Shown here: positions 1 through 64,000 of the stretch, in pieces
How positions within the stretch are numbered: position 1 is the stretch's first letter
How the letters are laid out: each line of letters begins with the position of its first letter
NCBI GenBank assembly: GCA_963667515.2
Contig: CAXXXY010000007.1
Location: forward strand, 137,393-201,392
Direction: 5' to 3'
From: Dehalococcoidia bacterium
GTDB taxonomy: Bacteria; Chloroflexota; Dehalococcoidia; UBA2979
Length of the DNA stretch: 64,000 nucleotides
Made by a program: the position numbers and the translations under genes
Notes under the pieces: generated by a model
What the model was told of the DNA's origin: nothing
The model's input: the letters and a program-made list of their open reading frames with translations, nothing else
The model's database searches: none

Positions 1-1000
1 CCGCGCTCGCGGCCACGCTGGTGCGCGACCCGGCGGAGCGCCCCCTCTTCGACGCGCTCTTCGAGCAGCTGTGGTCGGGGCGCGAGCCGCCGCCGGCCGC
101 GCTCGCCCCGCCGCGCGAGCTACCCGCGGGGCAGCGCCGGCCGGAGCCCGCGGGCCGTGTGCAGCGCGCCGCCGTCGAGGGCGAGCTCTACGCGGGTGGC
201 GAGGCGCGGCCCGCGCCGTCCGCGAGCGAGCGCGCCTACAGCGGGCAGGACCTCGTCACCAGCCGCGACTTCTCGCAGCTGCGGCCGGAGGAGCTGGCGG
301 CGGTGCGGCGGCGAATCCGCGCGCTCGCCCCGCGCCTCGCCAGCGCGCTCTCGCGCCGGCGCTGCGCCGCGCGGCTCGGTCGCGGCGTTGACCTGCGCCG
401 CTCGATGCGCCGCGCGGCGCGCCGCCACGGTGAGACTGCGCGAGCTGGAGCGCACTCGCCGCCGCCGCACGCGGCTCGTGGTGCTCGCCGACGTCTCGGG
501 CTCGATGGACCTCTACTCGCGCTTCCTGGTGCAGTTCCTCTACGGCCTCCAGCAGGAGCTGCGCGGCGTCTCCACCTTCGTCTTCTCCACGCGGCTGTTC
601 GAGGTGACGCCGATGCTGCGCGCGCTCCTTCGACGCGGCGCTGCGGCTGGTGGCGCAGTCCGTGGATGGCTGGAGCGGCGGCACGCAGATCGGCGCCGCG
701 CTGGCGGACTTCAACCGCCGCTACGGGCGCGAGCGCGTGGGCCGCGACACGGTGCTGATCGTGCTCTCGGACGGCTGGGACCGCGGCGACGCGGAGAGCG
801 TGGGGCGCGAGATGGCGCTGCTGCACCGCCGCGCGCGCCGCGTGATCTGGCTGAACCCGCTGCTGGGCTCGCCGGGCTACCGGCCGCTCGCGGGCGGGAT
901 GGCGGCGGCGCTGCCGCACTGCGACGAGTTTCTGCCCGCGCACAACGTCGACTCGCTGGTGGCGCTCGGGCGGCGGCTGCTCGCGCTGGCCGCGAGCTAG
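1..1000 (+). pseudogene. VWA-domain CoxE-like protein; 5' end outside window; reading frame broken twice
   Basis: Conserved CoxE/VWA blocks lie in three successive frames: RDFSQLRPEELAAVRRRI (frame of nt 21), RLVVLADVSGSMDLYSRFLVQFLYGLQQ (frame of nt 157), DGWSGGTQIGAALADFNRRY..VLSDGWDRGD..IWLNPL (frame of nt 650). Frame switches occur near nt 428-435 and nt 625. TAG stop at 998-1000. Confidence 0.75.
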
Positions 1001-2052
1001 CTGTAGTTCCCACGTAGGTTGTTGACAGGATGAGGGGCCTCGCCCGCTGCTGTGTGTGACAGCACGGCAGTAGCGAGGAGAGGACACCCTCATGGCCCAT
1101 CGTAACGCGCGGCTGACGCCGCTGACCCGACTCGAGCTCGTGCGGGAAGTGGACGCCGGCTGGCCCCAGGCTGAGGTCGCTCGCCACTTCCGCGTCTCCC
1201 GCCACACCGTTGCCAAGTGGCTGGGGCGCTTCCGGGCGGAGGGAGCGGCAGGGCTCGAGGACCGCAGCTCCGCCCCGCGCGCGCATCCCCGGCGCACGCC
1301 GCCCGAGCTGGAGCGACGCATCTGCGCCGTGCGACGCACGCAGGGATTCGGGCCGCATCGCATCCAGTGGGCGCTCGGGGTCGCCCGCTCCACGGTCTAC
1401 GCCGTGCTGCGGCGCCGCGGCCTCAACCGGCTCGACCGCCTGCACCGCGTCACCCGGGAGCCGGTCCGCTACGAGCACGACGCCCCCGGCGACCTGCTGC
1501 ATCTCGACGTGAAGAAGCTCGGGCGCGTCCCCGAGGGCGGCGGCAAGCGAATGGCGCCTGGCTTCGCCGAGACGCGCTCCGGGCCGCATTCGCGGCGTTC
1601 GCTGGGGCTGGAGTACCTACACGTCGCCGTCGACGACCACAGCCGTTACGCCTACGTCTCCGTCCTGCCCGACGAGCGTGGCGCGAGCTGCGCCGCCTTC
1701 CTCGAGCAGGCGCTCGCGGCCTTCCGCCGGCGTGGCGTGCGCGTGCGCCGGGTCCTGACCGACAACGCGAAAGCCTACACCGTCGCCCGCAGCTTCCACG
1801 GCGCCGCCGCTGCCGCAGACGTGCGGCTGTCGCACACGCGGCCCTACCGCCCGCAGACGAACGGCAAAGCCGAGCGTTTCATCCAGATCCTGCAGAACGA
1901 GTGGGCCTACGCCCGCCCCTACCGCTCCAACGCCGAGCGGCTGCGCCAGCTCCCACGCTGGCTCTACCGCTACAATCACCGCCGACCGCACGGCGGCGTC
2001 GGCGGGGCCGTCCCCGCCTCCCGCCTGTGAACAACCTTCCTGGGTAGTACAG
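1001..2052 (+). mobile_element. IS481-family insertion sequence, copy 1 (1052 bp)
   Basis: Imperfect ~29-bp terminal inverted repeats: CTGTAGTTCCCACGTAGGTTGTTGACAGG at the left end, and the reverse complement of CCTGTGAACAACCTTCCTGGGTAGTACAG at the right end (24/29 match). CTAG on both flanks (997-1000, 2053-2056). Single DDE transposase ORF. Same unit recurs at 6317, 19691, 22145 and 48934. Confidence 0.93.
1092..2030 (+). CDS. IS481-family DDE transposase (312 aa)
   Basis: N-terminal HTH (LTPLTRLELVREVDAGWPQAEVARHFRVSRHTVAKWL). Integrase-core region with HLDVKKL, VAVDDHSRYAYV, VLTDNAKAY, RPYRPQTNGKAERFIQILQNEWAY. Confidence 0.93.
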   Translation: MAHRNARLTPLTRLELVREVDAGWPQAEVARHFRVSRHTVAKWLGRFRAEGAAGLEDRSSAPRAHPRRTPPELERRICAVRRTQGFGPHRIQWALGVARSTVYAVLRRRGLNRLDRLHRVTREPVRYEHDAPGDLLHLDVKKLGRVPEGGGKRMAPGFAETRSGPHSRRSLGLEYLHVAVDDHSRYAYVSVLPDERGASCAAFLEQALAAFRRRGVRVRRVLTDNAKAYTVARSFHGAAAAADVRLSHTRPYRPQTNGKAERFIQILQNEWAYARPYRSNAERLRQLPRWLYRYNHRRPHGGVGGAVPASRL

Positions 2053-2257
2053 CTAGCCGCCGCGAGCCGGGGGCCGGGGGCGGGGGCCGCGGGCGGGGGA
2101 CGCGGGCGAGGCGCGAGCCGCGAGCGAGGCGCGGCGGGCGGGGCGGGCGGAATCCGCTTCGCGCGGGCGCTCGTACAGTGGAGGCGTGGCCGAGGGCTGC
2201 GCGTCCGGAGAGCGCCCCCGGCGCGCCCCATTCCGGCGGCGCGCTTCGGGGGCGCGG

Positions 2258-2266
2258 TGATACGAT
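2258..2266 (+). promoter_or_regulatory. Possible extended -10 element (TGaTACGAT) upstream of tatA
   Basis: TGATACGAT lies about 85 nt upstream of the tatA start. No clear -35. Confidence 0.3.
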
Positions 2267-2350
2267 GCGGGGTGCCGCGCCCGGTCGCGCGAGCGGCCGG
2301 CACGGCTCGCCGGGGCAGCACCCGCCGACGCGGGGAGTAGGGACGGACCG

Positions 2351-2599
2351 ATGATCGGAAGCCTGGGCTGGCAAGAACTGCTCATCATCCTCGTGATCCT
2401 CGCGCTGCTGTTCGGCGCGTCGCGCGTGGCGGGCCTCGGCGGTGCGCTGGGCAAGGGCATCCGCGAGTTCCGCCGCGAGGCGCGTGGCGAGGACGAGGGC
2501 GACGGCGACGGCTCGGGCGGCGACTCGGGCGACGGCGCCGCCTCCGGGAGCACCTCCAGCGGCGGCTCCTCCTCCAGCGACAAGGGCGGCAGTAGCTAG
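2351..2599 (+). CDS. tatA: Twin-arginine translocase subunit TatA/E
   Basis: [37 protein letters not shown] is a typical TatA TM helix plus amphipathic helix. Acidic/Gly/Ser tail. Confidence 0.85.
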
Positions 2600-2746
2600 C
2601 GGCGCCCGCTCGGCGCGCCCCGGCCCTGCGCCGGATCGCGCCACGGTGACGTGCTAGCGTGCGGCGCGCGGCCACTGGCCGCGCGCTTTCGCGTCCAGCG
2701 CCGCGTCGCCCGCGGCGACCGCGGCGACCGCCGCCAGGGGAGCACC

Positions 2747-3757
2747 GTGGAGATCGTCGCCGGCCTGCATCAGATCAAGACGCCGATGCCACGGCCGGAG
2801 CTCCCCTACGTCTTCGCCTATCTCTTCGAGGGCGCAGACGGCGTCACCCTCTTCGACTCCGGCTTCGGCACGCCCGAGGCGACGGCGGCGCTGACCGCAG
2901 GGCTCGCCGCGCTCGGGCACGAGCCCGCCGAGGTGCGGCGGCTGATCATCTCGCACGGCCACCCCGACCACTACGGCATGGCGGGCTGGGTGAAGGAGCG
3001 CGCGCCCGGCTGCGAGCTGGTGATGCTGGAGCAGGAGTGGAGCTGGCTGCTCGCGCGCGAAGGCACGCCTGAGGAGTGGATGCGCCGCTCCGATCTGTGG
3101 CTGACTCGGCACGGCATGGGCGATGACGAGATCGACGCGGGTCACCGCGCGGAGGAGGCCTCGGGCCGCGGCCGCATGGGCTCCTGGGAGAACGTCGAGC
3201 CCGACACGCTGATCACCGACGGCGAGCTGCTCGCCTTCGACGGCTGGGAGCTGGAGGCGGTCTGGACGCCGGGCCACACCCCCGGCCACCTCTGCATGTT
3301 CGAGCGCCGGCACCGGCTAATGCTGACCGGCGACCACGTGCTGCCCCACATCTCGCCCAACGTCTCGCTGCACGCCGAGCAGGAGGGCGCGAGCCCGCTG
3401 GTCGACTTCCGGCGCTCGCTGGAGCGCGTCGCCACCTACGACAGCGCGCTGGGGCTGCCCGCGCACGAGTTCACGATCGCCGACCTGCCGGGGCGCTGCC
3501 GCGAGCTGCTGCACCACCACGACGAGCGGCTGGACGAGGTGACGGCCGCCGTCGCCGTCGCGCCCCCCGAGCGCGGAGCCACGGCGCGCGAGGTCGCTGA
3601 GCGCGTGCACTGGAACACCGGCGCCTTCGCCGACTTCCCGTTGATGATGCAGCGCTCGGCGATCGGCGAGACGCTCTCGCACCTCCAGCTGCTCGCCGAC
3701 GACGGCCGCCTCGCCCGCGTCGAGGACGGCGACGACGCGGTCCACTGGCGCGCCTGA
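2747..3757 (+). CDS. MBL-fold metallo-hydrolase
   Basis: HGHPDHYGMAGW (HxHxDH) and TPGHTPGH motifs. GTG at 2747 is preceded by GGGGAG. The ORF is open from 2651. Confidence 0.8.
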   Translation: MEIVAGLHQIKTPMPRPELPYVFAYLFEGADGVTLFDSGFGTPEATAALTAGLAALGHEPAEVRRLIISHGHPDHYGMAGWVKERAPGCELVMLEQEWSWLLAREGTPEEWMRRSDLWLTRHGMGDDEIDAGHRAEEASGRGRMGSWENVEPDTLITDGELLAFDGWELEAVWTPGHTPGHLCMFERRHRLMLTGDHVLPHISPNVSLHAEQEGASPLVDFRRSLERVATYDSALGLPAHEFTIADLPGRCRELLHHHDERLDEVTAAVAVAPPERGATAREVAERVHWNTGAFADFPLMMQRSAIGETLSHLQLLADDGRLARVEDGDDAVHWRA

Positions 3758-3776
3758 TCCTTTCGGACGGGCTGCC

Positions 3777-3814
3777 GGCAGCGTTCCGCTGCACCGCGGT
3801 GGCTGCCGCTGCTC
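3777..3814 (-). repeat. 38-nt dispersed repeat unit (reverse orientation), locus 1 left
   Basis: Reverse complement GAGCAGCGGCAGCCACCGCGGTGCAGCGGAACGCTGCC matches the family consensus GAGGAGCGGCAGCCC-N5/6-GTGCAGCGGAACGCTGCC. Contains the hairpin GCAGCG-TTC-CGCTGC. Confidence 0.85.
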
Positions 3815-3926
3815 GCGGACCGCGCCCGTCTCCGCTTCGACCCGCCGAGCGCGCTCGGGCCTGGCCACCGGCGTCGCCGCGCCCTCTTCGGCGCTACCCC
3901 CGCGCATGGATGTAGGCGCACTCTCC

Positions 3927-3964
3927 GAGGAGCGGCAGCCCGTGCGGTGCAGCGGAACGCTGCC
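3927..3964 (+). repeat. 38-nt dispersed repeat unit (forward), locus 1 right
   Basis: GAGGAGCGGCAGCCCGTGCGGTGCAGCGGAACGCTGCC. Forms an inverted pair with 3777-3814, with a 112-bp spacer. Confidence 0.85.
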
Positions 3965-3980
3965 GTGGGAGAATCGAGCG

Positions 3981-5525
3981 GTGAGCAGCGAGATCGGGCC
4001 GCGGGAGCGCGCCGCCGCGCTGGCCGGGCGCGCCGCGGGCGTGCTGGCGCGTCGCGCCGGGCGCGGAGGAGGCACCGCGCTGCCCGGCCTCGTCGCGGGC
4101 CGGCTCGCGCCGCGGCTGCTGGAGCGCGCGGCCTCGACGCTTGAGCATGGCGTGCTCTGCGTCTCCGGCACCAACGGCAAGACCACCACCACCCACCTGC
4201 TCACCGCGATCGCGGCGGGCGCGGGGCTCGACCCGCTGACGAATGGATCGGGCTCGAACCTCGAGCGCGGGCTGCTCGCGGCGTTCGTCGAGGCGGGCGG
4301 GCGCGCGGGCGCGCTCGACGGCGCGGGCCGCGTTGGCCTGCTTGAGGTCGACGAGGCCGTGCTGCCGCTGCTGCTGCCGCGCCTCCGCCCGCGCGTCGTG
4401 GTGCTGCTCAACCTCTTTCGCGACCAGCTCGATCGCTACGGCGAGGTCGACTCCGTCGCCGGGGGCTGGCGGCGCATGCTCGCCGAAGCGGAGCGCCCGC
4501 CCACGCTGGTGCTCAACGCTGACGATCCCGCCGTCGCGATGCTCGCCGAGGAGGTCGAGGGGCGGCCGGGCGCGCGCGTGATCCGTTTCGGCGTCGAGGC
4601 GCCGAGTGGCGCGGCGGCAGGCGGGGCGGCGCCCCGCGCGGTCGCCGGCGGCGCCGTCGATGCGCGCTTCTGCCGCTGCGGCGCGCGCCTCGCGCACGAC
4701 ACGCTGCTACTGGGCCACCTCGGCGCGTGGCGCTGCCCCTCGTGCGGTCGCGCGCGGCCGGCGCCCGAGGTGGAGGCGGGCGCTGTCGTGCTGACCGCCG
4801 CCGGCGCGAGCTTCGAGCTGCGCGCGCGTCTCTCCGGCGCCGGGCTGCAGCGCGCCCGCGTCGAGCTGCAGCTGGCGGGGCTGCACTCCGTCTACAACGC
4901 GCTCGCGGCGGCGGCGGGCGCGCTCGCGCTCGGCGTCTCGCCGCTCGCCGCCGCGCACGCGCTGGCGGGCGCGCGGCCCGCCTTCGGGCGGCAGGAGGCG
5001 TTCGCCGTCGAGGGGCGCGAGGTGCGGCTGCTGCTGGCGAAGAACCCGACGGGGCTCTCCGAGGTGGTGCGCACGTTGACCGCCGAGGCGCCCGCTGGCG
5101 AGGATGCGCCCGCGCCGGCGGACGCGCCCGCGCTGCACCTGCTGCTCGCGCTGAACGACGGCGTGCAGGACGGCCGCGACACCTCGTGGATCTACGACGC
5201 GGAGCTGGAGGCGCTCGCGGGGCGCGTCGCGCACCTCGTGGCCTCGGGGCTGCGGGCGGACGACATGGCGCTGCGGCTGCTGCTGGCGCGGGTGCGCTCC
5301 GACCTCGTCGAGCCGCAGCTGGAGACGGCGCTCGACGCGGCGCTCGCCGCGACCCCGGCGGGCGGCTCGCTCTCGGTGGTCGCGACCTACACGGCAATGC
5401 TCGTGCTGCGCGAGGAGCTCGCGCGTCGCGCCGGCCGCGCGCACTACTGGGAGCGCGACGGCGACGCCGAGGCGGCGGCGGGCGCGGGTGCAGGCGCCGC
5501 CGCCGCCCGGGACGAGCGACGGTGA
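3981..5525 (+). CDS. murT: Lipid II isoglutaminyl synthase subunit MurT (Mur-ligase-like)
   Basis: VSGTNGKTTTTHLL P-loop. Cys-rich insert CRCGARLAHDTLLLGHLGAWRCPSCG. Translationally coupled to a GatD-type amidotransferase. GTG at 3981 fits the usual MurT N-terminus. The ORF is open from 3906. Confidence 0.85.
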   Translation: MSSEIGPRERAAALAGRAAGVLARRAGRGGGTALPGLVAGRLAPRLLERAASTLEHGVLCVSGTNGKTTTTHLLTAIAAGAGLDPLTNGSGSNLERGLLAAFVEAGGRAGALDGAGRVGLLEVDEAVLPLLLPRLRPRVVVLLNLFRDQLDRYGEVDSVAGGWRRMLAEAERPPTLVLNADDPAVAMLAEEVEGRPGARVIRFGVEAPSGAAAGGAAPRAVAGGAVDARFCRCGARLAHDTLLLGHLGAWRCPSCGRARPAPEVEAGAVVLTAAGASFELRARLSGAGLQRARVELQLAGLHSVYNALAAAAGALALGVSPLAAAHALAGARPAFGRQEAFAVEGREVRLLLAKNPTGLSEVVRTLTAEAPAGEDAPAPADAPALHLLLALNDGVQDGRDTSWIYDAELEALAGRVAHLVASGLRADDMALRLLLARVRSDLVEPQLETALDAALAATPAGGSLSVVATYTAMLVLREELARRAGRAHYWERDGDAEAAAGAGAGAAAARDERR

Positions 5526-6316
5526 GCGCCGCCCCCGATGGCCGCGCCGCGGCCGGCCTCCCGGCGGTGCGCGTCGTCTCGCTCTACCCGGACGTGATGG
5601 ATGTCTACGCCGACGGCGGCAACCTGATCGCGCTGGCGGCTCGCTGCCGGCGACGCGGCATCGAGCTCGAGTGCATCGACGTGAGCCTGGGCGACGCGCT
5701 ACCCGCGGCCGCCGACCTCGTGCTGATCGGCGGCGGGCAGGACCGCGAGCAGACGCGCGTGGCGCCCGAGCTCGCCGCGCACGGCGCGCGGCTGCGGGCG
5801 TGGCGCGACGAGGGCGTGGCAATGCTCGCGGTCTGCGGCGGCTACCAGCTCTTCGGCCGCGACTACCGCACGTCGGCGGGCGTCGAGCTGCCGGGCGCTG
5901 CCGTCTTCGACGTGACGACCGTGGCGCCCGCCCCCGGCGAGCCGCGCCACGTCGGCGAGGTGCTCGCCCACTGCGCACTTCCCGAGGGGGGCGAGCTCGC
6001 CGGCTTCGAGAACCACGCGGGGCGCAGCTACCTCGGTCCCGGCGCTCGCCCCTTCGCGCGCGTCGAGCGCGGGCGCGGCAACAACGGCGAGGACGGCACC
6101 GAGGGCGCGCTGGCCGCCGAAGCGATCGGCACCTACCTGCACGGGCCGCTGCTGCCTCGACACCCCGCGCTCGCCGATCGGCTGCTCGCGGCCGCGCTGC
6201 GCCACCGCTACGGCGAGGGCGCCCCCCCGCTGGAGCCGCTCGCCGACCCCTACGCCGCGGCGGCGCACCGCGTCGCCGCCCGCGTCGCACGCAAGCGCGG
6301 CGTGCCCCCGCCCTAG
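5522..6316 (+). CDS. gatD: CobQ/GatD-type glutamine amidotransferase (MurT partner)
   Basis: LIGGGQDREQ, AVCGGYQLFG (catalytic Cys), GFENHAGRSYLG, GTYLHGPLLPRHP. GTGA overlap with the murT stop. TAG stop 6314-6316. Confidence 0.85.
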   Translation: MSAAPDGRAAAGLPAVRVVSLYPDVMDVYADGGNLIALAARCRRRGIELECIDVSLGDALPAAADLVLIGGGQDREQTRVAPELAAHGARLRAWRDEGVAMLAVCGGYQLFGRDYRTSAGVELPGAAVFDVTTVAPAPGEPRHVGEVLAHCALPEGGELAGFENHAGRSYLGPGARPFARVERGRGNNGEDGTEGALAAEAIGTYLHGPLLPRHPALADRLLAAALRHRYGEGAPPLEPLADPYAAAAHRVAARVARKRGVPPP

Positions 6317-7368
6317 CTGTAGTTCCCACGTAGGTTGTTGACAGGATGAGGGGCCTCGCCCGCTGCTGTGTGTGACAGCACGGCAGTAGCGAGGAGAGGA
6401 CACCCTCATGGCCCATCGTAACGCGCGGCTGACGCCGCTGACCCGACTCGAGCTCGTGCGGGAAGTGGACGCCGGCTGGCCCCAGGCTGAGGTCGCTCGC
6501 CACTTCCGCGTCTCCCGCCACACCGTTGCCAAGTGGCTGGGGCGCTTCCGGGCGGAGGGAGCGGCAGGGCTCGAGGACCGCAGCTCCGCCCCGCGCGCGC
6601 ATCCCCGGCGCACGCCGCCCGAGCTGGAGCGACGCATCTGCGCCGTGCGACGCACGCAGGGATTCGGGCCGCATCGCATCCAGTGGGCGCTCGGGGTCGC
6701 CCGCTCCACGGTCTACGCCGTGCTGCGGCGCCGCGGCCTCAACCGGCTCGACCGCCTGCACCGCGTCACCCGGGAGCCGGTCCGCTACGAGCACGACGCC
6801 CCCGGCGACCTGCTGCATCTCGACGTGAAGAAGCTCGGGCGCGTCCCCGAGGGCGGCGGCAAGCGAATGGCGTCTGGCTTCGCCGAGACGCGCTCCGGGC
6901 CGCATTCGCGGCGTTCGCTGGGGCTGGAGTACCTACACGTCGCCGTCGACGACCACAGCCGTTACGCCTACGTCTCCGTCCTGCCCGACGAGCGTGGCGC
7001 GAGCTGCGCCGCCTTCCTCGAGCAGGCGCTCGCGGCCTTCCGCCGGCGTGGCGTGCGCGTGCGCCGGGTCCTGACCGACAACGCGAAGGCCTACACCGTC
7101 GCCCGCAGCTTCCACGGCGCCGCCGCTGCCGCAGACGTGCGGCTGTCGCACACGCGGCCCTACCGCCCGCAGACGAACGGCAAAGCCGAGCGTTTCATCC
7201 AGATCCTGCAGAACGAGTGGGCCTACGCCCGCCCCTACCGCTCCAACGCCGAGCGGCTGCGCCAGCTCCCACGCTGGCTCTACCGCTACAATCACCGCCG
7301 ACCGCACGGCGGCGTCGGCGGGGCCGTCCCCGCCTCCCGCCTGTGAACAACCTTCCTGGGTAGTACAG
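6317..7368 (+). mobile_element. IS481-family insertion sequence, copy 2 (1052 bp)
   Basis: Same ends as copy 1. CTAG at 6313-6316 (contains the gatD stop) and 7369-7372. Differs from copy 1 at only a couple of positions (for example P to S in KRMA[P/S]GFAE). Confidence 0.93.
6408..7346 (+). CDS. IS481-family DDE transposase (312 aa)
   Basis: Near-identical to 1092-2030. Confidence 0.93.
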   Translation: MAHRNARLTPLTRLELVREVDAGWPQAEVARHFRVSRHTVAKWLGRFRAEGAAGLEDRSSAPRAHPRRTPPELERRICAVRRTQGFGPHRIQWALGVARSTVYAVLRRRGLNRLDRLHRVTREPVRYEHDAPGDLLHLDVKKLGRVPEGGGKRMASGFAETRSGPHSRRSLGLEYLHVAVDDHSRYAYVSVLPDERGASCAAFLEQALAAFRRRGVRVRRVLTDNAKAYTVARSFHGAAAAADVRLSHTRPYRPQTNGKAERFIQILQNEWAYARPYRSNAERLRQLPRWLYRYNHRRPHGGVGGAVPASRL

Positions 7369-7419
7369 CTAGTCGCGAGCCCCGAACGCCGAGCCGCGAA
7401 GCCCCCGCGGCGGCGACGC

Positions 7420-8346
7420 GTGCCCGCCCCCGCGCCGCGTGCGATGATCGAGCGGGCGGCGGGGACCGGCCGGAGCAGCCGCGGGGGTGCCGTGCGACTC
7501 AGCCGACGCCGCTTGCTGGGGGGCTGCGCGCTCCTCGCGGTGCTGCTGCTGGCCGGCTGCGGCGGCGACGGCGGTGACGGCGAGGTGCGCGTCATCGCGA
7601 ACGGCACCGAGGTGGCACCCACTTCCACGTCGGCCGGCGCGACGGCCAGCGGCACGCCGGCGCCGACCCCTGCGCCGCTCCCCTTCACCCCGACCCCGCC
7701 GCCCTCGACGCTGGACCCCGAGGATCTGCGCGGCTTCCTCTATCCCCTGGAGGGCGGCTGCCTCCCCGGCTTCGACGAGCTGATGCCCAACGCCCCGCGC
7801 GAGTACCGCAACGGCGTGCACGAGGGCGTGGACTGGTACGTCGGCTCCGCCTGCGCCGCGATCGCGCTCGGCACGCGCGTCTACGCGATGCACGACGGGG
7901 TGGTCCTGCGCGCCGATCACGACTACCTCGACATCACGCTTGCGCAGGTGGAGGAGCTGCAGGCACGCACCGCCGCGCAGGGCTACACCGACCCCGAGGC
8001 GCTCGACATCTTCCGCGGGCGGCAGGTCTGGATCGATCACGGGCAGGGCGTGCTCACCCGCTACGCGCACCTCTCGGAGATCGCCGAGCGGCTCTTCGTG
8101 GGGCTCGCCGTGCGGCAAGGCGAACCGGTGGGCCTCGTCGGCGAGTCCGGCACCCCCGAGTTCGTGACCGACCCCGGCACCGAGCTGCACCTGCACGCCG
8201 AGGTGCGCGTCGGCGACAGCTTCCTGGGCGCCGGCCTGCCGCCGGCCGAGGTGCGCGCGCTCTACGAGCGGCTCTACGGCCCGCCGGCCGAGGACGCGGG
8301 TGCCGGGGGGCCGCCCCCCGAGGCGACGGCGACGCCTTCAGGCTAG
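7420..8346 (+). CDS. M23 (LytM-type) peptidase, probable lipoprotein
   Basis: Lipobox LLLAGCGG. HEGVDW (HxxxD) and ELHLHAEV (HxH) metal motifs. WIDHGQGVLTRYAHL. Start uncertain (7420 or ATG 7444). Confidence 0.8.
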   Translation: MPAPAPRAMIERAAGTGRSSRGGAVRLSRRRLLGGCALLAVLLLAGCGGDGGDGEVRVIANGTEVAPTSTSAGATASGTPAPTPAPLPFTPTPPPSTLDPEDLRGFLYPLEGGCLPGFDELMPNAPREYRNGVHEGVDWYVGSACAAIALGTRVYAMHDGVVLRADHDYLDITLAQVEELQARTAAQGYTDPEALDIFRGRQVWIDHGQGVLTRYAHLSEIAERLFVGLAVRQGEPVGLVGESGTPEFVTDPGTELHLHAEVRVGDSFLGAGLPPAEVRALYERLYGPPAEDAGAGGPPPEATATPSG

Positions 8347-8445
8347 CGCCCGGGCGGCGCCCGCCGCGAGAGGGCGCACGACGCCCCGGGGGGCGCGCGG
8401 TACCATCGTCGGGCCGCACCCGCCCACCGCCGCCTGCGAGGATCC

Positions 8446-9315
8446 ATGCGCTCGCTGCTCTCCGACCCGCTCGCGATCGAGATCCCGTGGGACCCGAACA
8501 TCGCGGAGATCGGCGGCCTGCTCCTCACCTGGCACGGGCTCTTCACGGCCCTCGGCATCCTCGCGGGGGTGTGGCTGGCGCTGCGGCTCGGGCGCGTCAT
8601 CGACTACGACCCGGACGACATCTACTCGATCGCGCTGGTGGCGGTGCCCGCGGGCATCGTCGGGGCGCGGCTGCTCTTCGTCATCGAGCGCTGGGACTTC
8701 TACGGCACCCGCCCCGGCGACATCATCTCCATCACCGAGGGCGGCATCTCGATCTGGGGTGGCATCCTCGGCGGCATCCTCGGCGGCGCGCTCTACGCGC
8801 TGTGGAAGGGCTTCCCGCTGCTGCGCGGGCTGGACATCGGCGGGGCGGGGCTGCTGCTGGGGCAGGCGATCGGCCGCCTCGGCGACGTCGTCAACGGCGA
8901 GCACCTGTCGACCGTCACGGACCTGCCGTGGGGCGTCATCTACACCGACCCGGACTCGCCCGCCTTCGCGCACTCGGTGGCCGTCGGCGCGGTGCACCCC
9001 GCGACCAGCTACGAGCTTGTGGGCGACCTCGCGATCCTCGGCGTGATGCTGGTGCTCTTCTACGGCCTCTTCCGGCACCGCCCCGGCCTCGTCTTCTTCA
9101 CCTACCTCATCGGCTACGCGACGATGCGCTTCTTCCTCACCTACCTGCGCGTCGACTCCGCCGAGACGCTGAACGGGCTGCTGCGGGTGCCGCAGCTCGT
9201 CTCGGTGGTCGTGCTGCTGGTGGGCGTGCCGCTGGCGATCTGGGTGTGGCGCCGCCCGCCCGCCGCGCCCGCCGCGCCGAAGCCGCCGCCCGGCCGCGTG
9301 CCGATCGCCCGCTGA
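8446..9315 (+). CDS. lgt: Prolipoprotein diacylglyceryl transferase
   Basis: GGISIWGGILGGILGGALY and GQAIGRLGDVVNGEH blocks. Polytopic membrane profile. Confidence 0.85.
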   Translation: MRSLLSDPLAIEIPWDPNIAEIGGLLLTWHGLFTALGILAGVWLALRLGRVIDYDPDDIYSIALVAVPAGIVGARLLFVIERWDFYGTRPGDIISITEGGISIWGGILGGILGGALYALWKGFPLLRGLDIGGAGLLLGQAIGRLGDVVNGEHLSTVTDLPWGVIYTDPDSPAFAHSVAVGAVHPATSYELVGDLAILGVMLVLFYGLFRHRPGLVFFTYLIGYATMRFFLTYLRVDSAETLNGLLRVPQLVSVVVLLVGVPLAIWVWRRPPAAPAAPKPPPGRVPIAR

Positions 9316-9379
9316 CGGGTCGCGGCCCGCCGCGCCCGCGGTGGTACGCTGAGCACATCATGAACGTACTGGGGGACGC

Positions 9380-9637
9380 ATGAAGGCTCGGATACGCAAC
9401 GCCCTCTGGGTGGTGACGCTCCTCGTAGGCCTCGCGCTCTACGTCTTGCCAGCGATCGCCCTCGTGGTCTTCTTTGTGTCGTTCATCGCCGCGGTCCTTC
9501 TGACCATCCCGCGGGTGTCGAGTCGGCGAGCGCCTCATGGGCGCCACGAGGACAGCGATCCGCAGGCGGAGTTGAACGCGAAGCCCGACTTCGCGATCAC
9601 GAAGCACGATCCGCGGGGTGGTGGCTTCTTCCGCTGA
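9380..9637 (+). CDS. Small membrane protein, unknown function (85 aa)
   Basis: Two hydrophobic helices. GGGGGA Shine-Dalgarno-like run before the ATG. GC3-rich frame in a locally lower-GC stretch. Confidence 0.5.
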   Translation: MKARIRNALWVVTLLVGLALYVLPAIALVVFFVSFIAAVLLTIPRVSSRRAPHGRHEDSDPQAELNAKPDFAITKHDPRGGGFFR

Positions 9638-9675
9638 GACCCCGTCCACTGGCTCGTCTGCCCTCGCGTTACGTC

Positions 9676-9704
9676 TTGACGCGCAGGGAGGGCACGCCTA
9701 GCCT
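9676..9704 (+). promoter_or_regulatory. Sigma-70-type promoter (TTGACG-N17-TAGCCT) for the riboswitch-led operon
   Basis: -35 TTGACG at 9676-9681. -10 TAGCCT at 9699-9704. About 40 nt upstream of riboswitch stem P1. Confidence 0.6.
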
Positions 9705-9743
9705 CGACGGGTGTTCCCGAGGCGCGCGAGCGTCCCCGGGGCC

Positions 9744-9868
9744 GTTCATCACGAGTGGCTGAGGGACATCGGCCCGACGAAGCCACGGCAACCGTCCCCA
9801 TGCCGAGGGGGTGCGGTGCCACTGCCGACCCGGACTCTGCTCACGTGGCGGCGCCGGGAACGATGAAC
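9744..9868 (+). promoter_or_regulatory. SAM-I (S-box) riboswitch
   Basis: P1 GUUCAUC (9744-9750) pairs with GAUGAAC (9862-9868). Conserved core GAGUGGCUGAGGGA..GGCCCGACGAAGCCACGGCAACC..GGUGCCAC..GAACGAUGAAC matches the S-box consensus (GAGGGA, GGCCC-GAUGAAGCC, GCAACC, GGUGCCAA) as I recall it. Confidence 0.88.
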
Positions 9869-10026
9869 AGAGGCGCTCTCATGCAACTCCCCGTCCCCTG
9901 CCTGCGCGGTTCCACGCCGCCCGCCGCCGTGGCGATGCGCTAGCCCGGTCCGCCGCCGCCCCACGGGGCGCGCGAGCACCGGGCGACCGTCGTCACCCCC
10001 AGCCGACCCGATCTGGAGCTGCCCCC

Positions 10027-11295
10027 ATGTCCTTCGAGCGCGCCCTACGCTGTCGTGAATGCGGGCGGGAGTACCCGCTCGACCCGATCTTCTCCTGCGA
10101 GTTCTGCTTCGGGCCGCTGGAGGTCGCCTACGACTACGACGCGATGCGCGGGCGCGTCACCCGCGAGAGCATCGCGGCGGGCCCGAGCACGCTCTGGCGC
10201 TACGCCGACCTGCTGCCGTGCGATCCCGAGTTCCGCGTGGACATCGGCACCGGCTTCACGCCGCTGCAGCGCGCTGACCGTCTGGCCGAGGCGCTGGGGC
10301 TGCGCACGCTGTGGCTGAAGAACGACACGGTGAACCCCACCTGGTCGTTCAAGGACCGCGTGGTCTCCGTGGCGATCGCGCGCGCCCGGCAGTTCGGCTT
10401 CGACTCGATCGCCTGCGCCTCGACGGGCAATCTGGCGAACGCGGTCTGCGCGCACGCGGCGCGCGCGGGCATGGGCGTCTTCGTTTTCATCCCCGACGAC
10501 CTCGAGCGCGGCAAGGTGGTCGGCAGCGCCATCTACGACCCGACGCTGGTGATGGTGGACGGCAACTACGACGACGTGAACCGGCTCTGCACGGAGCTCT
10601 CGCAGAGCTACCCGTGGGCGTTCGTGAACATCAACGTGCGCCCCTACTACGCGGAGGGCTCGCGCACGCTGGGCTTCGAGGTCGCGGAGCAGCTCGGCTG
10701 GCGCGCCCCGGACGCCTGCGTGGTGCCCATGGCATCGGGCTCGCTCTACACGAAGATCCACAAGGGGCTGACGGAGTTCGCCACGCTCGGGCTGATCGAG
10801 GAGCCGCACACGCGCATGTTCGGCGCGCAGGCCGCGGGCTGCTCGCCGATCGCCACGGCCCGCGCGGCGGGGACGCTCAACTTCGTCCCGCAGAAGCCCG
10901 ACACCATCGCGCGCTCCCTGGCCATCGGTAATCCGGCCGACGGCTACTATGCGCTGAAGAAGATGGACGAGACGGACGGCGGCGCGGAGATGGCGACCGA
11001 CGAGGAGATCGTCGCGGGTATTCGGCTGCTCGCTGAGACCGAGGGCATCTTCGCCGAGACGGCGGGCGGGGTGACGGTCGCGTGCCTCAAGAAGCTCGTG
11101 GAGCAGGGTGCGATCGCGCCCGAGGAGGAGACGGTCGCCTTCATCACCGGTGCCGGCCTGAAGACGGTGGAGGTGGTGATGGACCACGTCACCGAGCCGC
11201 TGCGCGTGCCCGCCCGTGCCGAGGCGTTCGCGCAGGCGCTGGAGGAGCGGCAGGGCGCTCTCGCCGCGGTGGGCGTCGCCGGGACGGGAGCGTAG
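10027..11295 (+). CDS. Threonine-synthase-like PLP enzyme with N-terminal zinc ribbon (MetM-like candidate)
   Basis: CRECGREYPLDPIFSCEFCFG zinc ribbon. PLP lysine block NPTWSFKDRVVSVAI. ASTGNLANAV. Sits behind a SAM riboswitch and next to a MoaD-type carrier. Confidence 0.8.
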   Translation: MSFERALRCRECGREYPLDPIFSCEFCFGPLEVAYDYDAMRGRVTRESIAAGPSTLWRYADLLPCDPEFRVDIGTGFTPLQRADRLAEALGLRTLWLKNDTVNPTWSFKDRVVSVAIARARQFGFDSIACASTGNLANAVCAHAARAGMGVFVFIPDDLERGKVVGSAIYDPTLVMVDGNYDDVNRLCTELSQSYPWAFVNINVRPYYAEGSRTLGFEVAEQLGWRAPDACVVPMASGSLYTKIHKGLTEFATLGLIEEPHTRMFGAQAAGCSPIATARAAGTLNFVPQKPDTIARSLAIGNPADGYYALKKMDETDGGAEMATDEEIVAGIRLLAETEGIFAETAGGVTVACLKKLVEQGAIAPEEETVAFITGAGLKTVEVVMDHVTEPLRVPARAEAFAQALEERQGALAAVGVAGTGA

Positions 11296-11297
11296 CG

Positions 11298-11540
11298 ATG
11301 GCCAGCCGTCGCGTGCGCTTCTCCTTCGAGCCGGCGCTGATCCGGGATCCGGTCATCTACCAGATCGGCCATACCTTCGACGTGGTGACCAACATCCGCA
11401 TGGCCGACGTGGACGAGCAGATCGGCTGGGTGATCCTCGAGATCGACGGCGAGGCCGAGGAGATCGATCGCGCGCTCGCGTGGGCGCAGGAGCGCGGCGT
11501 GCGGGTCGATCCGCTCGCCGGCGACGTGGTGGAAGGCTAG
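11298..11540 (+). CDS. NIL-domain small protein (80 aa)
   Basis: VRFSFEPALIRDPVIYQIGHTFDVVTNIRMADVDEQIGWVILEIDGEAEEIDRALAWAQERGVRV resembles the NIL domain (MetN C-terminal type). Domain identified by recall only. Confidence 0.6.
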   Translation: MASRRVRFSFEPALIRDPVIYQIGHTFDVVTNIRMADVDEQIGWVILEIDGEAEEIDRALAWAQERGVRVDPLAGDVVEG

Positions 11541-11544
11541 GCGG

Positions 11545-11826
11545 ATGAGCGTCACGGTGAAGATCCCGACCCCACTGCGTTCGCTCACCGGCGACCGCGA
11601 CAAGATCGACGCGCAGGGGGCGACGCTCGCAGCGCTCGTCGACGAGCTCGACGGCTCCTTCCCGGGCATGCGGGAGCGCCTTTGCGACGAGGGCGGTGGG
11701 CTGCGGCGCTTCGTCAACGTCTACGTCAACGGCGAGGACGTGCGCTTCCTCGAGGGGCTCGACACCGCGCTGGGCGACGGCGACGAGGTCTCGATCGTGC
11801 CCGCGGTCGCCGGCGGCGCGAGCTAG
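11545..11826 (+). CDS. MoaD/ThiS-family sulfur-carrier protein 1 (ends ..PAVAGG-AS)
   Basis: 93 aa. VNVYVNGEDV..GDGDEVSIVPAVAGGAS. The diglycine is followed by two extra residues. Confidence 0.85.
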   Translation: MSVTVKIPTPLRSLTGDRDKIDAQGATLAALVDELDGSFPGMRERLCDEGGGLRRFVNVYVNGEDVRFLEGLDTALGDGDEVSIVPAVAGGAS

Positions 11827-11895
11827 CGAGGCGACGCGCCGGCCTCGGCGCGCGCCCGTGGGCGGGTCGCCGCGGCCGAGCCTCGAATGAGGGCA

Positions 11896-11924
11896 TGCTA
11901 CAATGTCGACCTATTTAGTCGACA
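11896..11924 (+). promoter_or_regulatory. Extended -10 (TGcTACAAT) overlapping a perfect palindrome TGTCGAC-N7-GTCGACA (candidate Rrf2 operator)
   Basis: AT-rich island in GC-rich DNA. TACAAT at 11899-11904, TGTCGAC at 11904-11910, GTCGACA at 11918-11924. Lies 58 nt upstream of the Rrf2 gene. Confidence 0.6.
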
Positions 11925-11981
11925 ATTCGCTGGTGCGGCTGTCGGGCGCTCGCCGGGGGCTCGGCGCGCGCGGCGGGGACG

Positions 11982-12437
11982 GTGGCGGGCGTGCGGCTCT
12001 CGACCAAGGGGGACTACGGCGTGCGGGCGCTGATCGAGCTCGCGCTGCACGAGGGCGAGTGCCCGGTGCAGCGCGCCGAGATCGCGGCGCGCCGGCAGAT
12101 CCCGGAGTCCTACCTCGATCACCTGCTGGCGCAGCTGCGGCGCGACGGCTTCGTGCGCTCCACCCGCGGCCCCGGCGGCGGGCACGAGCTGGCACGGCCC
12201 TCCGCCGAGGTGCGGCTGCTGGACGTGCTGGAGTCGCTGGAGGGCTCGCTGGCGCCGCTGGCCTGCCTGGAGGACGGCGAGGACCACTCGGAGCAGCACG
12301 TGATCTGCGGGCAGCAATGGGTGTGGCGCGAGATCTACGACGCGATGCGCCTGCGGCTGGCCGCCGTGACGCTGGCCGAGCTGCTGGCGCGCGACCGCGA
12401 GCGGCAGCGGCGGCTGGCGCCGTCGTACAGCATCTGA
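11982..12437 (+). CDS. Rrf2-family transcriptional regulator (IscR/CymR-like)
   Basis: [56 protein letters not shown] winged-helix signature. The true start may be GTG 11991. Confidence 0.85.
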
Positions 12438-12534
12438 GGCACGTGGATCCGGGGCACACGGGAACGCGGCGAGGCGGCCGGGCGCGGCGACTCGCGACCG
12501 GGACGAGCGCGGAGCAGAGCGAGGGAGGGCGCGG

Positions 12535-13482
12535 GTGACGGGAGAGCCCACGGCAGACGCCGACTCCTACGCGCGTCCCGTCCTCGCGGACGGGGTGCTC
12601 TCGCTCATCGGGCGCACGCCGCTGGTGCGGCTCAGCCGCGTGGCGCCCGCGGGCGTCGAGGTGCTGGGCAAGCTCGAGTCGATGAACCCGGCAGGCTCGG
12701 TGAAGGACCGCATCGCGCTGTCGATGGTCGAGGCCGCCGAGCGCGAGGGGCTGCTCCGACCCGGCGACACCATCGTGGAGCCGACCTCGGGCAACACCGG
12801 CATTGGCCTCGCGATGGTTTGCGCCTGCAAGGGCTACCGGCTGGTGCTCACGATGCCCGAGGACATGAGCGTGGAGCGGCGGCGGCTGCTGGAGCGCTTC
12901 GGCGCCGAGCTGGTGCTGACCCCCGCCATCGAGGGTATGACCGGCTCCGTCTACGCCGCGCGCGAGCTGTCGGAGAGCCGCGGCTACTTCATGCCGCAGC
13001 AGTTCGAGAACCCCGCAAACCCGGAGGTGCACCGGCTGACGACGGGCCCCGAGATCCTGCAGGCGACGGAGGGCCGGCTGGATGCCTTCGTCGCGGGGGT
13101 GGGCACGGGCGGCACCATCACCGGCGTGGGCGAGGTGCTGCGCGGCGCGCTGCCCGCGGTGCGCATCGTCGCGGTGGAGCCGGCGCGCTCGCCGGTGCTG
13201 GCGGGCGGGCGCGCGGGGATGCACGCGATCCAGGGTATCGGCGCCTCCTTCGTCCCCGGCGTCCTGAACCGCGATATCTACGACGAGGTGATCGCCGTCT
13301 CCGACGAGGACGCGTTCGACATGACACAACGGCTGACGCGCGAGGAGGGGCTACTGGTGGGCGTCTCCGCCGGGGCCAACGTGTGGGCCGCCGTGCGCGT
13401 CGCCGAGCAGCTGGGGCCGGGCGCGCGCGTGGCGACGATGCTCTGCGACACGGGCGAGCGCTACCTCAGCGTGGCGTTCTAG
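12535..13482 (+). CDS. Cysteine synthase family PLP enzyme (CysK/CysM)
   Basis: [36 protein letters not shown] blocks. Confidence 0.88.
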
Positions 13483-13495
13483 GGGAGGGGCCACG

Positions 13496-13777
13496 ATGCC
13501 GGTCAGCGTCTACATTCCCTCGCCGTTCCGCCGCTTCACGGCGAACCGCGAGCACGTCAGCGTGGAGGGGGGCACGGTGCGTGAGGTGCTGGATGCGCTG
13601 GAGCGCGCCTATCCCGGCTTCGACCACCTCGTCTACGATCGCGAGCGGCGCATCCCGACGCACATCAACATCTACGTGAACAACCGCGAGATACACGATC
13701 TCGCGGGGCCGGAGACCTCGCTCTCCGACGGCGACCAGGTGGCGGTGATCCCCGCGCTGGCAGGAGGAGCCCGATGA
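13496..13777 (+). CDS. MoaD/ThiS-family sulfur-carrier protein 2 (ends ..PALAGG-AR)
   Basis: 93 aa. INIYVNNREI..SDGDQVAVIPALAGGAR. The stop overlaps the start of the E1 gene. Confidence 0.85.
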   Translation: MPVSVYIPSPFRRFTANREHVSVEGGTVREVLDALERAYPGFDHLVYDRERRIPTHINIYVNNREIHDLAGPETSLSDGDQVAVIPALAGGAR

Positions 13778-14664
13778 CGGAGGCAGCGAGCGGGAACGGC
13801 GCGCAGCCCGGCGGGAGCGCGTTCACCCCGGACGAGGTGATGCGCTACTCGCGGCACATGATCATGGGCCAGGTGGGCCCCGTGGGGCAGCGCCAGCTGC
13901 GCAACGCCAGCGTGCTGGTGGTGGGCGCGGGCGGCCTCGGCTCGCCGGTGGCGCTCTACCTGGCGCTCGCCGGCGTCGGGCGCATCGGCCTCGTCGACTT
14001 CGACATCGTCGACCTGTCGAACCTGCAGCGGCAGATCCTCCACCAGACCGCAGATGTCGGGCGGCCGAAGATCGTCTCGGCGAAGGAGTCGCTCCTCGCA
14101 TACAACCCGCACGTCACCGTCGACACGCACGAGCAGCCGATCACCTCCGACAACGCGATGGAGATCATCGCGGGCTACGACATCATCGTGAACGGCGCCG
14201 ACAACTTCGCCACGCGCTACCTCGTGAACGACGCCGCCTATCTCTCCGGCAAGACGCTGGTGGACGGCTCGATCCTGCTCTTCGACGGGCAGGTGACCGT
14301 GTACAAGCCCGGGCACGGTTGCTACCGCTGCCTCTACCCCGCGCCGCCGCCGCCCGGCCTCGTGCCGTCCTGCGCCGAGGCGGGGGTGCTGGGCGCGATC
14401 ACCGGCATCGTCGGCTCGATCCAGGCGACCGAGGTGTTCAAGCAGATCCTCGACATCGGCGAGCCGCTGGTCGGGCGGCTGCTGCTGATCGACGCGCTGA
14501 CGATGGACTTCCGCATGATGAAGGTGCGCCGCGACCCGGCCTGCCCGCTCTGCGGCGACGCGCCGAGCATCCACGAGCTGATCGACTACGACCAGTTCTG
14601 CGGCACGCCGCCTTTGATCGTGCCGGCGGAGGCGCTGGAGGCCGCGGGCGGGGCGCCCGCCTAG
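13774..14664 (+). CDS. ThiF/MoeB-type E1-like adenylyltransferase (no rhodanese domain)
   Basis: RYSRHMIM..VLVVGAGGLGSPVALYLALAGVGRIGLVDFD nucleotide loop. CYRCLYP and CPLCG cysteine pairs. Confidence 0.88.
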   Translation: MTEAASGNGAQPGGSAFTPDEVMRYSRHMIMGQVGPVGQRQLRNASVLVVGAGGLGSPVALYLALAGVGRIGLVDFDIVDLSNLQRQILHQTADVGRPKIVSAKESLLAYNPHVTVDTHEQPITSDNAMEIIAGYDIIVNGADNFATRYLVNDAAYLSGKTLVDGSILLFDGQVTVYKPGHGCYRCLYPAPPPPGLVPSCAEAGVLGAITGIVGSIQATEVFKQILDIGEPLVGRLLLIDALTMDFRMMKVRRDPACPLCGDAPSIHELIDYDQFCGTPPLIVPAEALEAAGGAPA

Positions 14665-14753
14665 CGCGTGTCGCGGGCGAGAGGGCATTCGGCCCACCCA
14701 CGCGCGGCCTGCGGGCGGCGGAGGGATGGGCGCGCAGCGAGAGGGAGGCGCAG

Positions 14754-15092
14754 GTGGCGGTGACAGTGCACGTCGCCTCGGTGATCCAGAAGGTCGTGGG
14801 CGACCAGAAGCAGCTTGAGGCGGACGGCTCGACGATCGCCGAGCTGATCGCCGACATCGAAGCCCGCTACCCCGGCTTCCGGGCGCAGGTCGCCGACGAG
14901 TCCGGCGAGCTCCACCGCTTCGTCAACGTGTACCTGAACGACGAGGACGTGCGCTACCTCGGCGGCACGGGCACCGAGCTCGGCGAGGGCGACTCGGTCT
15001 CCTTCTTGCCCGCCTTGGCCGGCGGGGGCTCGTTCCTGCCCGCGCTGGCGGGCGGGGCCTCCTTCCTGCCTGCGCTCGCGGGCGGGCGCTAG
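14754..15092 (+). CDS. MoaD/ThiS-family sulfur-carrier protein 3 with triplicated C-terminal diglycine tail
   Basis: GAGGGAGG then GTG at 14754. VNVYLNDEDV..EGDSV-SFLPALAGG-G-SFLPALAGG-A-SFLPALAGG-R-stop. Confidence 0.8.
   Translation: MAVTVHVASVIQKVVGDQKQLEADGSTIAELIADIEARYPGFRAQVADESGELHRFVNVYLNDEDVRYLGGTGTELGEGDSVSFLPALAGGGSFLPALAGGASFLPALAGGR
15000..15089 (+). repeat. 3 x 30-bp in-frame tandem repeat encoding SFLPALAGG(G/A/R)
   Basis: Units at 15000-15029, 15030-15059 and 15060-15089. Over the nine conserved codons, unit 1 vs 2 differ at 5 positions and unit 2 vs 3 at 3. All differences are third-codon-position synonymous changes. Confidence 0.95.
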
Positions 15093-15143
15093 CGGGCGCG
15101 CGCCCGCGAGGCCACGATGCGCGGCGCGAGGGCGGGGGGCCCG

Positions 15144-16079
15144 ATGCTCTATCACGGCGTGCTCGAACTCGTCGGCGACACGCCGCTCGTCGAGGTCAGC
15201 GAGCTCTCGCCCAACCCCGCCGTGCAGATCTACGCCAAGCTCGAGGGGGAGAACCCCACGGGCTCGGTGAAGGACCGCATCGCCCGCTACATGGTGGATG
15301 CCGCCGAGCGCGACGGCCGGCTCAGCCCCGGCCAGACGATCCTCGAGCCGACCTCGGGCAACACCGGCATCTCGCTGGCCCTCATCGGCCGGCTGCGCGG
15401 CTACCCCGTGAAGGTGGTGATGCCGGACGCCGTCAGCGTCGAGCGCGTCCAGCTGCTCGAGGCCTTCGGCGCGGAGATCCTCTACTCGCCGGGCGAGTTG
15501 GGCACCAACGGCTCCGTCCGGCGCGCGCGGGAGCTTGGCGCCGAGCACCCCGAGTGGTTCCTCCCCTTCCAGTACGAGAACCCCGAGAACCCCCGCGCCC
15601 ACTACGAGACGACCGCGCCCGAGATCCTGCGCGACCTCCCCGAGCTCGACGTCTTCGTGGCGGGGCTCGGCACGGGGGGGACGCTCACCGGCGTCGGCCG
15701 GCGGCTCAAGGAGCACGACCCCGCGATCCGCGTAGTCGCGGCGGCGCCCCACCCCGGCGATCTGGTGCAGGGGCTGCGCAGCCTGGAGGAGGGCTACATC
15801 CCGCCCGTCTTCGACGACACGGTGCTGGACGGGCGCATCGTCGTGGACTCGCGCACCTCGTTCCGGCTCACGAAGGAGCTGATGGAGCGCTGCGGGGTGT
15901 TCGCGGGCGTCTCGGCGGGTGCGGTGATCCGCGCGGCGCAGCGCGTCGCCGAGCGGATGGAGCGCGGGCAGATCGTCTGCCTGCTGGCCGACGGCGGCTG
16001 GAAGTACCTCTCCACGGGGCTGTGGAGCAAGGAGTACGCCGAGATCGAGGAAGACGTGAGCGAGAAGATGTGGTGGTAG
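15144..16079 (+). CDS. Cysteine synthase family PLP enzyme, CysM-like
   Basis: [38 protein letters not shown] blocks. Directly follows carrier 3. Confidence 0.88.
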   Translation: MLYHGVLELVGDTPLVEVSELSPNPAVQIYAKLEGENPTGSVKDRIARYMVDAAERDGRLSPGQTILEPTSGNTGISLALIGRLRGYPVKVVMPDAVSVERVQLLEAFGAEILYSPGELGTNGSVRRARELGAEHPEWFLPFQYENPENPRAHYETTAPEILRDLPELDVFVAGLGTGGTLTGVGRRLKEHDPAIRVVAAAPHPGDLVQGLRSLEEGYIPPVFDDTVLDGRIVVDSRTSFRLTKELMERCGVFAGVSAGAVIRAAQRVAERMERGQIVCLLADGGWKYLSTGLWSKEYAEIEEDVSEKMWW

Positions 16080-16161
16080 CCTGCGCGCCGCCCCCGACCT
16101 GTGGCGAGGGCGCGAGGCCGGGGCCACAGCCGGGAGGCGGCGCCGGCGGGAGGAGACGACG

Positions 16162-16986
16162 ATGACCGAGAAGCTCGTGAGCTGCGACTGGGTGGCGGCG
16201 CACCTCAACGACCCGGAGGTGCGGCTGGTCGAGGTCGACGTCGACACCGAGGCCTACGCGCAGGGCCACATCGAGGGCGCGGTCGGCTGGAACTGGACGA
16301 CGCAGCTCCAGGACCAGCGGCGCCGCGACATCCTCTCGAGGGAGGCGATCGAGGAGCTGCTCGCCGGCTCGGGCGTCGGCGATGACACCCACGTCGTGCT
16401 CTACGGCGACAACAACAACTGGTTCGCGGCCTACGCGCTGTGGCTGCTCGAGCTCTACGGGCACGAGAGCGCCTCGCTGATGGACGGCGGGCGCGTGAAG
16501 TGGCTGGCGGAGAGCCGGCCGACCACGACCACCGCGCCGCAGGTGCCGCGCGCGAGCTACCACGCGAGCGAGGCGGACCCGGCGCTGCGCGCGCGGCGGG
16601 ACGATGTGCTGGGCGCCCTCGGCGGCGACGGCCCGCAGCTCGTCGACGTGCGCAGCCCCGCCGAGTTCTCGGGCGAGGTGATCGCGCCGCCCGGCATGTC
16701 GGAGTCGGCGCAGCGCGGCGGGCACATCCCCGGCGCGAAGAGCATCCCGTGGGCGCGCGCCGTCAACGAGGACGGCACGTTCCGCTCGGCCGACGAGCTG
16801 CGGCAGCTCTACGGCGATGCCGGCGTGCGCGAGGGCGACTCGACGATCGTCTACTGCCGCATCGGCGAGCGCTCCTCGCACACCTGGTTCGTGCTGCGGC
16901 ACCTGCTGGGCTACGGCGACGTGCGCAACTACGACGGCTCGTGGACCGAGTACGGCTCGCTCATCGACGTCCCGATCGAGCGCTAG
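16162..16986 (+). CDS. Two-domain rhodanese (thiosulfate/3-mercaptopyruvate sulfurtransferase type)
   Basis: Tandem rhodanese architecture. Active-site loop VYCRIGERSSHTW. Confidence 0.85.
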   Translation: MTEKLVSCDWVAAHLNDPEVRLVEVDVDTEAYAQGHIEGAVGWNWTTQLQDQRRRDILSREAIEELLAGSGVGDDTHVVLYGDNNNWFAAYALWLLELYGHESASLMDGGRVKWLAESRPTTTTAPQVPRASYHASEADPALRARRDDVLGALGGDGPQLVDVRSPAEFSGEVIAPPGMSESAQRGGHIPGAKSIPWARAVNEDGTFRSADELRQLYGDAGVREGDSTIVYCRIGERSSHTWFVLRHLLGYGDVRNYDGSWTEYGSLIDVPIER

Positions 16987-16989
16987 CGG

Positions 16990-17394
16990 GTGGCGGCGGC
17001 GCCCGGCACCGCGGGCGACGGCGGCGCGCTGGAGCGCGCGCTACTCGCTCGCGCGCTCGCCGCGCGCGACCCTGGGCGGCTGCAGCTGCGCTTCCGCGCC
17101 GCCGTCGTCGATCGCTACCGCGAGCGGGCCGGCGCCACGCTGCTGCGCACGCGCAGCGTGGGGCGCGTGGCGCTCCCCGGCCGCTGGTCGCTGGACGTGG
17201 GCCTCGCCGAGGGGCCGGACGGCGAGGCGCTGCTGCACCTCCCGGTCAGCGACCTCCTCGATCGGCTGCCCGAGGAGGAGCGGGAGCACTGGATCGCGCA
17301 CCTCGCGACGGGCCCGGTGAGCGAGAGCTACCTGCAGATGCGCATGACCCCCGCCGCCTGCATCGACGACGGCGAGCCCGGGGCCTGGGAGTAG
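16990..17394 (+). CDS. Hypothetical protein (134 aa) inside the sulfur-relay island
   Basis: Strongly GC3-biased frame, tight spacing to its neighbours, no motif I recognise. Confidence 0.6.
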   Translation: MAAAPGTAGDGGALERALLARALAARDPGRLQLRFRAAVVDRYRERAGATLLRTRSVGRVALPGRWSLDVGLAEGPDGEALLHLPVSDLLDRLPEEEREHWIAHLATGPVSESYLQMRMTPAACIDDGEPGAWE

Positions 17395-17402
17395 GGGACG
17401 CC

Positions 17403-17846
17403 GTGCCGCGCATCCCGCGCCCCGTCATCGACGCGATGATCGCGCACGCCCGGGGCGAGCTCCCCAACGAGGCGTGCGGGCTGCTGCACGAGGCGCCCGG
17501 CGGCGCGCTGGAGCTGCACCGCGTGCGCAACGTCGCGGCCAGCCCCTTCCGCTACGAGATGGACGGCCTGGAGCAGATGCGGCTGGAGGAGCGGCGCGAG
17601 CGGGAGGGCGAGCGGCTCTTCGCGATCTACCACTCGCACGTGGCGACGGAGGGCCGCCCCTCGCCGACGGACGTGCGCATGGCGTTCTTTCCGCCCGGCG
17701 AGCTGGAGCAGCCGCCGATGTACCCGGAGACGTGGTACGTGCTCGTCTCGTTCGCCCAGGAGCCGCCGCCCGTGCGCGCCTTCCACGTGCTGCAGGGCGG
17801 CGAGGTGGTGGAGGAGACCGTCGAGGTGGTCGAGGGCGGCGCGTGA
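17403..17846 (+). CDS. JAMM/MPN+ metalloprotease (Mec+-like)
   Basis: NEACGLL plus HSHVATEGRPSPTD (E..HxHx7Sx2D JAMM motif). Confidence 0.88.
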   Translation: MPRIPRPVIDAMIAHARGELPNEACGLLHEAPGGALELHRVRNVAASPFRYEMDGLEQMRLEERREREGERLFAIYHSHVATEGRPSPTDVRMAFFPPGELEQPPMYPETWYVLVSFAQEPPPVRAFHVLQGGEVVEETVEVVEGGA

Positions 17847-17853
17847 CGGCGCC

Positions 17854-18729
17854 GTGATCGCGCTGCCCGCGCCCATCGTCATCGGCGGACGGAGCTTCGC
17901 GTGGGGCGCGCGCAGCTACCTCGTCGGCGTGCTCAACGCGACGCCGGACTCCTTCTCGGGCGACGGGCTGCTCGACGCCGGGGCCGCGGCCGATCGCGCC
18001 GAGCGCCTCGTCGCCGAGGGCGCCGATCTGCTCGACATCGGCGCGGAGTCCACGCGACCCGGCTACGCGGGCGTCGATGCCGACGAGGAGTGGCGGCGCC
18101 TGGGGCCGGTGCTGCGCGCGGTGCGCGCTCGCGTCGACGCGCCGATCTCCGTCGACACCTCGAAGGCCGCGGTGGCGGAGCGCGCCTTCGAGGCGGGCGC
18201 CGACGCGCTCAACGACGTGCGCGGCCTGCGTGGCGACCCGCAGCTCGCTCCGCTGCTCGCGCGGGCGAGGCTGCCCGCGGTGCTGATGCACAACCAGCGC
18301 GGCCGCGGGCGCTCCGGCGATCCGATCGCGGACGCGCGCGCGGGGCTCGTCGAGTCGCTGCGCGCGGCCGAGGCGGCCGGCGTGCCGCCCGAGCGCGTGG
18401 TGCTCGACCCGGGCTTCGGCTTCGGCTGGGAGCCGGCGGAGAACCTGGAGCTGCTGCGCCGCCTGGGCGAGCTGCGCGCGCTGGGGCGGCCGCTGCTCGT
18501 CGGCACCTCGCGCAAGTCGACGATCGGGCTCGTGCTCGACGAGCCGGACGCGGCGCGCCGGCTGTGGGGCACGGCGGCGACGATGGCGCTGGCGGTGGCG
18601 GGCGGCGCCGACCTGCTGCGCGTGCACGACGTGGCCGAGATGGCGCAGGTGGCGCGCGTCGCGGATGCGGTCGTGCGCGGCTGGCCGCCTGCGGATCCGC
18701 CGACGAGCCCGCCCGCGAGCGCGACGTGA
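17854..18729 (+). CDS. folP: Dihydropteroate synthase
   Basis: [39 protein letters not shown] blocks. Confidence 0.9.
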
Positions 18730-19304
18730 GCGCGCGCGAGCGCCCCGCGCGCCGCGGTCACCCCGCCCGCCCGGCGCGCCGCGTGTGGCTGGGCCTCGGC
18801 GCGAACCTCGGCGACCGCGCGGAGCAGCTCGCGCGCGCGATCGAGGCGCTGCGCAACGCCGGCGTCGCCGTCGATCGCGTCTCCTCGCTCTACGACACGC
18901 CGCCCTGGGGCGAGCCGCCGCCCGGCCTGCCCGCGCCGCCGCGCTACGCCAACGCCGTCTGCGGCGGCGAGCAGGCGCTCGCGGCCGCGGAGCTGCTGGC
19001 GGCGGCGAAGCGCATCGAGGCGGCGGCCGGCCGCGCGCTCGACGCGCCGCGCAACAGCCCGCGCCCGCTCGACATCGATCTGCTGCTGATCGCGGGCGAG
19101 GTGGTGGAGCAGCCGGAACTCGTCGTGCCGCACCCGCGCCTCCACGAGCGCGCCTTCGTGCTCGTGCCCCTCGCCGAGGTGGCGCCGATGGCGCGCCACC
19201 CGCTGCTCGGGCGCTCGGCCGCCGAGTTGCGCGACGCGCTCCCCGCCGAGGAGATCGCCGGCGTCGAGCGCATCGCGGTGCCGGGGTGGGAGCGCCGCGC
19301 GTGA
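18726..19304 (+). CDS. folK: 2-amino-4-hydroxy-6-hydroxymethyldihydropteridine pyrophosphokinase
   Basis: [49 protein letters not shown] overlap with folP. Confidence 0.88.
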
Positions 19305-19375
19305 GCGCCGCCGCCGCGGGGCCACCTCGGGCTAGGCTGAGAGGAGCAAGGCGGGGCCAACCGAGGAAGAGCACG

Positions 19376-19690
19376 ATGCTCGTTGAGCTGCTGTGGTTCG
19401 ACGGCTGCCCGCACCACCGCTCGGCACGTGCCTTGATCGACGAGGTGGCGGGGGAGCTCGGCGTGGCGCCGCGCGTCGAGGCGATCGAGGTGCCCGACGA
19501 GGTGACGGGCGACCGCGTCTGCTTCCCCGGCTCGCCGACGATCCGCGTCGACGGGGTCGACGTGGAGCCGGGCTGGGAGCCGTGCGCCGACTGCACGCCG
19601 CGCTGCCGCGTCTACGCCACGGCCGAGGGGCTGCGCGGGCTGCCGGAGCGCGAGTGGGTGGCGCGGGCGCTGCTGCGCGCGGCGGACTAG
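19376..19690 (+). CDS. Small Cys-containing protein, possibly thioredoxin-fold; function unknown
   Basis: 104 aa with DGCPHH, FPGSPTIRVDG and CADCTPRC. TAG stop 19688-19690 lies inside the IS flank CTAG. Confidence 0.55.
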   Translation: MLVELLWFDGCPHHRSARALIDEVAGELGVAPRVEAIEVPDEVTGDRVCFPGSPTIRVDGVDVEPGWEPCADCTPRCRVYATAEGLRGLPEREWVARALLRAAD

Positions 19691-20742
19691 CTGTACTACC
19701 CAGGAAGGTTGTTCACAGGCGGGAGGCGGGGACGGCCCCGCCGACGCCGCCGTGCGGTCGGCGGTGATTGTAGCGGTAGAGCCAGCGTGGGAGCTGGCGC
19801 AGCCGCTCGGCGTTGGAGCGGTAGGGGCGGGCGTAGGCCCACTCGTTCTGCAGGATCTGGATGAAACGCTCGGCTTTGCCGTTCGTCTGCGGGCGGTAGG
19901 GCCGCGTGTGCGACAGCCGCACGTCTGCGGCAGCGGCGGCGCCGTGGAAGCTGCGGGCGACGGTGTAGGCCTTCGCGTTGTCGGTCAGGACCCGGCGCAC
20001 GCGCACGCCACGCCGGCGGAAGGCCGCGAGCGCCTGCTCGAGGAAGGCGGCGCAGCTCGCGCCACGCTCGTCGGGCAGGACGGAGACGTAGGCGTAACGG
20101 CTGTGGTCGTCGACGGCGACGTGTAGGTACTCCAGCCCCAGCGAACGCCGCGAATGCGGCCCGGAGCGCGTCTCGGCGAAGCCAGGCGCCATTCGCTTGC
20201 CGCCGCCCTCGGGGACGCGCCCGAGCTTCTTCACGTCGAGATGCAGCAGGTCGCCGGGGGCGTCGTGCTCGTAGCGGACCGGCTCCCGGGTGACGCGGTG
20301 CAGGCGGTCGAGCCGGTTGAGGCCGCGGCGCCGCAGCACGGCGTAGACCGTGGAGCGGGCGACCCCGAGCGCCCACTGGATGCGATGCGGCCCGAATCCC
20401 TGCGTGCGTCGCACGGCGCAGATGCGTCGCTCCAGCTCGGGCGGCGTGCGCCGGGGATGCGCGCGCGGGGCGGAGCTGCGGTCCTCGAGCCCTGCCGCTC
20501 CCTCCGCCCGGAAGCGCCCCAGCCACTTGGCAACGGTGTGGCGGGAGACGCGGAAGTGGCGAGCGACCTCAGCCTGGGGCCAGCCGGCGTCCACTTCCCG
20601 CACGAGCTCGAGTCGGGTCAGCGGCGTCAGCCGCGCGTTACGATGGGCCATGAGGGTGTCCTCTCCTCGCTACTGCCGTGCTGTCACACACAGCAGCGGG
20701 CGAGGCCCCTCATCCTGTCAACAACCTACGTGGGAACTACAG
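19691..20742 (-). mobile_element. IS481-family insertion sequence, copy 3 (1052 bp)
   Basis: Same ends in inverted orientation. CTAG at 19687-19690 and 20743-20746. Confidence 0.93.
19713..20651 (-). CDS. IS481-family DDE transposase (312 aa)
   Basis: Protein identical to copy 1. Confidence 0.93.
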   Translation of the reverse strand: MAHRNARLTPLTRLELVREVDAGWPQAEVARHFRVSRHTVAKWLGRFRAEGAAGLEDRSSAPRAHPRRTPPELERRICAVRRTQGFGPHRIQWALGVARSTVYAVLRRRGLNRLDRLHRVTREPVRYEHDAPGDLLHLDVKKLGRVPEGGGKRMAPGFAETRSGPHSRRSLGLEYLHVAVDDHSRYAYVSVLPDERGASCAAFLEQALAAFRRRGVRVRRVLTDNAKAYTVARSFHGAAAAADVRLSHTRPYRPQTNGKAERFIQILQNEWAYARPYRSNAERLRQLPRWLYRYNHRRPHGGVGGAVPASRL

Positions 20743-21042
20743 CTAGCCCGCGGCGGGGGGCGTGGCGGCGGGCGCCTCCTCGGGCGCGGCGCCGGGCTCG
20801 TGCGCGGGGGCGGGTGGGTAGTCGGGCGCGTCGCCGAAGCGCGCGGTCGCCATCGTGTAGCCGACCCAGAACGCCAGCGCCGAGACGACGGCGAGCGCCG
20901 CGAGCAGCGGGATCGCGAGCGTCGCGTACAAGCGCCGGCGCACGCCCAGCAGGAACAGCACGAGCTGCAGCACCGAGCCCACCATCAGCGCCCGACCGAG
21001 CAGCCGCGCGCGCTCCTCCACCACGATCGCCTGGATGCTCAT
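20743..21042 (-). CDS. Small membrane protein (99 aa), unknown function
   Basis: MSIQAIVVEE.. followed by two hydrophobic helices. ATGA overlap with the upstream Trm112-like gene. Its stop (CTA on the plus strand, 20743-20745) is inside the IS flank CTAG. Confidence 0.6.
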   Translation of the reverse strand: MSIQAIVVEERARLLGRALMVGSVLQLVLFLLGVRRRLYATLAIPLLAALAVVSALAFWVGYTMATARFGDAPDYPPAPAHEPGAAPEEAPAATPPAAG

Positions 21043-21251
21043 GCGCCGTCCCGCATGTCGGGCGGCAGCAGGTTGGGGATGCCGTCGGCGATCGGGTAGC
21101 GCTCGTCGCAGCCGGTGCAGCGCAGCGAGCCATCGAGCACGTCGTCGTCGTCCTCGCGCTCGACGGTGAGCTCCAGCTCCGCCTTGCAGACGGGGCAGGC
21201 GAGGATCTCCATCATCTCGCGGCGCATCGGCTTCCCCCGCTGCTCGCGCAT
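21039..21251 (-). CDS. Trm112-family zinc-ribbon protein
   Basis: MEILACPVCKAELEL..LRCTGCDERYPIADGIPNLL. The true start may be an internal Met. Confidence 0.8.
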   Translation of the reverse strand: MREQRGKPMRREMMEILACPVCKAELELTVEREDDDDVLDGSLRCTGCDERYPIADGIPNLLPPDMRDGA

Positions 21252-21352
21252 GGTCGCGCGCTCGATGATAGGGACGGCGCGCGCCCGGCGGCAAACCCGC
21301 GCCGCGCCGGCCGAGCGGGGGCGGTTGCCAGGGCGGTTGGTAGACTCCGCGC

Positions 21353-22144
<792 letters not shown>

Positions 22145-23196
22145 CTGTACTACCCAGGAAGGTTGTTCACAGGCGGGAGGCGGGGACGGCCCCGCCGACG
22201 CCGCCGTGCGGTCGGCGGTGATTGTAGCGGTAGAGCCAGCGTGGGAGCTGGCGCAGCCGCTCGGCGTTGGAGCGGTAGGGGCGGGCGTAGGCCCACTCGT
22301 TCTGCAGGATCTGGATGAAACGCTCGGCTTTGCCGTTCGTCTGCGGGCGGTAGGGCCGCGTGTGCGACAGCCGCACGTCTGCGGCGGCGGCGGCGCCGTG
22401 GAAGCTGCGGGCGACGGTGTAGGCCTTCGCGTTGTCGGTCAGGACCCGGCGCACGCGCACGCCACGCCGGCGGAAGGCCGCGAGCGCCTGCTCGAGGAAG
22501 GCGGCGCAGCTCGCGCCACGCTCGTCGGGCAGGACGGAGACGTAGGCGTAACGGCTGTGGTCGTCGACGGCGACGTGTAGGTACTCCAGCCCCAGCGAAC
22601 GCCGCGAATGCGGCCCGGAGCGCGTCTCGGCGAAGCCAGGCGCCATTCGCTTGCCGCCGCCCTCGGGGACGCGCCCGAGCTTCTTCACGTCGAGATGCAG
22701 CAGGTCGCCGGGGGCGTCGTGCTCGTAGCGGACCGGCTCCCGGGTGACGCGGTGCAGGCGGTCGAGCCGGTTGAGGCCGCGGCGCCGCAGCACGGCGTAG
22801 ACCGTGGAGCGGGCGACCCCGAGCGCCCACTGGATGCGATGCGGCCCGAATCCCTGCGTGCGTCGCACGGCGCAGATGCGTCGCTCCAGCTCGGGCGGCG
22901 TGCGCCGGGGATGCGCGCGCGGGGCGGAGCTGCGGTCCTCGAGCCCTGCCGCTCCCTCCGCCCGGAAGCGCCCCAGCCACTTGGCAACGGTGTGGCGGGA
23001 GACGCGGAAGTGGCGAGCGACCTCAGCCTGGGGCCAGCCGGCGTCCACTTCCCGCACGAGCTCGAGTCGGGTCAGCGGCGTCAGCCGCGCGTTACGATGG
23101 GCCATGAGGGTGTCCTCTCCTCGCTACTGCCGTGCTGTCACACACAGCAGCGGGCGAGGCCCCTCATCCTGTCAACAACCTACGTGGGAACTACAG
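22145..23196 (-). mobile_element. IS481-family insertion sequence, copy 4 (1052 bp)
   Basis: Same ends. CTAG at 22141-22144 and 23197-23200. One synonymous difference from copy 3 was noticed. Confidence 0.93.
22167..23105 (-). CDS. IS481-family DDE transposase (312 aa)
   Basis: Protein identical to copies 1 and 3. Confidence 0.93.
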   Translation of the reverse strand: MAHRNARLTPLTRLELVREVDAGWPQAEVARHFRVSRHTVAKWLGRFRAEGAAGLEDRSSAPRAHPRRTPPELERRICAVRRTQGFGPHRIQWALGVARSTVYAVLRRRGLNRLDRLHRVTREPVRYEHDAPGDLLHLDVKKLGRVPEGGGKRMAPGFAETRSGPHSRRSLGLEYLHVAVDDHSRYAYVSVLPDERGASCAAFLEQALAAFRRRGVRVRRVLTDNAKAYTVARSFHGAAAAADVRLSHTRPYRPQTNGKAERFIQILQNEWAYARPYRSNAERLRQLPRWLYRYNHRRPHGGVGGAVPASRL

Positions 23197-23204
23197 CTAG
23201 CGGC

Positions 23205-23684
23205 GTGGCGAGCGCGGAGAGCGGCGCGCCGCGAGGCGAGCGCGACGCCGAGGCGGAGCTGCCGACGTCGCTGCGGCTGCTGCGCGACGCGCGCTCGGTG
23301 GCGGTGGTGGCTCGCTCGCCGCGGCTCGACCGGCCGTGGCACCGCATCGCGAGCTACCTCGTGAGCGCGGGCTACGAGGTGCAGCTCGTGAACCCGGAGC
23401 TCGACGAAGCGCTGGGCCGCCGCTGCTACGACCGCGTGCAGGACCTGCCTGAGCCCGTCGACCTTGTTGATGTCTTCCGCCGCGGGCCGCAGACGCCGCC
23501 CGTCGCCGAGGACGCGGTGGCGGCGGGGGCGGGCGCGCTCTGGCTGCAGCTCGGCATCGTCAGCGCGCGCGCCGAGGAGATCGCGCGGACGGGCGGGCTG
23601 GAGGTGGTGATGGACCGCTGCACGCTGATCGAGCACCAGCGGCTGCGCGCGCTCGGCGTGGAGGCGCCCCGCCCGCGGGGCTGA
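23205..23684 (+). CDS. CoA-binding domain protein (YccU/YneT-like)
   Basis: ARSVAVVARSPRLDRPWHRIASYL..VDLVDVFRR..GAGALWLQLG. The only in-frame start after the IS is GTG 23205, 5 nt past the CTAG. Confidence 0.7.
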   Translation: MASAESGAPRGERDAEAELPTSLRLLRDARSVAVVARSPRLDRPWHRIASYLVSAGYEVQLVNPELDEALGRRCYDRVQDLPEPVDLVDVFRRGPQTPPVAEDAVAAGAGALWLQLGIVSARAEEIARTGGLEVVMDRCTLIEHQRLRALGVEAPRPRG

Positions 23685-23768
23685 TCGGCGGGTCGGCTCG
23701 GCCTCGCCGAGCCGCGGGGCGACCGGCCTCGCCGTCGGGCTCGGGCGCGCCGGGGGGCCGGGGGGCCG

Positions 23769-23777
23769 TGATACACT
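23769..23777 (+). promoter_or_regulatory. Possible extended -10 (TGaTACACT) upstream of purF
   Basis: Lies 31 nt upstream of the purF start. No clear -35. Confidence 0.3.
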
Positions 23778-23807
23778 CGGCACCCACAGGCAGGGACGGG
23801 AGCCCCC

Positions 23808-25277
23808 GTGATCCCGAGCCTCGCCGAGAAGTGCGGTGTCTTCGGCGTCTACGCGCCGGGCGAGGACGTCGCACGCCTCACCTTCTTCGGCCTCTACGCG
23901 CTCCAACACCGCGGGCAAGAGTCCGCGGGCATCGCCACCACCGACGGCGAGCAGCTGCACCTCTACGCGCGCATGGGCCTCGTCTCGCAGGTCTTCCACG
24001 AGCAGGCGCTGGCCTCGCTGCCCGGCTTCGCGGCGGTGGGCCACACCCGCTACTCGACGACGGGCTCCTCGATCGAGGGCAACGCGCAGCCGATCGTCGC
24101 GGAGGGCCCCGCCGGGCGGATCGCGGTCGCGCACAACGGCAACGTCATCAACGCCGATCTGCTGCGCGCCGACCTGGAGGCGCAGGGCGTCGAGTTCCAC
24201 GGCACGAGCGACACCGAGGTGGTGGCGGAGCTCCTGGTCGGCGCACCCGGCGCCGGCTGGGAGGAGCGCATCGCCCACGTCATGCGGCGGCTGAACGGCG
24301 CCTACTCGCTGACGATCCTCACCAGCGACGCGGTGTTCGCCGTGCGCGACCCGCTGGGCGTGCGGCCGCTGGCGATCGGGCGGCTGAATGGCGGGGAGCT
24401 GGGTAACGGGTCGGCGAAGGGCTGGGTCTTCGCCTCCGAGAGCTGCGCGCTCGACCACCTCGGCGCGGAGCTGGTGCGCGAGCTGGAGCCCGGCGAAGTG
24501 GTGCGCGCCGACGCGCTCGGGCTGCAGTCGACGCAGGCGCTGCCGCCGAAGCGCCGCGCGCTGTGCATGCTGGAGTACGTCTACTTCGCGCGGCCGGACT
24601 CGCGGCTGGGCGGGGAGCTGGTGCACCCCGTGCGGATGGAGATGGGCGCCGAGCTCTCGCGCGAGCACCCCGTGGACGCCGACCTCGTGATCGGCGTGCC
24701 CGACTCGGCGACGGCCGCCGCCATCGGCTACGCGCGCGCCTCCGGCATCCCCTACGGCGAGGCTTTGATCAAGAACCGCTACGTCGGCCGCACCTTCATC
24801 CAGCCCGACCAGCGGCTGCGCGAGCGCGGCGTGCTGCTGAAGTTCAACCCCCTGCCGGAGCTGCTGGTCGGCAAGCGCGTGGTGGTCGTGGACGACTCGA
24901 TCGTGCGCGCGACGACCACGCCACGCGTGGTGGCGATGCTACGGCGGGCCGGCGCCAGCGAGGTGCACATGCGCATCACCTCGCCGCCGATCACGCACCC
25001 GTGCTTCTACGGCGTCGACATGGCCTCGCGCGCCGAGCTGATCGCCGCGCACCAGAGCGTCGAGGAGATCCGCCAGCACATCGACGCGGACACCCTCGGC
25101 TACCTCTCCGTGGAGGGCACGATCGAGGCCACCCGGCAGGGGCCGGGCGCGCTCTGCACGGCCTGCTTCACGGGCGAGTACCCCGGCGCGGTGCCGCTGC
25201 AGTTCGACAAGTTCGTGCTGGAGACTAACGGCACGCGTGACCGGCACGCGGTGCCGCTGGCGCCCGTCGGCTCCTGA
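23808..25277 (+). CDS. purF: Amidophosphoribosyltransferase
   Basis: N-terminal nucleophile CGVFGVY, LQHRGQESAGIA, PRTase loop VVVVDDSIVRATT. Confidence 0.92.
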   Translation: MIPSLAEKCGVFGVYAPGEDVARLTFFGLYALQHRGQESAGIATTDGEQLHLYARMGLVSQVFHEQALASLPGFAAVGHTRYSTTGSSIEGNAQPIVAEGPAGRIAVAHNGNVINADLLRADLEAQGVEFHGTSDTEVVAELLVGAPGAGWEERIAHVMRRLNGAYSLTILTSDAVFAVRDPLGVRPLAIGRLNGGELGNGSAKGWVFASESCALDHLGAELVRELEPGEVVRADALGLQSTQALPPKRRALCMLEYVYFARPDSRLGGELVHPVRMEMGAELSREHPVDADLVIGVPDSATAAAIGYARASGIPYGEALIKNRYVGRTFIQPDQRLRERGVLLKFNPLPELLVGKRVVVVDDSIVRATTTPRVVAMLRRAGASEVHMRITSPPITHPCFYGVDMASRAELIAAHQSVEEIRQHIDADTLGYLSVEGTIEATRQGPGALCTACFTGEYPGAVPLQFDKFVLETNGTRDRHAVPLAPVGS

Positions 25278-25475
25278 CGCCCGCGCCCCGGGGCCTCGCG
25301 TCTCGGAGGCTCGCGTCTCGGAGCTCTGTCCGGCGGGGCCGCGTGTTGCCCCGGAGCCGGGTGCGGCGTGGGGAGCGGCGCGGCTTTCCTCTAGCGGGCG
25401 TCGACCCTACGGTGCGCGGGCCGGACGTCCGCGGCGACACGGCGGGCGGAGTTCCTCCCCGGGAACGGCGGACGC

Positions 25476-26579
25476 GTGACCTCGCAGGGCTCTGAGGGCG
25501 GTGGGGCGGGTGACCGCGTCGGTGGAGGCGCGGCGCCGGCGCTGAGCTACGCCACGGCGGGCGTCGACATCGACGCGGCCGAGCGCACCGTCGAGCGCTA
25601 CGCCGAGCTGGCCGCGCGCACGCGCCGCCCCGAGGTGCTGGCCGACGTCGGTCCCTTCGCGGGGCTCTTCCGCCTGCCGGGGGGCTTCCGCGACCCCGTG
25701 CTGGTCGCGAGCACGGACTCGGTGGGGACGAAGCTGCTGGTGGCGGCGGCGCTCGATCGCTACGACACCGTGGGCCGCGACCTCGTGAACCACTGCGTGA
25801 ACGACGTGCTCACGGCCGGCGCCGAGCCGCTCTTCGTCCTCGACTACATCGCCACCGCCGACCTCTCGCAGGAGCGCCGCGTGCAGCTGGTGGCGGGCGT
25901 CGCGGCCGCCTGCGAGGAGAACGGCGCGGCGCTGCTGGGCGGCGAGACGGCCGACCTGCCGGGCGTCTACCTCCCCGGCGCGTACGACCTCGTGGGCACG
26001 GCGATCGGCGTCGTGGAGCGGGACGCCGTGATCGACGGCTCGCGCGTGGCGGCCGGCGACGCGCTGATCGCGCTCCCCTCGAGCGGCATGCAGACCAACG
26101 GCTACTCGCTGGTGCGGCGGCTGTGGGGCATCGGCGAGGACCCGGCGCGCGACCGCGCTCTGCTCATGGCGCACGACGAGGAGCTGGGCGGCTCGCTGGG
26201 CGACGCGCTGCTCGCCGTGCATGGCTCCTTCCTCGCGGCGCTGCGGCCGCTGCTCGGGCGGCCGGGCGGCCCGCTGCACGGCATCGCGCACATCACCGGC
26301 GGCGGGCTCCCCGGCAACCTCTCGCGCATCGTGCCGGCAGGGCTCGCCGCGCGCGTCGACCGCGGGAGCTGGCGGCCGCCGCCGCTCTTCCAGCGCATCC
26401 GCCGCGACGGGGAGCTGCCCGCCGAGGAGATGTGGCGCACGTTCAACATGGGCGTCGGGCTGGTGCTCGCCGTGGACGCCGAGGAGGCGCAGGCGGTGGC
26501 GCGCGAGCTCGAGGGGAGTTGGCTGCTCGGCGAGGTCGTCGAGCGTGCGGAGGGCGCGGCGGTCGTCACGATCGGGTAG
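25476..26579 (+). CDS. purM: Phosphoribosylformylglycinamidine cyclo-ligase (AIR synthetase)
   Basis: VASTDSVGTKLLVA, DLVNHCVNDVLTAGAEPLFVLDYIA, GMQTNGYSL, AHITGGGL. Confidence 0.9.
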   Translation: MTSQGSEGGGAGDRVGGGAAPALSYATAGVDIDAAERTVERYAELAARTRRPEVLADVGPFAGLFRLPGGFRDPVLVASTDSVGTKLLVAAALDRYDTVGRDLVNHCVNDVLTAGAEPLFVLDYIATADLSQERRVQLVAGVAAACEENGAALLGGETADLPGVYLPGAYDLVGTAIGVVERDAVIDGSRVAAGDALIALPSSGMQTNGYSLVRRLWGIGEDPARDRALLMAHDEELGGSLGDALLAVHGSFLAALRPLLGRPGGPLHGIAHITGGGLPGNLSRIVPAGLAARVDRGSWRPPPLFQRIRRDGELPAEEMWRTFNMGVGLVLAVDAEEAQAVARELEGSWLLGEVVERAEGAAVVTIG

Positions 26580-26667
26580 CAGCAGGGCGCGTAGCAGGGG
26601 CGCGTAGCGCGGCACGGGTGCGCGGCGCCGTGTGAGCGGGGGCGCCGCGGGGGCGAGGGGGAGGCGG

Positions 26668-28245
26668 ATGCGGGCGCTGCTCGCGGTCTACGACAAGAGC
26701 GGGGTCGCAGACTTCGCGCGCGGGCTCGCCGAGCTCGGCTGGGAGCTCGTCGCCACCGGCAACACGCATCGCGTGATCGCCGAGGCCGGCGTGCCGGTGC
26801 GGCAGGTCGCCGAGCTGACGGGCTCGCCGGAGATGCTGGGTGGGCGCGTCAAGACGCTGCACCCGCTGGTGCACGGCGGGCTGCTCTACCGTCGCGGCCA
26901 CGCGGGCGATGAGGAGGAGGTGGAGCGCTACTCGATCCCCGCGATCGACCTCGTCGCCTGCAACCTCTATCCCTTCGTGGAGACGGTGACGGCGGGCGAG
27001 GGCGTCTCGCTGGGCGAGGCGCTGGAGCAGATCGACATCGGCGGGCCGACGATGATCCGCGCCGCCGCGAAGAACCACCCCGCGGTCATCCCGCTCACCG
27101 ACCCGCGCGACTACGAAGCCGTGCTCGAGGCGCTGAGCGCCTCGGGCGGCGACCCGGCGGGCCTGGACGCGGCGGCCCGCGCCGCGCTCGCGGCACGCGC
27201 CTTCGCGCACACCGCGCACTACGACGCCGCCATCGCCGAGTACCTGCGGCCCGAGGAGCAGCCGTTCCCCGAGCAGCTCACCGTGCCGCTGACCCGCGTC
27301 GAGGAGCTGCGCTACGGCGAGAACCCGCACCAGCGCGGCGCCTTCTACCGTCTGGACTCCGTGCGCGCGCCCGCCGAGGGCATCGGCGCGCTCACGCAGC
27401 TCCACGGCAAGGCGCTCTCGCACGTCAACGTGCTGGACGCGGACGCGGCGTTCCAGCTCGTCTGCGACGCGCCCGAGCCCGCGCTCGCGATCATCAAGCA
27501 CACCAACCCCTGCTGCTTCGCGACGGGCGAGGCGGCGCTGGCCGAGCTCTACGGCCGCGCGCTGGCCGAGGGCGACGCGGTCTCCGCCTACGGCGGCATC
27601 GTCGCGGTCAACCGGCCGCTCGACATGACGCTGGCGACGGCGCTGCGCGAGCTGCCGAGCCCCGTGACGGGCGGGCGCATGTTCTTCGAGATCGTGATCG
27701 TGCCGGGCTACGAGCCCGCGGCGCTGGAGCACCTGCGCAAGAAGTCGAAGGAGCTGCGCATCCTCGAGGCGCCGATCGGCGAGCCGGGCCGGCCGCGGCC
27801 CGAGCTGCGCGCCGTGCGCGGCGGCGCGCTACTGCAGGACGCCGACGTCACCGTCGAGCGCGACTTCACGCTCGTCTCGGAGCGCGCGCCCTCGGACGCC
27901 GAGCTCGCCGACCTGCGCGTCGGCTGGATGGTCTGCAAGCACGTCAAGTCGAACGCCGTCGTGTTCGTGAAGGACGGTGTGCTCGTCGGCATGGGCGCCG
28001 GCCAGCCCAATCGCGTGGGCAGCGCGCGGCTGGCGGGGGAGGGCGCCGGCGAGCGGGCGCGCGGTGCGGTCGCGGCCACGGACGCGCTGATCCCCTTCCC
28101 CGACACCGTCGAGGTTTGCGCGAGCTTCGGCGCCACGTGCGTGCTGCACACCGGCGGCTCGATCCGCGACGAGGAGTCGGTGGCGGCCGCGAACCGCCTC
28201 GGCCTCTCGCTGCTCACGACGGGCGTGCGCCACTTCCGGCACTAG
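26668..28245 (+). CDS. purH: Bifunctional AICAR transformylase / IMP cyclohydrolase
   Basis: MRALLAVYDKSG..ELVATGNT (MGS-like domain), VKTLHPLVHGG, IIKHTNPCC, GMGAGQPNRV, GGSIRD. Confidence 0.92.
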   Translation: MRALLAVYDKSGVADFARGLAELGWELVATGNTHRVIAEAGVPVRQVAELTGSPEMLGGRVKTLHPLVHGGLLYRRGHAGDEEEVERYSIPAIDLVACNLYPFVETVTAGEGVSLGEALEQIDIGGPTMIRAAAKNHPAVIPLTDPRDYEAVLEALSASGGDPAGLDAAARAALAARAFAHTAHYDAAIAEYLRPEEQPFPEQLTVPLTRVEELRYGENPHQRGAFYRLDSVRAPAEGIGALTQLHGKALSHVNVLDADAAFQLVCDAPEPALAIIKHTNPCCFATGEAALAELYGRALAEGDAVSAYGGIVAVNRPLDMTLATALRELPSPVTGGRMFFEIVIVPGYEPAALEHLRKKSKELRILEAPIGEPGRPRPELRAVRGGALLQDADVTVERDFTLVSERAPSDAELADLRVGWMVCKHVKSNAVVFVKDGVLVGMGAGQPNRVGSARLAGEGAGERARGAVAATDALIPFPDTVEVCASFGATCVLHTGGSIRDEESVAAANRLGLSLLTTGVRHFRH

Positions 28246-28312
28246 CGGCCGGGGCCCTTGCAGGCGGGGAGGCTCGCGGGTGGCGCCGCGCGCTACCCCG
28301 CGTTAACCAGCG

Positions 28313-29245
28313 CTACTCGGAGCCGAGGCGCAGCGTGGCGAGCACGGCCGCGAACTCCTCGACGCCGACCACGCCCGCGATCGGCGTCAGCGCCAGCTCG
28401 CGGGCGCAGCCGTCGTCGCCGACCGGGAGCACGCGCTGCGTCAGCGGCGCCTCCGGCGTGCCGGCGCCCGCCGCGCCGGATGGCGCGCGCACCTCCAGCA
28501 GCTGGTAGCGCAGCCCCTCCACCTCGACCATGCGCGTAACGGAGAGCGTCGCGCCGCCCGCGCGCAGCTCCTCCGCCCAGCGCCGCTGCGCCTCGGCGCG
28601 TGAGCGCGCGGGCGGGCGGCAGTCGCCGATGGCGACGGCCGGGTGCGCGACGGCGGGCGAGCCCTGCACGAGCCGGCGCGCGCCGGGGCTCGCGGGCGGG
28701 GCGGGCGGCGTCGGGCGCTCCACCACGAGGTAGTCGAGCGCGCCGCCCTCGACGTGCCGCCAGTTGGGCGGGGCCGCGCCCGCGTAGCCGTCGCCCGCGA
28801 AGGCGCGCCAGCCCTCGGGTGCGGCCGTGGCGTCGGCGTCGCCGCCGACGACGAGGCGCAGCGCCAGCAGCAGCGCGGCAAGCGCGCCCACGCCGAGGCC
28901 CCAGTGCGCGGCGCGCCCGCTCAGCCCCTCCCAGCGCGGGCGCGAGTGCTCCACGTGGGCCGGCGCGCGACGGTCGGCACCGGGCGGGGCCGGGCGCGTC
29001 GTCGGGTTGTTGAACTTCCCACCCAGCCACCACACGGCCTGCCAGGGGGCGTCGTCCTCTGTGAGCGGGCGATCCCACTCGGGGGCGTCGCCGCCGCCCA
29101 GCGGAGGCTCGCCCTGCCACCCCTCGCGCCCGGCCGGGCCCTGCGGCTCCGTCGCTCGCTCCTCTCGCGCCCGCGGCGCCCGAAGCGCCCGCGGGGCTCC
29201 CCCGACTGTCTCACGCCGCCACCGCCGACTACCATCGATGGTCAT
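28313..29245 (-). CDS. Hypothetical single-pass membrane/secreted protein
   Basis: Strong GC3 bias. One TM helix (WGLGVGALAALLLALRLVV). The start is uncertain because 29245 overlaps the divergent GT2 start. Confidence 0.5.
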   Translation of the reverse strand: MTIDGSRRWRRETVGGAPRALRAPRAREERATEPQGPAGREGWQGEPPLGGGDAPEWDRPLTEDDAPWQAVWWLGGKFNNPTTRPAPPGADRRAPAHVEHSRPRWEGLSGRAAHWGLGVGALAALLLALRLVVGGDADATAAPEGWRAFAGDGYAGAAPPNWRHVEGGALDYLVVERPTPPAPPASPGARRLVQGSPAVAHPAVAIGDCRPPARSRAEAQRRWAEELRAGGATLSVTRMVEVEGLRYQLLEVRAPSGAAGAGTPEAPLTQRVLPVGDDGCARELALTPIAGVVGVEEFAAVLATLRLGSE

Positions 29246-29999
29246 GACGACGGTCGATCTCGTGCTTCCGGTCTACAACGAGGAGCGGCAGCTCGCCGCG
29301 AGTGCGCGCACGCTGCTCGCGTGGTGCGATGAGCACCCGGAGCACGATTGGCGCGTCGTGGTCGCCGACAACGGCTCCACCGACGGCACGCTCGCCGCCG
29401 CGCACGCGCTGGAGCGCGAGTACCCGCGTCGGCTGGCGGCGCTGCACGTGCCGGTCGCCGGCCGCGGCCTGGCCCTGCGCTCGGCGTGGCTCACCTCCCC
29501 CGCCGAGATCTGCGCGTACATGGACGTCGACCTCGCCACCGACCTCGAGGCGCTGCCCGCGCTCATCGATCCGCTCGCCGCCGGCGACGCCGACCTCGCC
29601 GTGGGGAGCCGGCTGCACCCGCGGGCGCAGCGGCAGCGCGGCTGGCGGCGCGAGCTGCTCTCGCGCGGCTTCGTGCTGGTGCTGCGGCGCGCGCTGGGGC
29701 TGCGCTACTCCGACGCGCAGTGCGGCTTCAAGGCGATCCGCCGCGAGGCCGCGCGCGAGCTGGTCCCGCTGGTGCGCGACAACCACTGGTTCTTCGACTC
29801 CGAGCTGCTGATGCTCGCTCAGCACAACGGCTACCGCGTGCGCGAGGTGCCGGTGCGCTGGACCGACGACCCGCGCAGCAGCGTGCGGCTCGCCAGCACC
29901 GTGCTGCAGGACGTGCGCGGCGTGTGGCGGCTGCGGCGCCGCGGCCTGCCCGAGGTACAGCGCCCCCCGACAGAGGCCCTCCACGACCACGCCGCCTGA
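29238..29999 (+). CDS. Family 2 glycosyltransferase (polyprenol-phosphate sugar synthase-like)
   Basis: DLVLPVYNEE, VVVADNGSTDGT, YMDVDLATD, QCGFKAIRRE blocks. Confidence 0.8.
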   Translation: MVMTTVDLVLPVYNEERQLAASARTLLAWCDEHPEHDWRVVVADNGSTDGTLAAAHALEREYPRRLAALHVPVAGRGLALRSAWLTSPAEICAYMDVDLATDLEALPALIDPLAAGDADLAVGSRLHPRAQRQRGWRRELLSRGFVLVLRRALGLRYSDAQCGFKAIRREAARELVPLVRDNHWFFDSELLMLAQHNGYRVREVPVRWTDDPRSSVRLASTVLQDVRGVWRLRRRGLPEVQRPPTEALHDHAA

Positions 30000-30058
30000 C
30001 CCGCCTCGCAGGAGCGCCCGGCGCCCCCCGCACGGGGATAACGCGCCCGCCGCTTTCC

Positions 30059-30088
30059 TTGACGCTATAGCGGGAGCCCGGCTAGCAT
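30059..30088 (+). promoter_or_regulatory. Sigma-70-type promoter (TTGACG-N18-TAGCAT) for the cytochrome operon
   Basis: -35 at 30059-30064, -10 at 30083-30088, in a lower-GC intergenic region. Confidence 0.55.
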
Positions 30089-30173
30089 CGGTCCGCTCTT
30101 GTGACGGGAGGCACGGGCCGCCGTGCCGCTTGGTGGCGACGCCCGCGGACGCGGATCGCCGATGGGGGGCGCG

Positions 30174-30278
30174 ATGCTCGGAGAGGTAGGAGAGACCCTC
30201 GAGCTGTTGGGCGTCCTCCTCACGATCCTGGGCTCGTTGGCGATCATGGTCTTTCTCGGCAAGTGGTGGGAAACGTAG
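30174..30278 (+). CDS. Candidate 34-aa hydrophobic micro-protein upstream of cytochrome b6
   Basis: MLGEVGETLELLGVLLTILGSLAIMVFLGKWWET has a single TM helix. A G-rich run precedes the ATG, and an in-frame ATG also occurs at 30162. Too short for the ORF track. Confidence 0.35.
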   Translation: MLGEVGETLELLGVLLTILGSLAIMVFLGKWWET

Positions 30279-30362
30279 CCGCGACGAGCCGCAGAGCGTT
30301 GACGGAGCCGCCGGCGAGCGTCGCGTCGCGGCCGCTGGGCTCGGCGCCGCGAGGATAGGTGA

Positions 30363-31118
30363 ATGGCGACGACGGAGCGTCCGGTACGCCGAGGCATCGC
30401 GGACCGTCTCTACGACTTCACCTTCCAGAATCGCGTCTGGCGATCGATCTTCCGCTCCGGCTACCCCAACACCCCGCGCAACCAGATGCTCGCGGTGGCG
30501 ACCAACGTCTTCCTGCACCTGCACCCCACGCGCATCCACCGCACCCACGTCAAGATCACGCACACCTTCTGCCTGGGCGGGCTCTCCTTTTTCCTGTTCC
30601 TGGGGCTCACCGTCACGGGCGTGCTGCTGATGTTCTACTACGTGCCCTCGGTGGAGCGGGCGTACCAGGACATGCTGGCGCTGGAGACGGACGTGCGCTT
30701 CGGCATGTTGATGCGCAACCTGCACCGCTGGATGGCGCACGGCATGGTGCTGACGGTGCTGCTGCACATGATGCGGGTCTTCTACACCGGCGCGTACAAG
30801 CCGCCGCGCGAGTTCAACTGGGTCATCGGCGTGGTGCTGCTGGTGCTGACGCTGCTGCTCTCCTTCACCGGCTACCTGCTGCCGTGGGACGAGCTGGCCT
30901 TCTGGGCGATCACCGTCGGCACGGACATGGTCGGCTCCGCGCCGATCCTCGGCGAGCCGAACCGCTTCGTGCTGATCGGCGGCTACGAGGTGGGTGAGAA
31001 CGCGCTCATCCGCTTCTACACGCTGCACGTCATCGGGCTGCCGCTCCTGGCCGCGCTCTTCATGACGGTGCACTTCTGGCGGATCCGTCGCGACGGCGGG
31101 CTCGCCCGCCCGCTGTAG
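30363..31118 (+). CDS. Cytochrome b6-type subunit (cytochrome b N-terminal domain)
   Basis: [50 protein letters not shown] carries the haem-ligand histidines in the expected helices. Confidence 0.88.
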
Positions 31119-31182
31119 CGGCCACGGGGCCGGCGCCCGCCCCCCTGTGTACGTAGGGGGCGGGGCAAGGAAGCAGGAGAGC

Positions 31183-32073
31183 ATGGCGGTCGCGACCGAG
31201 GCGCAGGCCGGCGCGGGTCCCGCGTCCCGCGCCGTCCGGGCGCGGCAGGCCCGACGCCGCGAGGAGGAGCTCCTCGTCTGGCCGGACCTCGTCTTCATCG
31301 AGTTCATCTCGGCGGTGCTCTTCACCCTGACGCTCACGATCCTCTCGATCGTCATCAACGCGCCGCTGCAGGACCGCGCCAACCCCGCGAACACGCCCAA
31401 CCCCTCCAAGGCGCCGTGGTACTTCCTCAACCTGCAGGAGCTGCTGCTGCACATGCACCCGGCGCTGGCGGGCGTTGTGGTGCCAACCGTCGCGCTGATC
31501 GCGCTGGGCGCGATCCCCTACTTCGACGCCGACAACGAGCACCAGGGCGAGTGGCTGACGACGGTGCGTGCATGGCCGAACCTGATCGTGGGCTCGGTCG
31601 TGGGCGTGGTCGGCACCGCGCTGCTGATCGGCTGGGACTCGCAGCGCCACGTGCTCGCGTACGAGCGCATCTCCGGCGAGGCGTGGCCGGGCAGCCTCGA
31701 GTGGCTGCGTAGCGCGCGCTCGCTGCAGGGCGAGATCGCGGAGTGGCTGCCGGACTCCTGGTCGAGGATCCCGCTGGGGGAGAAGGTGCTGCGCACCGAC
31801 CTGCTGGGGCTGCCCGCGGTCGACCTGGACGTCAACCTCCCCGCCGTGCTGATCGAGCAGATGCTCCCCGCCTCGCTGATGGTCGGGCTGCCGATCCTGC
31901 TCTCGCTGGTCGCGTGGCGGACGGGGCTTGCGCGCAGCAAGCGTGACCACATGGTCTTGCAGTTCTCTGGCTTCATCGCGGTCTTCATCGCGCTGACGAT
32001 CAGCGGCACGGCGCTCCGCGGCGAGGGGATGGACATCTTCTGGCCGTGGGAGGTGCGCCCTGCGGAGAGCTAG
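31183..32073 (+). CDS. Cytochrome bc subunit IV-like (cytochrome b C-terminal domain) with extra C-terminal helices
   Basis: PNPSKAPWYFLNLQELL (PEWY-type block). AGGAGA precedes ATG 31183. Longer than classical PetD. Confidence 0.75.
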   Translation: MAVATEAQAGAGPASRAVRARQARRREEELLVWPDLVFIEFISAVLFTLTLTILSIVINAPLQDRANPANTPNPSKAPWYFLNLQELLLHMHPALAGVVVPTVALIALGAIPYFDADNEHQGEWLTTVRAWPNLIVGSVVGVVGTALLIGWDSQRHVLAYERISGEAWPGSLEWLRSARSLQGEIAEWLPDSWSRIPLGEKVLRTDLLGLPAVDLDVNLPAVLIEQMLPASLMVGLPILLSLVAWRTGLARSKRDHMVLQFSGFIAVFIALTISGTALRGEGMDIFWPWEVRPAES

Positions 32074-32124
32074 GCGGAGAGTGACGGCGGGCCGACGAGC
32101 CGGCAGCGGGAGTGGGCGAGCGTA

Positions 32125-32865
32125 GTGGCGAACGAGACCGAGACGACGGGAGAGGGCGCCGCCCCAGTTCCCGGGATCGGCACGCCCGAGATCGGCTCGT
32201 CGCCGGCGGCGGGCTCCAGCGCCGACGCGTGGCGCGCGGCGCTGGCCGCGCGGCGCACGGAGGTGGCGCCGGAGACCATCGTCCCCACCGCCGTGGCGCA
32301 CGCGCCGGACCTGGAGCTCTCGCGGCGGCGCTTCATCCTGGGCGCGTTCTGGACGGGCCTCGGCGTCACGCTCGCGGGCTCGCTCGGCGTCTTCCTCGAC
32401 TTCTTCTGGCCGCGCGGCATCGAGAAGTTCGGCGGCCCCTTCGCCCTCGGCAACGTCGCAGACTTCGAGCAGGGCGACGACCCGCGGCTCTTCATCGCCG
32501 CGCAGACCTGGATCGTGAACCTCGACCCCGCGGAGACGCGCGCAGGCGGCTCCGACGGCGGCGAGGGCTACCTCGCGCTGTGGCGCAAGTGCCCACACCT
32601 GGGCTGCTCCGTGCCGTGGCGCGCCACCTTCGAGTGGGACGGCAGCGAGGGCTGGTTCCGCTGCCCGTGCCACGGCTCCACCTACACCAAGGCGGGCGTG
32701 CGGGTCTTCGGCCCGGCGCCGCGCTCCATGGATGTCTTCGAGCTCACCGTCGATGACGCGGGCAAGCTCACGGTGCACACCGATCGCGTGCTGAACGGCA
32801 GCCCCGAGAACTTCGCGCGCGCGAGGACGCTCGAGCAGCTGCGCGAGGCGTCGGCCGGGGCATGA
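32125..32865 (+). CDS. Rieske [2Fe-2S] subunit with Tat signal
   Basis: [10 protein letters not shown] twin-arginine motif. CPHLGC..CPCHGS cluster ligands. Confidence 0.9.
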
Positions 32866-33821
32866 ACACCTCCAAGCAAGTCACCATCATGATCGGCCTG
32901 CTGTTCCTCACGGTGGCCGTGCTCGGCGCCTACTTCCTGAACGAGGACAACCGGCAGGCCGAGGCGCTGGAGGAGCAGACGGAGCGCGTGGCGGGGCGCG
33001 GGGCGCGGCTCTTCTCCGACAACTGCCGCGCCTGCCACGGCCTCGAGGGGCGCGGCTCCGAGGAGGGCGCGATCGCGCCGCCTCTGAACCGCACGGCGTT
33101 CCTGATCCTCGGCGAGGACAACGAGTTCGGCCTCCCCGAGACGCCCGACCTCGGCACCGCGGAGAACCCGGGCGCCGAGGAGATCCGCACCTTCCTCGGC
33201 GACACCATTCGCTGCGGGCGCACCGGCACCTTCATGCCGGCGTGGTCGGAGCAGTTCGGCGGCACGCTCTCGGACACGCAGATCGAGCAGATCGTCACGC
33301 TGATCACCACGGGCCACTGGGATCTGCTGGAGGAGTTCTCGGCGGAGCGCGACGCGGAGACCGGCGCCACCGTCGACGAGATCGTCTTCTCCAGCGCCGA
33401 CGGCCTCGCGCTGACGGGCGAGAACTGCGGCCAGTACAACGCGATCCAGGCGCTGCGCTTCCGCAACCGCGCGGACCCGACCGTCGCGCTGCCGCCAGAC
33501 GGCACGCCGCCGACGGGCGGGACGCCGCCGCCCGGCGGAACGCTCGACGGTGGGACGCCGGCCGGTCCCTCGGTGCAGGGCGTGCCCGTCGACGTCTTCT
33601 TCCAGGCGAGCTGTACCGCCTGCCACGGCGCCGACCGCGCGGGCATCGCGGGCCTCGGCCTGCCGCTGCTGCCCGAGGTGCTGACGCAGCCCGACGACTT
33701 CTACTTCGACACGATCCAGAACGGTCGCGCCGGCACGGTGATGCCGGCCTGGGGCCAGCAGGGCCTCAGCGACGACGAGATCCGCACGCTGGTCGAGTTC
33801 ATCAAGAACACGCCGCCCTAG
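32862..33821 (+). CDS. Membrane-anchored dihaem cytochrome c
   Basis: Two CxxCH motifs (CRACHG, CTACHG), an N-terminal TM helix, and a 4-nt overlap with the Rieske gene. Confidence 0.85.
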
Positions 33822-33906
33822 CCCAGCCGGCCGCTCGCTCCTCGAGGAGCGACGGGATCGAGGCAGGGCGGGCGGGCATCGCCGCACGCGCGGCGGAGGG
33901 GGAGAG

Positions 33907-34026
33907 ATGGCAGTCGAGACGGGGAAGCGCTACCGCTGCCCGAGTTGCGGCGCGGAGTTCATCGTCACACGCGGCTCCTCGGAGGGGGAGCTGCGCTGCG
34001 GCGAGGAGCCGCTGGAGCAGATCTAG
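33907..34026 (+). CDS. 39-aa zinc-ribbon/desulforedoxin-like micro-protein
   Basis: [45 protein letters not shown] precedes the ATG. Confidence 0.5.
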
Positions 34027-34046
34027 GGCCGCGAGGGGAGCGAACG

Positions 34047-34190
34047 ATGGCTGTCCAGCTGGGCAAGCGCTACCAGGACGAGACCACCGGCATCGAGGTG
34101 CTCTGCATCAAGCCGGGCGAGTGCAATCTGAACGTCGACGGCCGCGGCATGGAGGAGCTCCAGCCGAAGGTGCTGCCCTCGGCGGACTAG
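34047..34190 (+). CDS. 47-aa paralogue of the preceding micro-protein lacking the CxxC pair
   Basis: [28 protein letters not shown].. shares the MAVxxGKRY start with 33907-34026. Confidence 0.45.
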
Positions 34191-34211
34191 GCGGCGCGTG
34201 CCGGGCGCGGT

Positions 34212-34241
34212 TTGACGCGCCGAAAAGACCCGGCCTACGAT
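34212..34241 (+). promoter_or_regulatory. Sigma-70-type promoter (TTGACG-N18-TACGAT) upstream of rpsU
   Basis: -35 at 34212-34217. -10 at 34236-34241. Confidence 0.5.
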
Positions 34242-34321
34242 CGATCTCTGTGCGCGCCGGGCCCGGACCGGTGCGTCGCGCAGGCGCGGCTCGCGAGGCC
34301 GTGCGAAGGGCGGCGAAGCTC

Positions 34322-34534
34322 GTGGCGGAAGTGCTCATCGGCGAGTCGGAGTCTCTGGACATCGCGCTCAAGCGCTTCAACAAGCGCGTGCAGGCGGACG
34401 GCATCCTCACCGAGGCGCGTCGGCACGAGTACTACGAGAAGCCCTCGGAGCGACGCAAGAAGAAGGAGGCCGCGCGCCGCCGCAAGCTGCGCAAGATGGC
34501 GCGGCGCAAGACCGACAACGAGCTGCGGAGCTAG
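34322..34534 (+). CDS. rpsU: 30S ribosomal protein S21
   Basis: [48 protein letters not shown]. Confidence 0.88.
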
Positions 34535-34576
34535 ACGACGAACCCCGGCACGAGGCCGGGGTTCCCGGTCAGCGGG

Positions 34577-35033
34577 GTGCGCGTGGCGCTGACCCAGACC
34601 ATCCAGCAGGAGATGACCGCCGCGATGCGCGCGGGCGAAGCCGGGCGTCGCGACGCGCTGCGCCTGCTGATTCGCGGCCTTCCAGAACGCGCGCATCGCC
34701 GCCGGCCACGAGCTCGACGACGACGAGGCGACTCGCGTGCTGCAGCGCGAGGCGAAGCAGCGCCGCGAGTCCATCGTCGAGTACGAGCGCGCGGCGCGCG
34801 CGGACCTGGTGCAGCGCGAGCAGGAGGAGCTCGCCGTCATCGAGGCCTACCTGCCGCAGCAGCTCGCCGACGCGGAGATCGAGGAGCTGGCGCGCGCCGT
34901 GGTCGCGGAGGTCGGGGCCTCGGAGCCGGGCGACCTGGGCCGCGTGATGCGCCCACTGATGGAGCGCGTCGCCGGCCGCGCCGACGGCCGCCGCGTCAAC
35001 GAGCTCGTGCGGTGGCTCCTCGGCGGCGCCTGA
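34577..35033 (+). pseudogene. yqeY: GatB/YqeY-domain protein with a one-base frame break
   Basis: N-terminal part (TQTIQQEMTAAMRAGEAGRRDALRLLI) is in the frame of nt 34577. The remainder (AAFQNARIAAGHELDDDEATRVLQREAKQRRESIVEYE..YLPQQL) is in the frame of nt 34674. There is an extra C at about 34673. Confidence 0.8.
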
Positions 35034-35096
35034 TGCAGCGCTGCGCCCCGCGCCCCCTCGTCCGCCCGCTCCGCGCGTCGCCGCGGGGCGCCGCTC

Positions 35097-37343
35097 GTGA
35101 GTGACGCCGCCCCGCGCTTCACCCCGCGCCGCGTCGTGCTGCTGGGCTTGGTGCTGGCCGCTGCGCTCGTCGCCGTGCTGTTCCCGTGGTTCCCCGGCAC
35201 CGAGCAGCTGACCGAGGGCACCCCCGCGCCGCGCACGATCGCGGCCCCGCGCGAGGCGAGCTTCGAGTCCGCGGCGCTGACCGAGGCGCTGCGCGAGGAG
35301 GCGGCGGCGGCCGTGCCCGAGGTCTTCCTGTTGGACCCCGGCGTGCGCGACACGCAGCTGCGCACGCTCGACCGCCAGCTCGCGGCGATCGACGGTGCGC
35401 GCCGCGACCGCACCCTCGCCGACTCCGCGCGCGAGTCCGAGATCCGCGCGATCGAGGACGTGGTGCTCTCGTCGCGCGCGGCCGCCGCGTTCGCCGCCGC
35501 CGACGATGCGCGCTGGCAGGCGCTCGCCGACGAGGCGCGCAACGCGCTGGGCCGCGCGCTCACGGGCGCCGTCTCCGCCGACGATCTGCAGGGCGCGCGG
35601 ACCCGCGCCGCGGGCTTCCTCTCGCCGCTGCTCACCGCGGACCAGGTGCTGGCGCTCAGCGAGCTGCTGAACCCGCTGGTCGTGCCCACGCTGGTCGTGG
35701 ACCGCGAGCGCACCGAGCTGCTGCGCGACGAGGCGCGCGCCGGCCAGCTCGCCGTCGTCGTGAGCTACGCGCGCGGCGAGCCCGTGCTGACGGAGGACGA
35801 GCCGATCACCGCGGCGCAGCTGGAGGCGCTGGAGGCGCTCGACCTCGTCACCACGGGCGTGCGCGCGGAGTCCGTGGCGGCGACCGTGCTGGTGGCGCTG
35901 CTCGCGGCCGCGGCCCTCGGCGGCTACCTGCTCGTGGAGCAGCCGGTGAGCGTGGCGGGGGCGCGGCGGCTGGTGCTGCTGGGCCTGCTGCTGCTGGTGC
36001 CCGCGCTCGTGGCGAAGTTCGGCCTGCCGCTGGTGCTCCCGGACGAGGAGCGCCACTTCCTGGCGCACGCGCTGCCGCTGGCGGCGGCGCCGCTGGCGGC
36101 AGCCGTGCTGCTGGACGTGCCGATCGCCGTGCTGCTGGCGGCGCTGGTGGCGGCGATCACCTCGCTCGTCGCGCTCGAGCTGCCGGGCGTCGAGGGCGGC
36201 GGCGTCGCGACGCCGGTGGAGGCGACGCGGCTCTCGCTGGCGGTGCTCGCGGCCTCGCTGGGCGGCATCCTGCCGGCCGCCCATGCGGAGCGGCAGCAGC
36301 GCTACCTGATGGCGGGCATCGGCGCGGGCATCGCGGGGGCGGCCGCCGTGCTGCTGACATGGCTGCTCGACGCCGAGCGCGAGAGTGTCGACCTGCTCTG
36401 GATCGGCGCGACGACGATGGTGGGCGGCGTGCTGGCCGCGCTGATCGCCGTGGGCGCCTTCGTCGTGCTGGCGCGGCCCTTCGGCATCATCACCCGCGTG
36501 GAGCTGATGGAGCTCGCGCAGCTCAACAACCCGCTGCTCAGGCGGCTGCAGGACGAGGCGCCCGGCACCTTCCAGCACTCGGTGCTGGTCGGCAACCTCG
36601 CGGAGCGCGCGGCCGACCGCATCGGCGCGAACCCGCTGGTCGCGCGCGTTGGCGCCTACTACCACGACGTCGGCAAGCTCGTGGCGCCCGGCTTCTTCGT
36701 CGAGAACCAGGCCGGCGAGAGCCCGCACGAGGGGCTGGACCCGCTGCAGAGCACGCGCGTGATCCAGCAGCACGTCACGGGCGGCGTGGAGATCGCGCGC
36801 AAGGCCGGGCTGCCCGAGGCGATCGTGCAGTTCATCCCCCAGCACCACGGCACGCGGCTGGTGGCCTACTTCTACCGTCGCGCCGCTGAGGTGAACCCCG
36901 GCATCGACCCCGAGCTGTTCCGCTACCCCGGCCCCCGACCGCGCAGCCGCGAGGCGGCGCTGGTGATGCTCGCCGACGGCTGCGAGGCGACGGTGCGCGC
37001 CAGCGCCGACCACTCCCCCGAGCGCATCCGCGAGATCATCGAGGGGTTGGTGCGCGAGCGTATCGAGGAGGGCCAGTTCGACGACTGCCCGATCTCGCTG
37101 CGCGACCTGCGCGTCACCGGCGACTCGTTCGTCTCGGCGCTTGCGGCGGTGTTCCATCCCCGCGTCGAGTATCCGCAGCCCACCGAACGCGAGCGCGCGG
37201 AGCGCCGCGTGCCGGCGCCGCCGGAGCGCGGGGGCGACGGCGCCGCCGCGGAGGCGCGCGGCGCCGCTGGTGAGGCGCCGGCCTCGCCGCCCGCGCCTGC
37301 CCCGACCCCGCCTCGACGCGAGCGCGGCGAGGACGACGCCTAG
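35097..37343 (+). CDS. pgpH: 7TM-receptor HD-domain phosphohydrolase (PgpH/YqfF-like)
   Basis: Extracellular region, 7 TM helices, then an HD domain (FQHSVLVGNLAERAA..AYYHDVGKL..IPQHHGT). Confidence 0.8.
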   Translation: MSDAAPRFTPRRVVLLGLVLAAALVAVLFPWFPGTEQLTEGTPAPRTIAAPREASFESAALTEALREEAAAAVPEVFLLDPGVRDTQLRTLDRQLAAIDGARRDRTLADSARESEIRAIEDVVLSSRAAAAFAAADDARWQALADEARNALGRALTGAVSADDLQGARTRAAGFLSPLLTADQVLALSELLNPLVVPTLVVDRERTELLRDEARAGQLAVVVSYARGEPVLTEDEPITAAQLEALEALDLVTTGVRAESVAATVLVALLAAAALGGYLLVEQPVSVAGARRLVLLGLLLLVPALVAKFGLPLVLPDEERHFLAHALPLAAAPLAAAVLLDVPIAVLLAALVAAITSLVALELPGVEGGGVATPVEATRLSLAVLAASLGGILPAAHAERQQRYLMAGIGAGIAGAAAVLLTWLLDAERESVDLLWIGATTMVGGVLAALIAVGAFVVLARPFGIITRVELMELAQLNNPLLRRLQDEAPGTFQHSVLVGNLAERAADRIGANPLVARVGAYYHDVGKLVAPGFFVENQAGESPHEGLDPLQSTRVIQQHVTGGVEIARKAGLPEAIVQFIPQHHGTRLVAYFYRRAAEVNPGIDPELFRYPGPRPRSREAALVMLADGCEATVRASADHSPERIREIIEGLVRERIEEGQFDDCPISLRDLRVTGDSFVSALAAVFHPRVEYPQPTERERAERRVPAPPERGGDGAAAEARGAAGEAPASPPAPAPTPPRRERGEDDA

Positions 37344-37478
37344 ACCCGTCGCCGCGCCCACGCCCGTGCCCCGCCCACGCCGCCGCGCGGCTCGCCGGGC
37401 CGCTACCCGCGGCGCTCGCTATCATCGCGAGGTGCGCCGGGCGGCAGCTCGGCGCGAGGGCATGGCGGGACGCGGGGG

Positions 37479-38201
37479 GTGGCTGTGCGCGCGGCGGTCG
37501 TCGTCTTCCCCGGCACCTGGAGCGACGGCGACTGCGTGCACGCGCTCGGCACGGTCGGCACCGACTCGCGCCGCGTCTGGCACCGCGAGACGCAGATCGA
37601 CCGCGACGAGCTCGTCGTGCTGCCGGGCGGCTTCTCCTACGGCGACTACCTGCGCTGCGGGGCGATCGCGCGCTTCTCGCCGGTGATGGCGGCGGTGCGC
37701 TCGCACGCCGAGGCCGGTGGCCTGGTGATCGGGATCTGCAACGGCTTCCAGGTGCTGTGCGAGGCGGGGCTGCTCCCCGGCGCGCTGATGCGCAACGACT
37801 CGCTGGAGTTCCGCTGCGAGGACGTGCGCCTGGCCGCCGCCAGCGATCGCTCCCCCTTCACGCGCGGCATCGAGCGCGGGCGGCCGCTGCGCATGCCGAT
37901 CTCCCACGGCGAAGGCAACTACTACGCGGACGCGGCCACGCTCGACCGGCTGGAGGCGGAGCGGCGCGTCGCCTTCCGCTACGTGGACGCGACGGGCCGC
38001 GCCAGCGCCGAGGCGAACCCCAACGGCTCGCTGCGTAACATCGCGGGCGTGCTGAACGAGGGCGGGAACGTGCTGGGGCTGATGCCGCACCCCGAGCGCG
38101 CCTGCGAGGCACTGCTGGGCGGTGACGACGGCAACGCGATCTGGCGCTCGCTGCTCGCCGCGGCGCCGGCCACCCGCGCGACCACGCCGACCCCTCGCTG
38201 A
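37479..38201 (+). CDS. purQ: FGAM synthase glutamine amidotransferase subunit
   Basis: VVVFPGTWSD, LPGGFSYGDYLR, GICNGFQVL (catalytic Cys), LGLMPHPER. Confidence 0.9.
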   Translation: MAVRAAVVVFPGTWSDGDCVHALGTVGTDSRRVWHRETQIDRDELVVLPGGFSYGDYLRCGAIARFSPVMAAVRSHAEAGGLVIGICNGFQVLCEAGLLPGALMRNDSLEFRCEDVRLAAASDRSPFTRGIERGRPLRMPISHGEGNYYADAATLDRLEAERRVAFRYVDATGRASAEANPNGSLRNIAGVLNEGGNVLGLMPHPERACEALLGGDDGNAIWRSLLAAAPATRATTPTPR

Positions 38202-38225
38202 GACCCCCCGAGCCCGCTCGCACGG

Positions 38226-38861
38226 GTGCATGCTACGCTCGTCACCGCCCACACAGCGAGGAGGTGTCTCGGGGCAGCCGAGATCGCCGCGACCGGCCAC
38301 CCGGTCCGCTTCGACGTCGAGTACCCGGAGGGCGTCACCCGCTGGATGATCCTCGTGCGCTGGATCCTCGCGATCCCGCAGCTCTTCGTCGGGAACCTCC
38401 TCGGCGAGCTCGCGCGACTCCTCACCTTCTTCGCGTTCTTCGCAGTGCTCTTCACGCGGCGCTACCCGCGGGGGATGTTCATGCTGGCGGTGGGCTGCCT
38501 GCGCTGGTAGTACAACGTCTTCGCGTACGTGCTCTTCCACGACGCGCCGTACCCGCCGTTCTCCTTCGACGCGGGCCACTACCCGCACCTCGTCTTCGAC
38601 GTGCCGCCCCGCGAGGAGTTCAACCGCTGGCTGCCGCTCGTGAAGTGGCTGCTGGCCGTGCCGCACTACCTCGTGCTGGCGCTGCTGCTCGCCGTGGGGA
38701 TCTTCGTGTGGCTGTTCGCGGCGATCGCGCTGCTTGTCACGGGCACGTTCCCGCGCGGCGCCTTCGACTACCTCGCGGGCGTCGGCCGCTGGGGCGCGCG
38801 GGTCACCGCCTACGTCTACCTGATGGTGGACGAGTACCCGCCGTTCTCGATGAAGGCGTAG
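38226..38861 (+). pseudogene. DUF4389-like double-repeat membrane protein interrupted by an in-frame TAG (38508-38510)
   Basis: ORFs 38226-38510 and 38529-38861 share one frame. Together they align with the intact paralogue at 46653-47285 (RRYPRGMF..LRW-stop-YNVFAY versus QKYPRWWF..LRFQSRVGAY; NRWLPLVKWLL in both). Confidence 0.7.
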
Positions 38862-38985
38862 CCGTCGAGGCGCGCACGCCCGCCTCGATCGCCGCCTCGA
38901 TCGCCGCTACCGGCGGGGCGGGCTACGCTCGCGCCATTCGCGGCGGGAGGGCCCTCCCCGAGACGCGACGAGGCACGCGGTGCGC

Positions 38986-41319
<2,334 letters not shown>

Positions 41320-41432
41320 CGGCGCGGCCTCGCCGCGGTAGCATCGAGCGATGCGCAGGGCACGCCTCGGCGGAGTGGCGCTCCTCGCCGCGCGCCCTGC
41401 TCGCACGCGGACCCGGCATCCCCTACCTCATC

Positions 41433-41918
41433 GTGCTCGACGACGTGCCCGAGCTGCTGCGGCTGATGAACGGGCTCGACCCCGTGGCGGCCACCGAGGT
41501 CGCGGCGCTGCTCGATCGCCCCGCGGGCTTCGAGGCGATCCGCCTCTGCTGCGCGGGCTGGGAGCAGGAGCTCGCGGCGCGCATGTCGACGCGGCCCGTC
41601 GCACTGACGCTCTGCTGGCGCGCACGGCCCGCCGGCGCGCCGGACTGCGAGGGCGAGGGCGTGCAGCGCGGCGCCCTCTACCCCGCGACGCCCGAGCGGC
41701 CGGCGTGGGTGCTGCTTCGCAACGTGGAGACCTCGCCGGCGAGCGTCCGCCGGCCGAGCGCCGAGGCGCTCGCGATCCTGGAGCGCCACGGCGTCCCGAC
41801 CCGAGTCGAGCAGCGGGTCGCGCCGTCGCCTCCCGTCGCTGCGGCCGCTGCCGTCGCGCTGCTGGCCGCGCTCGTCGCCGCGCGGCGGGCCGTCGGCCGC
41901 GACAGAACAAACGTTTGA
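41433..41918 (+). CDS. Hypothetical protein (C-terminal hydrophobic anchor)
   Basis: GC3-biased frame. The frame stays open upstream of GTG 41433 without a canonical start, so the N-terminus is uncertain. Confidence 0.45.
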   Translation: MLDDVPELLRLMNGLDPVAATEVAALLDRPAGFEAIRLCCAGWEQELAARMSTRPVALTLCWRARPAGAPDCEGEGVQRGALYPATPERPAWVLLRNVETSPASVRRPSAEALAILERHGVPTRVEQRVAPSPPVAAAAAVALLAALVAARRAVGRDRTNV

Positions 41919-41943
41919 CAGAAGGCGCACGCCTGTTCTAGCA
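41914..41943 (+). promoter_or_regulatory. Sigma-70-type promoter (TTGACA-N18-TAGCAT) upstream of rplI
   Basis: -35 at 41914-41919. -10 at 41938-41943. Followed by a leader of about 240 nt. Confidence 0.55.
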
Positions 41944-42191
41944 TGCTCGGCACGCTCGCCCCGGGGAGAGGAGGCGCGGTGCCGTCGGCGGCCGGTCGTT
42001 TGCCCGGGCAGCAGCTCGCGGCTACGCTGGGTTGTCGTTCCACAGAGCCGTCCACGTCGACCGCATCGCGCAGGTAGCCCCCGCTCCTGTCGAATGTGGA
42101 AACGGTGTTGGATAAGGGTGATGTGCGGCACCGGGCCCCCACCTACCGTGGGCTGCGTCCCGGCTCCGACACGCCGAGAGGGTGAGCCGAG

Positions 42192-42890
42192 GTGAAGGTC
42201 GTCTTCCTGGAGACGGTGGAGGGTTCCGGCACCATGGGCGAGGTGAAGACCGTCGCCAATGGATACGCCCGGAACTATCTGTTGCCGCGCGGCCTAGCCG
42301 CACCGGCGACCGTTTCCCTCCTGCTGCAGGCTGAAGAGCTCGCACGGGTGGAGGAGGAGCGCCAGCAGGCACAGGACGAGAGTGCGCTCGGGCTGGCTCG
42401 CCGGCTCGAAGGGCACCCACTCGTGATGGCCGTTCGCGTCGGCGAGCAAGGGCGATTGTACGGATCGGTTACCAGTGCCGACCTTGCCGAGAAGGCTGGG
42501 GAGATTCTCGGCAGGGAACTGGACCGCCGTCGCGTCCTTCTGCCCGAGGTGATTCGGCAGGTGGGGGTGCACTCCGTGCCTCTCCGGCTCTCACGTAACG
42601 TGGTGCCGGAGGTGCAGGTGGTGGTGGTGGACGCCGAGGCGCCGGAAGGCGTCGAGGCCGCCGTCGAGGCGATGCTCCGCATCGCGTCGGGGGAGGCCGA
42701 TTCGGCCGAGGCCGCACCCGCCGAGGAGTCGCCCGCCGCGGAGCTGCCGGCCGCCGAAGGCGCGTCGGGGTCGGGAACTCCCGATGACGAGGCGGGTGGC
42801 CAGGCCGGATCGGCCTCCCCCGACGCCCAGGCCGAGCCGATCGCCGAGGCACCTCGGGCAGACGGCGCCGAGCCCGAGCCCTCGAGCTAG
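42192..42890 (+). CDS. rplI: 50S ribosomal protein L9 with long acidic C-terminal extension
   Basis: MKVVFLETVEGSGTMGEVKTVANGYARNYLLPRGLA. About 85 extra Ala/Glu/Pro-rich residues at the C-terminus. Confidence 0.88.
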   Translation: MKVVFLETVEGSGTMGEVKTVANGYARNYLLPRGLAAPATVSLLLQAEELARVEEERQQAQDESALGLARRLEGHPLVMAVRVGEQGRLYGSVTSADLAEKAGEILGRELDRRRVLLPEVIRQVGVHSVPLRLSRNVVPEVQVVVVDAEAPEGVEAAVEAMLRIASGEADSAEAAPAEESPAAELPAAEGASGSGTPDDEAGGQAGSASPDAQAEPIAEAPRADGAEPEPSS

Positions 42891-42892
42891 CC

Positions 42893-44335
42893 ATGGTCAC
42901 GGATGGACGTCTGGCCGCCCTTCGGCCGGACGCACAGACCCGCTCAGCGAGCGGGCTGCCGCCGCATGACGTCGCCGCCGAAGAGGCGGTGATCGCGGCG
43001 CTGCTGCTGGACGACGACGCCTACGCGCGCGTGCTCCCGCTGGTCCAGCCCGAGGACTTCTTCCGCGAGCAGAACCGCTGGTGCTTCGAGGCGGCGCTGA
43101 CCCTCGCCGAGCGCTCCGAGCCCGTCACGCTGACCACGCTCGCGCACGAGCTGGAGCGCGAGGGCCGGCTGGAGGCCGCCGGCGGCGAGCCCTACCTCGC
43201 CGAGGTGCAGGGCAAGCACTTCACCGCGCTCGGCGTGGAGGCGCACGCCCGCATCGTCGCCCGCGACGCGCTCTACCGCCGGCTGATCCAGGCGGCCTCG
43301 CAGATCGCGCAGATGGCCTTCGCCGGCGGGCCCGAGGTGCGCCCCGTCCTGACCGCGGCGGAGGCGCTGCTGCTGGGCGTGCGCACGGCCGAGGCGGCCG
43401 GCGACTTCACGCGGCTGCGCGAGCTGCTCGACCGCTTCCTCGAGGACCCGGGCGAGCAGGTGGAGGGCCAGCTCGCGGAGGGCGTGCGCTCCGGCTTCAT
43501 GGACCTCGACGAGCTGCTGGGCGGCTTCAAGCGCGGCGACCTGGTGATCCTCGCGGCGCGCACCGGTGTGGGGAAGTCGGCGCTGCTGCTCAACCTCGCG
43601 CGCAACGCCGCGGCTGGGCAGCACGGGACCGTCGCGATCTTCTCGCTCGAGATGTCGGGCGAGCAGCTCGCGACGCGGCTGCTCTCGGCGGAGTCCGACG
43701 TCACCTCCACCCGGCTTCGCATCGGCACGCACGTCGAGGCCGAGGAGGCGCGGATCATGCACGCGATGGGGGTGCTGGGCGAGGCCTCCATCTACATCGA
43801 CGACTCGGCGATGCTCTCCGTCCCCGAGATCCGAGCCAAGCTCCGCCGGCTGCAGGCGGACGCCGGCCTCGACCTCGTGGTCGTCGACTACCTGCAGCTG
43901 CTGCACGGCAGCGGTCGCGCCGATACGCGGGCCGGCGAGATCAGCCAGATCACGCGCGCCCTGAAGGAGCTGGCGCGCGAGCTGCACGTGCCGGTCGTCG
44001 CGGCCGCCCAGCTCTCGCGCGCCGTCGAGCAGCGCACGCCGCACATCCCGATGCTCTCCGACCTGCGCGAGTCCGGCTCGATCGAGCAGGACGCGGACGT
44101 GGTGATGTTCATCTACCGCGAGGACGTCTACGTGAAGCCCGACGAGTGGCAGCGCCAGAACCCGGAGGCGCCCGGCGGGCAGCACCCCGCGGGTCTGGCG
44201 CAGATCATCGTGGCGAAGCACCGCAACGGGCCCACCGGCACCGTCTCCGTGCGCTTCGTGGATCGCACCGCCTCGTTCCAGGATCTCCTGCTGCGCATGG
44301 AGGAGCCGGCCGGCGGCGCCGGGCCCGACTGGTGA
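42893..44335 (+). CDS. dnaB: Replicative DNA helicase
   Basis: PPHDVAAEEAVIAALLL, Walker A ARTGVGKSALLLNLA, VVVDYLQLL, SDLRESGSIEQDADVV. Confidence 0.92.
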   Translation: MVTDGRLAALRPDAQTRSASGLPPHDVAAEEAVIAALLLDDDAYARVLPLVQPEDFFREQNRWCFEAALTLAERSEPVTLTTLAHELEREGRLEAAGGEPYLAEVQGKHFTALGVEAHARIVARDALYRRLIQAASQIAQMAFAGGPEVRPVLTAAEALLLGVRTAEAAGDFTRLRELLDRFLEDPGEQVEGQLAEGVRSGFMDLDELLGGFKRGDLVILAARTGVGKSALLLNLARNAAAGQHGTVAIFSLEMSGEQLATRLLSAESDVTSTRLRIGTHVEAEEARIMHAMGVLGEASIYIDDSAMLSVPEIRAKLRRLQADAGLDLVVVDYLQLLHGSGRADTRAGEISQITRALKELARELHVPVVAAAQLSRAVEQRTPHIPMLSDLRESGSIEQDADVVMFIYREDVYVKPDEWQRQNPEAPGGQHPAGLAQIIVAKHRNGPTGTVSVRFVDRTASFQDLLLRMEEPAGGAGPDW

Positions 44336-45213
44336 GCGCGCCTGCCCCGCGGGCGACGCCGCCGGGCGCGCCCGCCGACGCGACGCCTGTCGCGCGGCCG
44401 CACGAGGGCGCGGCGGCGAGCCCCGACGACCCGGGCGCCGGGGGGTGGCGCTTCCCGGGCTTCGTCACGGGGGGCGGCGCCGTGGCGCTGCCGCGCGAGC
44501 TGTTCGTCGAGCTGCTGCCACGCATCGAGGAGGAGGGCGAGCTGCGCGCGACGCTCTACGCGCTGGCGGCGGCGGCGCGGCCGGGCTCGCCCCCCGGCGT
44601 GCGGCGCTCGCAGCTGCTCGGGGAGCGGCCGCTGCTCGCGCAGTTCGAGCGGCTGGCGCCCGGCGAGGCGAGCGCCGCCGCCGAGGCCGCGCTGGCGCGC
44701 GCGGCCCAGCGCGGCTCGCTGCTGGCGGTCGAGCTGGCGGACGGCGATCTGCTCTACCTCGCGCACGCCGAGGCGGGGCGGCGGCAGCGCGAGCGGATGC
44801 TCGCGGGCACGCTGGCGCCGCCGCCGCCGCCGCCGGGGTGGCGCGTGGGCGCACACGAGCGCGCCGGCTCCCCGCGGGCGGCGGCGGTGGCGGAGAGCGC
44901 CGGGCCCGCGGGTGCGGCCGCCGCCTACGAGCGCGAGATCGGGATGCTGACGCCCGCGGTCGCGGAGGCGCTGGCCGAGGCGGAGACGCGCTACCCGGCG
45001 CGCTGGATCGAGGAGGCGCTGCGCGAGGCGGCGCTGCACAACGCGCGCTCCTGGGCGTACGCCCAGGCCGTGCTGCGGCGCTGGGAGGCCGAGGGCCGCG
45101 GCGACCTCGACGCCGCGCCCGCGGGGACAGGGGAAGGGGGAGGCGATGCGAGCGCTGGGCGAGATCCTGGGCGCGACCCGTACCAGCGGGTCGTCCGCCG
45201 TTCCTGGCCCTAG
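44332..45213 (+). CDS. DnaD-domain-like replication protein
   Basis: C-terminal block YPARWIEEALREAALHNARSWAYAQAVLRRWEAEG resembles the DnaD/DnaB_2 domain. GTGA overlap with dnaB. Confidence 0.55.
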   Translation: MSAPAPRATPPGAPADATPVARPHEGAAASPDDPGAGGWRFPGFVTGGGAVALPRELFVELLPRIEEEGELRATLYALAAAARPGSPPGVRRSQLLGERPLLAQFERLAPGEASAAAEAALARAAQRGSLLAVELADGDLLYLAHAEAGRRQRERMLAGTLAPPPPPPGWRVGAHERAGSPRAAAVAESAGPAGAAAAYEREIGMLTPAVAEALAEAETRYPARWIEEALREAALHNARSWAYAQAVLRRWEAEGRGDLDAAPAGTGEGGGDASAGRDPGRDPYQRVVRRSWP

Positions 45214-46621
45214 CCCCGAGGCCGGCGCCGAGGCGGGCTCTGTGGCCGGCCCCGTGGCGAGCGCGAGCGCCGAGGAGCGCTGCCCGCTGTGCGACGGCGC
45301 CCGCTTCGTGCGGGTGACGGCCGATCCCGCGCACCCCGACTTCGGGCAGCCGATGCCGTGCGCCTGCGCCGCGCGCGAGGACGAGCGCGCCCGCCTGCAG
45401 CGGCTGCTGCGCTACTCGCGCCTCGGCGCACTGGCGCGCTTCACCTTCGACACGCTCCTGCGCACGGGCCGCTCCTCGGACGCGGTCGGGCGCGAGCGCT
45501 ACACGCTCGCGGTGGAGGCGGCCGAGCGCTACGCCGAGCAGCCCGAGGGCTGGCTGGTGCTCACCGGCGCGCCCGGCTGCGGCAAGACGCACATCGCCGC
45601 CGCCATTGCGACGCGCGCCATCGAGCGCGGGCGGCCGGCGCTCTTCCTCACGGTCGCCGACCTGCTCGACCGGCTGCGGGCCGGCTACGGCGACGACGCC
45701 GACGTCGGCTACGACGAGCTGCTGGCCGAGGTGCGCGAGGCGCCGCTGCTCGTGCTCGACGACCTCGACTCCTTCGCGGGCACGCCGTGGGCGCGCGAGA
45801 AGTTCTTCCAGGTGGTGTCGCACCGCTTCAACGCGCTCGCGTCCACGGTCTTCACCTGCGTGCGGCCGCCCGCCGAGATCGACGCGCGGCTGGGGGCGCG
45901 GCTCACCGATCCGCAGATCTCGCAGATCTGGGACCTCGCCGAGCCCTCGGCGCCGCGCTACGTCGCGGTCGGCGGGATGGCCGCGGAGCGCCTCGCCGAG
46001 TTCACCTTCGAGAGCTTCCGCCCCGGCGGGCACGGGCTGCGCGGCGAGGCGCGGCGCAACCTGGAGGGCGCCTTCCGCCTCGCGCACCACTGGGCGGAGA
46101 GCCCGGACGGCTGGCTGGTGCTGCAGGGCGGGCCGGGCTGCGGCAAGACGCACCTGGCCGCCGCGATCGCCAACCACCGGCTCGCCGCGGGCGACGCGGT
46201 CTGCTTCGCGAGCGTGCCGGACCTGCTCGATGAGCTGCGCGCGAGCTACGCCCCCGACGCCGGCCAGCGCTTCGACGCGCTCTTCCGCCGACTGCTGGAG
46301 GTGACGCTGCTGGTGCTCGACGACCTCGGCGCCCATCACTCCAGCCCGTGGGCGGAGGAGAAGCTCTACCAGTTGCTGAACCACCGCTACCTAGGGCGCA
46401 TGGCGACGGTGGTCACGCGCAACAGCGACCCGGGCGGCGGCGCGGGTCACGCGGCCGGCGCCGAGGGCGGGCGTGGGCGCGGCCGCGCGCGGCGCAGCTC
46501 GGGCGCGGACCGCGCGGGCGGTGACCTGGAGCCGCGCATCCGCTCGCGGCTCGCCGACCTGCAGGTCGCGACGAACTACGAGATCGGGGCGCCGGACTAC
46601 CGCGTAGGCGATGTAAGCTAG
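45146..46621 (+). CDS. DnaI/DnaC-like helicase loader with two tandem AAA+ modules
   Basis: N-terminal Cys cluster CPLCDGARF..PMPCAC. Module 1 has WLVLTGAPGCGKTHIAAAIA..LLVLDDLD. Module 2 has WLVLQGGPGCGKTHLAAAIA..LLVLDDLG. GGGGGAGG precedes the ATG. Confidence 0.75.
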   Translation: MRALGEILGATRTSGSSAVPGPSPEAGAEAGSVAGPVASASAEERCPLCDGARFVRVTADPAHPDFGQPMPCACAAREDERARLQRLLRYSRLGALARFTFDTLLRTGRSSDAVGRERYTLAVEAAERYAEQPEGWLVLTGAPGCGKTHIAAAIATRAIERGRPALFLTVADLLDRLRAGYGDDADVGYDELLAEVREAPLLVLDDLDSFAGTPWAREKFFQVVSHRFNALASTVFTCVRPPAEIDARLGARLTDPQISQIWDLAEPSAPRYVAVGGMAAERLAEFTFESFRPGGHGLRGEARRNLEGAFRLAHHWAESPDGWLVLQGGPGCGKTHLAAAIANHRLAAGDAVCFASVPDLLDELRASYAPDAGQRFDALFRRLLEVTLLVLDDLGAHHSSPWAEEKLYQLLNHRYLGRMATVVTRNSDPGGGAGHAAGAEGGRGRGRARRSSGADRAGGDLEPRIRSRLADLQVATNYEIGAPDYRVGDVS

Positions 46622-46652
46622 CGGCGCGGCAGACTAGGGAGGGCAGCCTTCG

Positions 46653-47285
46653 ATGGCGGTTCGCGACGCCTCTGACTATCCGCTCCGCTACTCGATCGAC
46701 TACCCCGAAGAGGGGCTGAGCCGGCTCACGACGGCGTTTCGCCTGATCTGGCTCATCCCGATCGTCATCATCGTGTCGCTCGTGAGCACCGGCGGGTTCG
46801 GCCGCCCGCCGGTCTTCGCCGCGTTTCTCGGTGGCACTGGCGGCGTCCTGTTTCTCGCGCCGCTGCTGATGATCCTTTTCCGCCAGAAGTACCCGCGCTG
46901 GTGGTTCGATTGGAACGTCGAGGTGCTTCGCTTCCAGTCCCGCGTCGGTGCCTACATGGTGCTGCTCACGGACCGCTACCCCTCCACCGACGAGGAGCAG
47001 GCGATCCACATCGAGGTCGACTACCCGGACGTGGAGCGCGACCTCAATCGCTGGCTGCCGCTGGTGAAGTGGCTGCTCGTGATCCCGCACTTTATCGTGC
47101 TGATCCTGCTCGGGGTGGTCGTGATGTTCGCGGTGATCGGCGCCTGGTTCGCGATCCTGTTCACCGGGCACTACCCGCGGGGCCTCTTCAACTTCGTGGT
47201 CGGGGTGGGCCGGTGGGGGCTGCGGGTCCAGGGCTACGCCGCGTTGCTGGTCACGAACCGCTACCCGCCGTTTTCGCTGCAGTAG
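46653..47285 (+). CDS. DUF4389-like double-repeat membrane protein (intact paralogue)
   Basis: Internal duplication, each half having a YP..R(W/L) block followed by TM helices and ..F(R/T)..YPR... Ends NRYPPFSLQ. Confidence 0.65.
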   Translation: MAVRDASDYPLRYSIDYPEEGLSRLTTAFRLIWLIPIVIIVSLVSTGGFGRPPVFAAFLGGTGGVLFLAPLLMILFRQKYPRWWFDWNVEVLRFQSRVGAYMVLLTDRYPSTDEEQAIHIEVDYPDVERDLNRWLPLVKWLLVIPHFIVLILLGVVVMFAVIGAWFAILFTGHYPRGLFNFVVGVGRWGLRVQGYAALLVTNRYPPFSLQ

Positions 47286-47389
47286 GCAGGGCTCCGCCGC
47301 GCTCGAGGGCTCGCGCTCCGGGGAGATAGCAGCGAGTCGCCAGCCCTCGACGCGGCCGCTCGTCAGCGCTGCTTCCACCGTCTCGCTTC

Positions 47390-47426
47390 GAGGAGCGGCA
47401 GCCCCCGGATGCAACGGAACGTTGCC
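47390..47426 (+). repeat. 37-nt dispersed repeat unit, locus 2
   Basis: GAGGAGCGGCAGCCCCCGGATGCAACGGAACGTTGCC. The hairpin GCAACG-GAA-CGTTGC carries compensatory changes relative to the other copies. Confidence 0.8.
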
Positions 47427-47427
47427 C

Positions 47428-48147
47428 CTAGGGTCGAGCGGAACGCTCGCGGGGCGGGGTGCCTTCCTGCCAGGCGCCGCCGTCGGGGCCCCACTCGCGC
47501 TTCCAGATCGGCGCCGTCTCCTTCACCCGGTCGACGAGGCGGGCGGCGGCGCGGAACGCCTCCGCACGGTGGGCCGCGGAAACGGCCGCGACGATCGCGG
47601 GGTCGCCAACCGCGAGCTCGCCAACGCGGTGGTGCACCGCGATGCGGTGCAGCGGGTGGCCGTCGGCCTCCGCCTCGGCGCGCACCTCCTCGATCACGCG
47701 CGCGATCTCACGCTCGGCCATCTCGGCGTACGCCTCGTACTCCAGCCGCTCGACGGCGCGCCCCTCGTGGTGGTCGCGCACCACGCCCTCGAAGAGCACG
47801 ACCGCGCCCGAGGCGTCGGTGCGCACGAGATCGCGCAGCGCCCGCGCGTCGAGCGGCTCGCCGGTGACGAGCACGGCGGGCGGCTCGTTCGGCGGCTCGG
47901 CGCCACCCGCGACCGGCGTGATCAGCGCCACGCGGTCGCCGTCGCGGAGCGGCGGGGCGTCGGCATGCGCGTACTCCTCGTTGACCGCGATCGCGACGCG
48001 CTCGAGGTGCGGGCGCAGCGCCGGGTGGCGCTCGGCGAGGCGCTCGCGCAGATCCGCGAGCGACACGGAGTCGCCCGCGAACTCCTCGACGAGCTCGTCG
48101 CCCGCGAGCTCGCGCAGCGCGGCGAAGAGCCGGATCGTGACGCGCAT
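47428..48147 (-). CDS. MoaD-MoaE fusion (molybdopterin synthase small and large subunits in one ORF)
   Basis: MRVTIRLFAALRELAGD..DGDRVALITPVAGG (MoaD with internal GG) followed by GAVVLFEGVVRDHHEGRAVERLEYEAYAEMAEREI..HRVGELAVGD..PIWKRE (MoaE). Confidence 0.85.
   Translation of the reverse strand: MRVTIRLFAALRELAGDELVEEFAGDSVSLADLRERLAERHPALRPHLERVAIAVNEEYAHADAPPLRDGDRVALITPVAGGAEPPNEPPAVLVTGEPLDARALRDLVRTDASGAVVLFEGVVRDHHEGRAVERLEYEAYAEMAEREIARVIEEVRAEAEADGHPLHRIAVHHRVGELAVGDPAIVAAVSAAHRAEAFRAAARLVDRVKETAPIWKREWGPDGGAWQEGTPPRERSARP
47435..47449. repeat. Isolated hairpin module CGAGCG-GAA-CGCTCG of the repeat family
   Basis: Same GAA loop and CG closing pairs. The outer stem covaries. Overlaps the last codons of the MoaD-MoaE gene on the minus strand. 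Confidence 0.65.
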
Positions 48148-48239
48148 GCGGCTCGCCTTCCCCACCCCGCGTCCAGTATAGGAGTGGCGATCGGCGCGGC
48201 CTCGGGGCGCCACGCATCGACGCGAGTGAGGGAGGGGAC

Positions 48240-48898
48240 GTGCGGCAGCTGCTGCGCAGGCCGGCGCGTTGCCCGCTTCGCCGACCGGCGCCTCTCTCGC
48301 GGGGCCACGCCCCGGCTGCCCGCGCCGCGCCCCCGCGCTGCGAGCGCTGCTGGGCGCCGCTCGCGTCCGCCGGCGGCACCGCGATCTGCGCGCGCCGTTC
48401 CTCTTCGACGGCGCGGCGCGCCGCGCGCTGCTGGAGGCGAAGTTCGCGGGCGTCTCCGCGCTGCGCGCGCCGCTGGCGCGGGAGGCGGCGGCGCTGGTGC
48501 CGGCCGCGTGGGCGCCCCAGGCGGTGGCGGCGATCCCGCTGCACCCCGCGCGGCAGCGTCGGCGCGGCTACAACCAGGCGGCGCTCGCAGCGGCCGAGGT
48601 GGCGCGCGTGCTGGACGTGCCGGCGACCCCGACGCTGCTGCGCCGCGTCCGCGCCACCGCCGCGCAGGCGCGCCTCCACCGCGAGGAGCGCATCGAGAAC
48701 GTGCGCGGCGCGTTCACACTCGATGGCACCGTCGAAGGCGCCGCGGCACGAGGCGCGGCCGGAGGTGCCGTCCCTCGTGCGGTGCTGCTGGTCGACGACG
48801 TGAGCACGACCGGCGCCACGCTGGGCGCCGCCGCCGCGGCGCTGCGCGCGGCCGGCGCGCGGCGGGTCTGGGCGCTGGCGCTCGGGCGCGAAGACTAG
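48240..48898 (+). CDS. ComF-family phosphoribosyltransferase, possible frame break near 48385-48395
   Basis: PRTase loop VLLVDDVSTTGATL and RGYNQAA are in the frame of nt 48269. A zinc-finger-like PPRCERCWAPLASAGGTAIC lies upstream in the frame of nt 48240. Confidence 0.65.
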
Positions 48899-48933
48899 GG
48901 TGACTCCCTCGGGGGATTCCACGGGGCGACTAG

Positions 48934-49990
48934 GTGTACTACCCAGGAATGTTGTTCACAGGCGGGAGGCGGGGACGGCCCCGCCGACGCCGCCGTGCGG
49001 TCGGCGGTGATTGTAGCGGTAGAGCCAGCGTGGGAGCTGGCGCAGCCGCTCGGCGTTGGAGCGGTAGGGGCGGGCGTAGGCCCACTCGTTCTGCAGGATC
49101 TGGATGAAACGCTCGGCTTTGCCGTTCGTCTGCGGGCGGTAGGGCCGCGTGTGCGACAGCCGCACGTCTGCGGCAGCGGCGGCGCCGTGGAAGCTGCGGG
49201 CGACGGTGTAGGCCTTCGCGTTGTCGGTCAGGACCGGCGCACGCGCACGCGCACGCCACGCCGGCGGAAGGCCGCGAGCGCCTGCTCGAGGAAGGCGGCG
49301 CAGCTCGCGCCACGCTCGTCGGGCAGGACGGAGACGTAGGCGTAACGGCTGTGGTCGTCGACGGCGACGTGTAGGTACTCCAGCCCCAGCGAACGCCGCG
49401 AATGCGGCCCGGAGCGCGTCTCGGCGAAGCCAGGCGCCATTCGCTTGCCGCCGCCCTCGGGGACGCGCCCGAGCTTCTTCACGTCGAGATGCAGCAGGTC
49501 GCCGGGGGCGTCGTGCTCGTAGCGGACCGGCTCCCGGGTGACGCGGTGCAGGCGGTCGAGCCGGTTGAGGCCGCGGCGCCGCAGCACGGCGTAGACCGTG
49601 GAGCGGGCGACCCCGAGCGCCCACTGGATGCGATGCGGCCCGAATCCCTGCGTGCGTCGCACGGCGCAGATGCGTCGCTCCAGCTCGGGCGGCGTGCGCC
49701 GGGGATGCGCGCGCGGGGCGGAGCTGCGGTCCTCGAGCCCTGCCGCTCCCTCCGCCCGGAAGCGCCCCAGCCACTTGGCAACGGTGTGGCGGGAGACGCG
49801 GAAGTGGCGAGCGACCTCAGCCTGGGGCCAGCCGGCGTCCACTTCCCGCACGAGCTCGAGTCGGGTCAGCGGCGTCAGCCGCGCGTTACGATGGGCCATG
49901 AGGGTGTCCTCTCCTCGCTACTGCCGTGCTGTCACACACAGCAGCGGGCGAGGCCCCTCATCCTGTCAACAACCTACGTGGGAACTACAA
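48934..49990 (-). mobile_element. IS481-family insertion sequence, copy 5, degenerate (1057 bp)
   Basis: Both terminal bases changed (GTGTAC.. and ..CTACAA instead of CTGTAC.. and ..CTACAG). One IR mismatch (GGAATGTT). Internal -1 (CCC to CC) plus +6 (GCGCAC x3 at 49237-49254). CTAG flanks at 48930-48933 and 49991-49994. Confidence 0.9.
48956..49899 (-). pseudogene. Frameshifted IS481-family transposase
   Basis: Split into ORFs 49228-49899 and 48956-49774 by the net +5-bp indel near 49232-49254. Confidence 0.88.
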
Positions 49991-50099
49991 CTAGTGGGCG
50001 CGCGCCGCTAGTGCCTCAGCGGCGCGCTTCCTACAATCGATGCTGCGCTCACCGCCGAGCCGCGGGCCCAGCTCGCGCCGACGGGGCGGCGGAGGCGCC

Positions 50100-51057
50100 G
50101 TGATCATCACCGTGACGCTCAACCCGGCGATCGATCAGACGATCGAGATCGAGGGCCTGCGGATCGGCGACACCAACCGCGTGCTCGCGAACCGCTGGGA
50201 CATCGGCGGCAAGGGCATCAACGTCGCGCGCGCTCTCAAGGAGCTCGGCTACGAGCCGCTGGCGGCCGGCTTCGCCCCCGGCGCGCTGGGGCGGATGATC
50301 GAGGACCAGCTCTTCGACTCCGGCATCGGCTGCGAGTTCGTCTCCGTGCCCGGAGAGACGCGCACCAACATCACCATCCTCGATCGCGGCAGCCACGCGC
50401 ACACCGCGCTCGCGGCGCCTGGCCCCCCCGTCACGCCCGACGCCAGCCGCGCGCTAAGCACGCGGCTCGCGCGGCGGCTGCGGCCGGGGAGCTGGCTCGT
50501 GCTGGCGGGCTCGGTGCCGCCGCCGGGCGAGCCGACGCTCTACGCCGAGCTCGTCGAGCTCGCGGCGCGGCACGAGTGCTTCACCGCGCTCGACGCCGAC
50601 GGCCCCGTGGTGCAGCGGCTGCTGGAGCTGGGCGCGCGCCCCACGCTGCTGAAGATCAACGAGCAGGAGCTCGAGCGGCTGATGGGCGCGCCGATGCGCA
50701 GCGAGGAGGCGGTGCGCGCCGCCGCCGAGTGGCTGCAGGGCCGCGGGGATGCGCGACGTGGTGGTCACGCGCGGCGCGGCCGGGGCCGTCGCGGTGACGG
50801 CCGAGGGGCGCTTCCGCGTGCTGCCGCCGCAGGTCGAGGTGATCTCCGCTCTGGGCGCGGGCGACGGCTTCCTCGCGGGGCTGCTGCTGGGGCTCGTGCG
50901 CACGGGCGACTGGCGCTACGCGCTGCGCCTCGCCGCCGCGTGCTGCGCCGCCGTCTGCTGCGCCAGCGGCCCCGCCTGCCGCGACGTGCAGGTGCAGGCG
51001 CTGCTCGCGGGCGCCGGAGTCGAGGCACTGGGCGTGCCCGCCGCGGCGCTTCCGTAG
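50100..51057 (+). pseudogene. PfkB-family sugar kinase (1-phosphofructokinase/tagatose-6-P kinase type) with a one-base frame break
   Basis: VIITVTLNPAIDQT..DIGGKGINVARAL is in the frame of nt 50100. RDVVVTRGAAGAV..SALGAGDGFLAGLL is in the frame of nt 50749. The switch falls in a GGGG run at about 50745-50748. Confidence 0.8.
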
Positions 51058-51116
51058 GGCGCTAGCGGAGCGCCGACGCCGCGCGACCGTGACGCGGCGG
51101 GGATGAGGGGGGTGCG

Positions 51117-52430
51117 ATGACCGCGAGCCAGGGCTCCGCAGCGGCGCAGGGCTCCTCCGCGCCCGAGGGCGCCGCGCTGCGCGAGCCGTCGCTGGCGCAG
51201 GCCGACCCGGATGTCGCCGCCGCGATCGGCCGCGAGGAGGAGCGGCAGCGCACGACGCTGGAGATGATCGCCTCGGAGAACTTCACCTCGGCCGCGGTGA
51301 TCGAGGCGGTGGGCACCGTGCTCACCAACAAGTACGCCGAGGGATACCCCGGCGCCCGCTACTACGGCGGCTGCGAGTTCGTCGACGAGGTGGAGACACT
51401 CGCGCGTGACCGTGCCACCACGCTGTTCGGCATGGAGCACGCCAACGTGCAGCCGCACTCAGGGGCGCAGGCGAACCTCGCGGTCTACCAGGGGCTGCTC
51501 ACGCCCGGCGACCCGGTGCTGGGCATGGCGCTCGACCAGGGCGGGCACCTGACGCACGGCCACCGCGTCAACGCCTCCGGCAAGCTCTACGCCTTCGGCT
51601 CCTACGGCGTCGACCGCGAGAGCGAGACGATCGACTACGAGGCGATGCTGGAGACCGCGAAGGAGCTGCGCCCGAAGCTGGTCGTGGTCGGCGCCACCGC
51701 CTACCCGCGCATCATCGACTTCGCGCGGGCGCGCGCCGTCGCCGACGAGGTGGGCGCGCTGCTGATGGCGGACATGGCACACATCGCGGGCCTCGTCGCG
51801 GGCGGCGTGCACCCCTCGCCCGCGGGCCACGCACACGTGCTCACCAGCTCCACGCACAAGACGCTGCGCGGCCCGCGCGGCGGGCTGATCCTCTGCGACC
51901 AGGCGCTCGCGAGGAAGATCGATCGCGGCGTCTTCCCGGGGCACCAGGGCGGCCCGCTGATGCACGTCGTCGCGGGCAAGGCGGTGGCGCTGCGCGAGGC
52001 CGCGACGCCGCAGTTCGCCGCCTACCAGCGGCAGACCGCCGAGAACGCGCAGACGCTCGCCGAGACGCTGACGGAGGCGGGGCTGCGCCTCGTCTCGGGC
52101 GGGACGGACAACCACCTGCTGCTCGTCGACGTGCGGCCCAAGGGGCTCACGGGGCAGGCGGCCGAGGCGGCGCTGGACCGCTGCGGCATCATCGTGAACA
52201 AGAACGCCATCCCCTACGACGAGCTGCCCCCCGCCGTCGCCTCGGGCGTGCGCATGGGGACGCCGGCGCTGACCTCGCGCGGGCTCGGCCCGACCGAGAT
52301 GCGGCAGGTCGGCGCGCTCATCGTGCAGGTGCTGGAGGCGCCGACCGACGAGGCGCTCGCCGCCCGCGTCCGCGACGATGTGCGCGCGCTCTGCGCCGCC
52401 CACCCCGCGCCGGGGCTGCCGCCCGCCTAG
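51117..52430 (+). CDS. glyA: Serine hydroxymethyltransferase
   Basis: [40 protein letters not shown]. Confidence 0.93.
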
Positions 52431-52604
52431 CGCCCCGCCCCCGTCCCTCGACGCGGGCGCGGCCCTCGGCCTGCCAGCGCGTTGCGGTGCGCCGCCCGCC
52501 GGGGGCATGATGCGGGCCACCCGCGGCGGGGGAGCCCTCGATCGTGGCGCGAAGCGGACTCGACGGCGGCGGGCGGCGCCCGCGCATCCCCACGGAGGAT
52601 TGCC

Positions 52605-53831
52605 ATGGACTGGAACGACACGACGGAGCAGGCGGCGTTTCGCGCCGAGGTCCGCGACCTCGTCGAGGAGAAGGTGCCGACCCGCTACCGCGAGATGGCG
52701 AAGCACAACCATCGCGAGATGGGCTACCCCTGGCCGCAGGACCGCGCCTCGGGCGAGCCGCATCGCGTGGAGGCCGCCGCCGAGTGGTTCGAGGCGGTCT
52801 CGGAGAAGGGCTGGATCGCGCCGCACTGGCCCAAGGAGTTCGGCGGCGGGGGCTTCAGCCCCATGGAGCAGTACATCTACAACGCCGAGCTGGCGACGGC
52901 CAACGTCCCCGCGCCCGGCTCGAACGTGGGCATCGGCATGCTCGGCCCGGCGCTGATCGTGCACGGCACCGACGAGCAGAAGAAGCAGTTCCTGCCGCCG
53001 ATCCTCAAGGGCGAGGTGGTGTGGTCGCAGGGCTTCTCCGAGCCCAGCGCCGGCTCGGACCTCGCGGCGCTGCAGACGCGTGCCGTCCGCGACGGCGACG
53101 AGTACGTGGTGAATGGCCAGAAGATTTGGACCAGCCATGCGCACTACGCGGACTGGGTGTTGCTGCTCGCGCGCACCGACCCGGAGGCGCCGAAGCACCG
53201 CGGCATCTCGTTCCTGTTGCTGGACATCCGCTCGCCCGGCGTCTCGGTGCGGCCGATCATCGACATGGCCTGGGGCCACGAGGTGAACGAGACCTTCTAC
53301 GAGGACGTGCACGTCCCCGCCGACCAGATGGTGGGCGAGGAGAACCGCGGCTGGTACGTCGCGATGACGCTCCTGGACAACGAGCGCTCTAACGTGACCG
53401 GCGCGATCATGATGGACCGGCAAATCCAACGCCTTTTGGAGGATGTGAACGGCGCGGGTTCGGCCCGCTCGCGCGTCGACCGCTACGATGCGCTGCGGCA
53501 GGAGATCGCCGAGCGATACGTCGAGACCGGCGTGATGATGAACTTCTCGCTGCGGATCATCACGATCCAGGCGGCCGGCCAGGTGCCGAACTACGAGGCC
53601 TCGGTCGCGAAGATGTTCGGCTCGGAGGCCGCGCAGCGCATCCACCGCACGGGGATGAAGGCGTTCGGCCTGTACGCGAATCTCTGGGACCCGCACGGCG
53701 ATCACGCGCCGATGGAAGCCGCGTTCACCCACGGCTACGTGCGCTCCGTTCCCGGCACGATCGCCGCGGGCAGCTCGGAGATCCAGCGCAATGTGATCGC
53801 CACGCGCGGCCTCGGCCTCCCCCGCGGCTAG
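52605..53831 (+). CDS. Acyl-CoA dehydrogenase family protein
   Basis: WSQGFSEPSAGSDLAAL, GQKIWTSHA, GSSEIQRNVIATRGLGLP. GGAGGA precedes ATG 52605. Confidence 0.85.
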   Translation: MDWNDTTEQAAFRAEVRDLVEEKVPTRYREMAKHNHREMGYPWPQDRASGEPHRVEAAAEWFEAVSEKGWIAPHWPKEFGGGGFSPMEQYIYNAELATANVPAPGSNVGIGMLGPALIVHGTDEQKKQFLPPILKGEVVWSQGFSEPSAGSDLAALQTRAVRDGDEYVVNGQKIWTSHAHYADWVLLLARTDPEAPKHRGISFLLLDIRSPGVSVRPIIDMAWGHEVNETFYEDVHVPADQMVGEENRGWYVAMTLLDNERSNVTGAIMMDRQIQRLLEDVNGAGSARSRVDRYDALRQEIAERYVETGVMMNFSLRIITIQAAGQVPNYEASVAKMFGSEAAQRIHRTGMKAFGLYANLWDPHGDHAPMEAAFTHGYVRSVPGTIAAGSSEIQRNVIATRGLGLPRG

Positions 53832-53868
53832 CCAGCGTTCCGCTGGACTCGAGGGGCTTCCGCTTCTG
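53831..53868 (-). repeat. 38-nt dispersed repeat unit (reverse), locus 3 left
   Basis: Reverse complement CAGAAGCGGAAGCCCCTCGAGTCCAGCGGAACGCTGGC. Starts at the last base of the acyl-CoA dehydrogenase stop (CTAG 53828-53831). Confidence 0.8.
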
Positions 53869-54044
53869 CCAAGGGGTCGATCTAGCTCGGGCGTCCGCCG
53901 CAGGGCCAGAGGGCTCGCGGGGCGCTGATCCGATCGGCGAGCGCCGATCCGAGCGCGCAATCGCGGCGAGCAGCCTACCGTGCCTCGACGGCGTGATGCC
54001 CCCGGCCCGCCAGCCGCCGCGCCCGAGCCCGAGCGCCGCCCCAG

Positions 54045-54081
54045 CAGGAGCGGAGCCCCTCGAGTGCAGCGGAACGCTGCC
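54045..54081 (+). repeat. 37-nt dispersed repeat unit (forward), locus 3 right
   Basis: CAGGAGCGGAGCCCCTCGAGTGCAGCGGAACGCTGCC. Forms an inverted pair with 53831-53868, with a 176-bp spacer. Confidence 0.8.
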
Positions 54082-54091
54082 GGCAGCGCCT

Positions 54092-54112
54092 GGAGTCCAG
54101 CGGAACGCTGGC
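54092..54112 (+). repeat. Partial third repeat copy (GGAGTCCAGCGGAACGCTGGC), locus 3
   Basis: The hairpin CCAGCG-GAA-CGCTGG is identical to the left copy. Lies 6 nt upstream of the rpsF -35 box. Confidence 0.7.
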
Positions 54113-54117
54113 TGGCG

Positions 54118-54147
54118 TTGACCGGGGGGGAGGGGGGGTCCTAGACT
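54118..54147 (+). promoter_or_regulatory. Sigma-70-type promoter (TTGACC-N18-TAGACT) for rpsF-ssb-rpsR
   Basis: -35 at 54118-54123. The spacer is GGGGGGGAGGGGGGGTCC. -10 at 54142-54147. Confidence 0.5.
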
Positions 54148-54319
54148 TGGGCCGAGCGCCGCGGGCGTCTGGATCTGCGCCGTGTGCCTGCCCGGCTGCT
54201 GCGTAGCGGCGCCGGGCAGTAGTGTGTCGGGGAGCAGTGTCCGGGGCACCGTGTTGGGCGGCGTGGGCGCCGGGCCGTATCGCGACGGCCGTGAGACGCC
54301 CGCCGTACGGGGAGAGTGC

Positions 54320-54982
54320 GTGAACGACTACGAGCTGGTGTACGTCCTGAGCCCGCGCCTCTCCTCCGACGAGGGAGAGCGGGCTTCGAAGTGGGTCGAG
54401 GGGCTCATTGGCGAGAGCGGCGGCGAGCTGCTCTCCACGGACGTGTGGGGGCGGCGCCGGCTCGCCTACCCGATCAAGCACCAGTTCGAAGGCACCTACG
54501 TCTACAGCACCTTCCGGCTCGACCCGTCCGCGACCGTCCGCATCGAGTCGCAGCTCGGGCTGTCGGAGGACGTGCTGCGGCACCTCATCATTCGCGGCAT
54601 CGTCGAGGGCGGGAAGCCCGAGGCGCAGTCCGCGCGGCTGATGGCGTCGAGCCGGCCGGCCGTCGCGCCGCCCCCGCCGCCGCCCGTCGCGGCAGCGGAG
54701 GTGACGACCGACGAGGCAGCGGGCGAGGCACCTGTCGAGGCGCCCGCGGAGGCCGCCGCCGAGGACGCGCCGTCCCCGCCGGAAGCGAGCGCGAGCGAGG
54801 CGACCGACGCCGCGCCGAGCGAGGCAGCGCCAGAGGCCGAGGCAGCGCCTGAGACCGAGGCAGCGCCAGAGATCGAGGCGGCAGCTGAGATCGAGGCAAC
54901 GCCAGAGGTCGAGGCAACGCCGGAGGTCGAGGTCGCCGGCGAGTCGACGCCTGCGGAGCCGGAGCCGGCGCGCGCGGAGTAG
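54320..54982 (+). CDS. rpsF: 30S ribosomal protein S6 with long repetitive acidic tail
   Basis: YELVYVLSPRLSSDE..WGRRRLAYPIKHQFEGTYV. GGAGAG precedes GTG 54320. About 120 extra C-terminal residues. Confidence 0.85.
   Translation: MNDYELVYVLSPRLSSDEGERASKWVEGLIGESGGELLSTDVWGRRRLAYPIKHQFEGTYVYSTFRLDPSATVRIESQLGLSEDVLRHLIIRGIVEGGKPEAQSARLMASSRPAVAPPPPPPVAAAEVTTDEAAGEAPVEAPAEAAAEDAPSPPEASASEATDAAPSEAAPEAEAAPETEAAPEIEAAAEIEATPEVEATPEVEVAGESTPAEPEPARAE
54821..54928 (+). repeat. 6 x 18-bp in-frame tandem repeat (EAAPEA-type hexapeptides) in the S6 tail
   Basis: GAGGCAGCGCCAGAGGCC and five variants, encoding EAAPEA EAAPET EAAPEI EAAAEI EATPEV EATPEV. Confidence 0.9.
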
Positions 54983-55043
54983 GAGCGGTCCGGGAGCGCC
55001 CGCCGGGCGCAGCGAGCCAGAGTCTCCCTACGGGACACCCACG

Positions 55044-55487
55044 ATGCTGAACAAGTGCATGATCATCGGGAACCTCGGGGCCGACCCCGAGATGCGCTAC
55101 ACCGCGAACGGGACGCCGGTCACGACGTTTCGCGTCGCGACCTCGCGCCAGTACGGCGGCTCGGACGGGGAGCGGCACGAGGAGACGGAGTGGTTCTCCG
55201 TCGTCACGTGGGCGCGGCTCGCCGAGACCTGCAGCCAGTACCTCTCCAAGGGGCGGCAGGTGTTCGTGGAGGGGCGGATGCAGACCCGCTCCTGGGAGGG
55301 CCAGGACGGCCAGAAGCGCTACCGGACGGAGCTGATCGCGGACACCGTGAAGTTCCTCGGCGGTCGCGAGGGGCGCGACGGCGGCGGTGCCGGCGCGGCG
55401 CAAGAGAGCTTCGGTGGCAACGCGCAGGGGGTGCCGGTGGGCAGCGACGCCGACGGCGACGTCGACCCGGACGACCTGCCCTTCTAA
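55044..55487 (+). CDS. ssb: Single-stranded DNA-binding protein
   Basis: MLNKCMIIGNLGADPEMRYTANG..TEWFSVVTW OB fold. Acidic tip DDLPF. The only TAA stop seen in the window. Confidence 0.92.
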   Translation: MLNKCMIIGNLGADPEMRYTANGTPVTTFRVATSRQYGGSDGERHEETEWFSVVTWARLAETCSQYLSKGRQVFVEGRMQTRSWEGQDGQKRYRTELIADTVKFLGGREGRDGGGAGAAQESFGGNAQGVPVGSDADGDVDPDDLPF

Positions 55488-55563
55488 GTCACCTGTCGGC
55501 GGGGGCGGGGCTGTGCCCCGCGCGGGGAGCGGCGGGCGGGTGCTCGGCGCGTGCCCCACGAGG

Positions 55564-55995
55564 ATGCATGGAGCGCGCGTGACCAACGAGGGCGAGAGCA
55601 CAAGCGCGGGCGGGCCCGGCGGCCCGCCTCGCGACGAGCGGCCGGATCGCGGCGGCGGAGGTGGGTTCGACCGCGGCGGCGGCGGCGGCGGGGGCTTCGA
55701 CCGCGGCGACCGCGGAGGCCGCGGCGGTGGCGGTGGCGACCGCGGGCGACGCCCGCGGCGGCGCGGCTGCGAGTTCTGCGGCGACGACGCGCGCCTCGTC
55801 GACTACAAGGACACGGGCCTGCTGTCGCGCTACCTCACCGAGCGCGCCAAGATGGACGACCGGAAAAAGGGCGGCGCCTGCGCCAAGCACCAGCGCGCCG
55901 TGTCCACGGCCGTCAAGCGCGCGCGATTCCTCGCGCTGCTCCCCTACACGGCGGAGCACGTGCGCATCTCGGGCGTGAACCCCGTCCGGCGCTAG
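55564..55995 (+). CDS. rpsR: 30S ribosomal protein S18 with Gly/Arg-rich N-terminal extension
   Basis: CEFCGDDARLVDYKDTGLLSRYLTERAKM..ACAKHQRAVSTAVKRARFLALLPY core. Preceded by [38 protein letters not shown]. Start is 55564 or GTG 55579. Confidence 0.82.
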   Translation: MHGARVTNEGESTSAGGPGGPPRDERPDRGGGGGFDRGGGGGGGFDRGDRGGRGGGGGDRGRRPRRRGCEFCGDDARLVDYKDTGLLSRYLTERAKMDDRKKGGACAKHQRAVSTAVKRARFLALLPYTAEHVRISGVNPVRR

Positions 55996-56052
55996 ACGCG
56001 CGCCCCGGGGGCCGCGAGGGCGACTGCCCGGGCGGCGTGCAACCCGGGCGGC

Positions 56053-57090
56053 GTGCGGCCCTGGGTGGCGGGCGGCAGGGAGCGCGAGCGGGTGGCCGGT
56101 AGCCAGGCGGAGCGGGTCAGCGCCAGGGAGCGTCAGGAGCGCGACGAGCGCCGGCAGCGGCGCATCGTGCTCGCGGGCGTCGGCGTGCTGGTGTCCGCGG
56201 CCGTCATCGTCGCCGTCGGCCTCTTCGTTACGCAGTACCTCCCCCCGCGCGCACGCGTGCTCAGCATCGAGGGCGAGAGCGTCTCCGCGAGCGGGCTCGT
56301 GGACCACGCGATGCGGATCGTGATCCTCGAGCCGAATCTGCGGGGGCCCGCGATCGGCGAGCTGCCGGCGTTCACGCTCGAGCGGCTGATCGACGAGGAG
56401 GCGCTGCGCTCCGCGGCCGGCGCCGAGCTCGGCGCCCCCGGCGAGGAGCGGCGCGCCGCCGAGGGGCGTGCGCTGCTGCAGCTCCCCGACGACGCGGACG
56501 ACGTGGCCTTCGCCGAGACGCTCACGGACGTGCTGCGGCGCACGGGCCTCTCGCGCGACGACTTCGACGCCGTCGTGGAGGCGCGCATCCAGGAGGCGGC
56601 CGTGCGCGCTGGCATCGAGGAGGAGCTGGGCGAGAGCGCGGTGCAGCTGCGGCTGCGGCGCATCCGCGTGGCGGACGAGGCCCGCGCACAGGAGCTGCGC
56701 GAGCAGGCGCTCGCCGGCGCCGACTTCGGCGAGCTGGCGGACGAGGCCTCGCTGGACGCGGCGAGCGAGCCAGGCGGCGACCTCGGCTGGCTGCTCGCCG
56801 AGCGCATCGAGCTCCCGATCGCCTCGGCGGTCGCCGGCCTCGCGCCCGGCGAGATCACGGAGCCGCTGCCCGTCGGCTTCTTCTTCGAGCTCTACCTGCT
56901 GGAGGAGCGCGACGAGGAGCGGGCGCTGGAGGAGGAGCAGGTCGCGGAGCTGGTGGGGGCGCGCATGGACGAGTGGCTCGCTGCCGCGCGCGGCAGCATC
57001 GACTTCGAGCGCGACCTCTCCTCCGGCGAGGAGGAGTGGGTGGCGGAGCGCTTCCAGAGCCGCTTCGTCGACGATCTGCAGCACCGCTGA
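56053..57090 (+). CDS. Membrane-anchored parvulin-type peptidyl-prolyl isomerase (PrsA/SurA-like)
   Basis: N-terminal TM helix. PpiC block RLRRIRVADEARAQEL..GGDLGWL. Confidence 0.7.
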   Translation: MRPWVAGGRERERVAGSQAERVSARERQERDERRQRRIVLAGVGVLVSAAVIVAVGLFVTQYLPPRARVLSIEGESVSASGLVDHAMRIVILEPNLRGPAIGELPAFTLERLIDEEALRSAAGAELGAPGEERRAAEGRALLQLPDDADDVAFAETLTDVLRRTGLSRDDFDAVVEARIQEAAVRAGIEEELGESAVQLRLRRIRVADEARAQELREQALAGADFGELADEASLDAASEPGGDLGWLLAERIELPIASAVAGLAPGEITEPLPVGFFFELYLLEERDEERALEEEQVAELVGARMDEWLAAARGSIDFERDLSSGEEEWVAERFQSRFVDDLQHR

Positions 57091-58442
57091 TGGGCGCATC
57101 GCTGGCGGACGGGCCGATCGGCATCGCGCTGCTGGGCGCGGGCACCGTGGGGCAGGGCGTCGCGCGGGCCCTCGAGGCGGGCGCGGCGCGCTACGCGGCG
57201 CGGGTGGGCCGCCCGCTGGCGCTGCGCGGCGTGCTGGTGCGCGACGCCGCCCGCCCGCGTGACGGCGTTCCCGCCGAGCGGCTGACCACCGACCTCGACG
57301 CGCTGCTCGCCGACGAGGCGACCCACATCGTCGTGGAGCTGCTGGGCGGCGAGGAGCCGGCGCGCGCCTACATCGAGCGTGCGCTCCGCTCCGGGCGCCA
57401 CGTCGTCACCGCGAACAAGGAGGTGATGGCGAAGCACGGCGCGGCGCTGCTCGCGCTCGCCGCCGAGCGCGGCGTGCGGCTGCTCTACGAGGCGGCGGTC
57501 GGCGGCGGCATCCCGATCATCAGCCCGCTCTCGCGCGACCTGCTCGCCAACGAGATCACCGCCGTCACCGCGATCATCAACGGCACCACCAACTACATGC
57601 TCACGGAGATGGCGCGTGGCGCCGAGTACGCCGAGGCGCTCGCCGAGGCGCAGCGCCGGGGCTACGCCGAGCCCGACCCGACCGCCGACGTGGAGGGGGA
57701 GGACGCGGCGTACAAGCTCGCGATCCTCTGCGGCCTCGCGTTCCACGTCGCGGTGCCGCCCGCGGCCGTCTCGCGGCAGGGGATCCGCGGCCTCACCGCC
57801 AGCGACCTCCGCTACGCCAAGGGGCTGGGCTACGCGATCAAGCTGCTGGCGCAGGGGCGGATGGCGCCCGGCGCGGACGGCGGCGAGCTGATCGCGACGG
57901 TCGCGCCCACGCTGATCGCGCTCGACGAGCCGCTCGCCAAGGTGGACGGCGTGCTCAACGCCGTGCAGCTGGAGGGCGACCTGGTGGGCCGCGTGCTGTT
58001 CGAGGGCGCGGGCGCCGGTCCCCTGCCGACGGCGAGCGCCGTGCTCGCCGACGTGCTCGACGCGGCGCGCGACGTGGCGACGGGTCGCCGCCCACCGGAG
58101 GCCGCGCCGTTCGCGCCCGCCCGCGTGCGCCCGCCGGAGCAGGTCGTCTCCGCGCACTACCTGCGGCTCACCGTGGCCGATCACGCCGGGGTGCTCGCGG
58201 GCATCGCGGGCATCCTCGGGCGGCACGAGATCAGCCTGGCCTCGGTGATGCAGTCGGCGGCCGACGCCGAGGCGCGCACCGCCGAGATCGTGATCACCAC
58301 GCATCCCGCGCCCACCGGCCGGCTGCGCGCGGCGCTGGACGGCATCGCGGCGCTCGCGGGCGACGTGCTGGAGATCGGCAGCGTGCTGCCGATCCACGGC
58401 GACGGCGAAGGCGATGGCGACGGCGACGGGGGTGAGTGGTGA
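57090..58442 (+). CDS. hom: Homoserine dehydrogenase with ACT domain
   Basis: IGIALLGAGTVGQGV, VVTANKE, INGTTNYMLTEM, AEPDPTADVEGEDAAYKLAIL. C-terminal ACT-like region and a GDGEGDGDGDGGEW tail. Confidence 0.9.
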   Translation: MGASLADGPIGIALLGAGTVGQGVARALEAGAARYAARVGRPLALRGVLVRDAARPRDGVPAERLTTDLDALLADEATHIVVELLGGEEPARAYIERALRSGRHVVTANKEVMAKHGAALLALAAERGVRLLYEAAVGGGIPIISPLSRDLLANEITAVTAIINGTTNYMLTEMARGAEYAEALAEAQRRGYAEPDPTADVEGEDAAYKLAILCGLAFHVAVPPAAVSRQGIRGLTASDLRYAKGLGYAIKLLAQGRMAPGADGGELIATVAPTLIALDEPLAKVDGVLNAVQLEGDLVGRVLFEGAGAGPLPTASAVLADVLDAARDVATGRRPPEAAPFAPARVRPPEQVVSAHYLRLTVADHAGVLAGIAGILGRHEISLASVMQSAADAEARTAEIVITTHPAPTGRLRAALDGIAALAGDVLEIGSVLPIHGDGEGDGDGDGGEW

Positions 58443-59524
58443 GCCCCGACCAGCCGGGGCCGCGCCCCGTCAGCGCCGCGACGGGGCTCGCGCCTGCTGC
58501 GCTCGCCGGCGCCGAGCCGGGCGCCGGGTGGCTGGAGGGCGAGCTGACGCAGGCGCGGCGGCTGCTGACGGCGCTCGAGCGGGAGCTCGTGGAGCTGCGC
58601 GGCGAGGTGGCGCAGCACCGCGGCGAGCTCTCCGCCATCGAGCAGGGGCTCGCCACCGTCTCGGGCCGCACCGAGCGCCACGAGGCGGGCCAGCAGCTCG
58701 CGCGGGACGCCCGCCGCGAGGTGGACGCGCTGCGCGAGCGGCTGGAGGAGGAGGCGGCGCTGCGCCGCGAGCTGGCCGAGCGGCTGGCGCGCGTCGCCGA
58801 GCGCGATGGCGTGGAGGAGGGCGCGCACCAGCGCACGCTGGAGGCGCTTGCCTCGCGGGTCGCCGAGCTGGAGGGGCGGCAGCAGGCCGCGGGCGAGCGC
58901 GAGCGCCGCATCACCGTCGAGCTCGCCGGGCAGGACGCCGACGAGGACGAGGTGGAGGGCCGCCTCGCGGTCGCGGAGCGGGAGGTCGCGGCGGAGCGCG
59001 ACGCGGGCCGGCGCACGGCCGAGGAGATCGCGCGGCTCGCGGCGGCGCTCCCGCCCGTGCTCGCCACGGTCGAGGAGCTCGTGACCCGCGCGCGCGCGCT
59101 GGGCGCCGACCAGCGCCGCCTCGACGACGACGTGGCCACGCTGCGCAGCGAGCGCGAGCGCGAGTCCGAGCTGCTGGAGGTGGTGGAGCAGCAGCGCGCG
59201 GCGCGTCACCGGCTGGAGGAGCGCGTCGCCGGGCTGGAGGAGCGGCTGGTCGAGAGTGGCGCTCGCCTCGACGCCGCTGAGGAGGATCGCGCGCTCGTGC
59301 GCCGCGAGCTGGCGGGCGCCGCCGAGCGGCTGCGCGCGCTGGGCGAGGAGCTGGAGGGCCAGCGCCTCGCGGTGGTGGAGCATGCGCGCCGCCGCACCCG
59401 CGCCGACGAGGACGCCGCGCGCCGCCGCGCCGACGAGCTGGATCGCGAGGTCCGCGTGGCGCGCGACCTGCTGGTGCGCCTCTCCGAGGGCTCCGAGCAG
59501 GCCGGGCGGGAGCAGCCCCTATGA
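58436..59524 (+). CDS. Coiled-coil protein (362 aa), unknown function
   Basis: Continuous Glu/Arg/Leu/Ala heptad-like sequence and a GC3-biased frame. Overlaps the hom stop by 7 nt. Confidence 0.55.
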   Translation: MVSPDQPGPRPVSAATGLAPAALAGAEPGAGWLEGELTQARRLLTALERELVELRGEVAQHRGELSAIEQGLATVSGRTERHEAGQQLARDARREVDALRERLEEEAALRRELAERLARVAERDGVEEGAHQRTLEALASRVAELEGRQQAAGERERRITVELAGQDADEDEVEGRLAVAEREVAAERDAGRRTAEEIARLAAALPPVLATVEELVTRARALGADQRRLDDDVATLRSERERESELLEVVEQQRAARHRLEERVAGLEERLVESGARLDAAEEDRALVRRELAGAAERLRALGEELEGQRLAVVEHARRRTRADEDAARRRADELDREVRVARDLLVRLSEGSEQAGREQPL

Positions 59525-59618
59525 GCGCGTCCCGCTATGCTTCGCTCGGCGCGCGGTCCTGCCCGTGCGTGGCCGTGAGCGCGTCCCCGATCCGCGCGCC
59601 ACTGATCGGCGGGTCGCT

Positions 59619-60707
59619 GTGACCGCGGGGCCCGGCGCGCGCACCGGCGAGTCCGCGTCGCGCTTCATCATGGAGCGCTACCGCGATCTGCTGCCCGTCA
59701 CCGAGGCGACGCCGCTGGTGACGCTGGGCGAGGGCGGGACGCCGCTGGTGCGCTCGCGCGTGCTGGAGGGCGAGCTCGGCCTCGGCGAGCTCTGGTTCAA
59801 GCTCGAGTCGACGAACCCCACGGGCTCCTTCAAGGACCGCGGGATGGTGGTGGCCGTCGCCAAGGCCGCGGAGGAGGGCGCGCGCGCCGTGCTCTGCGCC
59901 TCCACCGGCAACACCTCCGCCTCGGCGGCGGCCTACGCGGCGCGGCACGGGCTGCGCGCCTACGTGCTGGTGCCCGCGGGGCACATCGCGATGGGCAAGC
60001 TCGCGCAGGCGGTGGCGCACGGCGCCGAGGTGGTGGCCGTGGACGGCTCCTTCGATCGCTGCCTCGCGATCGCGCGCGAGCTTGCCGAGCGCGAGGCGGT
60101 GGCGCTCGTGAACTCGGTCAACCCGCACCGCATCGCGGGCCAGAAGACCGCCGCCTTCGAGGTCGTCGACGATCTCGGTGACGCGCCGGACCTGCTCTCG
60201 ATCCCGGTCGGCAACGCCGGCAACATCACCGCCTACTGGGCGGGCTTCGTGGAGTACCGGCTGCAGGAGCGCTCGCTGCGCACGCCGCGGATGTGGGGCT
60301 TCCAGGCGGAGGGCGCGGCGCCGCTGGTGCGGGGCGCGCCGGTCGCCGAGCCCGAGACGGTGGCGACCGCGATCCGCATCGGCAACCCCGCGTCGTGGCA
60401 GGGCGCCATCGCCGCTCGCGACGACTCCGCCGGCCGCATCGAGGCCGTGAGCGACGAGCGCATTCTCGAGGCGTACCGCCGCCTCGCCGCCGACGAGGGC
60501 GTCTTCTGCGAGCCGGCCTCGGCCGCCTCGATCGCCGGTCTTTTCGCGATGGTGGAGGCGGGCGAGAGCCTCGCGGGGCTGACCGCGGTGGCCGTCATCA
60601 CCGGCTCCGGGCTGAAGGACCCCGAGGCCGCGCTGCGCGTGCCCGCGGTGCGCCACGACACCCCCGCCGACGCCGATGCGGTGGCGCGCGCCCTCGGCTG
60701 GCGCTGA
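59619..60707 (+). CDS. thrC: Threonine synthase
   Basis: ERYRDLLPVTEATPLVTLGEGGTPL, ESTNPTGSFKDRGM (PLP lysine), CASTGNTSAS, IPVGNAGNITAY. Start is GTG 59619 or ATG 59670. Confidence 0.9.
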   Translation: MTAGPGARTGESASRFIMERYRDLLPVTEATPLVTLGEGGTPLVRSRVLEGELGLGELWFKLESTNPTGSFKDRGMVVAVAKAAEEGARAVLCASTGNTSASAAAYAARHGLRAYVLVPAGHIAMGKLAQAVAHGAEVVAVDGSFDRCLAIARELAEREAVALVNSVNPHRIAGQKTAAFEVVDDLGDAPDLLSIPVGNAGNITAYWAGFVEYRLQERSLRTPRMWGFQAEGAAPLVRGAPVAEPETVATAIRIGNPASWQGAIAARDDSAGRIEAVSDERILEAYRRLAADEGVFCEPASAASIAGLFAMVEAGESLAGLTAVAVITGSGLKDPEAALRVPAVRHDTPADADAVARALGWR

Positions 60708-60778
60708 CGGCCGGAGCCGAGGAGGCTCGCGGGCCGGGTCGCTCGGTGATCGGGGGCACGGGAGGCGCCGGGGGTGCG

Positions 60779-60787
60779 TGCTACGAT
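60779..60787 (+). promoter_or_regulatory. Possible extended -10 (TGcTACGAT) upstream of folE
   Basis: Lies 59 nt upstream of ATG 60846. Confidence 0.3.
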
Positions 60788-60845
60788 CGGGCCGACGGCG
60801 CGGCCCGGGATCTACGGGCGGCCCCCCCTCGGAAGGACTCCCGCG

Positions 60846-61448
60846 ATGACCCTCTCGCCCGCGCTCGGCGCGCCGGCCGTGCACCCCTTCGACGCCGAGG
60901 CCGTGGAGGAGAGCCTGCACACGCTGATCCGCTCGCTGGGCGAGGACGCGGGTCGCGAGGGCCTGGCCGGCACGCCCGAGCGCATGACGCGGATGTACCG
61001 CGAGCTCTTCGAGGGGCTGTTCCTCGACCCGGAGGAGGTGCTCTCCGTCGGCTTCGAGGAGGGGCACGACGAGATGGTGATTCTGCGCGAGATCCCCTTC
61101 TACTCGATGTGCGAGCATCACTTCCTCCCGTTCCACGGCCAGGCGCATGTCGGCTACCTGCCGGACGGTCGCATCGTCGGGCTCTCGAAGATCGCGCGGG
61201 CCGTGGAGATCTTCGCCAAGCGCCCGCAGGTGCAGGAGCGGATGACCACGCAGATCGCCGAGTGCGTCGAGCGCGTGCTCGGGGCGCGCGGGGTAGGCGT
61301 GGTGATCGAGGCGGAGCACCTCTGCATGACCGCGCGCGGCGTGCGCAAGCCCGGCTCGCGCATGGTCACCTCGGCGATGCGCGGCCTCTTCCGCCACGAC
61401 CCGCAGTCCCGCTCAGAGTTCCTGCAGCTGATCCGCGCGCAGTCATAG
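60846..61448 (+). CDS. folE: GTP cyclohydrolase I
   Basis: [40 protein letters not shown]. Confidence 0.92.
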
Positions 61449-61455
61449 CCGCCGC

Positions 61456-62730
61456 GTGACGCTCTCGCTGGTCGACCGTGCGCCCGCGCGCCGCGTCGCG
61501 ATGCTCTCGCTCCACACCTCGCCGCTTGCCGCGCCGGGCGGGCCGGTCTCGGGCGGGATGAACGTCTACGTGCGCGAGGTGGCCGCCGAGCTGGCGCGCG
61601 GCGGCATCGCCGTCGATGTCTTCACCCGCCGCGAGGAGGTCGCGGCGCCGGAAGTTCAGGAGCTGGCGCCGGGCGCGCGCCTCGTGCAGGTAGAGGCGGG
61701 GCCGGTCGCGCCTCTGCTCCCCGCCGCGCTCACCGCGCACGTCGACGCCTTCGCCGCCGGCGTGGAGGCGTACGCGGCGCGCGAGGGCGTCTGCTACGAC
61801 ATCGTGCACGCGCACTACTGGCTCTCGGCGCTGGCGGGCGAGCGGCTGGCGGAGCGCTGGGACGTGCCGCACGCCGCGATGTTCCACACGCTCGGCGAGG
61901 TGAAGCGCCGCGCGCTCGCCTCGCAGCGCGAGCCCGAGGCGCGGCTCGCCGCCGAGCGGCAACTCGTGCACGCCGCTGACCGCGTGGTCGCCGCCACCGC
62001 GCACGAGGTGCGGCTGCTGCGCCAGATCTACGGGGTGCCGCCGTCGCGCACGCGCGTGGTGCCGCTGGGCGTCGACCTCGATCGCTTCCGCCCGCGCGAC
62101 CGCGGCGAGGCGCGCGCCGAGCTGGGCCTCGCGCCCGAGGCGCGCATCGTGCTCACGGTCTGCCGCATCCAGCCGCTGAAGGGCCTAGACATCCTGATCC
62201 GCGCGCTGGCGCAGCTCTGCCGACCGGGTGGCGCCGAGGGCGTCGAGCTGCTGATAGCAGGCGGCGTGGAGCAGGCCGCCGAGGAGATCGGCCGGCTGCG
62301 CGCACTGGCGGAGGAGCTGGGCGTCGAGGGGCGGCTGCGCTTCCTCGGCACCGTCCCGCATGAGCGGCTTCCCGCCTACTACGCCGCCGCCGATGTCGTC
62401 GCCGTCCCCTCCTTCTACGAGTCCTTCGGGCTGGCGGCGGTGGAGGCGATGGCCTCGGGCGTGCCGGTGGTGGCCTCCCGCGTGGGCGGGCTCGCGTCCA
62501 CCGTGCATGACGGGCGCACCGGCTACCTCGTCCCGTGGCGCTGCCCGGAGCCCTTCGCCGAGCGCATCGAGCTGCTGCTGCGCAACGAGCCGCTCCGGCG
62601 CTCGCTGGGCGCCGCGGGCGCGCGCGCGATGCGACGCTACGCGTGGAGCGCCGTCGCCGCCGAGCTCGCCGCGCTCTACGAGGAGCTGGTGGCGGAGCAC
62701 GCGCGGCCGGCCGCGGCCGGCGGCTGCTGA
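61456..62730 (+). CDS. GT4 glycosyltransferase, MshA-like
   Basis: VAMLSLHTSPLAAPGGPVSGGMNVYV resembles the MshA N-terminal signature. C-terminal YESFGLAAVEAMASGVPVVASRVGGL. Confidence 0.7.
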   Translation: MTLSLVDRAPARRVAMLSLHTSPLAAPGGPVSGGMNVYVREVAAELARGGIAVDVFTRREEVAAPEVQELAPGARLVQVEAGPVAPLLPAALTAHVDAFAAGVEAYAAREGVCYDIVHAHYWLSALAGERLAERWDVPHAAMFHTLGEVKRRALASQREPEARLAAERQLVHAADRVVAATAHEVRLLRQIYGVPPSRTRVVPLGVDLDRFRPRDRGEARAELGLAPEARIVLTVCRIQPLKGLDILIRALAQLCRPGGAEGVELLIAGGVEQAAEEIGRLRALAEELGVEGRLRFLGTVPHERLPAYYAAADVVAVPSFYESFGLAAVEAMASGVPVVASRVGGLASTVHDGRTGYLVPWRCPEPFAERIELLLRNEPLRRSLGAAGARAMRRYAWSAVAAELAALYEELVAEHARPAAAGGC

Positions 62731-62734
62731 GCAG

Positions 62735-63520
62735 ATGGTCGCCGCGCCCTCCCTCGCCGACGCGCCCGATCTCTTCGGCGCCCTCGCCACGCAGGGGCCG
62801 AAGCGGGCGATGGTGGTGATGGCGCACCCCGACGACAACGAGTTCCTCTGCGGGGGCACCGTCGCCACCCTCGCGCGACAGGGCTGGGAGGTCGATATCG
62901 TGGTCGCCACCAGCGGCAACAAGGGCACGAAGGACCCCGAGGTGACGCCGCAGTACCTCGCGGGGGTGCGCGAGGAGGAGCAGCGCCGCGCCGCCTCGAT
63001 CCTCGGCGCGCGCGAGCCCGTCTTCCTCGGCTTCCCCGACGGCGCGCTCGTGAACGACGACGAGCTGCGCGGCCTCGTGGTGCGGCAGCTGCGGGTGCGG
63101 CGACCGGAGCTCGCGATCACCTGGGACGGCTTCCGCCCCGGCTTCAACCACCGCGACCACCGCCGCGTCGGCCGCGCCACCTACGACGCGATCTACCCGG
63201 CCGCCGACGACCACCTCTACTACCCGCGCCACAAGGAGGAGGAGCTGGAGCCGCACCGCCCCGCCGTGCTGCTGCTGGCCGGCAGCGACGTGCCCGACTT
63301 CCACGTCGACATCGAGCCGGTGCTGCGCACGAAGGTGCGCGCCGTGCTCGCGCACACCTCGCAGATGGGCGGGCGCTCCGAGGCGGAGCTGATGCGCTTC
63401 TGGCGCGAACGGGCGCGCGAGCAACGGCGGACCGCCGCCGCGGCCGGCGCCGACGCCCCCGCCGACGAGGGCGACCCGCTCTTCCGCGAGTCCTTCCGCC
63501 GCGCGATCCTGCGACGCTGA
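62735..63520 (+). CDS. PIG-L family deacetylase (MshB/BshB-like)
   Basis: VVMAHPDDNEF, SGNKGT, HRDHRRV blocks. Confidence 0.75.
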   Translation: MVAAPSLADAPDLFGALATQGPKRAMVVMAHPDDNEFLCGGTVATLARQGWEVDIVVATSGNKGTKDPEVTPQYLAGVREEEQRRAASILGAREPVFLGFPDGALVNDDELRGLVVRQLRVRRPELAITWDGFRPGFNHRDHRRVGRATYDAIYPAADDHLYYPRHKEEELEPHRPAVLLLAGSDVPDFHVDIEPVLRTKVRAVLAHTSQMGGRSEAELMRFWRERAREQRRTAAAAGADAPADEGDPLFRESFRRAILRR

Positions 63521-63571
63521 TCAGGGCTGAAGAATTGGCCTGGCGTTCGAGCCGCTGAGGGCGCTCGACGG

Positions 63572-63745
63572 CTAGCTGCTGGGGCGAGGCTTCGCGTCGC
63601 CTCGTCGCTCCGTCGTTGGGGCATCTGTCGCCTGCCGCGGGATGAGGCCGGCGTGCTGAAGTGTCTCTTGCGCTGACTCCCCAAGCTGCTCGAGCGTGGC
63701 CTTCCCCGCTAGGTAGTCCTTGTAGACTTTCTTCGTGTCGCTCAT
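63572..63745 (-). CDS. Small hypothetical protein (57 aa)
   Basis: MSDTKKVYKDYLAGKATLEQLGES... Strong GGAGGAAGGGAG before the ATG. ATGA overlap with the upstream gene. Lower-GC segment. Confidence 0.5.
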   Translation of the reverse strand: MSDTKKVYKDYLAGKATLEQLGESAQETLQHAGLIPRQATDAPTTERRGDAKPRPSS

Positions 63746-64000
63746 CCGGGTCTCCCTTCCTCCGGCGAATCGAGAGAGATCAGGAACCTCGGCTCGTCAT
63801 AGGGCGCCCAGAACCAATGGCGCGGGTCAATCGATGTTGGCGGTCCCGGTTCACCGATAGACCTGGTGGCGATCGCCTGAAAGGCTCGGGGCTGGCCCAA
63901 CGCCTTCAAGTCCAAGACGATGATCGCGGCAGCCGTCCATTCCATTGTGTGCTCGAGGCGGAAATCCGCGTCCGGGTGGTCGCGGATGTAGCCGCATGTG
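63742..64000 (-). CDS. Hypothetical protein, 5' end outside window
   Basis: The frame is open to the window edge (..IRDHPDADFRLEHTMEWTAAAIIVLDLKALG..). Lower GC than the surrounding DNA. Confidence 0.4.
   Translation of the reverse strand, partial: TCGYIRDHPDADFRLEHTMEWTAAAIIVLDLKALGQPRAFQAIATRSIGEPGPPTSIDPRHWFWAPYDEPRFLISLDSPEEGRPG

Follow-up and report, generated by a model that had tools for sequence, protein, structure and literature searches.

A probable REP/BIME-like family of short interspersed palindromic repeats in uncultured, high-G+C Chloroflexota

Few non-coding features of bacterial genomes are as common as the REP-type repeats. To our knowledge they have been well studied in Proteobacteria only, where they are tied to the RAYT transposases by a GTAG tag; the CGTC-type REPs, which are tag-less in the GTAG sense, are likewise without any transposase that we know of. 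In E. coli, many REPs are reported to be no more than about 15 nt from a stop codon. In the REPIN-RAYT systems the gene for the cognate RAYT, a Y1/HUH transposase, is usually flanked by the repeats.

REPs are 20-40 bp long and lie mainly downstream of open reading frames (ORFs), they form dimers of opposite orientation, and occasional copies are intragenic (Di Nocera et al. 2013, PMC3733652). The only REP from the Chloroflexi in that paper is GTAG-23 of Thermomicrobium roseum. The repeats described here were found in a stretch of 64 kb, referred to as the window, and are similar in most of these respects. They are dispersed hairpin repeats of about 38 nt, almost wholly extragenic and mostly just past ORFs, with frequent dimers of opposite orientation, small clusters and occasional intragenic copies, and their presence varies between related genomes. 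They differ from the superfamilies of PMC3733652 in having neither GTAG nor CGTC at either end. Their stem is of 6 bp with a 3-nt loop, compared to REP stems of 8-14 bp, they carry a conserved, non-palindromic head of 14 nt, the head or the hairpin can stand alone, and the host belongs to another phylum. As in the REPIN-RAYT systems (Bertels & Rainey 2011, PMC3116915; PMC3337134), inverted units about 70-180 bp apart can be folded into one hairpin, and singletons look like decayed doublets, a lone head being left at 47302-47319 in the window and at 9813-9834 in the relative L074. Unlike those systems, the spacer is conserved in neither sequence nor length, the GTAG cleavage motif is absent, and no RAYT was seen in the 64-kb window. 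The palindromic elements of Rickettsia also insert in frame, as happens here with five residues at the C-terminus of MoaD/E; however, they are of 100-150 bp, whereas insertion here is of 15 nt, only at the very 3' end, and was seen in no more than two cases. An intrinsic (Rho-independent) terminator likewise places a G+C-rich hairpin directly after the stop, but the present hairpins have no U-tract, one sequence is reused at many loci, and copies of opposite orientation stand upstream of genes.

The window has a G+C content of about 75%. Full units in it number exactly five, in the places where the initial annotation had put them, and there are two hairpin-only copies (Table 1). The pattern AGCGG-N0-1-AGCC-N7-12-ARCGGAACGYT matched five times in the window, compared to 0.00 times in 100 shuffles. 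The hairpin core ARCGGAACGYT matched seven times against an expected 0.06, and the two matches beyond the full units were at 47435-47449 and 54097-54111. A covariance model was built from 14 units and then run over the window, where the five full units scored 57.6-64.9 bits and the two copies with a hairpin only scored 24.5-26.7 bits. Nothing else in the window exceeded 14.5 bits, leaving a clean gap below the true copies. Given the pattern counts compared to shuffles, and this gap in score, the repeat is real and not an artefact of composition. When the five units were aligned with 60 nt of flank on each, similarity was limited to about 40-45 nt. Of the seven hairpins in the window, five are plus-strand and two minus-strand; the genes (nearly all of them) and the GC skew run one way.

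Table 1. Repeat units and related features in the window. Scores are those of the covariance model, in bits.
Feature	Position	Strand	Score	Description
Partial second head (reverse complement GGCAGCCCGT)	3767-3776	minus		directly abuts the hairpin of unit A; read from the sequence
Locus 1, whole	3776-3965	both		inverted pair A/B, 112 bp between the 38-nt units
Unit A	3777-3814	minus	62.4	hairpin core 3778-3792; head GAGCAGCGGCAGCC at 3801-3814
Unit B	3927-3964	plus	64.9	head 3927-3940; hairpin core 3949-3963
Degenerate head and CTCGAG linker (plus strand CTCGAGGGCTCGCGCTCC)	47302-47319	minus		no hairpin; 17 nt past the DUF4389 stop
Unit C	47390-47426	plus	60.9	stem GCAACG/CGTTGC
Hairpin-only copy C2, TCGAGCGGAACGCTCGC	47434-47450	plus	24.5	within the last five moaD/E codons
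Locus 3, whole	53831-54111	both		D (minus), 176 bp, E (plus), E2
Unit D	53831-53868	minus	57.6	stem CCAGCG/CGCTGG
Unit E	54045-54081	plus	58.0	1-nt deletion in head; linker CTCGAG; stem GCAGCG/CGCTGC
Truncated unit E2	54085-54115	plus	26.7	partial head GGCAGCGCC, linker CTGGAG, hairpin TCCAGCGGAACGCTGGC at 54095-54111

The unit begins with the 14-nt head, (CTCTYC)GAGGAGCGGCAGCC, which is conserved in sequence and is not palindromic. This is followed by a variable linker of 5-8 nt, often a small palindrome in itself (CTCGAG, CCTAGG, CCGCGG or CCATGG), then by a T, found in 18 of the 20 aligned copies, and finally by a 6-bp stem with an RAA triloop, in which the outer pairs swap CG for GC in matched fashion. 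The weakly conserved CTCTYC before the head makes the unit somewhat longer than the 37-38 nt assigned initially; the loop is GAA in the window copies, as was claimed, but relatives also carry AAA. The head holds a half-repeat of the hairpin, with AGCGGCA and AGCGGAA about 18 nt apart. In the 20-copy alignment G-R-T precedes the stem and mostly C comes after it, and neither GTAG nor CGTC is conserved, which agrees with the earlier observation that the GTAG head is missing. Tandem junctions share the palindrome GCTGCC-GGCAGC, where the 3' arm of one hairpin meets the next head. Gene callers are misled by the GAGGAG within the head, which resembles a ribosome-binding site, and one MurT entry in a database begins within unit B.

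All four of the stem variants listed in the initial annotation, GCAGCG/CGCTGC, GCAACG/CGTTGC, CGAGCG/CGCTCG and CCAGCG/CGCTGG, are present, and the compensatory nature of their changes was tested on 14 non-identical units and on 20 copies aligned to the model, some copies having been picked for at least 3/4 pairing or fitted to the model. Standard pairs made up 95.2% of the cells in the smaller set and 93.3% in the larger, with 10 and 15 cells, respectively, altered on both sides; in both sets the two-sided changes fell at three of the six stem pairs. None of 500 shuffles equalled the observed percentage paired, the number of both-side changes or the covariation score in either set, and when the 3' partner was slid by 1-3 columns pairing was 10-48% (14 units) and 9-47% (20 copies). 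In neither set did the number of pairs, or of pair types, stand out from the shuffles. Two comparisons of orthologous units are free of bias from the selection of copies. The stem of unit D is CCAGCG/CGCTGG in the window, and in L110 it is CGAGCG/CGCTCG; the L074 orthologue of unit B has a G.G mismatch at the outer pair, as expected of a half-step between the GC..GC and CC..GG stems. Nearly all of the stem changes are CG/GC swaps. There is no one-sided G.U change at any pair, and the 120 cells of the 20 copies contain no G.U and one A.C.

Because the fold energies of single units are unexceptional compared to shuffles in a background of 75% G+C, the hairpin is supported by covariation and not by energy. 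An alternative pairing, between GGCAGC of the head and GCTGCC of the 3' arm, appears in the minimum free energy (MFE) fold of unit B and fails in the CCAGCG and CGAGCG subfamilies. The asymmetry between G.U and A.C was considered as a means of choosing the strand, and with no G.U and one A.C it was uninformative, save for a weak hint of pairing at the DNA level. Selection on pairing, as first proposed, is in keeping with the significant covariation, but matched changes can arise in a mobile palindrome in other ways too: replacement with another member of the family, or hairpin-templated repair, would look the same. The lack of G.U pairs, together with the mirror-symmetric geometry described below, slightly favours a constraint at the DNA level, or templating of whole arms, over a strand-specific RNA.

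The genes beside the units were identified from their third-position G+C and by Pfam. Locus 1 lies between a gene of the metallo-beta-lactamase (MBL) fold and murT. The hairpin of unit A is 19 nt past the TGA stop (3755-3757) of the former, and most of the gap between that stop and unit A is occupied by the partial second head, which makes up the tandem palindrome with the 3' arm of A; the sequence of this junction, CGCTGCCGGCAGC, recurs between units E and E2. Unit B ends 16 nt ahead of the GTG start of murT (3981, set by alignment with the start called in L074), just upstream of a GGGAGAA ribosome-binding box. The inverted pair reported here initially was confirmed, and its complementarity reaches arms of 51 nt at 84%, with an unconserved interior. 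The locus folds as RNA at -133.1 kcal/mol (z = -5.66).

At locus 2 a DUF4389 gene ends at 47285, and a moaD/E fusion gene on the minus strand has its stop at 47428-47430. The degenerate head beyond the DUF4389 stop falls in a region with a weak match to the covariance model (47282-47329, minus strand, 11.4 bits), and is likely to be the decayed partner of unit C, the hairpin of which is 2 nt from the moaD/E stop codon. Compared to L101, C2 is an in-frame insertion of 15 nt, exactly the hairpin core, and the protein tail is ...GTPPRERSARP-stop in the window and ...GTPARP-stop in L101. An unrelated gene of L087, which is ThiS-like, reads ...SGG near its end, followed by the identical hairpin-coded tail, ERSARP-stop. 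Unit C looks like a unit of the L087 type which carries an extra, inserted hairpin. The statement that all copies are intergenic does not quite hold: the copy at 47435-47449 is inside moaD/E, and unit D abuts a stop codon.

That stop is the TAG (53829-53831) of an acyl-CoA dehydrogenase (ACAD) gene at locus 3, and the stem of unit D begins on the next base. At the other side of this locus, the match of E2 spans positions 19-49 of the covariance model, its hairpin is the exact reverse complement of that of unit D, and 6 nt separate the end of this hairpin from the -35 box of the rpsF promoter. This promoter is sigma-70-like (TTGACC-18-TAGACT at 54118-54147) and is conserved in relatives, where only about 89-130 bp separate the stop from the -35 box. 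Unit D pairs with the head and linker of E plus the hairpin of E2, and the segment with the hairpin of E (54064-54094) is an apparent 31-nt insertion which interrupts the long stem with D. As RNA, locus 3 folds at -198.1 kcal/mol (z = -7.14).

In all copies with callable neighbours the hairpin end faces the flanking ORF, and the head faces the middle of the intergenic region. The stop-proximal hairpins are at distances of 0, 0, 2, 5, 6, 8 and 19 nt, and two more overlap the stop, ie the hairpin overlaps the stop or is no more than 8 nt away in eight of nine independent stop-proximal loci. Start-proximal copies end 6-25 nt ahead of a start codon or -35 box. It follows from this mirror-symmetric rule that both strands of the unit fall in the sense orientation, at different sites. 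Head-to-head inverted pairs are found at loci 1 and 3 of the window, and again in L084, L085 and L092, so that the resemblance to REP/BIME or REPIN organisation noted initially was borne out. The interiors of these five pairs are of 74-176 bp and show no similarity beyond short G+C-rich words, and no target-site duplication was seen at the ends of any pair. Such pairs are a frequent arrangement of the units, and are able to form a long-range stem of 40-50 bp.

Seven of the nine stop-proximal units abut TAG stops. The possibility that CTAG is the insertion target was rejected, as TAG is already the majority stop in this genome (30 of 45) and there is no enrichment. Recoding or read-through after UAG was also rejected, as units follow TGA and TAA as well, and precede genes; the read-through product of the ACAD gene would have a 17-residue tail, which has no support.

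The homologues of MurT and ACAD place the host in an uncultured, Dehalococcoidia-like clade of the Chloroflexota, and the family is restricted to this lineage. Further copies, on which the proposal of a dispersed family had been made to depend, were found in related Chloroflexota assemblies. When a collection of genomes was scanned with the loose pattern, the matches listed were nearly all due to chance, and the sole true member among them was in L045, a Dehalococcoidia MAG from Lake Baikal, where the unit lies against the TAG stop of a yajQ-like ORF, identified as such by eye only. A stricter scan of metagenomes, with a pattern in which the four outer stem pairs were left free, found members in assemblies from the western Arctic Ocean (L079/L085, L083/L084, L087 and L092) and the orthologue of unit B upstream of murT in L074/75/91/98. 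The covariance model added copies on these short contigs, some of them with an AAA loop, and several contigs of 1.3-1.9 kb hold three to five copies each. Copies in seven related assemblies (L045, L074, L079/L085, L083/L084, L087, L092 and L110) scored 45-67 bits; true full units scored at least 45 bits, and loci that matched the loose pattern alone scored at most 36 bits. The long stretches examined were the window and 21.5 kb of L074, and the latter holds one full unit.

Filled and empty sites, the comparison of which had been suggested at the outset, were compared between relatives, and unit-free sites were found both at murT and between the ACAD gene and rpsF. L074, with a MurT 87% identical, has unit B with its head and hairpin intact in an otherwise diverged spacer, and at the position of unit A there is a head with a CTCGAG linker and no hairpin. 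The 96 bp upstream of murT in L113 (MurT 78%) and the 40 bp in L100 (71%) are both unit-free, and both retain the ribosome-binding box GCCGTG(T/G)GAGAATCG. In the ACAD-rpsF spacer, L110 (ACAD 93%) has kept D and a degenerate E2. L101-105 and L111 (about 91-92%) retain past the stop only a decayed trace, GCGT(T/C)CCGC followed by the head-like GGCGGCCGCTGCC, and nothing recognisable as a unit was seen in this spacer of L107/108 and L112. The rpsF promoter and leader are conserved in all of the ACAD-rpsF relatives compared, with or without units. Units were thus gained or lost at gene boundaries as close relatives diverged. The hairpin module is also able to appear alone, as insertions of 15-31 nt, and these hairpin-only insertions (moaD/E, L087, the segment in E, and C) make the hairpin the most dynamic part of the element. 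The survival of unit B intact in L074, amid diverged flanks, could reflect a host function instead of selfish persistence.

At the gathering threshold of Rfam 15 the sole match in the window was a SAM riboswitch, which lies away from the units, and at E of 5 or less nothing relevant was found at loci 1 and 3. There was no match by BLAST to plasmids, a scan of viral contigs gave chance matches only (8.5 bits), and the literal sequence of the element is not in the searchable literature, in which the one match was an unrelated cloning paper. The family is new, as the initial annotation held, within the bounds of the libraries searched, and no match, even at the permissive Rfam thresholds, makes it a fragment of a known element or a known RNA family. 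A terminator scan of the three loci found none. Two further promoter types were looked for by eye and rejected: an ECF-sigma -35 element (GGAAC; unit B only) has no GTT -10 element 16-18 nt downstream, and a sigma-54 promoter (GG...TGCA; units B, C and E) would have a spacing of 14-15 instead of 12, with its TGCA within the covarying stem. Pfam scans of 50 window ORFs (most of the set supported by GC3) found no Y1 or RAYT protein, as had been noted for RAYT, and the transposases among these ORFs were of the IS481-family DDE type only. Copies of the IS481 family are numerous in the genome. The resident IS481 element has ends (CTGTAGTTCCCACGTAGG...) unlike the units, and that IS duplicates CTAG.

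In our judgement these are probably short interspersed palindromic repeats of the REP/BIME/REPIN kind, specific to a lineage of uncultured, high-GC, Dehalococcoidia-like Chloroflexota. In the broad sense of REP, a hairpin-forming unit of 20-40 bp at many extragenic sites, the term applies to this 38-nt unit, with seven hairpins in 64 kb. As a repeat the element is of a well-known kind, within which it makes up a new family; it is not a new kind of system, nor is it a member of a named superfamily, and none was assigned because the GTAG/CGTC tag is absent and the spacer lacks the conservation that is a feature of REPINs. The units may be, or may once have been, non-autonomous mobile DNA copied by way of a single-stranded hairpin intermediate. 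The copying enzyme would then be encoded elsewhere, with a RAYT-like HUH transposase as the obvious candidate, and copies would persist where they are tolerated at the end of a transcript or are of use there. In such places a stop-proximal hairpin, or the long stem of an inverted pair, might act as a 3'-end barrier, a terminator or an insulator between adjacent transcription units. Counting against the REP-like reading are the missing GTAG/CGTC tag, the lack of any RAYT/Y1 gene among the window ORFs scanned, the unconserved interiors of the pairs, unlike those of classical REPINs, a stem much shorter than in typical REPs, and hairpins without a U-tract.

It seems unlikely that the units were never mobile and are transcript-end signals evolved by the host (terminators, protectors of RNA 3' ends or insulators), kept alike by selection and gene conversion. 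The placing of the hairpins 0-19 nt past stops, or just before a promoter or ribosome-binding site, would suit such a role, the long stems would hinder read-through, compensatory change has kept the pairing at an orthologous site (D compared to L110), and unit B is alike in the window and L074 although its flanks diverge. However, a 14-nt head which does not pair, and a common loop, imply shared descent of the copies and not convergence, and insertions of the hairpin alone occur within coding sequence. As start-proximal copies are sense and stop-proximal copies antisense, no single RNA strand is favoured. The U-tract is absent and the terminator scan empty, about 40 of the 45 window genes are without any unit, and the 120 stem cells are devoid of G.U. 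The positions of B directly upstream of murT and of E/E2 upstream of the rpsF promoter, the conservation of B in L074, and a conserved head with a half-repeat of the hairpin would also fit a cis-regulatory site, ie a protein operator or RNA leader, of a regulon which includes murT-gatD and the rpsF operon. This we regard as very unlikely, as the murT unit is missing from relatives with 78% and 71% MurT identity, which keep the ribosome-binding box, and L101, L107 and L112 have conserved the promoter and leader of rpsF in the absence of units. In addition, most copies adjoin unrelated 3' ends (MBL-fold, ACAD, moaD/E, yajQ-like by eye, and ThiS-like), the stem bases covary where base-specific recognition would need them fixed, and there is no match in Rfam.

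The readings that remain both have the elements move. Inverted pairs with hairpins at their outer tips and interiors of 74-176 bp, at five loci, have the form of MITEs in which the units are the terminal inverted repeats, a pair with its interior is one element, and a DDE transposase moves it; IS481-family copies are abundant, and filled and empty sites both exist. But no target-site duplication is visible at any pair, the interiors are unrelated, singletons, tandem units and hairpin-only insertions of 15-31 nt occur, and the IS481 ends, in an IS which duplicates CTAG, do not resemble the units, which leaves this the least probable of the explanations considered. It is also improbable, though not to that degree, that the mobile entity is the hairpin module of 15-17 nt itself and not a REPIN-like doublet. 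It would be copied into ORF boundaries by an undescribed mechanism, either a RAYT-independent enzyme which recognises the AGCGG(A/C)A half-site common to head and hairpin, or hairpin-templated repair synthesis. Were this true, the module would land on stops, rewrite the last codons and provide a new stop from the CCTAGG linker, in a clade with an unusual preference for TAG stops.

As a family of the REP/BIME/REPIN kind, which we prefer, the repeats are distinguished by their host, an uncultured clade of marine and freshwater Chloroflexota, and by being tag-less, with an unusually small hairpin and a conserved head. The empty and filled sites, the half-step and the completed stem change, and the hairpin-only insertions are natural before-and-after comparisons, and could help in asking how tag-less REPs, such as those of the CGTC type, arise and persist. 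As the head mimics a ribosome-binding site, and the hairpins extend or abut the ends of ORFs, annotation of the family would lead to better gene models for this clade.

The IS481-family element, about 1.07 kb long and coding for a DDE transposase of 312 aa, is present in five copies in the window that are 98-100% identical. Its terminal repeats are CTGTAGTTCCC... at one end and ...GGGTAGTACAG at the other. CTAG lies on either side of both copies whose flanks were read (two of the five), in keeping with the known NCTAGN-type target of IS481. The TAG stop of a coxE-like gene is occupied by one copy and that of a second ORF by another, and a third is inserted at a CTAG close to the 3' end of gatD, within its final codons. 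The tatA-MBL-murT-gatD block, which contains the inverted unit pair of locus 1, is flanked by two copies in direct orientation. All five copies are missing from the corresponding places in the related Chloroflexota assemblies L074 and L099-L112. A C-terminal fragment of a PfkB kinase also adjoins an IS copy.

Coordinates of the features discussed (in the window unless another sequence is named)
Feature	Location	Strand	Score
IS481-family copies	987-2058, 6303-7376, 19683-20754, 22137-23209, 48922-50011		
coxE-like gene	608-1000		
ORF with occupied TAG stop	21344-22144		
PfkB kinase C-terminal fragment	50683-51057		
Example unit linkers	53847-53854, 54057-54063, 47427-47433, 3793-3800		
rpsF promoter and leader	54118-54320		
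rpsF leader hairpin	~54189-54219		
SAM riboswitch (RF00162)	9743-9869	+	70.6 bits
DUF4389 gene beside unit C	46653-47285		
Two tandem DUF4389 ORFs	38202-38861		
Mycobacterial repeat CCGGACAGAGCGGAGCCGGGGATGAGCAGCGGAACGCTCTTGG	L004 2523-2662, L028 4293-4596, L018 1491-1520, L046 862-891		
Other G/C-rich hairpin repeats	L045 ~880-1200, L092 ~1150-1318		
ThiS/MoaD-like protein	L087 32-313	-	

The 45 ORFs of the window end in TAG 30 times, in TGA 15 times and never in TAA. The counts in L074 are 17 TAG and 5 TGA, and TAG makes up about 50% of stops in each of three more relatives (L100, L101 and L112). To our knowledge TAG is normally the rarest bacterial stop, high-GC bacteria included, and its dominance here therefore makes the clade look unusual.

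The rpsF gene is preceded by a promoter, TTGACC-18-TAGACT, and then by a leader of about 170 nt with a hairpin, CTGCCCGGC...GCCGGGCAG. Promoter and leader are kept in the relatives L101, L107, L110, L111 and L112. An Rfam search of the leader gave no family match; autoregulation by S6/S18, specific to this clade, may be its role. Elsewhere in the window, a SAM riboswitch sits upstream of a gene for a PLP-dependent enzyme, surrounded by a ThiS/ThiF/PALP/Rrf2/rhodanese sulfur-transfer gene cluster. The DUF4389 gene adjoining unit C is missing at that position in relatives L101-L112, and two further DUF4389 ORFs lie in tandem.

Within the units, the linker of 5-8 nt that joins the head to the hairpin often forms a perfect palindrome of 6-8 bp without a loop (CTCGAG, CCTAGG and ACCGCGGT, with CCATGG in the related assembly L084). 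Its sequence differs from copy to copy while the palindromic character is retained. In the relative L092, the head and linker of a unit also pair over 16 bp with a neighbouring inverted head-only copy. The loose unit pattern of the initial annotation also matched an unrelated mycobacterial repeat, CCGGACAGAGCGGAGCCGGGGATGAGCAGCGGAACGCTCTTGG, which is found in Mycolicibacterium chlorophenolicum as two copies at each locus, 110 and 274 nt apart, and singly in each of two other mycobacteria. In L092 and the Lake Baikal MAG L045, intergenic regions with units are also crowded by other G/C-rich hairpin repeats, such as CCCCTTCCCGCGCAGGGAAGGGG and CCCCTCTCCTGCGAAGCGGGAGAGGGG. More than one or two families of small repeats may therefore be present in the clade.

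The units also bear on coding sequence. The database MurT entry P0001 (527 aa, 99% identical to the window MurT) appears to be the same gene called from a GTG at 3942, an alternative start inside unit B, with the GAGGAG head of the unit apparently taken as ribosome-binding site. Alignment with relatives places the true start at 3981. Gene-calling programs can thus be misled by the head of the repeat. In the relative L087, the hairpin and linker of the repeat code for six extra residues, ERSARP, that extend a ThiS/MoaD-like protein beyond its conserved C-terminal Gly-Gly; if the protein is functional, removal of that tail would be needed to expose the Gly-Gly.

Follow-up and report, generated by a model that had tools for sequence, protein, structure and literature searches.

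In the characterised carrier-dependent systems, a JAMM enzyme frees the amino acid from its adduct with the carrier protein. The published homocysteine pathway of Streptomyces is built from MetO, MetM, Mec and MoeZ. MetM is a homologue of ThrC and is often misannotated as a threonine synthase; in S. albulus, metM is preceded by a SAM riboswitch, and one MetM-like cyanobacterial enzyme has threonine synthase and deaminase activity in vitro. In archaea, the homocysteine route involves MA1822, a protein with NIL domains. A single E1, MoeZR, serves several carriers and pathways, and in MoaX cleavage of the fused carrier at Gly-Gly is required for activity. On the regulatory side, crystal and binding data show that the tails of S. 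aureus CymR (..GYMFYI) and CysE (..DDYII), both with a C-terminal Ile, insert into and occupy the active site of CysK.

The locus described here, located in a stretch of 64,000 nucleotides (the window) of a Dehalococcoidia chromosome, is a gene cluster conserved in a group of Chloroflexota and predicted to serve cysteine and homocysteine synthesis, with sulfur passed along small ubiquitin-like carrier proteins.

Layout and conservation of the locus

What the sequence comparison shows directly is which genes are present, their families and motifs, their synteny and fusion states, and a conserved candidate operator and riboswitch. The features are as follows, with all genes on the + strand.

9743-9869, +: SAM-I riboswitch aptamer in the Met-unit leader (RF00162 over the full model, 1-108, at 70.6 bits and E 1.7e-14; gathering score 44.4)
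10027-11295, +: ThrC-like fold-type-II PLP enzyme, candidate MetM (PALP 1.3e-67; TIGR00260 260 bits)
11298-11540, +: stand-alone NIL-domain protein of 80 aa, no cysteine (PF09383, 4.2e-15)
11545-11826, +: carrier C1, MetO-like, CysO family, ending AVAGG-AS (PF02597 ThiS, 2e-20)
11899-11924, +: -10-like TACAAT box overlapping the inverted repeat TGTCGAC-N7-GTCGACA, candidate Rrf2 operator and Cys-unit promoter
11982-12437, +: Rrf2-family regulator, CymR-like (PF02082, 3.5e-37)
12535-13482, +: CysK, apparently of the canonical O-acetylserine sulfhydrylase type (TIGR01139, 440 bits, cutoff 351)
13496-13777, +: carrier C2, divergent CysO-family clade, ending ALAGG-AR (ThiS 8e-14)
13774-14664, +: E1 adenylyltransferase of the MoeB/MoeZ type that lacks a rhodanese domain (ThiF 4.3e-82)
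14754-15092, +: carrier C3, CysO type, tripled tail SFLPALAGG x3 followed by R (ThiS 1.7e-15)
15117-16079, +: CysM of the M. tuberculosis type (O-phosphoserine/CysO-thiocarboxylate); the start may be 15144 (PDB 3DKI/3DWG, 4e-88)
16162-16986, +: two-domain rhodanese, mycobacterial CysA2 type, putative thiosulfate sulfurtransferase (Rhodanese 9e-33, two stretches)
16990-17394, +: orphan protein of 134 aa, invariant cysteine in an ACIDDG motif (homologue comparison)
17403-17846, +: JAMM/MPN+ metalloprotease, Mec/HcyD/QbsD-like (Prok-JAB 6e-17)

All elements listed in the preliminary description were found on one strand, within a few bases of the positions given there, and E1, rhodanese and JAMM protein each occur once, as it counted them; the NIL-domain gene and the conserved orphan gene (16990-17394) had been overlooked. 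The gene-neighbourhood comparison that it proposed was run: the 12-gene order is complete in 18 species-level relatives and recurs with small variations in about nine more, so the arrangement is not due to chance.

The cluster consists of two adjacent transcription units rather than one fused island. The Met unit holds the SAM riboswitch, the ThrC-like enzyme with its MetM pattern, the small NIL-domain protein and the MetO-like carrier C1; the Cys unit holds Rrf2, CysK, C2, E1, C3, CysM, the rhodanese, the orphan protein and the JAMM protein. The division into two follows from three observations: unrelated genes (0.6-2.4 kb) separate the units in 14 related loci, marine relatives have the Cys unit without the Met unit in the same surroundings (MurT-Lgt ... 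FolP-FolK-PurF), and the operator is present once and conserved. The fusion of Cys and Hcy branches claimed earlier is thus a pair of neighbouring operons, of which the Cys unit is the conserved core and the Met unit an add-on. The two separate control points, SAM riboswitch and Rrf2 with its operator, stand as first described. A scan of ten genes on the flanks showed housekeeping functions (MurT, Pur enzymes, cytochrome bc).

Enzymes, carriers and regulator

RF00162 also matches upstream of the ThrC-like orthologue in five of the seven relatives tested, one of them actinobacterial; an expression platform was looked for at the riboswitch and none was convincing. The ThrC-like protein has an N-terminal Cys4 zinc ribbon, and its best PDB match, the threonine synthase 1UIM (1e-57), aligns only from residue 53. 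It scores 291 bits on PRK08197, under the cutoff of 303. What weighs against a MetM role is that the generic thrC model, TIGR00260, also accepts the protein. A carrier gene adjoins the ThrC-like gene in both Chloroflexota and Actinobacteria, and a CysO-family carrier follows it in 74 of 80 fetched loci. In each of the 40 Chloroflexota loci the ThrC-like gene and C1 flank the NIL-domain gene; most actinobacterial loci lack it at this position. C1 is most similar in the PDB to M. tuberculosis CysO (3DWG_C, 1.3e-25, 56% identity) and clusters with carriers adjoining ThrC-like genes in other Chloroflexota loci, most of the actinobacterial ones forming a separate clade.

CysO is the best PDB match for all three carriers, which upholds the original assignment of the cluster to protein-thiocarboxylate amino-acid synthesis and not to molybdopterin or thiamin. 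C3 matches CysO 4N6E_B and 3DWG_C at 3-4e-24 and its clade is the sister of the characterised CysO proteins. C2 matches 3DWG_C with only 50.7 bits and is 33-36% identical to C1 and C3. Sequence comparison indicates that the three carriers are old paralogue clades with no recent duplication. The duplicated CysM branch proposed earlier does not stand, since CysK and CysM differ in enzyme type and C2 and C3 belong to these separate clades.

The carriers also differ at their C-termini. The C3 tail is encoded by a 30-bp tandem array (2.9 copies, 14999-15086) and is present as one copy in relatives; the 90% cluster of C3 has varied tails after Gly-Gly (APSCRR, ASCLPALADEL). The C1 and C3 proteins of relatives often have Gly-Gly as their last residues, which undercuts the earlier argument that residues after GG make the JAMM protein necessary for every carrier. 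C2 ends at Gly-Gly in none of 27 loci and keeps PALAGG nonetheless. The C2 stop codon and the E1 start codon overlap in an ATGA, and in 18 related loci C2 is fused in frame to E1 through a linker of 15-30 residues.

E1 covers 14-284 of the 392 positions in the MoeZ model and 121-385 of the 387 in PRK08762; its sequence has a GAGGLG motif, the cysteine of PSCAEAG and two CxxC pairs. CysM aligns over its full length to 3DKI/3DWG, C-terminal tail included, with Arg at the Arg220-equivalent position, in agreement with its earlier reading as a carrier-using CysM. The rhodanese (PDB 3AAX, 1e-96) conserves the CRIGERS active-site loop in the alignment. The orphan protein has no match in Pfam or NCBIfam, and its AF2 model (pLDDT 83.6) has no PDB fold match (best E 0.2). 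Its 167 homologues are all named 'hypothetical', with named sources nearly all Chloroflexi/Dehalococcoidia and one Gemmatimonadota; they form only 79 representative clusters among 1.84 billion, and C124 is invariant. The orphan gene occurs only where the rhodanese is present, and in one homologue a rhodanese domain precedes it within a single fused protein. Both genes are missing from several otherwise complete clusters, and hence the sulfur donor step is not fixed. The JAMM protein (PDB 2KKS, 5e-14; JAMM1, 3e-07) has an intact E...HxHx7Sx2D motif (NEACG; HSHVATEGRPSPTD) and is encoded in every related locus that extends to its position.

The palindrome TGTCGAC-N7-GTCGACA is exact (11904-11924) and single in the window. 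Alone it is not rarer than chance, with a match at two or fewer mismatches in 31 of 100 shuffles; the combined pattern TA(C/T)(A/G)AT + TGTyGAs-N7-sTCGrsA is conserved 5' of Rrf2 in about 25 loci from related species, and changes in the half-sites match each other across them. The Rrf2 gene and the palindrome reported before as its operator are present. The regulator scores 90.8 bits on the CymR model (cutoff 195) and 93 bits on IscR, below the cutoff in both cases; the score under the CymR cutoff and the equally good IscR score weigh against a CymR identity. A C-terminal Tyr-x-Ile tail, here Tyr-Ser-Ile (..APSYSI), is found in 30 of 30 orthologues adjoining CysK and resembles the CysK-docking tails of CymR and CysE. 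The co-variation is not clean, since the Rrf2 of locus L040, which lacks an adjacent CysK, has a final Ile too (..PNI). CysK itself looks like a canonical O-acetylserine sulfhydrylase (PDB 8SRT, 8e-116; M. tuberculosis CysK1 2Q3B, 3e-107), with TSGNTG and a 12-residue stretch conserved in the 8SRT alignment.

Proposed roles and alternatives

We regard as moderately probable an account in which the neighbouring operons, each under its own control, together supply cysteine and homocysteine by way of protein thiocarboxylates; its chemistry and protein contacts are read throughout from homology. The CysA-type rhodanese would form a persulfide, probably from thiosulfate, and E1, having lost its rhodanese domain, would adenylate the C-terminal glycine of the carriers, which would then become thiocarboxylates. 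The M. tuberculosis-type CysM would join O-phosphoserine to the thiocarboxylate of the CysO-type C3, and the JAMM protein would hydrolyse the carrier-cysteine adduct; it may also trim residues after Gly-Gly, including those in the C2-E1 polyprotein of relatives. The Met unit would borrow E1 and the JAMM protein from the Cys unit, with the ThrC-like enzyme, a candidate carrier-thiocarboxylate-dependent homocysteine synthase, converting O-phosphohomoserine and C1 thiocarboxylate to homocysteine; SAM would turn the unit off through the riboswitch. The CymR-like Rrf2 repressor is predicted to bind the operator overlapping its own -10 box. CysK would most likely be an ordinary sulfide-using O-acetylserine sulfhydrylase, doubling as co-regulator through the Tyr-Ser-Ile tail of the repressor. 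C2 may be a third CysO-like carrier, one that depends on cleavage and is produced together with its E1 or as a fusion to it, with CysM as the best guess for its acceptor.

The main competitor, the parallel branches of the preliminary description, which we consider rather unlikely, dedicates each carrier to its adjoining PLP enzyme (MetM-like with C1, CysK with C2, CysM with C3), with E1, rhodanese and JAMM shared and specificity kept by matching of carrier and enzyme surfaces; this would make CysK a cysteine synthase that depends on a thiocarboxylate, with O-acetylserine as its probable substrate. In 27 of the 28 loci with CysK it adjoins C2, and the minimal cluster L040 has neither gene, as though the two had come in together, a co-occurrence that would fit a dedicated pair; C2 is a distinct old clade with a strict PALAGG end, the enzyme-then-carrier order is that of the Met unit, and in Pelobacter a Ubl-ThiF fusion adjoins a cysteine synthase and an O-acetylhomoserine sulfhydrylase (Iyer et al. 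2006). Yet CysK scores as canonical, the thiocarboxylate-dependent cysteine synthase found in the literature consulted is of the CysM type only, and docking of the Rrf2 tail would explain the adjacency of Rrf2 and CysK, and the place of CysK in the operon, without C2 as its sulfur donor. The carriers are also not strictly tied to an enzyme of their own, because L015 has CysK without C2 and L027 has CysM and the C2-E1 fusion without C3. The CysK-C2 pairing of the preliminary description is thus not established.

The remaining readings concern single parts of the cluster. That C2, possibly with E1 and the JAMM protein, works mainly in tRNA thiolation, in molybdopterin or thiamin synthesis encoded elsewhere, or in SAMP/TtuB-like protein modification with JAMM as deconjugase seems improbable. 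On the NCBIfam SAMP1 model C1 exceeds the cutoff of 60 (63.9 bits) and C2 nearly reaches it (58.8), but E1 on the SAMP-activating UbaA model (328 bits against 450) and JAMM on the desampylase model (53 against 130) fall far under the cutoffs. Iyer et al. (2006) argued that a Ubl fused to ThiF alongside a solo ThiS probably has a different role, and single E1 enzymes such as MoeZR do serve several pathways; against this, inspection of the island turned up no gene for MoaE, ThiG or tRNA thiolation, the ten genes scanned beside it are housekeeping genes, all three carriers are nearer CysO than MoaD or SAMP structures, and C2 has a cysteine synthase on either side and shares their cysteine-type regulator. 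It is very improbable that the ThrC-like gene encodes an ordinary threonine synthase, with an incidental carrier and Cys-unit neighbourhood and no homocysteine branch. Its TIGR00260 score above the cutoff of 167, its best structural relatives, which are threonine synthases, and the in vitro activities of the cyanobacterial MetM-like enzyme point that way, whereas the SAM riboswitch, conserved across two phyla, would have no rationale there, the carrier follows the gene in nearly all fetched loci, the closest specific ThrC model (PRK08197) is missed, and MetM is reportedly misannotated in just this manner as a matter of routine.

Comparison with known systems

The ThrC homologue, the adjacent carrier and the SAM riboswitch make up the pattern common to this locus and the published MetM/MetO genes, which supports the thiocarboxylate-dependent homocysteine branch suggested at the outset. 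MoeZ carries a rhodanese domain, whereas the E1 here matches the MoeZ model over its adenylation part only. The sharing of a single E1 and a single JAMM enzyme by the Cys and Hcy routes, put forward earlier as part of what stands out, is already known from the Streptomyces pathway. The core parts are all of known kinds, with the chemistry of CysO/CysM/Mec and MetM/MetO, and the cluster is a tidy variant of these systems rather than a new one.

Gene content and conservation of the cluster

The cluster lies in a window of about 75% G+C, and all real genes between 9.7 and 17.9 kb are on the + strand. It consists of a Met unit (SAM riboswitch, ThrC-like enzyme, NIL-domain protein, and the small Gly-Gly sulfur carrier C1) and a Cys unit (Rrf2 regulator, CysK, carrier C2, E1, carrier C3, CysM, rhodanese, an orphan protein, and a JAMM protease). 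The parts listed in the preliminary description are all present, but the list was incomplete, as the NIL gene (11298–11540) and the orphan gene (16990–17394) had been overlooked. The interpretation given there is borne out in part.

Table. Features of the cluster and IS481-family copies in the window
9743–9869 (+), SAM-I riboswitch (RF00162, 70.6 bits)
10027–11295 (+), ThrC-like PLP enzyme with N-terminal Cys4 zinc ribbon
11298–11540 (+), NIL-domain protein, 80 amino acids (PF09383)
11545–11826 (+), carrier C1, C-terminus AVAGG-AS
11899–11924, TACAAT box overlapping the palindrome TGTCGAC-N7-GTCGACA, upstream of the Rrf2 gene
11982–12437 (+), Rrf2 regulator (Rrf2 family match, 3.5e-37)
12535–13482 (+), CysK
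13496–13777 (+), carrier C2, C-terminus ALAGG-AR; stop overlaps the E1 start
13774–14664 (+), E1
14754–15092 (+), carrier C3, SFLPALAGG tail in three copies
15117/15144–16079 (+), CysM-like enzyme
16162–16986 (+), two-domain rhodanese
16990–17394 (+), orphan gene, 134 amino acids, without family match
17403–17846 (+), JAMM protease
From 17854, FolP, boundary gene outside the cluster
997–2060 (+), 6313–7376 (+), 19685–20746 (−), 22141–23205 (−), 48926–49994 (−), IS481-family copies

One genome per species was scanned with the ThrC-like protein, giving 80 loci, and all window proteins were mapped onto these to read gene order. The closest loci (89–90% identity to the ThrC-like protein) belong to metagenome-assembled genomes of Dehalococcoidia/Chloroflexota; loci L041–L080 are mostly from Actinobacteria. 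The order M23 peptidase–Lgt–ThrC-like–NIL–C1–Rrf2–CysK–C2–E1–C3–CysM–rhodanese–orphan–JAMM–FolP is complete in 18 loci and slightly varied in about nine others. As this order recurs across loci, the cluster is taken to have been inherited and maintained by selection in a Dehalococcoidia lineage. The sole part in common with the actinobacterial loci is the ThrC-like gene with its carrier.

The preliminary description had treated the cluster as a single fused island; the relatives show two adjoining units. In the window, 155 bp separate C1 from Rrf2; in 14 related loci, this gap is 0.6–2.4 kb and contains unrelated genes, which encode a dehydrogenase, GNAT acetyltransferases, an ABC transporter, a LuxR-type protein, and a SAM hydroxide adenosyltransferase. 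Two marine loci, L081 and L082, have the order Lgt–glutaredoxin-like–Rrf2–CysK–C2–E1–C3–CysM–metallo-hydrolase–JAMM–FolP–FolK, with the Met genes wholly absent. In Dehalococcoidia that are more distant, the ThrC-like and NIL genes occur together, sometimes followed by C1, and there is no Cys unit in the vicinity. Each unit also has its own control element, the riboswitch for Met and an operator-like repeat for Cys. The minimal cluster, in locus L040, is Rrf2–E1–C3–CysM–JAMM. In four such distant Dehalococcoidia loci (L026, L028, L029, and L030, around 10001–11500), the ThrC-like and NIL genes have no adjoining carrier gene within the 21-kb loci. On a contig labelled as a Methanobacteriota archaeon (L041, 477–2706), ThrC-like, carrier, and E1 genes are consecutive, the enzyme being 60% identical to that of the window. 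The contig may represent the Met unit in compact form; otherwise, it has been mis-binned.

Five copies (>99% identical) of a 1.06-kb IS481-family element, encoding a 312-residue transposase, are located in the window. Two inverted copies (6313–7376 and 19685–20746, >99.7% identical) flank the M23–Lgt–island–FolP–FolK block in a composite-transposon-like geometry of about 14.4 kb. A composite transposon as the origin of the island is rejected, as the M23/Lgt and FolP/FolK flanks have the same order in about 25 relatives; the wider MurT...PurF frame, which matches the marine loci, also opposes it. Given this synteny, the copies inserted later, into intergenic sites that are conserved, and could promote inversions or deletions. 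In the closest relative, L001, a group II intron domain (RF02003, 102.8 bits) is located upstream of the cluster at 3150–3286; it is absent from the corresponding region of the window.

The Met unit and the three carriers

The ThrC-like protein matches solved ThrC structures at roughly 1e-57 and is 58–63% identical to actinobacterial enzymes of the same gene pair. Its gene is paired with a carrier in 74 of the 80 fetched loci, in two phyla, and the riboswitch is kept upstream of it in L001, L005, L015, L021, and the actinobacterial L045. Hasebe et al. (2024) described a route in Streptomyces albulus that makes homocysteine from O-phosphohomoserine and a carrier thiocarboxylate, with MetO (the carrier), MetM, Mec, and MoeZ as its parts; MetM is homologous to ThrC and "often misannotated" as threonine synthase. 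A SAM riboswitch has been reported for S. albulus metM. By its gene pattern (carrier pairing and SAM riboswitch), the window enzyme probably belongs to MetM, and its putative activity would be formation of homocysteine from O-phosphohomoserine and the C1 thiocarboxylate. A terminator scan for a riboswitch expression platform gave nothing relevant, and the fold of 9735–10045 is not better than shuffles (z 0.47).

The NIL protein is stand-alone and cysteine-free, and in each of the 40 Chloroflexota loci its gene separates that of the ThrC-like enzyme from C1. The methionine-binding domain of MetN is of the NIL type, and an NIL domain is also found within MA1822, of an unrelated archaeal homocysteine route. 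The protein may have a ligand-sensing or partner role. In the actinobacterial Egibacter locus L078 (4266–4505), it is placed after the carrier; other Actinobacteria have an NIL match 4–5 kb downstream, possibly a MetN transporter.

All three carriers have CysO as their best structure match (3DWG_C and 4N6E_B), with 92.6 bits for C1, 88 bits for C3, and about 51 bits for C2. Across the carriers, MoaD structures match at 1e-3 to 1e-9 as compared to 1e-12 to 1e-25 for CysO, and the TIGR01682 moaD model gives 20 bits, under its cutoff. Neither the island nor the ten flanking genes that were scanned contain MoaE or ThiG. By these comparisons, the carriers are not of the molybdopterin (MoaD) or thiamin (ThiS) type. 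C1 passes the NCBIfam SAMP1 cutoff (63.9 versus 60). The public names of the carriers ("ubiquitin-like small modifier protein 1", "MoaD/ThiS family protein", and "adenylyltransferase/sulfurtransferase") likely show that carriers of the CysO/MetO type are systematically misnamed.

A neighbour-joining tree of 132 carriers has three clean clades. The C3 clade is sister to two characterised CysO proteins (C3 matches 3DWG_C at 4e-24), and C1 clusters with the carriers encoded after the ThrC-like gene in other Chloroflexota loci. Their counterparts in Actinobacteria mostly branch apart, as a clade of their own on the side of C3 and CysO. C2 forms an isolated clade with 33–36% identity to the other carriers. 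A recent duplication of the CysM branch is ruled out by this divergence and by the difference in enzyme type between CysK and CysM, and the "duplicated CysM branch" of the preliminary description is abandoned.

The carriers differ in their C-termini. In Chloroflexota loci, Gly-Gly is the exact C-terminus of C1 in 22 of 36 cases and of C3 in 9 of 26; it is never that of C2 in the loci compared. C2 is fused in frame to E1 through a low-complexity linker of 15–30 residues in 18 loci (C2~E1) and split from it in nine, with fused and split states alternating among close relatives. The PALAGG motif of C2 is kept in every case, which argues for release by cleavage rather than a purely structural domain. 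That the JAMM protease makes this cut, we only infer. MoeZR of Mycobacterium tuberculosis is described as a single E1 that activates carriers of different pathways, and MoaX as a larger translated protein whose carrier part must be cut after Gly-Gly to work; both cases, unlike the cluster here, belong to molybdopterin synthesis. A word-indexed search for C2 outside Dehalococcoidia gave almost only stand-alone proteins of 90–105 amino acids, of the same lineage, and one partial fusion. One distant match, P0229, lies beside a split PALP gene, in surroundings unrelated to the cluster, and is uninformative. A suspected E1–C3 fusion in L015 was rejected; a stop-free frame runs across both genes, yet it is not the E1 reading frame.

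The tail of C3 is encoded by an array of 30-bp repeats (14999–15086) that gives SFLPALAGG three times. The array is absent from all fetched relatives, which have a single SFLPALAGG. Several third-codon positions vary among the three copies (e.g., TTG/CTG and GCC/GCG) without changing the nine-residue peptide, and the residue linking the copies is G, A, or R. In the C3 cluster at 90% identity, the first Gly-Gly is also found followed by APSCRR or by ASCLPALADEL; by its sequence, the latter looks like a decayed second copy. As the repeated tail follows Gly-Gly, C3 in the window would require processing. Most simply, whatever follows the first Gly-Gly would be cut off by the protease and hence be free to drift and duplicate.

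The Cys unit and the sulfur partner of C2

The CysM-like enzyme aligns with M. tuberculosis CysM (3DKI/3DWG, 4e-88) over residues 11–319, its C-terminal tail aligned to the end, and has an arginine at the position of Arg220. M. tuberculosis CysM uses O-phosphoserine and CysO, and by analogy, the putative reaction of the window enzyme is cysteine formation from O-phosphoserine and a carrier thiocarboxylate. E1 matches the MoeZ model only at 14–284 of 392 positions; as the match is confined to the adenylation part, E1 is without a fused rhodanese domain. The rhodanese matches M. tuberculosis CysA2 (3AAX, 1e-96), with the CRIGERS active-site loop kept. In the JAMM protease (Prok-JAB, 6e-17), the E...HxHx7Sx2D site is intact. 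Neighbours of the actinobacterial type, ClpS or helical proteins, were not seen at the cluster.

The orphan gene is located downstream of the rhodanese gene and is present only where the rhodanese is present. The protein has no Pfam or NCBIfam match; it has an invariant cysteine within an ACIDDG motif. Its predicted structure is confident (pLDDT 83.6), with no fold match in the PDB. An exhaustive profile search gave 79 representative clusters among 1.84 billion; most of the long matches are spurious, and P0293 is a homologue fused behind a rhodanese domain. Homologues with names are almost all from Chloroflexi or Dehalococcoidia, with one labelled Gemmatimonadota. Our guess is that the orphan relays persulfide towards the rhodanese-less E1. 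In the marine relatives, the rhodanese–orphan slot between CysM and JAMM is occupied by a SoxH-related metallo-hydrolase of the metallo-β-lactamase fold (L081, 10730–11575). A different protein of this fold is encoded in the window at 2651–3757, upstream of MurT (Strvi_7410-family match, under the cutoff).

CysK passes the cysK equivalog model (440 bits, cutoff 351) and matches 8SRT (8e-116) and M. tuberculosis CysK1 (3e-107); the TSGNTG stretch and a second stretch of 12 residues are conserved in the alignment with 8SRT. The Rrf2 regulator scores 90.8 bits with the CymR model (cutoff 195) and 93.3 bits with IscR (cutoff 207). It ends in ..APSYSI in the window, and all 30 Rrf2 orthologues beside CysK end in Tyr-x-Ile (SYSI, NYSI, NYTI, RYLI, and others). 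The L040 regulator, the sole one without a neighbouring CysK, also ends in Ile (..PNI). In Staphylococcus aureus, the tails of CymR (..GYMFYI) and CysE (..DDYII) enter the active site of CysK, where the substrate-binding residues hold the carboxylate of the terminal Ile and the aromatic residue two positions earlier packs alongside; the CymR decapeptide binds with 25 nM. By analogy, the window regulator may be a CymR-like repressor with CysK as co-regulator and O-acetylserine sensor, its tail putatively docking in CysK. Such a role would be a simple reason for the invariant adjacency of the Rrf2 and CysK genes. Reading the aligned upstream regions of the relatives gave an operator motif, a −10-like box followed by an inverted repeat, upstream of Rrf2 in about 25 loci. 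The half-sites change together (e.g., TGTTGAG...CTCGACA). The candidate operator occurs once in the window, and its exact sequence has no match in the relatives.

For the enzyme that takes sulfur from C2, we lean, on mixed evidence, towards a reading in which C2 is a second cleavage-dependent carrier of the CysO type and CysK is an ordinary enzyme that also acts as co-regulator. The three-lane model, with each carrier dedicated to its adjoining PLP enzyme (MetM-like/C1, CysK/C2, and CysM/C3), draws on the joint gain or loss of CysK and C2 in 27 of the 28 loci with CysK and on the lack of both from the minimal cluster L040. However, L015 has CysK without C2, L027 combines CysM with a C2~E1 fusion and has no C3, and CysK is canonical in sequence; we regard a dedicated CysK–C2 pair as unlikely. 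Also unlikely is a three-lane hub in which C2-clade proteins would represent a third CysO-like carrier class, synthesised as pro-proteins together with their own E1 or as fusions to it, released by JAMM, and feeding the otherwise canonical CysK. If this were true, lanes for O-acetylserine, O-phosphoserine, and O-phosphohomoserine would run with real carrier–enzyme specificity, and the NIL protein and the orphan would be previously unrecognised components. The former could then be a methionine- or homocysteine-sensing subunit of MetM and the latter a persulfide relay in place of the missing rhodanese domain of E1. The reading of C2 as a second cleavage-dependent CysO-type carrier remains the one we prefer.

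Significance and comparison with known systems

The cluster does not overturn current understanding; it is a useful model with several testable leads. No paper in the literature searched connects Dehalococcoidia or SAR202 with CysO or thiocarboxylates, and within it the Dehalococcoidia version therefore appears to be undescribed. The sulfur amino-acid metabolism of these organisms is inferred mostly from annotation, which would mislead here; the key enzyme is named threonine synthase and the carriers MoaD or "ubiquitin-like small modifier protein 1". The MetM/MetO homocysteine route would reach Chloroflexota, including sponge-associated and marine Dehalococcoidia. With one E1 and one JAMM for several near-identical carriers, the cluster is a natural test set, also for the choice of carrier by PLP enzymes, and the relatives offer ready natural variants (C2 fused or split, clusters without C2 or C3, and a SoxH-like hydrolase replacing the rhodanese). 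Leads are the tail of the CymR-like Rrf2 regulator, which is expected to dock in CysK, the NIL protein linked to the MetM-type gene pair across the sampled Chloroflexota, and the orphan linked to the rhodanese.

By analogy, the chemistry of the cluster is that of CysO/CysM/Mec/MoeZ and MetM/MetO, already known. As in Streptomyces, the window has a ThrC homologue paired with a small carrier gene, and as for S. albulus metM, a SAM riboswitch upstream. A Mec-type JAMM and a MoeZ-type E1 would likewise be common to this route and cysteine synthesis. The sharing of one E1 and one JAMM by cysteine and homocysteine branches, singled out in the preliminary description, already belongs to the S. albulus pathway as published. 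Unlike the Streptomyces system, an NIL gene separates enzyme and carrier, and the Met unit directly adjoins the E1/JAMM operon. Wolinella succinogenes reportedly makes methionine by a protein-thiocarboxylate route with HcyS/HcyF/HcyD/MetY (Krishnamoorthy and Begley 2011). The residues after Gly-Gly in the window carriers would, as in HcyS/HcyD, be removed by a JAMM-type protease; further features in common are a dedicated E1 and a PLP enzyme that would putatively convert thiocarboxylate to homocysteine. The Wolinella enzyme, however, is a fold-type-I O-acetylhomoserine sulfhydrylase, whereas that of the window is a fold-type-II ThrC homologue, and in Wolinella the cluster is linked to genes of sulfate reduction (Iyer, Burroughs and Aravind 2006, row 4e).

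The Cys unit resembles mec–cysO–cysM and MoeZ of M. tuberculosis in its full-length CysM relative with an Arg220 equivalent, the CysO-family carrier C3 directly upstream of CysM, the JAMM in the operon, the MoeZ-like adenylation domain of E1, and the CysA2-like rhodanese. It differs in that E1, unlike MoeZ, has no rhodanese domain, and a separate two-domain rhodanese and a Cys-containing orphan are encoded in the operon. The unit also has C2 as a further carrier of the CysO-like kind, in relatives often as a fusion with E1; a canonical CysK and a CymR-like Rrf2 regulator lie inside the unit; and the host phylum is Chloroflexota. The regulator resembles CymR of Bacillus subtilis and S. aureus in ending in Ile with an aromatic residue two positions before. 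Its tail is SYSI rather than the MFYI of S. aureus, and unlike in the CymR–CysK system, its gene lies immediately before cysK, as the first of a thiocarboxylate operon. Operons of type 4c in the catalogue of Iyer, Burroughs and Aravind (2006), found in several phyla including in Chloroflexus, contain a carrier, E1, JAB, and cysteine synthase, as does the window operon, but their E1 has the rhodanese domain that the window E1 lacks. The same catalogue describes Ubl~E1 fusions co-occurring with a second solo carrier. These are mainly in thiamin operons of proteobacteria and Firmicutes, whereas the domain fused in C2~E1 is a CysO-family member with a conserved Gly-Gly.
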